Shown here piece after piece: positions 1 through 30,401 of a stretch of 30,401 nt of DNA. The translations under genes were made by a program, and so were the position numbers. The stretch comes from a virus (lineage: Duplodnaviria; Caudoviricetes): IMG/VR virus record IMGVR_UViG_3300009167_000024, positions 1-30,401 of that record; one strand, 5' to 3'. The notes under the pieces are model-generated. The model saw nothing but the letters and a program-made list of their open reading frames with translations. It ran no database searches and was not told the origin of the DNA. The stretch's first letter is position 1, and every line of letters begins with the position of its first letter.

Positions 1-253
1 CATGCACGTTGATGTCCACCGCCTCATGCGGATTGGAGTAGAGTTCGGCGGTGCCCAGGAGAGCGGCCAGGTGGATGACTCCACCGCTCCAGCCGACCGC
101 CTCGGTCAGCAGCCGCTTGTCCAGGATGTTCAGCCCGCCCACCTTGTCGTAGGCCCAGGTCTTCACGCCCAGGCGGTCGAGCAGTTCGCAGACATAGCGA
201 CCAATGAACCCTTGCCCGCCCGTGACCAACACATTCTCAGGAAGTTGCCGCAT
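1..253 (-). CDS. NAD-dependent epimerase/dehydratase (extended SDR), 5' part only; runs off the window edge
   Basis: Not in the ORF track. Hand translation from ATG 253 (GGAGG upstream): MRQLPENVLVTGGQGFIGRYVCELLDRLG...GVIHLAALLGTAEL...AVDINVH. Shows the Rossmann TGxxGFIG motif and the VIHLAA motif. Confidence 0.9.
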   Translation of the reverse strand, partial: MRQLPENVLVTGGQGFIGRYVCELLDRLGVKTWAYDKVGGLNILDKRLLTEAVGWSGGVIHLAALLGTAELYSNPHEAVDINVH

Positions 254-1061
254 CGTCTACGACCTCCGCTTGGACTACACCCTCTTCTGCCTTGATCTGC
301 GCCATGCGCGTCTTGACCTGACCCAAGTAGTTGAGCCACATGTTCTCGTCCACGGCGAACATCTTCATGTGGCCGGTCTGAGCGTCCGCACAGTAGCGGA
401 CGCGATACCCATGCTTCGATGCCTCGTAGAAGAAGTGGACATCGTGGCCCATCTGAACCCCAGTGTCGGGATGCTTCACCCAGTCCTGGTGGTAGGGGGA
501 GCCAACCGCATCGAAGACCTCTCGGTGAATGAGCGTGAACGCCACCCCCGTCGCATCGCACCAGAACCGCTCCCCCTGGCGGTACTCGGCCCGAACCTCA
601 TGCAACCCGTTCACCGGGTTGCGGAAGAAGCAGTTCGGCAACACCTTCTGCTCGGCCTCCGAATACATGAACGCCAGGGCGTTCGTGATGCCACACTGAA
701 CGCCGTTGTGCCGCTGCGTCAACATCTCTTCGTAGATGAGGGAGAACGTCTGCGGAGTGAACACCATATCGCTGTCAATCCACAGCAGGTACTCAGCCGG
801 GGAAGGGAGGAAGGCATCTTCGATGATGCGCTGACGGCCCAGCGCGGAACGAGCCGTCCGCGCCCCGTGGTATCCGATGATGGCGTTGTACGGATTCTCC
901 AGACACAGCATGGCGAGGCATTGGGCGTAGCCCGCCGTCACCATCTCGGGCCGCAACGTGCAGATCAGGACGGAGCCTTCGATCATCTTGCCCTTGCTCT
1001 TCTCGTTGAAGAAGATGGGCCTCGGGGTCCACAGTTTGCTAGGACGAGGCTTCTTGCTCAT
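237..1061 (-). CDS. Glycosyltransferase, GT-A fold (family 2-like)
   Basis: YLLWIDSDMVF DxD motif; ATGVAFTLIHREVF and GHDVHF..A...GY.V..D....H motifs. Start placed at ATG 1061 (MSKK), 7 nt downstream of an extended -10; the ORF track extends to 1133. Confidence 0.85.
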   Translation of the reverse strand: MSKKPRPSKLWTPRPIFFNEKSKGKMIEGSVLICTLRPEMVTAGYAQCLAMLCLENPYNAIIGYHGARTARSALGRQRIIEDAFLPSPAEYLLWIDSDMVFTPQTFSLIYEEMLTQRHNGVQCGITNALAFMYSEAEQKVLPNCFFRNPVNGLHEVRAEYRQGERFWCDATGVAFTLIHREVFDAVGSPYHQDWVKHPDTGVQMGHDVHFFYEASKHGYRVRYCADAQTGHMKMFAVDENMWLNYLGQVKTRMAQIKAEEGVVQAEVVDDAATS

Positions 1062-1068
1062 GGCCTGC

Positions 1069-1080
1069 ATAGTAGCACCG
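1069..1080 (-). promoter_or_regulatory. Extended -10 promoter (TGcTACTAT), probably giving a leaderless glycosyltransferase mRNA
   Basis: Minus strand reads CGGTGCTACTAT-gcaggcc-ATG with no Shine-Dalgarno. The same motif occurs at 19124-19135 and 25960-25971. Confidence 0.55.
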
Positions 1081-1103
1081 GCCCCCCCGTAGGGGGGCCG
1101 GTG
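1076..1103 (-). terminator. Perfect 12-bp hairpin with cUACGg tetraloop after the capsid genes (terminator or RNA-stability element)
   Basis: Minus strand CACCGGCCCCCC-TACG-GGGGGGCCGGTG. No clear U-tract follows. Confidence 0.55.
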
Positions 1104-1183
1104 AGAGAAGGTCACGGCTCGTTCTGTTCCCAAGGAAGCCGCTTTCCTCGGAGGCTCAGTCAGTTATCAAGTGCGCATCCTGG

Positions 1184-1459
1184 TTAGGCCAGAATACCGA
1201 TCAGGTACGACCAAGTGACCGCGCCCGTGGTTGTGGCACGGGTCACAGTCAGCGTAGTCGCATCCGAGGCCCAGGTGAGGACGCCTTCCCCGGAAGTCTG
1301 GAGCAGCACGAAATCGGGCGCAGCGCCCAACCCATGAGTCAGAGCATCCGTGGCGGCGGTAGCACCGAAGGTCAACGACCCGGCCTTGTATTTGCCAGCG
1401 GCAAATAGGGCCATGAGACCCGCGGCGTCGGTCAGGTTGCGACCGTACTCAGCAGGCAT
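1184..1459 (-). CDS. Small Thr/Ala-rich beta-strand virion protein (head decoration or fibre candidate)
   Basis: Coupled to the major capsid gene by a TAATG overlap; THGLGAAPDFV motif resembles phage fibre/decoration domains. Confidence 0.6.
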   Translation of the reverse strand: MPAEYGRNLTDAAGLMALFAAGKYKAGSLTFGATAATDALTHGLGAAPDFVLLQTSGEGVLTWASDATTLTVTRATTTGAVTWSYLIGILA

Positions 1460-2391
1460 TAGGAGTTGCTTCCGATGCTAGACGCAGAGCCGAGTCGCCG
1501 CGATGCGGCGCTCCGCAACTGCCCCCACCCCTGGTAGCAGTACCAGCCGATAGGCTGGAACCGCTGGAGCCGGTCGGTAACCGGGCCGATGACGATGTGC
1601 GGGGCGATGGCAACAGCCTTCGCAAGCGCCTCACGACCGAGGAAGTAGGTGTAGTAGAGGTCTACTGCACTTGAACCCCCGTCAGCCAGGAGATACGCCC
1701 GTGGAGACTCGACCCATCGCATACTGGCGAAGCGACCGATCTCGTTGTTGAGAACGGCCCCGTAGTTGTTCACCACGGCAGGGCTTACCCACCCCGCGTC
1801 GCCGGTCTCCTTCTTGAGATCGTATGCGACATCGGGATGCGCAATCGCCAGGTAGTCGCTACCGCTCATCGGCAGAGCCGACCCACCACGCAACTTGGCC
1901 TCTTGCTTGCGAGCAAGGGCCGCGGTGATGATGGAGGTCGAGACCTGCGCAACAGCGGTAGTCCCCGTCACATACTCCAGTGTCCCCGCCGCGTCCAGCG
2001 CGTTGCGGGCCAGCCTGTCAATGGAATCGACCATGTTGAAGTTGACCAGATTGGCAACGTCAGGGTCGAACCCAATGAGCATCTCGATGGCGCGCAGTTT
2101 CCGAGTAAGAAGCACGGCGTTGCCGTACTCATACGGGGTCACTGTGACCGCCGAAGAAGCCAGGCCCACAGCGTCAACATCGACGGTCTCGCTCAGGGCG
2201 GTGGTCGCCTGGCTCATCTCGGTCCAGAAGTAGAACGAGACAGGAGAGCCAGGAGAGGTCAGAGAGCCAGGCTTCACCATGGCAATCTGATCGAACACCA
2301 CGTCCGAACGAAGCGCGAAGAAGGCGCTACGCTGATAGGCGGTGAGAACCGCGCCACTCAACTGGCTAGTGCCAGTGAATGTGTCGGCCAT
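1459..2391 (-). CDS. Major capsid protein (N4-gp56-like, HK97 fold)
   Basis: 310 aa directly downstream of the scaffold; LSETVD, EYGNAV.LT.KL, HPDVAYDL, EIGRF...R.VES and D.LQRF..IGWY motifs. Confidence 0.9.
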   Translation of the reverse strand: MADTFTGTSQLSGAVLTAYQRSAFFALRSDVVFDQIAMVKPGSLTSPGSPVSFYFWTEMSQATTALSETVDVDAVGLASSAVTVTPYEYGNAVLLTRKLRAIEMLIGFDPDVANLVNFNMVDSIDRLARNALDAAGTLEYVTGTTAVAQVSTSIITAALARKQEAKLRGGSALPMSGSDYLAIAHPDVAYDLKKETGDAGWVSPAVVNNYGAVLNNEIGRFASMRWVESPRAYLLADGGSSAVDLYYTYFLGREALAKAVAIAPHIVIGPVTDRLQRFQPIGWYCYQGWGQLRSAASRRLGSASSIGSNS

Positions 2392-2418
2392 GTATCACCT
2401 ATGGAGTGTGTGGGATTC

Positions 2419-2916
2419 CTATTGCTGGAGGAAACCACCCTCGCGAGCAATCTCGATCAGTTCCTCCTGCGACTTGGCCTTCGCAACACGCGAAGCCAGG
2501 TCGCCGGTTGCCTTGCCGCTGGCAGCAGCGGCTACCTGCTGCCCCAGGTTTGCGACCCCGGCAACCTCGGAGGCAAGATCGGTCTTGCCCTCGGGCTGAC
2601 TGGACTCTTCGGCCTTGACCTTCGGCTCCAGGCCCAGCCCCTTCAGGAACTCGGCCACCGCATCGGCGGTCGGTTCCTTCACCTTCTCCACGGCGATCTC
2701 GGACAGCCCTGGGTAACCTGCCTGATTGACAAGGCTCCCAATCTCCATCTCCCGCTTTACCTGTTCGCGGGCGGTGGACACCGCCTCGGCTGCGGCCTTG
2801 GCTTTCGCCTCGGAGTCCCGCAACTTCTGGCGTAGGCTCTTGATGAGATTGCTCTCATCAGCCTGACCCTCGCCGTCGTCGTCCATCGTGGACTCGGTGT
2901 TGGTTCGCTCTGGCAT
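2419..2916 (-). CDS. Capsid scaffolding protein
   Basis: Acidic N-terminus, coiled coil (IKSLRQKLRDSE), C-terminal A.SQEEL..I helix; immediately upstream of the capsid gene; GGAGG RBS. Confidence 0.75.
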   Translation of the reverse strand: MPERTNTESTMDDDGEGQADESNLIKSLRQKLRDSEAKAKAAAEAVSTAREQVKREMEIGSLVNQAGYPGLSEIAVEKVKEPTADAVAEFLKGLGLEPKVKAEESSQPEGKTDLASEVAGVANLGQQVAAAASGKATGDLASRVAKAKSQEELIEIAREGGFLQQ

Positions 2917-3031
2917 ATTGCCCTCCTGTTGGTACTCGGCGCTGCGGAGTTACAGCACCGGCCATTCTCCCGAACTCCCCGTAAGGTGGGGGCTTCCGGT
3001 TCGGCTTATCGACGCCGTGCCGCAATCCGAC

Positions 3032-4972
3032 CTATGCGCCCTCGGGAGAGTAGAGCGTCATCCCCGGTCGTTGGGGAGCGCCAGTGGACTCGCTGTAACC
3101 GACAAAGAGTTGCGCCTTGTCGTCGTCCAACAGGCTCAACTCAATGGCGGCTTGGCGCGCCTTGGCCCTAATCCATTCATGGGAACGTCCTGACGGTGCC
3201 CGTATTCCCGTAGCGGCAGAGATCAGATCGTTCTGGTTCAACCCGTACTTCTTCAGACCGTAGTTGCCGAGGGAGAACAACTGCGCCTCGACCTCGTTGA
3301 AGGCGGCTGCGATCTCCCGCTCGGAGAGCAGCGTGTTCTCGGCCACCGCCTCGATCATCCCGCGGTTGATGTCGAACCCAACCTGCTCTGCCTGGTACTG
3401 GACGGCAGCGCGGTTGGCGATGTCCTGCAACTCTGCGGGGGCGGTGCCCGAGATCAAGTCGAACCAGTTGTCGAACGTCAAGGTCTGCCCGGTCTCCCGC
3501 GCTACCCACTGTTGCATGATGCGGAAGTAGTCTTGGTTGGTGGCGGCACGCTGCCAGATGGGAGCGGCCTCAGCGAACTCGTACTCGTCAATCCCCGAGT
3601 TGAGCATCTGCCCGATGGTGGTGCGGTAGGAACCGTCAGGGTCTCGGGGGATACCCAGGAGAGAGAGGTTCTGCTCGACGGACTGTTCGTACTCCAGCCA
3701 AGCGCTCTCGGGGTCTGACGTGATTCCGTACAGGCTGTCGATGCCGGGGTACAGCGTGTCCGTCCAGTAGGACGTGTTGCGCAAGGCAGCGGCGATCTGA
3801 ACCTCGTCCCAGTCGCCCAAGGTGGCGGCGACCATGACAGCCCTGATCTCGGGGTCGTTGAGCATCTGGCCCAAGATGGTCGGGTCGTTGATGCCGCTGA
3901 TCTCGCGGAAGGTGTCATCGGCCAACTGGCCCCAGTTGCCCGAGATGCCCATGATCTCGCCAGCGGTGCCCACGACCTCCACGTTGTTGTTGAACCACGC
4001 TTGGTCGCGGTTCCTCCATGGCACTTCGGTCATCCAGTTGGGACCGAACGCCTGCAACACCTGGGCCTGGTCATCGAACTGGTAGCCTACGAACTGGCCC
4101 GAACCGCGAGGCCATTCGTAGACCATCATCCACAGGTTGTCCTGGCCGGGCCGCTGAATCTGCACCAGCGAGCCACCGCCCAGCACACCGTCAGCCCCCG
4201 GCCCCGAGTACTGGGGCGGGGCAGCAGGGCTGGTATCGGGCACCCCCTGGTAGGGGCCAGTAGCAAGGGTGAGGCCCAAGGCTCCCGCGGTGGAGGTACC
4301 CACAACACCATCGGGATTGAGACCACGGGCCGACTGGAAGGCGCGGACAGCAGCGGCGGTCTGAGGGCCGAAGATGCCGTCGATGGTGCCAGGGCTGAAC
4401 CCGGCTGCGGCCAACAGCCGTTGCAGTTCGCTCACCTGCTCCCCCTGGGAGCCGGTGGTGAGCATCTGTGGATAAGAGTCGTTGCCGCTCACACTCGCGG
4501 CGTAGGCTTGGATGCCGGTGAGGTCAACCTGGCTGGTGCTGGTCGTGTAGTTGAAGATGCCGGGGTCAACGGTCTCGCCATCGACGTACACCGAGAAGTG
4601 GAGATGGTCGCCCTCGGCGTTCCCCGAATGGCCGACCGTGCCGATAACCTGGCCCGCCGACACCTGCATCCCATCGTGGATACCGAGCATGGCGAGTGCC
4701 TGCCGCGCCTCGGCCTCGGACATGTCGTTGTTGAACATGTGCCAGTAGCGAGCCGTGGTGCCATCGGGGGCTTCGACGTAGACGCCGAAGCCACCACCAC
4801 CAGGGTCGTACTGGATGGTGAGGGTGCCGCCGAAGGCTGCGTAGATAGCGCTGCCGTAGGCTGCGTTGAGGTCTACGCCACCATGCTCGTAACCGGGCCG
4901 CGGCTCCCCGTAGTTGCCGGTCATGTCCAAGTCGTCGCCCTGGAGCGGGTAGTAGAGAGTAGTCGTACTCAT
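3032..4972 (-). CDS. Virion-associated peptidoglycan hydrolase / probable ejection protein: M23 peptidase, peptidoglycan-binding domain, helical C-terminus
   Basis: HGGVD and HLH M23 zinc motifs; PG_binding_1 signature GSQGEQVSELQRLL...DGIFGPQTAAAVRAFQ...GL.PDGVVG..T. Confidence 0.8.
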   Translation of the reverse strand: MSTTTLYYPLQGDDLDMTGNYGEPRPGYEHGGVDLNAAYGSAIYAAFGGTLTIQYDPGGGGFGVYVEAPDGTTARYWHMFNNDMSEAEARQALAMLGIHDGMQVSAGQVIGTVGHSGNAEGDHLHFSVYVDGETVDPGIFNYTTSTSQVDLTGIQAYAASVSGNDSYPQMLTTGSQGEQVSELQRLLAAAGFSPGTIDGIFGPQTAAAVRAFQSARGLNPDGVVGTSTAGALGLTLATGPYQGVPDTSPAAPPQYSGPGADGVLGGGSLVQIQRPGQDNLWMMVYEWPRGSGQFVGYQFDDQAQVLQAFGPNWMTEVPWRNRDQAWFNNNVEVVGTAGEIMGISGNWGQLADDTFREISGINDPTILGQMLNDPEIRAVMVAATLGDWDEVQIAAALRNTSYWTDTLYPGIDSLYGITSDPESAWLEYEQSVEQNLSLLGIPRDPDGSYRTTIGQMLNSGIDEYEFAEAAPIWQRAATNQDYFRIMQQWVARETGQTLTFDNWFDLISGTAPAELQDIANRAAVQYQAEQVGFDINRGMIEAVAENTLLSEREIAAAFNEVEAQLFSLGNYGLKKYGLNQNDLISAATGIRAPSGRSHEWIRAKARQAAIELSLLDDDKAQLFVGYSESTGAPQRPGMTLYSPEGA

Positions 4973-6531
4973 GGCATCAACCTCGACAGGCCACTCAGAG
5001 AGTTACGCATCCGTTGTAGGAAGGTCGGAAGCATCTGGCCGGTCTCCATCAACTCAAAGACCTGGCCCGCTTCGCCAGCCCGAGCCGGGCTGACACCTGC
5101 GGTGGCCTGCGTGATGGCCCGGCGCTCGATGGCCGAGTTGCGCATCCCGGCGTTCATGAGACCCTGGAACTGGTAGGAGAGCCAGTCGGCCTCATCGATG
5201 AAGTCGGGCCGCAGCGCGTGGACGCGCTGGTACTCGGGGTACAGCCTGATGGCGTCGATGACTACCTGGCCGGGGTCTCGTGCCCCGCCGTTGAAGCGCT
5301 CTTGGTCAGTCCGCATGTAGAGGTCGGTGAGGATGTTGATGCGGGCCGGGTCTGCGACCCCGATCAGGGAGATGAGTTTGGCCTTGACCTGATCGTAGAT
5401 GGTGGCGCGGTCGGGTGCCTGGTAGGTGGCCGCAGCACCGTTCTGCGCCTGGAGGTTCTGGTTGAGTTGCCATATCTGCTGTTCCAGTGGGGTCATGTTC
5501 TCCCACTCGGAAGCGGAGGCACCGAGGAACTGCTGCTGCTGGGCGAGAGGGAGTTCTGCGAAGCCTGGGGACGAGATGAATGCCTGCTGCTCGTCGTAGG
5601 ACAGCCCGGCGAAGGCAACTGCGTTGGCATGGGCGAACTCGGTAGCCTGAGCCAGCAGGTTGTCCACGATGCGCGGGTCTTTGACGCCGGGGCCGTAGAA
5701 GTTGCTCTCGTAGTCCAGATCAGGCTGGCCGAGACCTTCCAAGAACCGCGGGTCCATGGCCCGGTTGAAGTCGGTGAAGAACTGGTTGAGGCCGAAGATG
5801 CCGTAGGTGGCGGCTCGCGGCAGAGTGCCGGTGGGGAACTCCGCGCCCGCTCGCTGAAGTTGGGCCTCCATCATGCGCATGGCCTGGTCGTGCAACTTGA
5901 AGGCATTGGCGTAGCCAATGAGTGCGTTGAGTTCCTGGAACCCCGCCTGCGGAGAGAGGGTACCCTTATACATCCTCTCAAAGACGGAGGCCACACGAGC
6001 GTCTGCCCGGTCAACATTGCCGTAAGAGACCGTCCCCTCCTGAATGGATTGCGCCAGGCCGGGGAGCAGAAGCCCCGGCTCCTGGTGAGTCGGGATGACT
6101 TCGTATTGGCCGGGGTTGCGGTCGGACGGCAGGAGCGTGATCTCGTCGGTCAACTCCAGTTGCATCGCCCCACTCGGGCCTCCCATGCCACCGCCCCACA
6201 GGGACGGGTCTTCCCCGCGCATCCCCCAGGTGACGAGGAAGCGAGGGTTACCGCTGGGGGAGAAGGTGTTGGACGGTTCGACCTTGATGATGTACGGCTG
6301 CTGCGGAGCGGTGCCGGGCCGCATCGACAGTTGCCCCAGGTACATGAGACCGACCGCCTCTTGCAGACCGATGCGGTTGCCACCGATGGTCGCGCCGTTA
6401 CGGTTGAAGGTGGGCATGGGGGGAGGACGCATGGTAGTCCACCCCTGCCCGAACGCGTAAGCGACGTTGTAGGAGTCGAAGTACTGGGAGATGACCTCTC
6501 CCTCTTCCGTGACCTTATACATGACCGGCAT
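4969..6531 (-). CDS. Hypothetical protein, probable internal virion/ejection protein
   Basis: 520-aa Gln/Ala/Gly-rich ORF with GAGGT RBS and an ATGA overlap with the downstream gene. Function inferred from position only. Confidence 0.6.
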   Translation of the reverse strand: MPVMYKVTEEGEVISQYFDSYNVAYAFGQGWTTMRPPPMPTFNRNGATIGGNRIGLQEAVGLMYLGQLSMRPGTAPQQPYIIKVEPSNTFSPSGNPRFLVTWGMRGEDPSLWGGGMGGPSGAMQLELTDEITLLPSDRNPGQYEVIPTHQEPGLLLPGLAQSIQEGTVSYGNVDRADARVASVFERMYKGTLSPQAGFQELNALIGYANAFKLHDQAMRMMEAQLQRAGAEFPTGTLPRAATYGIFGLNQFFTDFNRAMDPRFLEGLGQPDLDYESNFYGPGVKDPRIVDNLLAQATEFAHANAVAFAGLSYDEQQAFISSPGFAELPLAQQQQFLGASASEWENMTPLEQQIWQLNQNLQAQNGAAATYQAPDRATIYDQVKAKLISLIGVADPARINILTDLYMRTDQERFNGGARDPGQVVIDAIRLYPEYQRVHALRPDFIDEADWLSYQFQGLMNAGMRNSAIERRAITQATAGVSPARAGEAGQVFELMETGQMLPTFLQRMRNSLSGLSRLMP

Positions 6532-6560
6532 ACGTCTTACCTCAACACCGAATGACCCTG

Positions 6561-9500
6561 CTAGATTTCCCCAATGAATGCTCCCTGGAACAGTTGCGGG
6601 AAGATGGCGTCGTAATCGACCTCATCGAACATGCGTTCCCCGAGGAATACGAGGTCGGTCCCGATCTGCGGATTGTTCTGCATGTCCCTCATGATCTGCA
6701 TGTAGATGAGGCTGAAGAGTTGGTCGCCTGCGGTGGATTCGGGGGTCTTCTCCATCGAGGACAGCGACTCGACCACCATGTTGATCGCGGGGAGGTACTG
6801 CCGCAGGCTGGTGGGCAGCATGTTGAGGACACTGAGCCGCTGGATGGGAAGCAACTCGCGCCAGACGGCTTCGCCGCCACGCCCGTTCTGGATGAGCCAC
6901 AGGCTGAGTGCGTCCTGAAGCGTGGAGGACACGCTGTTGGCTTGGGTCTGCGTGTACTCGGAGAGTTCCCCGGTTACCCAGTTCGGCTCGATGGCATCGC
7001 CCCACATGTTGCGCAGGTGGTTGTAGGCGTTGTAGACCTCAGCCTGCTCGATGGTGGTGGGGAGGTACTGAGCGGCTTCGGGGGCACGGTCGGCAAGCCG
7101 CTGCGCAGCGAACACGTTCAACCACTCGGGCTTCGTGCCGACCCACTTGTAGAGTTGGGTCTCCTGCTCTTCGGTGGTCTTGGCGCTCCACCACCATTCC
7201 AGCACGGACGGGAAGGCGACCCCTTCGATGGTGACGGGCTTCATGCCCTCGCCGTTCTGGTAGTTGCGAATCTCGTCGTAGAGGGCCGACCGCTCTTCGC
7301 TGTCGTGTACCGTGTCGAGCCGGTCGAACAAGGCTCCCAGCCCGTCGTAGTACGCGCCAACGTAGTCATCGAAGTAGGCGGCGAGCGCCGCCTGCCTCGG
7401 GTTGGTGATCTCTTCCTCCAGGTAGGCGTCACGCCACGACTGGATGCCCTGCCTGACCTGGACGATGATGGCTCGCATCTTGCCAACGAACTCCTGCCGT
7501 TCGCTGGTGGACATGGACAGAACCTCGTCGGCGTTGAGCGACCAGTCCTCCAGGGTCTCGATGTCCATGTTGAGGCGACGCTCCAACTCGGTGATGAGAG
7601 TGGCGTTCTCTTCCCGGTTGCGCTCAACGTGGTCGAGGTACGCGCCCTGGTTGAAGAAGTCGTCAGCGTAGTCCATGACATCGGTGAAGACCCCGAAGGG
7701 GGCCACGTAGTCGCGGTACGACTGGTAGTTCTGGACGATGCGGGATGCGGCCACCACCGGGTCGTTGCCGTACCGCTGGACGATGGCAACCTCCCGGCTG
7801 AACGAGTTGGCGCTGCGGGCGTACCGCTGAAGGAAGACGTGGGGTGGGTACGGCTTGCGGATACCGGCGCGCAGATCGTCCGAGTACTGATCGATGGTCT
7901 GCGTGTCGGGGGCTTCCCCGTTCGGACCCCAGTAGGTCTTGCCCATGATGAAGGGCAGGATTTCGGGGTAGCGAGTCGAGAGGTAGTGCTTGGCGAACGA
8001 GCCGCGCTCAGGCTCTTGGAACCATGTAGCGAGCATGTTGTTGAAAGCCTGCATGTCCTGACGAGCCTGCTCGTCGTCGCCCGAGAGGGCGGGCAGCATG
8101 TACCCTTCCATGTCGAAGTTCTCGGGGTCGGCCTGCGCCAACTGGCGCGCCTGGTGGTAGGCGGCTGCAACTTCCTGCTCGTGGTAGAGCATCCGTGGGA
8201 TGGCGGGTGCCACGAAGCCGGTGATGCCACGCATGATGAGTGCGCCGCCAGCGTTCTTCATGGCCCGGCTGAGTAGTTCCCCCTCCAGGCGTTGTGCTTC
8301 ATCGAGCGCCAACTGGAACGCCCGGCCACCCGGCTGATCGGGATGCGCAACGGTGATGGTCGTGCCGTTGACCTCGATGCCGATGGTGGATTCGTACTCG
8401 TCCATGAGCCTGCCGACGACCGCCCAGGCTTCGATGGTCTTGGTCATGAGTCCTTCCTCGGCCTCCAGGTGTTGCATCTGGACGAGGATTTCGCCCGAGA
8501 TGCCTGCCCTGGTTTCGGGAGTAGCCATGAAGGAGAGGAAGCCCGACTCGGGCAGATCGTCCCCAGGCTCGATGCCCTGGGACGAGCCGCCGTGCAAGCC
8601 CCAGCCACGGAGGACGTACTGTGTCCAGCCGGGCAAGATGTCGAAGAAGAGGCCAGCCATGGTGTCCTCTCGCCCGAAGGGGAAGAAGAAGGGGTCGATG
8701 ATCTGCTCGATGAGGCTGCTGTCCGGTATCTTCAGGCCGGTCATCACATTCGGGATGACCGTATCGGGGGAGACCTCCCCGGCGAACAGGAGCCGAGCGG
8801 TCTCCCTGCCGAACGCTTCCTCAAAGGCTCCGCGGTTGATGGCGTAGACGGCGCTCGGCGTGGTGTTCCACCGAGCCGCGAGTTCGGCAACGGTCTCGCC
8901 CTCGACGGAATCGCCCCGGTCGTAGTCCACGGCGAAGGGGATGCGGTTGAGGATGTTGGATGCGACCCAGGTGCCGAGCGGGTTGAGACCCAAGTACGCC
9001 TGGTTGACAGCCATCAGCCCATGGGAGAACGGGTCGGTGGGCTTGCCCAGGTTGAGGTACCACACGTCCTTGCCCGGCCCCTCGTCGTAGGCGAACGGGT
9101 TGCCGAGGATGTTGCGCACGTTGCACAGGTGTTGGACGACGGTGGCTGGTGTGGCGATCATGTGGAAGAGAGTCTTGCTCATCACGTCCCCGAACACGTT
9201 GCCGGTGTTGGAGCGCGGGTCGAGGCGCATCCTCATCTGCCGGGTGCGGAGCGGAGAGTTGGGGTCGGGTTCGGCGTCGAACTCGATGAGGCCCATGTTG
9301 ACCAAGGCGCGCACGAAGCGGTCCACCTTGCGAATCATGACCGGGACACCGATGCCCCACCCCATGAGGGACGGTATCTTGTAGGCCCAGGTCTGAGCGA
9401 CCTCCCACCAGGCGGTGAAGAAGGGGCTGACCTTGTTGAAGGCCCGCAGGAACGGCACCGCGTTGTCCATGTTGTAGAAGACGTGGTTGACCTTCTCGGC

Positions 9501-12500
9501 GGCGATCTGATGCGCGGCCTGTTGCGCCGCCTCGTGAGCGAAGCCACGGTCCCGGTAGTAGCGGTAGGACTCCCTGAAGGCAGCGAGGTAGGCGGGTCGC
9601 CGGTTGACGTACTGGCTCAACTTGTCGCCCGAGAAGGCCATGATGCGGCGCGCCATGAAGCCGACGAAGCCGGTGATGGTGTCGGGGGTGTCATCGAAGA
9701 GGAAGCGAGCGTCCCAGTGGGACGTGACGGTGGGGGGCAGGCCGAGTCCTTCGACCTTGCCCTGCTCTTCCACGATCTGACGGATGGTGCTGGTGAAACT
9801 CGCCTCGTGCGCGGCGCGCATGTGGAACAGGTACTCGCTGTTGCCGATCTTGACCGTGACCGGCTCGTTGTTCATCAGGGCGTTGATGATGCGGATTTGC
9901 TCGTCGGCACCCTGGTTCTTCCATATCCACCCGAACAGGTAGTCGGTGTACTTGTCCACGATGTCGGTCAGGTACCACTCGGCCAGACGTTGAGGCCCGC
10001 CCTGGAGGATGTCGGCAGGAGCCTTCCCCTTGTCCACAGCGCGCTCGGCCACCCGACGTATGTTCCCGGCGATGTCGTCCCACCACGTCGAGGCAACCAG
10101 AGCCTCGGCACGCCACGGGCCTGCATCGCCGTGCCCGGCGATGGCGGCGAGGCGTCGGCCCAGCCCGAACTTGCCCACCACGGGGTCGTTGCCGAGTTGG
10201 TGCAGAGACCGGCCCAGGGCGGTGCCGTACCGCTTGGACTCGTCCACGGTCATGCCGAATCGGGTCAACTGGACGGGGAGGCTACCGGATGAGGTCACGT
10301 CCTCGATGTACCTCATGGCGAAGCCCTTGTTCATGATCTCGGTGATGTCGCCCCAGTCGAAGTCCATGTCGAGGCCCATCTCCTTGAGGCGGGCACGGGC
10401 GACACGGGACTTGCCGGTGCGCATAACGACACGACGGCTGACGCCCCTGGTGCCGTGGGCGAAGATGTCGGCGTTGGTCTCGTTGAGGAAGGAGTGCGTG
10501 ATGACGTGGGCGACACCGGCCTTGGCGCGAACGGCTGTGGTGAGGCTGTCCTTCCCGGCGTCGGTCAGGAGCCGGTCGATGTCGGGAACGACGAGGCGCG
10601 CCGCAGCCAGCACGTCCTCGGGAGTGGCCGTGTCTGGCAGACCCTTCCACATGTCGTTGAGGATGTCGTGGAGTAGTTTCTGGTTCTTCGCTTGCCAGGT
10701 GACGACCCGGCTGGTCAGGTACTCATCGAACCAGGAACTCAACATGCGGACTGGGTTGCGGGCGAAGGAGGGGAGGTCGTAGAAGGCTCCGCGGAACTGC
10801 TCTTCCAGAAGAACGCGCCCGGCCCAGGCGACGGGCCGCAGCGCCAACTGCGACACGGAGAAGACACCGTGGAACACGTTGTACGCCTTGCCGAGAGCGT
10901 GCGAGACCAGGGCGACCTTGCCCAGCCCGCCGAGGTCTCCCTTGTCGCTGCGCCAGACGGTAGCGTAGGCGAGAGCCAGGGCGTCCTCGTCGGTGAGACC
11001 GCCCAGGTCTACGATGCCTTCCTTCCGCATCCGTGCTATCTCGTTGCGATACTTGTTGGCGAGCGACTTGCGCCTGATGGCGGTCTCGCCCCACCCCATC
11101 AACCCGCGTTCGTAGCCCGGCATCTTCTTGTAGTTCTGCGTTTGCTTCCAGCGTCGCAGCGACCGGAAGAACTGCTCGTCGGGCAGAGCCACGAAGCGGG
11201 CGTTGTGGCTGGGGAACAGTGGCAGCGGGACATCCAACTTGCCCGCCCCGCGCCCGTAACCAAGACCCAGTTCCTCGATGCCGCCCATCTCGTCGCCCAC
11301 CGCGGCGTACAGACGGACGCCTTGCTTCTCGACGTACTCTACGAGATGGAACTTGAAGAGGGGGTGGTTGATCTCGTCGGACACGGCGATGACGGCGTTG
11401 CGCACCACGTCGTAGCGCTCTGCCACCGGGGAGTTGATGAACTCGTTGACCCAGCGGGTGATGAAGGATTCGGACGCCCCGCACTTGCGGAGGAAGATGC
11501 CGAGCGAGTGCCCGCCTTCGCCTCCCTTGAACAAGTCGAAGACCGGCTTGTAGCGGGGGTTGAAGAACATGGCCGACGCACGGCGTCGGAAGCCGCCCCA
11601 CCAACCCTGTGCGTCGTTGGAGGCGTGCGACCGCCACAGTCGCTTGCCACGGAGTTGGGGAACGTGGGTCGGGAAGTCCTTGACCCAAATGGTGCGGGAA
11701 CCACCAGCCTCGATGCGCTTGAAGAGCGCTTCTCGGTCCCGCCACTTCTGGAGAGCGGTCTGGTACATGCTGGACGGCGCTTCGGGGGCGGTCATGTGCT
11801 TGGCCCGCTGAAGCCTGCCCGCCCCACGGTTGGTGAGGAACCGGGCGTCGATGGTGGCATCCGAACCGGGGAGCATCCGAGAGATCAGGCGAATCTCGTC
11901 TGCGTCGGGAGCAATGGTGTCTGCGTAGCGAAGCAACAGAGCCACCATCTCGGGGTCGGCCAGGACACGCTGGAAGATGTCGTGCATCCTGGTGACGTGA
12001 GAGGGCGTCAACTGCGCCTCCAGGGTTTGCACCTGAAGGTCGCGGAGCGCCATGTGCAGCCGGGTGGGAGCCGACATCTGATCGTATCCGAAGGCGTTCC
12101 GGTTGATACCGGAGTCGCCCCTGGCCCACACATCGATTCCGTCTTCGGTGCGGTAGTGGTAGAAGTTCTGCCCACCGATACGCCTGGTCTCGTCCATATC
12201 GATGAGTGGGGTGCCCGGCTTGATGGCGAACACCCCGGTCGGACCACCGAGCATAACCTCATCGGTGCGCTCTACCCAACGCGTAGCGGTGCGCCGAGAG
12301 ATGCCGAAGTGGTCAGCGATAGCCTGGAGAGTGACGCCTTGCTGCCGCATGTACCAAGCGTTGACCCACTTGCGCTGGATGCCTTCGGGAACCATGGAGA
12401 GCATGGCATCCTGGATGGGCACCATGGAGCGACCGCGGAAGATGTGGAGATCGGCGGCACTCTCGACCGCCGAGGTTGCGGTGGGGACCGCGTGGTAGTC

Positions 12501-14432
12501 GGGGTGCCGAGCAAGCCACTCAAAGAGTTTCCCCATCCCTCGTGCGGCTGCGCCCGCGGCGACGCCTTGGACTACGCCTTCTCCGGTGACAGCAACCGCG
12601 TGCCAGTTGTGGGGAAGAACCACCACGGCTGAGTCGTCGTAGGCGGTGGGGGATGGCGGGTTGAAACGGATTGCCCCCTGCCCGGCTTCCCGTGCCTGCT
12701 GCTCGGGGTCGATGACGTGGAAGATGGCCCTGCCGGTGAGGTCTCCGCTGATGTCCGCTTCGCGGACGGCGGTGAGTCCCGTCGCTCCGCTGGCAAGACG
12801 ACCACGAGCGTAGGAGCCGATCATGAACTCCACACCATCGAAGCCGTCCACTTCCCCGACGAGCAGGTGCGGAGCCACCACCCCATCCTCGATGCCCTTG
12901 CGGACGATCTCTTGGTAGTCGGCAGCAGACGTGGCCCTGAGTCGGGCCAGGAACTCCATGCCCTCCACACCCTTCGCGCCTTGCGTGAACTGGCCCTTCG
13001 CGGCCAGCAGGTACGCCTGCTCTATCGCCTCGGGTGAGTCGCAGCGGGCGAGCATCTGCGATACGAACGTGTCGGCCAGGGGCCGAAGGTGGGGGTAGAA
13101 CTCCAGCAGCCGAGCGATGCCGCCCGAGCCGTGAAGGACTTCGTACATGTGCGTCCACACGCCGTTCGCTCGCGCCTGCTCCACGAACCACTCTTCGGGG
13201 TGTGCCCTGAGCGACCACATGAACCGTGCGGCCAGGTTGCGGGAGAAGCGCGGCAAGCGGGTGAAGCGGCGTCCGAAGATGGGAAGGAGAGCGCCTGCGG
13301 CGCGCAGGGCGCGGGGGATTGCCGCCAACTTGGGGGTGAGGGCAATCGTCCTCGACATCTTGGCACCGATGCCCCACCCGGCGAGAAGGTTGAGCGGGTC
13401 GAGGTAGATGTTGTTGAAGCCGTCGATGGCCCCGGAAGCGAGAGTCCAGGCAAACCCGTCACCGGGTTCCAGACCAAGCGACGTGGCGATGTTCTGGCCG
13501 ATGGAGAGTCCCTGCCGCCATTGCCACTCGTCGGGGTCTACGAGATGGCCCCCAATCCAGTTGATGCCACGGGCCACCATGAAGTGCGGGACGGACATCA
13601 TCGCGCCGAAGTTGGCGAAGCCGCCCATGTTCCCGACCCACTCCTGCTGCTGCTGGCGCGTCCACTGGTAGAACATGGTGAAGAACTGAGCGCGCTGGTT
13701 GGGGTCGCTGAGGTCGTGGTCGCCGTCGTTGAGGTACTGGTGAGCGAGGCTGAGTACGGCATCGCGGCGGTGGAACCCGAAGTCGTCCGTGGCGGGGATG
13801 GTGGCGAGCAGGGTCATCATCAACTGACGTTCATCCGAATGCCACATGTGGCGGGTCTCAGTGAAGAACTCTGCGACCAGCGGCGAGTCGGAGAGCGCCT
13901 GCTCGACATGCTCCTGGGCGTAGTCGGGAAGGTCGGGGATGAGCGCCTGCATCATGGCGATGGCTTCGCCGTTGTCCATGCCGATCTGCGACCGGGTGTA
14001 GGCGACCATCTCGGGCATGGCGAGCATGGCCCAACCGGAACGGATGAGGTCTCCGACGAGAACCGGGTTCTCGGCGTCGATCTGCTGCATGGTGAGCGCG
14101 ATCTCGCGGAAGGTCTGCTCCCCGTTGGAGGGGAGGGGAGCGGTGTACCAGACTGGGGAGTAGCCCTCTCCGAGCAGTTGCCTCGGGGTAGGCATCTGCA
14201 TGATGGCCGCTTGGGAGAGCGGCCTGGGCGGGCCTGAGTACACCGGGAGGTCGATGGCCGCTTCCTGGAGTCGTTCGTGTTCGGCCAGGAACTCCTGGCG
14301 CGGCTGAACCTCAGACTGGAGCGGCGTACCGGGCCGCTGGCCCATGACCCCAGCCTGGAGGATGGGCGCGGCTACGCGCGGAAGAGTCTCGGGCTGCTCT
14401 TCGGTGGGAGCGGGATGGGCGTCACGGGGCAT
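6561..14432 (-). CDS. Giant (~2,620 aa) polyvalent / internal virion protein with an embedded HTH and a LysM-like domain
   Basis: Uninterrupted ORF; start moved to ATG 14432 (MPRD) behind GGAGGGG. HTH GVTLQAIADHFGISRRTATRWV at ~12270-12345; LysM-like GETVAELAARWNTTPSAVYAIN...LKIP at ~8724-8915. Confidence 0.75.
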   Translation of the reverse strand: MPRDAHPAPTEEQPETLPRVAAPILQAGVMGQRPGTPLQSEVQPRQEFLAEHERLQEAAIDLPVYSGPPRPLSQAAIMQMPTPRQLLGEGYSPVWYTAPLPSNGEQTFREIALTMQQIDAENPVLVGDLIRSGWAMLAMPEMVAYTRSQIGMDNGEAIAMMQALIPDLPDYAQEHVEQALSDSPLVAEFFTETRHMWHSDERQLMMTLLATIPATDDFGFHRRDAVLSLAHQYLNDGDHDLSDPNQRAQFFTMFYQWTRQQQQEWVGNMGGFANFGAMMSVPHFMVARGINWIGGHLVDPDEWQWRQGLSIGQNIATSLGLEPGDGFAWTLASGAIDGFNNIYLDPLNLLAGWGIGAKMSRTIALTPKLAAIPRALRAAGALLPIFGRRFTRLPRFSRNLAARFMWSLRAHPEEWFVEQARANGVWTHMYEVLHGSGGIARLLEFYPHLRPLADTFVSQMLARCDSPEAIEQAYLLAAKGQFTQGAKGVEGMEFLARLRATSAADYQEIVRKGIEDGVVAPHLLVGEVDGFDGVEFMIGSYARGRLASGATGLTAVREADISGDLTGRAIFHVIDPEQQAREAGQGAIRFNPPSPTAYDDSAVVVLPHNWHAVAVTGEGVVQGVAAGAAARGMGKLFEWLARHPDYHAVPTATSAVESAADLHIFRGRSMVPIQDAMLSMVPEGIQRKWVNAWYMRQQGVTLQAIADHFGISRRTATRWVERTDEVMLGGPTGVFAIKPGTPLIDMDETRRIGGQNFYHYRTEDGIDVWARGDSGINRNAFGYDQMSAPTRLHMALRDLQVQTLEAQLTPSHVTRMHDIFQRVLADPEMVALLLRYADTIAPDADEIRLISRMLPGSDATIDARFLTNRGAGRLQRAKHMTAPEAPSSMYQTALQKWRDREALFKRIEAGGSRTIWVKDFPTHVPQLRGKRLWRSHASNDAQGWWGGFRRRASAMFFNPRYKPVFDLFKGGEGGHSLGIFLRKCGASESFITRWVNEFINSPVAERYDVVRNAVIAVSDEINHPLFKFHLVEYVEKQGVRLYAAVGDEMGGIEELGLGYGRGAGKLDVPLPLFPSHNARFVALPDEQFFRSLRRWKQTQNYKKMPGYERGLMGWGETAIRRKSLANKYRNEIARMRKEGIVDLGGLTDEDALALAYATVWRSDKGDLGGLGKVALVSHALGKAYNVFHGVFSVSQLALRPVAWAGRVLLEEQFRGAFYDLPSFARNPVRMLSSWFDEYLTSRVVTWQAKNQKLLHDILNDMWKGLPDTATPEDVLAAARLVVPDIDRLLTDAGKDSLTTAVRAKAGVAHVITHSFLNETNADIFAHGTRGVSRRVVMRTGKSRVARARLKEMGLDMDFDWGDITEIMNKGFAMRYIEDVTSSGSLPVQLTRFGMTVDESKRYGTALGRSLHQLGNDPVVGKFGLGRRLAAIAGHGDAGPWRAEALVASTWWDDIAGNIRRVAERAVDKGKAPADILQGGPQRLAEWYLTDIVDKYTDYLFGWIWKNQGADEQIRIINALMNNEPVTVKIGNSEYLFHMRAAHEASFTSTIRQIVEEQGKVEGLGLPPTVTSHWDARFLFDDTPDTITGFVGFMARRIMAFSGDKLSQYVNRRPAYLAAFRESYRYYRDRGFAHEAAQQAAHQIAAEKVNHVFYNMDNAVPFLRAFNKVSPFFTAWWEVAQTWAYKIPSLMGWGIGVPVMIRKVDRFVRALVNMGLIEFDAEPDPNSPLRTRQMRMRLDPRSNTGNVFGDVMSKTLFHMIATPATVVQHLCNVRNILGNPFAYDEGPGKDVWYLNLGKPTDPFSHGLMAVNQAYLGLNPLGTWVASNILNRIPFAVDYDRGDSVEGETVAELAARWNTTPSAVYAINRGAFEEAFGRETARLLFAGEVSPDTVIPNVMTGLKIPDSSLIEQIIDPFFFPFGREDTMAGLFFDILPGWTQYVLRGWGLHGGSSQGIEPGDDLPESGFLSFMATPETRAGISGEILVQMQHLEAEEGLMTKTIEAWAVVGRLMDEYESTIGIEVNGTTITVAHPDQPGGRAFQLALDEAQRLEGELLSRAMKNAGGALIMRGITGFVAPAIPRMLYHEQEVAAAYHQARQLAQADPENFDMEGYMLPALSGDDEQARQDMQAFNNMLATWFQEPERGSFAKHYLSTRYPEILPFIMGKTYWGPNGEAPDTQTIDQYSDDLRAGIRKPYPPHVFLQRYARSANSFSREVAIVQRYGNDPVVAASRIVQNYQSYRDYVAPFGVFTDVMDYADDFFNQGAYLDHVERNREENATLITELERRLNMDIETLEDWSLNADEVLSMSTSERQEFVGKMRAIIVQVRQGIQSWRDAYLEEEITNPRQAALAAYFDDYVGAYYDGLGALFDRLDTVHDSEERSALYDEIRNYQNGEGMKPVTIEGVAFPSVLEWWWSAKTTEEQETQLYKWVGTKPEWLNVFAAQRLADRAPEAAQYLPTTIEQAEVYNAYNHLRNMWGDAIEPNWVTGELSEYTQTQANSVSSTLQDALSLWLIQNGRGGEAVWRELLPIQRLSVLNMLPTSLRQYLPAINMVVESLSSMEKTPESTAGDQLFSLIYMQIMRDMQNNPQIGTDLVFLGERMFDEVDYDAIFPQLFQGAFIGEI

Positions 14433-14970
14433 ACTGTCCCCCTCCGAACTGCGCCTCGACCAGATCATCGGCTTCTTGCATGTCGATGAACTGGTTGTCT
14501 TGGACGGTCGGGCCGGTCAGCATGTTGTGGAGCCTGGTGATGTAGGCGCTGACCAACGTGCCCGACGCGCCAGGGGATGAGGCGAGCCGTTCTAGGAGGG
14601 GAAGCCATGCCCGGTAGTCGTGGCGGGACTGTCCGACGACGCCGCCCTTCGGCCCCGAGTAGGTGCCGCCGATACGCTGGGCGAGGAAGGAGATGGGGTC
14701 GCCGGGGATGCCGCCTTCGACGCCTCCCCGCATGGAGGCTTCACGTTGCGCCTGCCTGCGTTCAGCGCGGGCCGGGGGCTGCGTCCGCTTGATCGGCTGG
14801 ACACGCTGCCCCTGCTCCAACGCCTGCACATCGCCTTGCTGAAGATCGGAGCCTTGGAGGAAGGGGACGTTGCGCCGCTCCAGATCGTGACGCTTGGAGT
14901 TGCGCCCGATGCCCGGTGCTTGGGCGGGCCTGTTCTGTGGGGGGATTCGACCGCCTGTGCGCCTAGCCAT
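14422..14970 (-). CDS. Hypothetical protein downstream of portal (basic N-terminus)
   Basis: 182-aa ORF fills the portal-to-giant-gene gap, with a 3-nt gap on one side and a short overlap on the other. Confidence 0.65.
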   Translation of the reverse strand: MARRTGGRIPPQNRPAQAPGIGRNSKRHDLERRNVPFLQGSDLQQGDVQALEQGQRVQPIKRTQPPARAERRQAQREASMRGGVEGGIPGDPISFLAQRIGGTYSGPKGGVVGQSRHDYRAWLPLLERLASSPGASGTLVSAYITRLHNMLTGPTVQDNQFIDMQEADDLVEAQFGGGQYAP

Positions 14971-14973
14971 GGA

Positions 14974-16665
14974 CTACACCCCCAAGGTGGAGAGCGGGGG
15001 TACGCCCTGCAACGGGGCTTCCTCTTCGGGCACCATCCCCTCTTCGGGGGCGGGCGGGGTCGTCAGGGCTTCGGCCCCGCCCTGCTGAGTTGCCTGCGTT
15101 GCCTGTGCCCTGATCTCGTCCTCGTACTCCAAGATCATGTCGTTGAGCGGCTTGCCCTTCTTCGCCATGGCCTCTCGCAACTTGGCGATGAGAACCACGT
15201 CGAGCGCGCCCTGCTGGGCTTGAGCGAGGAATGCGGCCTGGGTCGCATCGTCCAGCGACTCCAGTTCGATCTCCCGCATCTTCTCGTCCACGTCGCTGAC
15301 GCCGGGCATCTCTTCGATGGCCCCACGCCGGGACTGGAGGCGGGCATCCTTGGCCTGAAGTTGCATGAGGAAGCCCTGGTAGCCACCGAGTCCGAACCCG
15401 TAGTCCACGTTGACCTTGTAGTGACCGGCGATGTCCTTGGTCGGGGTGTACTCGTCGGTGTAGGAGCGGCCCTTGCGGGAACCGACGATGACCTTGGGGG
15501 TGTCGGGCCACAACTTCTCGTCCATCCGGTAGCAGGCTTCCAGGGTGTGCTGGATGGTGACGCCCATGATGTCCCACATGCGCCCGATCACCGTATCGAT
15601 GGCTTCGGCCAACTGCTCCAGCGTCTTCGCAGACGTGTAGGTGCCCTTGGTCTGGATTTCGCCCTGCCGCACTTCGGGGTTGCGGTTGAGGATGCGGGAG
15701 AAGCGCTCCAGAATCTCCAGGTCGCGGTCGGCCTGCAACTGGACGGGCGGGGCGATCTGCCCCATCTCGCCCTGCGGCCCCAACTTGTTGAGGACGTGGG
15801 GGCCGATGCGAATGGTTCCCTGATGGCCCCGAACCCACATCAGCGGGTACACCACCCGGTCTCCGAACGCCAACTTCTGAGTGAGGATTCGGCTCACCGC
15901 GACCATCAGGGAGAGTTGGTCTTGGAACTGACCGAGATGCGCCTGGTTGGGGGAGAAGGTGTTGCCGTAGGTGGCGGGGCAGAAGCCGAGGCCATGTTCG
16001 GTACGCTTGACTGTGCCCCCATCCGAACAAACGACCCACTGTTCGCCGTCGATGTACTCCAGGATGCGCACGTCATCCTCGATGCGACCGCTCTCGTTGG
16101 TCTTGGCGGCGAGGCCCATCTCCCCTGCGGTCTTGGAGTCGATGGTGTAGTCGTAGATGATGTCTTCCAGAGTGATGATCTGGTTGCGCACCTTCTTGGA
16201 CGCCTTGGGGTGTGCGGTGCGGGGGTCGCGAATGGTGATGACGGGCTGGCGGCGCTCGGTGTCTGGCACGACCAACAGGCTCATTGCACCGAGACCCACC
16301 AAGTCCCAGCCCGCCATCCACATCAGAATCTTGCCTGACGGCTCGGCGTTGCGGAGGTAGTTGAAGCCGACCCGCTCCAACATGCCCGCCCGCTTCTGCT
16401 CGCGGTCGGTGAGGTTGCGGGTGTCGGCGCGCAGATCGGGGAGCCGCCCCACCGAAGTCGCCAGATCGTCCCATGCGAGGCGAATGAGGTTGACGATGTG
16501 ACGCTCTTCGTTACCAGGGAAGTAGCGGTCGTACTTGGACGGCAAGTTGCCTTCGTACACGGACGCCATCTCGTCCATGTCGTTCAGCATCTTGGCATCC
16601 TTTCGGGCCTCTACTTCCTCGGCCAGAAGGTCGAAGGTAGAAGTGGTCAAGGAGTACCCCCACAC
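14974..16665 (-). CDS. Portal protein
   Basis: 563 aa directly downstream of the terminase; helical portal-like organisation (VNLIRLA, EHGLGFCP, R.GE.....TSA) and an acidic Pro-rich tail. Confidence 0.8.
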   Translation of the reverse strand: MWGYSLTTSTFDLLAEEVEARKDAKMLNDMDEMASVYEGNLPSKYDRYFPGNEERHIVNLIRLAWDDLATSVGRLPDLRADTRNLTDREQKRAGMLERVGFNYLRNAEPSGKILMWMAGWDLVGLGAMSLLVVPDTERRQPVITIRDPRTAHPKASKKVRNQIITLEDIIYDYTIDSKTAGEMGLAAKTNESGRIEDDVRILEYIDGEQWVVCSDGGTVKRTEHGLGFCPATYGNTFSPNQAHLGQFQDQLSLMVAVSRILTQKLAFGDRVVYPLMWVRGHQGTIRIGPHVLNKLGPQGEMGQIAPPVQLQADRDLEILERFSRILNRNPEVRQGEIQTKGTYTSAKTLEQLAEAIDTVIGRMWDIMGVTIQHTLEACYRMDEKLWPDTPKVIVGSRKGRSYTDEYTPTKDIAGHYKVNVDYGFGLGGYQGFLMQLQAKDARLQSRRGAIEEMPGVSDVDEKMREIELESLDDATQAAFLAQAQQGALDVVLIAKLREAMAKKGKPLNDMILEYEDEIRAQATQATQQGGAEALTTPPAPEEGMVPEEEAPLQGVPPLSTLGV

Positions 16666-16671
16666 AGCGCG

Positions 16672-18663
16672 CTATTCAACCTCAACGGAACCGTCCCCAT
16701 CTCCCTCATATTCCCAAACCTCGTCCAACTCCGACAAGTCGATGGTCACTTCCTGCTCCTTGAGGAAGAGCGGCAGGTTCTCCCAACCGGGCATGTGTTC
16801 GGGCGTGGCGGTGCGCAACTCTTCGATCATGTCGATGACGGAGAGGTAGGCGAGCCACAGCGACATGATGCGGTCGTTGGGCCTGCGGGGGAAGCGAACC
16901 ATCTGTGTGAGCAGGGGTTCCATCGCTTGCCGGTCCTGCGGATACTGGAAGGGGACGGAGAGGCGACCGCTCTCGGAGAAGCGGGCGAGCATGGGGATGC
17001 CGAGGTCGTAGTCCCACTTGCGCTCGTCGGTCGTCCACTCGTCCACCATGAAGCCGAGGCGCAGGGATTCCTCGGTGAGCCGCTGGTCTCGGGCGAGGGC
17101 GCGCTGGTAGGCGTTGGCCTCGACCCGCACCCGCTTGGGCCGGTACATGGCGGCGTAGCGGGCGATCTCCCCGGTGTGAAGTTCGGGGGAGAGCAGACGG
17201 CTCCACGACTCTTCGACGTAGAGGCGCATACAGTGTCGGCAACCGGCGAGGACGGTGAGGGCGGTTTCGGAAGACTCTGCCGAGTCGCTGCCACCGGGGT
17301 CGAAGCCGATGGCCCGCAGCAGCGGGTCTCCGCTCTGGCAGCAGCCGTCCTTGCGCCCGATGCTGCGCCGGTAGTCCAGCACGCCGGGGGACTCGCCGGG
17401 GCCGAGGTCGCGGTAGCGCTTGGCTACCGGGTCGTAGGTCGGCTCGGGGAAGCGGGCGCGGACGACGACTTCGCGGAAGGTCTGGATGCGCCCTTCCAGC
17501 GGCTCCTGGTTGTAGCAGACCATGAACATGATGTCGCCCAGGGTGCGGCGCATCTCTTCCAGGAACCAGTAGGGCCGCTCTTCGGCCCACAGCATACAGT
17601 GGACGCCGTGCCGCTGCTCATCGATCACCCCCGGCAGGCACTTGGAGAGATCGTGAGCCTTCATCTTGAGGAAGTGGATGGGGGTCTCCAGGCTCCCCGA
17701 CTCCATCTCGGAGTAGGCGTCCCCGTAGGGGGACGGCTGGTGGGAGCCGATGCCGAGTACCGGCGTCCACGGTTCGCGTCGGGTCATCAACTGCGACTTG
17801 ACCCACCGCACGTCGCGGGCGGTCTGTGCCGGGGACTCTGCGGAACGGATGTCGATGAAGTCGTCCACGATGATGATGTCGGCGTCACGGGACAGCACCG
17901 TGCTGCCCTTGCCGACCGGCTTCAGGGTGGGGGACCGGATGACCTGGGTACGACCGGCGACCACCAGGCCGTCCTTCGACCACTGGTTCGCGGACTGGAA
18001 GGGGCCGTACCACTCGACCAGGCGCTCGTTGGATTCCAACTCCATCTTGATGTACTCGACGCCCAACTCGGAGAGGTCGAGGGAGCCGCCGCACCAGAGG
18101 ATTCGGATGTTGGGGTTGTAGCACATGAGCCAGATCATCGCGTGCAGGAAGAGGTCGGTCTTGCCGTGCCGTGGGGGTGCGAGTATCCACACGGTCATCA
18201 GCCGGTCCATGTTGTTCTTCCAGTCGCCCAGTCCCCACTCGGACACGTCCACGTCGCAGGTGTCGTGGAAGTAGGTGACGACCCACTCGGGGAGGTCGAT
18301 CTTCAGAGCGAGGCTGACGACGAGCCAGAACCATGCGAACTGGTGGCGGGGGGTGGAGTAGGGCTTGCCGTTGGGGGCAAGGAAGAACATGGAGCGCCAG
18401 GTCGGGAAGTTCTCGGGCCTCAGCAGTTCGGTGGCTTCTGCCGAGCGTTCGGTGACGCCGACCCGCTGCTCCAGCCAGGCGAAGTCGTTCTTGATCGTTG
18501 CCGGGGAGGGGGTCTTGTCGAGATCGAAGTGGCCTTGCACGTCGAGAGCCATGTCGCGCAAGGAGAAGCCGCCCTTCTCGTGGCGGCGGTAGCGATGCTC
18601 CTGGGAGCGCAGGTACGCCCGGCGTGCCTGGGTCGAGTAGAATGGTGCGTTGCTTACTGTCAC
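16672..18663 (-). CDS. terL: Terminase large subunit with an N-terminal extension
   Basis: Walker A APPRHGKT, Walker B IIIVDD, YNQEP linker, RNase H-like nuclease GFDPGG, C-terminal FP...ND..M.LW. Confidence 0.93.
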   Translation of the reverse strand: MTVSNAPFYSTQARRAYLRSQEHRYRRHEKGGFSLRDMALDVQGHFDLDKTPSPATIKNDFAWLEQRVGVTERSAEATELLRPENFPTWRSMFFLAPNGKPYSTPRHQFAWFWLVVSLALKIDLPEWVVTYFHDTCDVDVSEWGLGDWKNNMDRLMTVWILAPPRHGKTDLFLHAMIWLMCYNPNIRILWCGGSLDLSELGVEYIKMELESNERLVEWYGPFQSANQWSKDGLVVAGRTQVIRSPTLKPVGKGSTVLSRDADIIIVDDFIDIRSAESPAQTARDVRWVKSQLMTRREPWTPVLGIGSHQPSPYGDAYSEMESGSLETPIHFLKMKAHDLSKCLPGVIDEQRHGVHCMLWAEERPYWFLEEMRRTLGDIMFMVCYNQEPLEGRIQTFREVVVRARFPEPTYDPVAKRYRDLGPGESPGVLDYRRSIGRKDGCCQSGDPLLRAIGFDPGGSDSAESSETALTVLAGCRHCMRLYVEESWSRLLSPELHTGEIARYAAMYRPKRVRVEANAYQRALARDQRLTEESLRLGFMVDEWTTDERKWDYDLGIPMLARFSESGRLSVPFQYPQDRQAMEPLLTQMVRFPRRPNDRIMSLWLAYLSVIDMIEELRTATPEHMPGWENLPLFLKEQEVTIDLSELDEVWEYEGDGDGSVEVE

Positions 18664-18700
18664 GATGACGCTTACTTATCGACTAACCGACATTAGGGAA

Positions 18701-18720
18701 GGGGGCGCTGTTGCGCCCCC
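18701..18720 (-). terminator. GC hairpin between holin and terminase
   Basis: Minus strand GGGGGCGC-AACA-GCGCCCCC followed by TTCCCT (weak U-tract). Confidence 0.4.
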
Positions 18721-18750
18721 GACCCCTCATAGCCCCGCAGTTGGGGCCGA

Positions 18751-19092
18751 TCAGTAGGGAAGCCCGCCGCCGTCGTCGGCTCCAGAGTAGTCGATGCTCT
18801 CAGCCTCTTCGCCCATCGCGTCTTGGTACTTGCGCTTCAGAGCGTTGAACTGACTGATGACCGACTCCTGTTGCTGACGCCAGAACTCCACCTGAGCCGC
18901 GACTTCGGCCTTCGCCCGACCGTTATCGACCAGCGCCTCACCCGTGATGTAGGCGATGATCGTACCAGCCAGGGCGATGGTGGCTTCCATGTCGAAGTCC
19001 ACCCCGAAGAACTGGGACAGGATGAAGATGACGATGCCCGCAACGGCGATGAGGAACTTCCTCGACTTGATGCGTTGCCAGAATGTACCCAT
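18751..19092 (-). CDS. Holin (two TM helices) with a C-terminal coiled coil and acidic tail
   Basis: KSRKFLIAVAGIVIFIL and IALAGTIIAYITGEALVD match SRKF-type holins; AGGAGGT RBS before ATG 19092; adjacent to the lysin. Confidence 0.8.
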   Translation of the reverse strand: MGTFWQRIKSRKFLIAVAGIVIFILSQFFGVDFDMEATIALAGTIIAYITGEALVDNGRAKAEVAAQVEFWRQQQESVISQFNALKRKYQDAMGEEAESIDYSGADDGGGLPY

Positions 19093-19123
19093 TGCTTTAC
19101 CTCCTGCGCAGGGAGTCACAACC

Positions 19124-19135
19124 ACTCTAGCACCG
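19124..19135 (-). promoter_or_regulatory. Extended -10 promoter candidate upstream of the holin
   Basis: Minus strand CGGTGCTAGAGT in the short intergenic gap. Confidence 0.45.
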
Positions 19136-19750
19136 CTACCCCGCTAGTTCGGGGTAGAGGGGCGCGAGTTCTTCTCGGACCAGTGTGGTGCTGCCCTTGG
19201 TGCCGTCTGGAGCGTCGGGCCAATGCTGCCAGTTGGGAGCGGGGCGCAAGTGGTAGTAGTCGTAGACCATCCAGGCCATGACCATCAACTGAGCGAAGGG
19301 GTCCAGAATAGGCCATCCCTCAAAGCCTGCCGCCCGAGATCGATCAGCCCACCAAGCGGGGACATGTTGGGGAAGGCCAGTAGCACGGGTGGAGGGCGTA
19401 CCGTCGTAACCTGGGGGGGGAGTTCCAATCCATTCAAGGTGAGAGCGAGCCAGGTGATAGCCACGGGACTCGTGGTGAACGAGACCCATTCCGAAGTCAA
19501 CCTCGTACTCGGTGGCGTCCCGCCCGAGCATCTTGTTGGCCCAGTAGTCGAAGCACCATTGCAGGAGTCCCCGCCACTTCTCGACCTCGGGACCGTAGAA
19601 CTTGCGGCCCCGCAGGTGGGGTCGGGCTTCGGCGCGCAGCATGGCGTCGCGGTAGTGGTTGCGCTGGGCGCGCAGGGACATGATTCGGTCGAGCAGCCGA
19701 ATGATGCGTTCTCGGGCGTTGGCAAGTTGCTCATCGACTGTCACCGGCAT
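19136..19750 (-). CDS. Lytic transglycosylase (SLT / lysozyme-like fold), probable endolysin
   Basis: HESRG catalytic Glu, ATGLPQ (GLxQ), DP.AQ....AW and W.HW motifs; GGAGG RBS before ATG 19750 (MPVT). Confidence 0.75.
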   Translation of the reverse strand: MPVTVDEQLANARERIIRLLDRIMSLRAQRNHYRDAMLRAEARPHLRGRKFYGPEVEKWRGLLQWCFDYWANKMLGRDATEYEVDFGMGLVHHESRGYHLARSHLEWIGTPPPGYDGTPSTRATGLPQHVPAWWADRSRAAGFEGWPILDPFAQLMVMAWMVYDYYHLRPAPNWQHWPDAPDGTKGSTTLVREELAPLYPELAG

Positions 19751-19845
19751 CGGGTGGCCCTCCACGCGCCGATCAGGAGGATGGCGGCACAGCACGCCGC
19801 CACGATGAACAGGTCGTGTCGCCCGACGATGGGCGGGTAGGTCAT
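19741..19845 (-). CDS. 34-aa single-TM peptide
   Basis: MTYPPIVGRHDLFIVAACCAAILLIGAWRATRCR; ATGA overlap with the upstream gene and overlap with the lysin start. Confidence 0.5.
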   Translation of the reverse strand: MTYPPIVGRHDLFIVAACCAAILLIGAWRATRCR

Positions 19846-20108
19846 CGACCGCTCCGCTGACGGGTGCGGCCCGCGGCGGGCCTGGTGTAGCGGCTGGTGC
19901 GCCGGTCGATGATCTGGCTGGTGTCGAGGCGCACCGCGGAGCGGACGGCCCCTGGGGTGAACGGCTTCCAGTTGCGGACGGTGCCATGGTGCCGTGGGGA
20001 GGGGGAGGTCATCAGGTGCCACGGGCCTCTCGGCCCCCGGTTGCGGGTGTTGCCTGCGACGGCGACGCCGTAGCGGGCGTGCCCACCGGAGCGTCGGCGG
20101 GGGGTCAT
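19842..20108 (-). CDS. Small Arg-rich basic protein
   Basis: 88 aa; ATGA overlaps at both ends; AGGAG upstream. Confidence 0.55.
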   Translation of the reverse strand: MTPRRRSGGHARYGVAVAGNTRNRGPRGPWHLMTSPSPRHHGTVRNWKPFTPGAVRSAVRLDTSQIIDRRTSRYTRPAAGRTRQRSGR

Positions 20109-20326
20109 CGGGAACTCCTGGAGCGGGTGTTCCCGGCACGGACGCGGGGGTTCTTGTGGTAGACGGACACCATCTTGCGTCCGAGCAGGAAGTCGAGGAC
20201 GGGGTTGCCGTAGACCCGTCTGCGTTCCAGGTCAACGTGGTAGCCGGGACGCCGGTAGGTGTGTGCGGCCGCGGCGCGGGCGTTGCGCCCCCCGGTGCGT
20301 CCTGCCCTGGCCCTAGTGCTTGCCAC
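20105..20326 (-). CDS. Small Arg-rich basic protein
   Basis: 73 aa; GGAGG RBS before GTG 20326; overlaps both neighbours. Confidence 0.55.
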   Translation of the reverse strand: MASTRARAGRTGGRNARAAAAHTYRRPGYHVDLERRRVYGNPVLDFLLGRKMVSVYHKNPRVRAGNTRSRSSR

Positions 20327-20444
20327 GCTGTCGCCTCCGTGTCTTCGGCCTCGGTCGAGAGCCGTACTTCTTCGTCCAACGCCGGGCGATGTCGGGATGT
20401 TCCATCCACAGGTACCGCCGCTGGGCTTCGCTTCTGAAGGGCAT
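20313..20444 (-). CDS. Small basic phage protein (MPFxSExQRRY-type)
   Basis: MPFRSEAQRRYLWMEHPDIARRWTKKYG, an N-terminus I recognise as recurring in uncultured phages near packaging genes; purine-rich RBS. Confidence 0.7.
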   Translation of the reverse strand: MPFRSEAQRRYLWMEHPDIARRWTKKYGSRPRPKTRRRQRGKH

Positions 20445-20485
20445 TCTGGTTCTCTCCCCCCTCACACTCCCCTCTCTCTCCGCGA

Positions 20486-20512
20486 AGACTACCACCCCTA
20501 AGGTGGTAGTCT
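20486..20512. repeat. Perfect 11-bp inverted repeat
   Basis: AGACTACCACC-CCTAA-GGTGGTAGTCT. Confidence 0.85.
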
Positions 20513-20671
20513 GAGCATCCCCCTGCTCGCTACGCTCGCGTCCCCCTACAAGCGAACCGGAGAAGAGCCTATTCCCAGGCCCGCGAAGAAAGCCTCTGAC
20601 CAGGATGCTTGCAATCTGCAAGTGACACCCCTGGCACTCACCCCGAGGCAACTGCTGGCCCTGGAGTCCAG

Positions 20672-20687
20672 TCGAACATACGTTCGA
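20672..20687. promoter_or_regulatory. LexA (SOS) box 1
   Basis: TCGAAC-ATAC-GTTCGA, an exact match to the actinobacterial consensus TCGAAC-N4-GTTCGA. Confidence 0.85.
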
Positions 20688-20749
20688 TCAATGACCCACC
20701 ACGATTGCATGTCGCTCCTGGAAGCCCTGGCCCGCACCAAGAAGGCCAA

Positions 20750-20765
20750 TCGAACACCTGTTCGA
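20750..20765. promoter_or_regulatory. LexA (SOS) box 2
   Basis: TCGAAC-ACCT-GTTCGA. Confidence 0.85.
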
Positions 20766-20789
20766 CCCTCGGACACCCCCAGGAAGGCA

Positions 20790-20805
20790 TCGAACACACG
20801 TTCGA
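20790..20805. promoter_or_regulatory. LexA (SOS) box 3
   Basis: TCGAAC-ACAC-GTTCGA; the palindrome extends to GCATCGAAC...GTTCGATGC. Confidence 0.85.
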
Positions 20806-21015
20806 TGCTTGCACAGACCCGCAAATGACTTCCTGTGCGCTGTTCAGGCCCATTCCAGGGCGACTACGCCTGCCTGCTAGCCCCCTACCCCAACGCCTCC
20901 GGGGTCGCGTCGCCTCTGCGTGTGCGTGTGCGTGCGGGCGCGTGCGTCGTGTGTGTGTCGCGCCCATGCCGCGCACCTGATAGACGCGCGTCTTTGCCAT
21001 TCACACACAAACGAC

Positions 21016-21044
21016 TTGACATCGGGCGCGCCGATGCCGATAAT
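21016..21044 (+). promoter_or_regulatory. Near-consensus sigma70/SigA promoter for the rightward operon
   Basis: TTGACA (21016-21), 17-nt spacer, GATAAT (21039-44). Confidence 0.8.
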
Positions 21045-21157
21045 GATTGAGGGGGAGGGGGAGGGTACGCCGCGCCGAGTAGATTGGAGACCATGGATAG
21101 GGAAGGTGAATCGGCATCGAAGTGGCAAGGCTATGCGAGTAGAAAGGCAATGGGTAG

Positions 21158-22648
21158 ATGCCTGACGACTTCGATAACATCGACATCAACGCGCACGCGT
21201 TCGCGTGCGACGTGTGCGCGAGGGTAGGCGCAACCTACCTAACGCGTTGGCAATGCCTGACGTGTGGCGCGCGTCTTTGCCTTGAGCATGTAGGCGAGCG
21301 CGTGAGTAGTGGCGCATGGTATCAAGATGGTATCGGGCGCGGCTATTGTGTGGCGTGTGTGGAAGCGCGGGAACGTGACACACGCGAGCGTATAGCATCG
21401 GCAACCCGCGCCGATGCAGAAAGGCTAGAGACCATGCCGAACGATGGCGCGATGAATGGCGCGCACCCTATTGGCACCGATGCCGATAGCGTCGCGTCGT
21501 GTGTGTGCGACGTGTGTAGCGAGACCATCGACGCGAACGCGTCACGCGATGAATGCGAAGCGTGCGGGCGCGTCTACTGCAATGAGTGTGGCGCGACTGA
21601 ACACGACGTGGCGCATTGCCGCGACTGTGCGTTGATACGCTGCCGCGACTGTGGCGACTGGTATCTAGTTGCCGATGGTGAATCGTTCCGTGAATGCGAT
21701 GAGTGCGGGCACTCATTGTGCGAGTCGTGCGGCAATACAACCGATGGTGGCGATGTCGCGTGTGAACGTCATTACTGCGAGTGCGTGGACTGTGGCTATT
21801 CATGGTGCGGCAGATTCCACAACGATGAGTCGTTGTGTGAGTCGTGCTATGAAGAGCGCGGCGAGTCTGAATACATCAATGACTATTCGCATAAGCCTTA
21901 CCCTAACTTCATCGGGTTGCCTTGCGATGGTCTCTATATGGGCGTGGAGATTGAAGCCGAACTTGAACCTACCACGCGAGGCGCGGAGTATCTACACTCG
22001 CACTCCGATGGCGAGCAGCGTTACTACTTGAAGCACGATGGAAGCGTGCAAGGTTATGAACTTGTCACGCATCCCGGTTCATTGGATGCATGGCGCGATG
22101 GTCTCGTCATTGACTGGGACGTGTGGAATCGTTGGGTGCGCGAGTATGAACCCGCGTTGGAAGATGGCTACAACAATGGATTGCACGTCCATATCAGTAG
22201 GGACGCGTTCTATCGGAACGGAACGCGGCGCAATGGTGGCACGTTGGATGCCGCGCACGTGTGGCGATGGATTCAACTTATCTATCGGAATCCCGATGCA
22301 TGGAAGCGCATAGGTGGACGCGATGGCTCATCGTATGCATCATGGCATAGGGTTGCCGAAGAGCGCGCCAACGCGCATCGCTATGCGCGTGGCACGGACT
22401 ATCCCGACCGATATAGCGCGGTCAACTTCCAGAATAGCGCGACCATTGAACTTCGATTCCTGAAGCCGAACCGCGATAAGGCTGTGCTATTGGGTCAACT
22501 TGAGTGGATTGCCGCGAGCGTTGACTACACGCGCACGATGACCTATGCCGACGTGACTAGCGGCGCGTTGTCGATGGATGCATTCAACGATTGGATGGTC
22601 ACTCACCGCGCCGAGTACGGATTCGCAATCGACATGATCGGAGGCTAG
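21158..22648 (+). CDS. Putative amidoligase (COOH-NH2 ligase, glutamine synthetase-like fold) with an N-terminal multi-CxxC Zn-ribbon array
   Basis: GVEIE, KHDGS..GYELVTHP, GLHVHIS, RY.AVN and TIELRF motifs; about 12 CxxC motifs in the first ~235 aa. Confidence 0.88.
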   Translation: MPDDFDNIDINAHAFACDVCARVGATYLTRWQCLTCGARLCLEHVGERVSSGAWYQDGIGRGYCVACVEARERDTRERIASATRADAERLETMPNDGAMNGAHPIGTDADSVASCVCDVCSETIDANASRDECEACGRVYCNECGATEHDVAHCRDCALIRCRDCGDWYLVADGESFRECDECGHSLCESCGNTTDGGDVACERHYCECVDCGYSWCGRFHNDESLCESCYEERGESEYINDYSHKPYPNFIGLPCDGLYMGVEIEAELEPTTRGAEYLHSHSDGEQRYYLKHDGSVQGYELVTHPGSLDAWRDGLVIDWDVWNRWVREYEPALEDGYNNGLHVHISRDAFYRNGTRRNGGTLDAAHVWRWIQLIYRNPDAWKRIGGRDGSSYASWHRVAEERANAHRYARGTDYPDRYSAVNFQNSATIELRFLKPNRDKAVLLGQLEWIAASVDYTRTMTYADVTSGALSMDAFNDWMVTHRAEYGFAIDMIGG

Positions 22649-22709
22649 ACTAGAGACTATGCAAGCACGACGTACACAACGCTATCAAAGAAAGGACGTG
22701 TGATCGCCT

Positions 22710-23816
22710 GTGTGTGTTGCCGTTGCCGTGAATCCTGGCGCAAGGCTGACCCATTCGGAGTGGGATAAGTGTTGGAGTGCCAATCCCGATGGTGGTGGCT
22801 ATGCCTACCTTCACCGTGGCAAGTTGATTGTGCAGCGTGGATTGTCACGCGCTGACCTGTGGCGGCGCTACTTCAAGGATGCACAGAACAACCCGAAGTC
22901 GCCATTCATTCTCCACTTCAGAATCGCAACGCATGGGAACGTGTGCCTAGATAACACGCACCCATTCATCGTTGACCATCGGCATAGTGGTTCCACTGTG
23001 CTAGCGCACAATGGCATCATCGCCAACGTACTCACCGACCTTGAACCCAATGAGTCTGATACTCGTGCGTTCATTCGGTTGTATGCGCGGTTCCTTCCCG
23101 CGGGTTGGATGGACAATGCCGCCATCGTGGAACTTGTGGAACACTACATCGGTACGTCATTGATCGTCATGCTCACTACCGATAAGGCTGCATCGCGCAA
23201 CCTGTATATCCTCAATGAGTCATTGGGAACCTGGGATGGTGATAGGTGGTTCTCCAATGAGCATTGGCGATTCGGTGGCTATGTAACGTGTGGGCGTGGC
23301 ATCGGTGATTGGATGCCTAACGCATGGATGTTCGATGCCGATACGCGCGTGTGGTCGCGTGCCGTGAAGGTGAAGGACGCGACGCACAAGGCTACTCCCG
23401 CGATGCGTAGCGCTGCCGCGCACGTCGATTCGCATGGAGTGAAGCATGAACCGTGGCTACCCAATGGCACCATGCCATTGATCGGCATGAGTCAAGATGC
23501 ACTCACCGACATCATGATCGATGCCATCGATGGTGGATTCTGCGAGCGTTGCCTATGGAAGCCTTGTTGGTGCGATGGCGTGTGCTTCGATTGCACGCGC
23601 CCGATGGATGAATGCGAATGCGGCATGGAACTATCGTGCGCGACGTACTACGGACACCATGCCGATTCCGATGGCATGACGTGGCTAGATGCGAACGGGC
23701 CGGTGCCTAAGTACCCTGTGTTGGCGCGCACTCCACAGGCTCGCGACGTTGCCGACCTAACGCTTGACGACTGGCTAGAACTTGAACGGTCGATGACTGG
23801 GAAGGTGCATCGATGA
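22710..23816 (+). CDS. Class II (Ntn) glutamine amidotransferase with a C-terminal Cys cluster
   Basis: Cys at position 2 (M-C), NPDGGG, HFRIATHG, NTHPF, HNGII and SDT motifs; AGAAAGGA RBS. Confidence 0.92.
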   Translation: MCVAVAVNPGARLTHSEWDKCWSANPDGGGYAYLHRGKLIVQRGLSRADLWRRYFKDAQNNPKSPFILHFRIATHGNVCLDNTHPFIVDHRHSGSTVLAHNGIIANVLTDLEPNESDTRAFIRLYARFLPAGWMDNAAIVELVEHYIGTSLIVMLTTDKAASRNLYILNESLGTWDGDRWFSNEHWRFGGYVTCGRGIGDWMPNAWMFDADTRVWSRAVKVKDATHKATPAMRSAAAHVDSHGVKHEPWLPNGTMPLIGMSQDALTDIMIDAIDGGFCERCLWKPCWCDGVCFDCTRPMDECECGMELSCATYYGHHADSDGMTWLDANGPVPKYPVLARTPQARDVADLTLDDWLELERSMTGKVHR

Positions 23817-24055
23817 CCCTAGCGTTGGTGCCTAGCGCGCCGAGAGATGTTCGGGCGCTATCCCGATTCGGTGACGCGGTGCAAGTCTATGCGCCCGGTT
23901 GGATGGCTAAGTTGCCGTGGTTCTGTGCCGTGTGTAGGCGTACCCTGGCGCATGAGTACGCATGGAAGTTGGCATTCGGTGGCATCGTGTGTGACTACTG
24001 CCGCACCGATGCAGAAAGGATGGTGAAGGATGCCGCATCGCACCGTCACGCTTGA
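23813..24055 (+). CDS. Small Zn-finger protein
   Basis: CAVC...CDYC; ATGA overlap with the amidotransferase. Confidence 0.6.
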   Translation: MTLALVPSAPRDVRALSRFGDAVQVYAPGWMAKLPWFCAVCRRTLAHEYAWKLAFGGIVCDYCRTDAERMVKDAASHRHA

Positions 24056-24656
24056 CGATGGCGACGAGTCAATGGTACTTTGGTTCTGCTCGGATACATG
24101 CCATCAAAGGTGCATGGGTAGCGAGTATCAAGGCTGGAATGGTGGATGGGACAATGAGGACACCTACCACTGTGCCGACTGTGGACGCGTTCTCGTTGGC
24201 GGGCAAGATACCGAAGCGTGTGAGTGCCAACGCGCACTCCGCGGTATGTGCCTAGAAAGGACGGTGGAAGGTCAACGCTGCGGGCATGGAAGATGGCTAC
24301 AACTACCGCGCCGCCTGTGTGATGGCTACCGTCGTGCCGTGGCGCGTGGCGATGAAAGCGTGCGCGGCGAGCAGGACATCGAGGGCGCGCTCTTCGCGTG
24401 TGGATGCGACGTATGCTCGGGTAGCCTACGTCCATGTTCGTGCGAGTCGTGCGTTGAACATCGTTCGTTTGTGGTCAATGAAGCGCTCGCGGAAGCGTTG
24501 CAAGTGGCGCGAACCGGCGAGCGCATCGTGGTTCACTTCGCGACCATCGATGAAGCGCTCGGCATCATGGCGCGGTTCATGGAAGATGACCACTCGCCTA
24601 TCCCGCGCCCGACCGTATCGAGCGCACTTGCCTTCATTCGTGCATGGTCAGGCTGA
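24030..24656 (+). CDS. Cys-rich hypothetical protein
   Basis: FCSDTC, CADC, CDVC and CESC motifs; GAAAGGA/GAAGG upstream. Confidence 0.6.
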   Translation: MPHRTVTLDDGDESMVLWFCSDTCHQRCMGSEYQGWNGGWDNEDTYHCADCGRVLVGGQDTEACECQRALRGMCLERTVEGQRCGHGRWLQLPRRLCDGYRRAVARGDESVRGEQDIEGALFACGCDVCSGSLRPCSCESCVEHRSFVVNEALAEALQVARTGERIVVHFATIDEALGIMARFMEDDHSPIPRPTVSSALAFIRAWSG

Positions 24657-24676
24657 CCATAGAAAGGACGGTGCCT

Positions 24677-25090
24677 ATGGGATGGAACCCTGGAGACCTG
24701 AGGGGATTGGGCATCATTGAACACGTCTACGTCGGCAATCACTACGGGTTGCGCGTGTGGGGATGCCGCGTGTGCCGTCGCAACATCGGTGAGCGCGGCA
24801 TCGTGGAATGCCGCGATGGAGTGGTGGTCGCGGGATGGTGCCGCGCCCATCAACTTCGGTGCGTAACGTGCGGTGGATGGTTCGTGCCGGTGACGTGGTT
24901 CGGTGAGTCATGGTTGCCGCGTCACCTGTGCGTCCCGCGCCACGACTCGTGCGGTGACTACTGCTCGGAAGCGTGCGACCGTGGCGAGACTCCGCGCCTG
25001 TGCGCGGGATGCGATCACCATTGGCACAGCCTGGCCGCGTGTCATGAAGATGACGACAACGGGAATCGGTGCCGGTGCGTAGGGTGGTGA
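24677..25090 (+). CDS. Cys/His-rich hypothetical protein
   Basis: AGAAAGGA RBS before ATG 24677; CRVC, CRAH, CVTC, CSEAC and CAGCDH motifs. Confidence 0.6.
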   Translation: MGWNPGDLRGLGIIEHVYVGNHYGLRVWGCRVCRRNIGERGIVECRDGVVVAGWCRAHQLRCVTCGGWFVPVTWFGESWLPRHLCVPRHDSCGDYCSEACDRGETPRLCAGCDHHWHSLAACHEDDDNGNRCRCVGW

Positions 25091-25115
25091 ACTAGCCGCG
25101 GCAACGGCAAGGATT

Positions 25116-25148
25116 GGGGCGCGGTGCGAGCCGCGCCCCTTTCCTTTG
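25116..25148 (+). terminator. Intrinsic terminator closing the amidoligase operon
   Basis: GGGGCGCGG-TGCGAG-CCGCGCCCC followed by TTTCCTTTG. Confidence 0.8.
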
Positions 25149-25207
25149 TCCCGGCTCCCCGCCTGCGCCCGCTATGATCGTAAGGTGTACGGAACCGGAG
25201 GCTAGAC

Positions 25208-25537
25208 GTGACCGGAGATTCGCCAGATCGCGTGGTGTTGGCACCCCGCGGCACGTTGCCGCCTATCGACGCGGAGCCGTTGCCGCCCGAGGACTTCGCC
25301 CCATCAGTGTTGGTTCCTAACGCGCCGGGCAATGTTCAGCCGCTATCAGGGGTCCAGGTCGAAGTGTTTGAGGCACAGGCCGCTCGATGGCAGACCCAAG
25401 TGGAGGGGCTGCGTCGTGAGATAGACGACTTGCGCCGGGCGCTCATGCAGGAGCGGACACGGGTGAGGTCTCTGACCGAGGCCATCGGCGTGGTCAACAA
25501 CTTGGTCACGCAGATCATGAACCAGGGGGAAAGGTGA
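25208..25537 (+). CDS. Hypothetical protein (Pro-rich N-terminus, coiled coil)
   Basis: GGAGG RBS; heptad pattern; GTGA overlap with the next gene. Confidence 0.65.
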   Translation: MTGDSPDRVVLAPRGTLPPIDAEPLPPEDFAPSVLVPNAPGNVQPLSGVQVEVFEAQAARWQTQVEGLRREIDDLRRALMQERTRVRSLTEAIGVVNNLVTQIMNQGER

Positions 25538-25947
25538 GCAACCGCAACAAGATCGACGGGACAGAGTGGGAGACATACAACGTCGCCAAGGCGATCAGTG
25601 AGGGCTACGAGTCGGAGAGGCTGGCCGAGGGTGGTAGCAAGGACATCTCGGACGTAGTGGTACATCATCCCGCCTACGCGGGACTTCAGGAACTTCAGCG
25701 TGCCCGCGTAGCCCTGGCCTACAAGCAGTACGACGAGTTGAAGCCTGGCGAGAAGCGCCGCAAGGCGCGCAAGATGTACGTCGTGGACGAGAACACCTTC
25801 TGGCAGATGGTGAACCTCAGTACCGGCCCCTGGTACATCGAGTGCAAGGCCCGTGAGCGGCTGAACGTCGCGGACGCGCTGGACAAGGCGAAGCACAAGG
25901 TCGCCCTGGCGCTCCAGAGGCGACTGATGGGGCAAGGCCCGATTTGA
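25534..25947 (+). CDS. PD-(D/E)XK endonuclease, Holliday junction resolvase-like
   Basis: GTEWE..VA, G.KDISDV and IECK motifs typical of Hjc-like phage resolvases. Confidence 0.75.
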   Translation: MSNRNKIDGTEWETYNVAKAISEGYESERLAEGGSKDISDVVVHHPAYAGLQELQRARVALAYKQYDELKPGEKRRKARKMYVVDENTFWQMVNLSTGPWYIECKARERLNVADALDKAKHKVALALQRRLMGQGPI

Positions 25948-25971
25948 CCTTCGGTGGGCCGGTGCTACAAT
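25944..25971 (+). promoter_or_regulatory. Promoter with -35 and extended -10
   Basis: TTGACC, 16-nt spacer, TGcTACAAT; upstream of an AAAGGAG RBS. Confidence 0.7.
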
Positions 25972-26014
25972 CGGCCCTGTAAGCGACCCCGAGCAAGAAA
26001 GGAGAGTGGTCGCC

Positions 26015-26272
26015 ATGGTTGCCAAGTACGTCATCGTCGTGTTCCTCGATGCCGCGGGATGTCCTACCGCCGTTCGCATCGGGAACACCCCTCAGGGAGA
26101 TGTCATCGACATCGCCCAAGAGAGCATTGAGGCGCTGGCAGAGGAAGACCCGATGCTGGCGATGCTCACCACGAACGTCCATGTCATCCCGGCTGACGGC
26201 GATCTGGACGTGCTGACCTACCACTTCGACGTTCTCACGCCGAGCGTCACCTACCACGTCAGAAGGTCGTGA
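26015..26272 (+). CDS. Hypothetical protein
   Basis: AAAGGAG RBS before ATG 26015; high-GC3 codon usage. Confidence 0.65.
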   Translation: MVAKYVIVVFLDAAGCPTAVRIGNTPQGDVIDIAQESIEALAEEDPMLAMLTTNVHVIPADGDLDVLTYHFDVLTPSVTYHVRRS

Positions 26273-26273
26273 C

Positions 26274-26591
26274 GTGAAGCGCCAATGCACCGTCCATCAC
26301 GCCTGGCTCGTGGAGCGTGACTACGACGACCCCCATCGAGGCAAGATCGTCGCGATGGGGCCGCAATGCGCCGACCCGGTGCTGGTCGCCGCTCTGCTGC
26401 GGGGCGAGGGGAGACCCTTCGTGCTGCGCGACTTCCAGAAGTGCCCGCTGTACGCGGGGCGCTTCATCGCTGACCTGAACGAAGAGGACAGCGAGTTCAG
26501 TGATGCCCCACTCACCGAGTACGGGGAGAGCCTGGGGGCACGCACCATCGACTACACTCACCCCGACATCAGGGAGGCCCACGATGCGTAA
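26274..26591 (+). CDS. Hypothetical protein
   Basis: 105 aa, tightly packed between neighbours, typical codon usage. Confidence 0.6.
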   Translation: MKRQCTVHHAWLVERDYDDPHRGKIVAMGPQCADPVLVAALLRGEGRPFVLRDFQKCPLYAGRFIADLNEEDSEFSDAPLTEYGESLGARTIDYTHPDIREAHDA

Positions 26592-27093
26592 TCCTTGGTT
26601 CAATGACGTGCTGGCGCTCATGCTTCAGACGCATGACCGCAAGAACCACGACTACGCGACCGACGACAACCCCTTCAGCAACTTTGAGGCTGCGGCCCAG
26701 TACGCCGGGGTATCGGTGCAAACCGTCTTCGACGTGCTGCTCGGGGTGAAGCAAGCCCGGCTCGCGGAACTGACTTCCACCACCAAGGCTCCCAACTGCG
26801 AGTCCATCGAGGACACGCGCCTCGACCGTGCGGTATACGCTGCGCTGTCTGTGGCCTACGAAGCCTACCGCTACTCGGGCACGGGGTTGCCGTATGACGT
26901 GACGCCCGGCCAGATGTGGGAAGAGACTGTCTATCCCCTCATGACGATAACGGGGCAGATGAGCCTGGATGACATCAACGTGCCCGATCTGCCCCAAGAC
27001 CCCTACATCATGGAGGACCGGGAAGAGGCCCACTTCAAGCGACACCTGGAAGCACAGGAGATGGAGAGGGCAGAGCATGACACCGAAGAGTGA
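26584..27093 (+). CDS. Nucleotide-modification-associated domain protein (Nmad1/DUF1599- or DUF6378-like, all-alpha MazG-like)
   Basis: RKNHDYA...PFSNF, K.ARL and ESIEDT.LD.AVYA motifs; GGAGG RBS before ATG 26584. Confidence 0.7.
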   Translation: MRNPWFNDVLALMLQTHDRKNHDYATDDNPFSNFEAAAQYAGVSVQTVFDVLLGVKQARLAELTSTTKAPNCESIEDTRLDRAVYAALSVAYEAYRYSGTGLPYDVTPGQMWEETVYPLMTITGQMSLDDINVPDLPQDPYIMEDREEAHFKRHLEAQEMERAEHDTEE

Positions 27094-27232
27094 AGGCTGG
27101 CTCAGGTGGAAGTGCCCGAAGTGCGGCGACCCCTACAAGTCGCCCATTCCTATCAAGGGGCGCAGCCACCCCTGCCCCGCGGACTACAATCGAACCACGG
27201 CCTACCAACCAGTGAAAGAAGGCAAGCCATGA
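27077..27232 (+). CDS. Small Zn-ribbon protein
   Basis: WKCPKCG...HPC; overlaps both neighbours. Confidence 0.6.
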   Translation: MTPKSEGWLRWKCPKCGDPYKSPIPIKGRSHPCPADYNRTTAYQPVKEGKP

Positions 27233-27846
27233 GTGACAAGCCCCTCTTCTTTGTGAGCCTCGATCTGGAGACATCGGGCACCGACCATGACCTGAGTGTG
27301 CCCATCCAGATCGGCCTCGCTGTGGGAGCCTACAACAACAACGTCAAGGACTCCCTCATCGGTGGCTGGGACTGGAACAAGTACGAGTGGGACGCGGAAG
27401 CGGAGAAGGTGCATGGCATCGAACAGGTTCTCATAGACCTTCAGCCTGGGGCGACCCTCGTGGACGGGATGATGGCGATGTGGCTATGGGAGAGGCTGCC
27501 CGACCATGCGCGCCGCTCCCGGCAATACGTCGTGCCTCTCGGGTGGAACGTGGCCGGGTTCGATATGCCCTTCGTGCGCAAGCACCTGCCTCACCTGGCA
27601 AGCATGTTCTCCTACCGTGCCCTCGACCTGAACTCCGTGTGCTTCTTCCTCGGCGGCGAGGACAAGTGGCGGCAGATGAAGTCGCAGGCCAAGGATGGTG
27701 GTATCGACATCATCCGTGAACTCAACGGCGGGCCAAGTAGCCCTGACGACTACGCCTCGCTCGCCCACGATGCAGGTTTCGACGCACAGTGGGCGATGGC
27801 AGCCTATCACTGGCTGAGGGATGTGTATGCCACCCCCCTCTTCTAA
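27229..27846 (+). CDS. DEDDh 3'-5' exonuclease (DnaQ/oligoribonuclease-like)
   Basis: ExoI LDLETSG, ExoII GWNVAGFD, ExoIII HDAGFDA; start at ATG 27229. Confidence 0.88.
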   Translation: MSDKPLFFVSLDLETSGTDHDLSVPIQIGLAVGAYNNNVKDSLIGGWDWNKYEWDAEAEKVHGIEQVLIDLQPGATLVDGMMAMWLWERLPDHARRSRQYVVPLGWNVAGFDMPFVRKHLPHLASMFSYRALDLNSVCFFLGGEDKWRQMKSQAKDGGIDIIRELNGGPSSPDDYASLAHDAGFDAQWAMAAYHWLRDVYATPLF

Positions 27847-28051
27847 GTGCGTGTGGTGTGATGACCCCGTACCCAAGGACGGGGACACCTGCTCGTTCCA
27901 TTGCTACGAGATGTGGTATGCTTGGTACGAGCGCACCGCTGAGATAGTGGGCGGCTCCAAGTTGCTGTTCCTGCGGGAGTGCGAGCAGGTGCCGAACCCA
28001 CTGGACGAGCAACCGTGGTACCGCAGGGTGATGGACGGAAAGGAAGGCTGA
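27821..28051 (+). CDS. Small Zn-binding protein
   Basis: CVWC...CSFHC; fills the gap before the nuclease. The start may be ATG 27827. Confidence 0.55.
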   Translation: MCMPPPSSKCVWCDDPVPKDGDTCSFHCYEMWYAWYERTAEIVGGSKLLFLRECEQVPNPLDEQPWYRRVMDGKEG

Positions 28052-28052
28052 C

Positions 28053-28955
28053 ATGACGACACAACTCACCATCCCGATCTGGACACGTTCGACCGACATC
28101 CGAGACCTCTTGGAATGCCAAATGAAGTGGCTCCTGAAGCGCCTCTACGAACCCGACTTCCTGCCGACGTGGAACCCGCTCGGCACGAGCATCCACCATG
28201 GCATCTACCGGGTGCTGGTCGAGGGAATCGACATCGAGGAAGCCATCGAGAGCGCCGCCGACCTCATCAACGAACTGCTGGCGAACGGTGTGAACCGTGG
28301 CCTACTTATCCAAGGTACCAAGCGAAGGACGGAAGCCACTATCTTTGCAGACGCCGAGAGGATGATACGCAAGTGGTGGCAGGCCGTCATCGTGGGCGAG
28401 GTAGAGGTCTACCAGAGCCTTGATCTTGACAAGGCTCAAGGTGAGGTCAAGGTCACGGTGCCCGCAGGCACCAACGGCTCGATGGCCCCACTCAGCACCA
28501 CCATCGACGCCATCATCCCCCTGGACGACCGGACCGATGTGGAGTGCGCCATCGTGGACTGGAAGAGCGGGGCTACGGCCAGCGCCAACCCGCTCCAACT
28601 CTACACCTACCTGTACGCCGCCCGGCATGACCCCAACTCACCGCTCTACGAAGTTGCCCCCGAGCGGGTGGAACTCTGGTTCCACCATCTCGACTTCGGC
28701 AAGATTCAGCGCGCCGAGAACTACCCCGGCGACGACTACATCAGGAACATGCTGCGATGGACAGAGGCGACCAAGCGCAGCATGAGAGACACCGGATTCG
28801 CCCCCGCCCACGCGGACTGGTACTGCGACTACTGCACCGTCCGCTCGCATTGCCCGGCCTGGAGCGGAGACCTCCGCTCCATCACCAGGGATGCTAGAAT
28901 GACGACCCTCGACTTCGTACCCGAACCGGAGGACTCCGATGGACGCGAAGAATAA
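28053..28955 (+). CDS. Cas4/RecB-like PD-(D/E)XK exonuclease with Fe-S cysteines
   Basis: N-terminal Cys (ECQMKW), GTSIH, TIDAI, IVDWKSG, QLYTY and C-terminal CDYC.....C. Confidence 0.85.
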   Translation: MTTQLTIPIWTRSTDIRDLLECQMKWLLKRLYEPDFLPTWNPLGTSIHHGIYRVLVEGIDIEEAIESAADLINELLANGVNRGLLIQGTKRRTEATIFADAERMIRKWWQAVIVGEVEVYQSLDLDKAQGEVKVTVPAGTNGSMAPLSTTIDAIIPLDDRTDVECAIVDWKSGATASANPLQLYTYLYAARHDPNSPLYEVAPERVELWFHHLDFGKIQRAENYPGDDYIRNMLRWTEATKRSMRDTGFAPAHADWYCDYCTVRSHCPAWSGDLRSITRDARMTTLDFVPEPEDSDGREE

Positions 28956-29397
28956 GCAGATCACCTATCAGGTGGCATGGAAGGGTGCCGTGGAACTCGT
29001 TGCCAACGGCATCGTGGAACTCACCACGGATGACGTGGGCGCTGAGGTCAAGGAACTGGCCGATGCGCTGGCCGCTCCGCTCTTCAAGGTGCTGGAAGGC
29101 TACGAGGCCGATGCCCCTTCTACGACGGGGCGGGCGTCCTCAACGACCCGCCGCAGCACCAGCACCACACGAAGCCAGAGTGGTACGGCCCGTTCTAGCA
29201 GCAAGACGGACGACCGCTGGGAACTCACTGAGGAAGCCTGCCCCAACGAGGGGTGCGACGGGGTGCTGCTCCACAACACCACCGACCGCGGCCCCGAGTG
29301 GCAATGCTCCAAGGTGCAGCGCGTGAAGCGCGGTACCAAGTGGGTTGACGTTGGCACCTGCGACTACATGGACTGGGGAGCCAACAGCAACCAGTAG
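28939..29397 (+). CDS. Hypothetical DNA-metabolism protein (Ser/Thr/Arg linker, C-terminal Zn finger); possible ssDNA-binding or recombination partner
   Basis: GGAGG RBS; CPNEGC...WQC...C; lies between the exonuclease and helicase. Function inferred from position. Confidence 0.55.
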   Translation: MDAKNKQITYQVAWKGAVELVANGIVELTTDDVGAEVKELADALAAPLFKVLEGYEADAPSTTGRASSTTRRSTSTTRSQSGTARSSSKTDDRWELTEEACPNEGCDGVLLHNTTDRGPEWQCSKVQRVKRGTKWVDVGTCDYMDWGANSNQ

Positions 29398-29631
29398 GAG
29401 TCGGTGCGCCGAGGGTTGCTGGCCCTCCGCGGGGGACGACCAGCGACAAAGCCCCTTTCAGGGGCGGTGGCCGGGGCGTTAGGTTCCCCGGCATGGGCGG
29501 GAGCCAACGACGGTTGGCAGTAGGCGCACCAAGTCCTCGCCAGACGGAGCAGCCGGGCCGTCATCCCCGGCGAAGGGGCAGTAGGGTGTTCCTTTCCACC
29601 CGTTGATCGTCCTGCGCCTGGCGAGCAAGTC
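29398..29631 (+). ncRNA. Candidate two-domain structured RNA
   Basis: Two perfect 8-bp closing helices enclosing six internal hairpins; details in findings. Confidence 0.55.
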
Positions 29632-29643
29632 ACGGAGGCCGGT

Positions 29644-30401
29644 GTGAGAACCCTGAGCAGAGCCATAGCCAACCCAGCCGCCGCAGGCCGTGAGATTGCG
29701 CTGCCCTGGCGACGCATGGGGCAGATCGTCACCCTGCGGACAATGGAGTTGGTGGTTGTGGCCGGTGCCCCTGGGGGTGGGAAGTCCACACTGGCAGCGA
29801 ACATGGCGATGGGGATGCGCGTGCCGCTGCTCTACTGCGCTCAGGATTCCCCGGCCTCCGTCCTCTCTCGGATGACGGCTCTCGCCCTCGGGCGGGAGAC
29901 ACATGATGTCACCAGCGCCATCGCCAATCCCGATACGAGGGGCGGGTTGGTAGACGAGATGAAGGAGGTACGGCCCACTCTCGTCTTCCACCGGGGAGCA
30001 GTATCGGTGGACGACGTGGGGGAGATGGCGCTGGGACTTGTCGAATGGATTGGGGCGGCACCGCCCGTCATCGTCGTGGACAACCTGATCGACATGATCG
30101 TGCCAGGGTACACGCACCACGACCCGCAGTTCTACGCGGCGGTGCTGCCTCAGTTCAAGCGGCTCGCTCAGTCCCTCGACACGGCCATCGTCCTGCTCCA
30201 CCACGTCACTCGTGGTGAGTGGGCCACCGGCCAGAAGCCCCTCACCATGAACAGCCTGCTCTTCGCCGGGGAACGCGAAGCACGGCATGTGTGGGGCGTC
30301 TACAACAACGGGGCAGACACCCTACATATCCAAGTTCTGAAGCAACAAGACGGACCCGCCGACCCCAACGGCTCCCTGGAGATAGCGCTCCGCTGGTTCC
30401 C
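29644..30401 (+). CDS. dnaB: DnaB-like (SF4) replicative helicase, truncated by the window edge
   Basis: Not in the ORF track. From GTG 29644 (GGAGG at 29634-38): MRTLSRA...VVAGAPGGGKST (Walker A), VIVVDNL (Walker B), IVLLHHV, VLKQQDG. Confidence 0.9.
   Translation, partial: MRTLSRAIANPAAAGREIALPWRRMGQIVTLRTMELVVVAGAPGGGKSTLAANMAMGMRVPLLYCAQDSPASVLSRMTALALGRETHDVTSAIANPDTRGGLVDEMKEVRPTLVFHRGAVSVDDVGEMALGLVEWIGAAPPVIVVDNLIDMIVPGYTHHDPQFYAAVLPQFKRLAQSLDTAIVLLHHVTRGEWATGQKPLTMNSLLFAGEREARHVWGVYNNGADTLHIQVLKQQDGPADPNGSLEIALRWF

Follow-up and report, generated by a model that had tools for sequence, protein, structure and literature searches.

The junction of two divergent arms in a podophage fragment

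The window, i.e., the whole stretch of DNA analysed, is an entire virus record of 30,401 bp and represents a genome fragment without end repeats, about a quarter to a half of the genome being missing from it. The minus-strand (late) arm begins with small basic ORFs from 20444 and continues with the holin, the terminase, a portal-like gene, the gene of a 2635-aa protein, the endolysin, the capsid gene (phrog_1357) and a glycosyltransferase; the plus-strand (early) arm, following an early promoter match, carries amidoligase-like, amidotransferase-like, DnaQ-like, PD-(D/E)XK and DnaB-like genes. In the gap between the arms there are three perfect palindromes, referred to below as SOS boxes 1-3 (Table 1). 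The first early genes (21000-24000) have a G+C content of 55-58%, versus 61-67% elsewhere in the window. The 2635-aa virion-type protein (6561-14468) contains a helix-turn-helix match at residues 700-736 (Pfam HTH_23, E 3e-9) and is possibly an ejected DNA-binding protein.

Table 1. Features of the window, with positions counted from its first letter.
Feature	Position	Strand	Sequence or remark
SOS box 1	20672..20687		TCGAAC-ATAC-GTTCGA; 28.9 bits on the host (G002) matrix
SOS box 2	20750..20765		TCGAAC-ACCT-GTTCGA; 26.0 bits on the host (G002) matrix
SOS box 3	20790..20805		TCGAAC-ACAC-GTTCGA; 26.7 bits on the host (G002) matrix
Palindrome	20609..20621		TTGCA-ATC-TGCAA; possible further protein site
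Perfect 11-bp inverted repeat	20486..20512		late leader
Late-promoter-like motif	20548..20575	-	GGAAT-N18-CTTGT; putative promoter role
End signature	20866..20906	-	GACCC 41 nt before AGTCG; repeat edge placed by homology
Predicted direct terminal repeat	20866..21120		drawn with the 253-275 bp of Beephvirinae; that of G001 is 640 bp
Early promoter match	21016..21044	+	TTGACA-17-GATAAT; sigma-A-type, 11/12 consensus; predicted
First late-arm gene, 43-aa basic protein	20313..20444	-	purine-rich ribosome-binding site; no Pfam match
Terminase large subunit (phrog_38)	16672..18663	-	late arm; 89% match on a contig assigned to an Acidimicrobiia MAG by binning
Major capsid protein	1459..2391	-	38-41% identical to Beephvirinae and Planktophila phages E7/F5
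Amidoligase-like gene	21158-22648	+	first early gene; 30% homolog in L005 matches an amidoligase PHROG
Class II glutamine amidotransferase-like gene	22710-23816	+	early arm

Judged from its sequence, the window is a fragment of a podophage related to the Beephvirinae (Streptomyces cluster BF), which are described in PMC9753666 as podoviruses with short direct terminal repeats. It shares with them and with the Planktophila phages E7 and F5, reported in PMC10202952 to lyse their acI host, two divergent arms that join at a short terminal repeat, the same end signature, a DnaB-like helicase and a PD-(D/E)XK nuclease. However, the terminase is only about 22% identical to theirs, and the window has no tRNA cluster. 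The lack of such a cluster (the search for structured RNA gave no Rfam match in the window), together with only 5 of the 30 window proteins matching WRightOn, at 22-39%, points to a related group rather than to a member of the Beephvirinae. In one relative (L136), a large tRNA cluster occupies positions 580-3400, flanked by the late promoter on one side and by the holin/terminase genes on the other.

The nearest terminase with DNA context lies on a 7-kb contig binned in the Acidimicrobiia MAG G002, and the host is presumed to belong to Acidimicrobiia from this one binned contig, which is weak host evidence; a 37% relative was binned with Pirellulales. More than 90% of the sampled words of the window are contained in four runs from three freshwater/wetland studies. 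The phage is likely lytic and actinobacterial. Among 61 scanned ORFs of at least 120 aa (partial sets) of G001, G076 and G071, a helicase, a primase and a PD-(D/E)XK nuclease were present, and neither a DNA polymerase nor RecA was recognised among them or in the WRightOn annotation; host replication and recombination functions are therefore likely needed. G001 encodes a sigma-70 region 2 protein.

The known repeat of WRightOn, FlowerPower and Immanuel3 comes to its end 40 nt beyond (G/T)ACCC, with AGTCCC following, and in G001, whose terminase is 40% identical, an imperfect 640-bp repeat ends 41 nt after GACCC. The window, when read towards the terminase, has GACCC and, 41 nt later, AGTCGCCC. 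From this spacing, common to Beephvirinae, G001 and the window, the inner (terminase-side) repeat edge is predicted at 20866/20865; the early promoter would then fall inside the repeat, and the boxes would lie 60-193 bp inside the unique late (packaging) end. The inter-arm gap would be, by this prediction, the junction of two genome ends, which the sequence-only reading had missed. The contig depth is about doubled in the bin 20905-21031 in two runs (26.6 versus 10.5, and 26.1 versus 12-15), which is a hint only. Run X4 contains two versions of 20964-21014 with 12 differences and a summed depth above that of the flanks; they may be strain variants or differing copies of the terminal repeat, as in G001, where the two copies of the 640-bp repeat are 90% identical, differ around the early promoter and hold a small gene and a terminator. 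On the late side, the motif GGAAT-N18-GTT(G/A), which we take to resemble an ECF-type promoter, recurs upstream of the terminase in L133, L134, L136, L140 and L196; in the window, a distance of 97 bp separates the late motif from box 1.

The palindromes and the host LexA operator

Three perfect copies of TCGAAC-N4-GTTCGA had been claimed for the gap and no further one for the window; the three were re-found exactly at their places, and the rest of the window is without any copy at 0 or 1 mismatch. The number of perfect copies expected from the base frequencies of the window is 0.0012; with up to 2 mismatches allowed, 7 matches occur against a shuffle mean of 1.16 (7 being reached in 0 of 100 shuffles), and this is the sole spaced palindrome with 6-bp arms present more than once in the window. 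The arms had been called invariant, with differing spacers and flanks. The flanks are indeed unrelated between the copies; the spacers differ yet are constrained, all three being purine-N-purine-pyrimidine on one or the other strand, with a chance of about 0.007. The same bias is found in the host SOS boxes, which strengthens the LexA reading. The approximate distances previously given hold, the boxes being 211 bp from the rightward -35 (21016) and 228 bp from the start codon (ATG, 20444) of the leftward arm's first gene, as does the placement of the boxes off the obvious promoter, since no box overlaps the predicted early or late promoter of the window.

Contigs from two other runs span all three boxes without a listed difference, being near-identical strains; those of the small-share runs X5 and X6 do not reach the boxes, which is uninformative. 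An ORF of 68 aa across the boxes (20622-20828) was rejected as a gene, with no Pfam match and no tblastn match in any locus set. Rejected as well was a promoter on a box, the hexamer TACGTT inside box 1 being without a credible -35 and no -10-like hexamer following any box. A fourth, near-consensus SOS box of 20.5 bits, a value within the host range, is located at 6625-6640, at the end of the 2635-aa gene and about 95 bp before the next late gene, the chance of one such core in the window being roughly 0.1; the next best site of the window after it scores 10.0 bits on the host matrix.

The identification with the actinobacterial LexA operator, proposed earlier, appears sound, because the arms, the 4-bp spacer and the spacer bias all match host operators. 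The boxes fit the LexA consensus tCGAAC-N4-GNNCGa derived from ChIP in S. venezuelae, as given in PMC9380542. The reverse complement of box 1 is identical in 16/16 bp to the dnaE2 box of G002, and box 2 is identical in 15/16 to a box within the lexA promoter of this MAG. In G002 the same word is found in three boxes ahead of lexA and also precedes recA, dnaE2 and further genes, with the names read from translations; the lexA boxes also face a LysM-type gene (read from translation), and a lexA box sits between the -35 TTGACA and the -10 TATATT. The host matrix was made from 15 G002 sites chosen for SOS-like spacers, 14 of which score 19.7-31.4 bits on it and one 8.9. In the phylum of G002, lexA is above the cut-off in 292 of 301 sampled genomes, small genomes included and 11 of those tallied being flagged as unpublished.

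Among the viruses of IMG/VR, 51 loci (24 groups) have a pair of perfect boxes at a spacing of 10-40 bp, versus 3 for the reversed palindrome, and the spacers of the viral tandem boxes from 24 viral groups are R-N-N-Y in 59 of 61 cases. No LexA DNA-binding domain above the cut-off was found in 38 records of the podophage group, where two weak LexA-domain matches belong to a different winged-helix protein. It is highly probable from these sequence matches that the host LexA binds the boxes of the window. The three-box cluster is like the lexA promoter of G002; however, the host boxes are placed on or beside promoter cores, whereas those of the window belong to a phage end region and keep at least 97 bp away from every predicted promoter.

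Recurrence and arrangement of the boxes in related phages

The box-selected set, obtained from three scans, comprises at least 281 tandem-box loci (not deduplicated), at least 200 of them with at least 3 kb of DNA. The terminase of the group is carried by at least 35 of these loci, which form 27, 22 and 18 groups at 95, 85 and 75% DNA identity. Among the terminase loci listed, 89 of 89 14-bp boxes lie upstream of the terminase (86 kb) and 0 downstream of it (111 kb), and the boxes are located between the early and the late arm wherever the sequence was read. The box copy number varies from 1 to 5 and the distance to the terminase from -330 to -2100. The terminase of L039 shares 81.5% identity with its counterpart in Planktophila phage E7.

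The terminase-selected set includes 80 acI-type loci, 57 of them with at least 950 bp upstream, or 53 after merging the near-identical ones. GAAC-RNNY-GTTC was found in the 900 bp before the terminase in 12 of the 53 loci (15 sites; shuffle mean 0.06, maximum 1) and 0 times in 94 kb of terminase sequence. The same 900 bp contain DnaA-type boxes in 8/53 loci (18 sites; shuffles 3.3), and a palindrome GTTGAA-N2/3-TTCAAC lies upstream of the terminase in 10/53 (L444, L446, L458, L463, L468, L497, L502, L505, L511 and L513; shuffles 0), which is likely the site of another host regulator. CRP-type sites TGTGA-N6-TCACA are present in 40/53 acI-type loci (L438-L517) and, after the repeat, in the Beephvirinae too. 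Perfect parS-type words occur in the early region of L343 and L347 (G068:11611), podophages that also bear SOS boxes, and clusters of 2-5 DnaA-type boxes, possibly a host-DnaA origin or a DnaA sink, occupy the same end slot in L005 (6070-6170), L443, L448, L476 and L470. The labels CRP, DnaA and parS are presumptive, given by motif resemblance. As SOS, DnaA-type, CRP-type and other sites alternate before the terminase, it is the slot that is conserved, and not what it carries; sites for LexA are among several host-type sites that can replace one another there, a circumstance missed by the sequence-only reading.

The scan of relatives at the same position, advised earlier, showed that the boxes do recur there, but in a patchy manner, being found in one of four nearer relatives and in none of five cultured ones. 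Of the relatives that span the gap and have terminases 40-50% identical, L134, L196 and G001 are without a box and L136 has one 14-bp box; no SOS box was found in WRightOn and E7 (whole records) or in the end regions of FlowerPower, Immanuel3 and F5. Any benefit of the boxes is therefore dispensable. The box presence is patchy even among phages whose terminases are 77-86% identical. A single-protein scan gave no close relative spanning the gap, the 89% relative (L173) beginning at the terminase start and no other piece of its phage being found in G002; a class-wide portal search returned 3 of 401 genomes, none useful. In about 65 marine low-GC relatives, TAGAAC-N4-GTTCTA occurs upstream of the terminase in 5 loci of 2 lineages (L073, L156, L157, L075 and L085), possibly a sign of a host whose LexA box has shifted; this variant was not counted as support.

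Tandem perfect boxes are also seen in unrelated phages: before the terminase in L003 (with an integrase) and L015, before the DnaB helicase in the L016 group (with an integrase), in the L004 group, and up to seven boxes in L002. A tyrosine integrase was detected in 5 of the first 50 box-selected records, so some unrelated box-bearing phages are temperate, and an S24 peptidase (CI/LexA-type) in 0 of these 50, only a few of which come from the podophage group. For the Beephvirinae-related podophages, the boxes are a recurrent yet dispensable feature of the end region and, by their sequence, very probably host LexA sites.

With regard to promoters, contact with a predicted core is seen for 2 of 118 phage boxes, and 9 of the 118 are placed between -40 and +45 of a predicted -10, for the most part a weakly predicted one. 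The program depends on a good -35 and gave only 3 overlaps among the host sites, which indicates that it under-calls. An early promoter was detected within 150 bp in 22 of 55 box-bearing loci. The nearest boxes of relatives stand at 8, 17, 26, 27, 27, 35-38, 45, 46, 48, 56, 58 and 60 bp from the early -35, and those up to 65 bp are in helical phase (R 0.68, n=15, nominal p 4e-4, for related and hence not independent loci, the phase having been noticed after the fact), which fades beyond 65 bp. CRP-type sites are phased from the early -35 as well, at 11, 21-22 and 31-33 bp (R 0.82, n=27), and one abuts a box in L471, L508, L510 and L517. In L136, L509 and L510, a box precedes a terminase-facing -35 by 26-37 bp. 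Such phasing suggests promoter tuning in those relatives, or selection against a clash with an activator. In 20 loci the boxes lie within about 90-420 bp of the end signature, and the side of the repeat edge varies, being outside in the window and inside or at the outer edge in the acI-type phages.

Possible roles of the boxes

We tentatively favour, at somewhat less than even chances, the reading of the three boxes as a LexA sink, the second of the two mechanisms put forward by the sequence-only reading. The evidence for it consists of the sequence, the host match, the recurrence upstream of the terminase, the placement off the predicted promoters and the swapping with other host-type sites in one slot, while binding, titration and benefit are inferred. 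The sites would multiply along with the phage genomes and would draw LexA away from the host SOS operators, the loss of which would raise the recombination, repair and division-block functions of the host, and the phage would likely use these. A sink fits sites that are perfect, number from 1 to 5, keep no set distance and can be exchanged for other host-type sites. The autoregulation of lexA should, on the other hand, buffer titration. A division block can raise the phage yield according to PMC1949050; against the sink, the native colicin expression of Salmonella stayed unchanged when a LexA-regulated colicin promoter was present in over 100 additional copies, as reported in PMC4675545, and titration is thus not automatic. 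The absence of boxes from several relatives also speaks against it, and the helical phasing near the early -35 in relatives points to a contact with the promoter machinery.

Because of this phasing of the promoter-near boxes, the main rival, somewhat less probable, is an upstream tuning in which LexA bound upstream of the outermost early (or late) promoter would modulate its firing via RNA polymerase or a CRP-type activator, and early transcription would follow the damage state of the host. It draws on the in-phase boxes at 17, 26-27, 35-38, 45-48 and 56-60 bp, the equally phased CRP-type sites that abut a box in four loci and the boxes close before a terminase-facing -35. However, in the window the early -35 is 211 bp from its nearest box, with the predicted repeat edge in between, and the late motif is 97 bp from its own; there is no CRP-type site in the window, an early promoter within 150 bp was detected for only 22 of the 55 box-bearing loci, and the phasing could also reflect selection to keep clear of an activator. 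That LexA is one of several abundant host proteins parked on the termini, either to block or insulate them against silencers, read-through or nucleases or to gate a replication origin, seems unlikely. Such an architecture would suit the clustering of boxes near the end signature in the 20 loci, the DnaA-type clusters beside boxes in L005, L262, L387, L445, L448 and L476 and the perfect parS sites nearby in L343 and L347; yet the box side of the repeat edge is not fixed, the window gap has neither DnaA nor parS site, and we know of no roadblock or origin-gate role for LexA. A precedent for the architecture is T5, which keeps DnaA boxes in its terminal repeat (10.1101/866236).

The sequence-only reading had also considered host LexA as the repressor of a dormant state; such a switch, which would hold the phage as an episome until SOS induction, is disfavoured and appears very improbable. 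The operators are perfect and multiple, and the missing part of the genome leaves room for a maintenance gene. In the Bacillus tectivirus GIL01, as described in PMC4551915, host LexA together with gp7 acts on dinBox1 at the promoter P1, the box being centred at +17, and PMC2731898 describes a host regulator that can silence the lytic phi29. The boxes of the podophages, in contrast, avoid the predicted promoter cores (2 of 118 touching one), and the suggested search for maintenance and repressor genes found none: tyrosine integrase in 0/38 records (7 near-complete), serine recombinase in 0/16, the LexA domain in 0/38, and no ParA-type match among the scanned ORFs. Moreover, lysis of the host is reported (PMC10202952) for the cultured E7 and F5, in which no boxes were found. 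No more probable is that the boxes serve a phage protein, a terminase or a phage regulator, and merely resemble SOS boxes. Their position beside the packaging end, the many one-off half-sites (CGGACA) around the repeat of WRightOn and the LexA homologue encoded by GIL01 (PMC6182141) would agree with it, but not the exact identity with host operators, spacer bias included, nor the clustering of the same word in unrelated phages or the lack of a LexA DNA-binding domain above the cut-off in the 38 records; the patchiness among phages with 77-86% identical terminases is also unlike a packaging signal. The least probable reading is that of neutral relics of host promoter DNA gained by recombination, with which the patchy distribution and the unfixed position are compatible. 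Against it, the flanks are unrelated between the copies and to host loci while the arms and the spacer class are kept, and at least 18 divergent terminase groups have boxes at one place, with none in the 111 kb downstream among the loci listed.

The site itself is of a known kind, and it recurs at the ends of podophages without a sign of lysogeny. GIL01 is similar in having high-affinity host LexA sites (predicted here) near a genome end and an early promoter; it differs in being temperate and in the box lying on P1, while the present case concerns tailed podophages with lytic cultured members, boxes off the predicted cores and no known accessory protein. The 0A boxes of phi29 (PMC2731898) and the injection-stop DnaA boxes of T5 (10.1101/866236) are alike as host-regulator sites in terminal or inter-arm DNA of lytic phages; they involve other host proteins, and the podophages differ in that even closely related members carry different sites (LexA, DnaA, parS and others). 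Compared with the T5-type terminal platform, the window gap has no DnaA boxes, which are present in 8/53 acI-type loci, and the T5 paper (10.1101/866236) has 0 occurrences of LexA. No account of LexA arrays at podophage termini was found in the literature searched, beyond the reach of which were most subscription papers and all supplements.

The host LexA sites known from phages serve as switches of lysogeny or antirepressors, and here the boxes recur at podophage ends in about a fifth of the sample from an abundant freshwater group. It is conceivable, if rather unlikely, that the genome ends of this large lytic actinobacterial group form an exchangeable landing strip for host global regulators, where LexA arrays would be DNA-only decoys that switch on SOS in step with the copy number, without DNA damage or a phage protein. 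Under either the sink or the upstream tuning, lytic phages would have a means, based on DNA sites only, of sensing or bending the SOS response, and, as the box version follows the LexA of the host, it may be used as a marker for host assignment.
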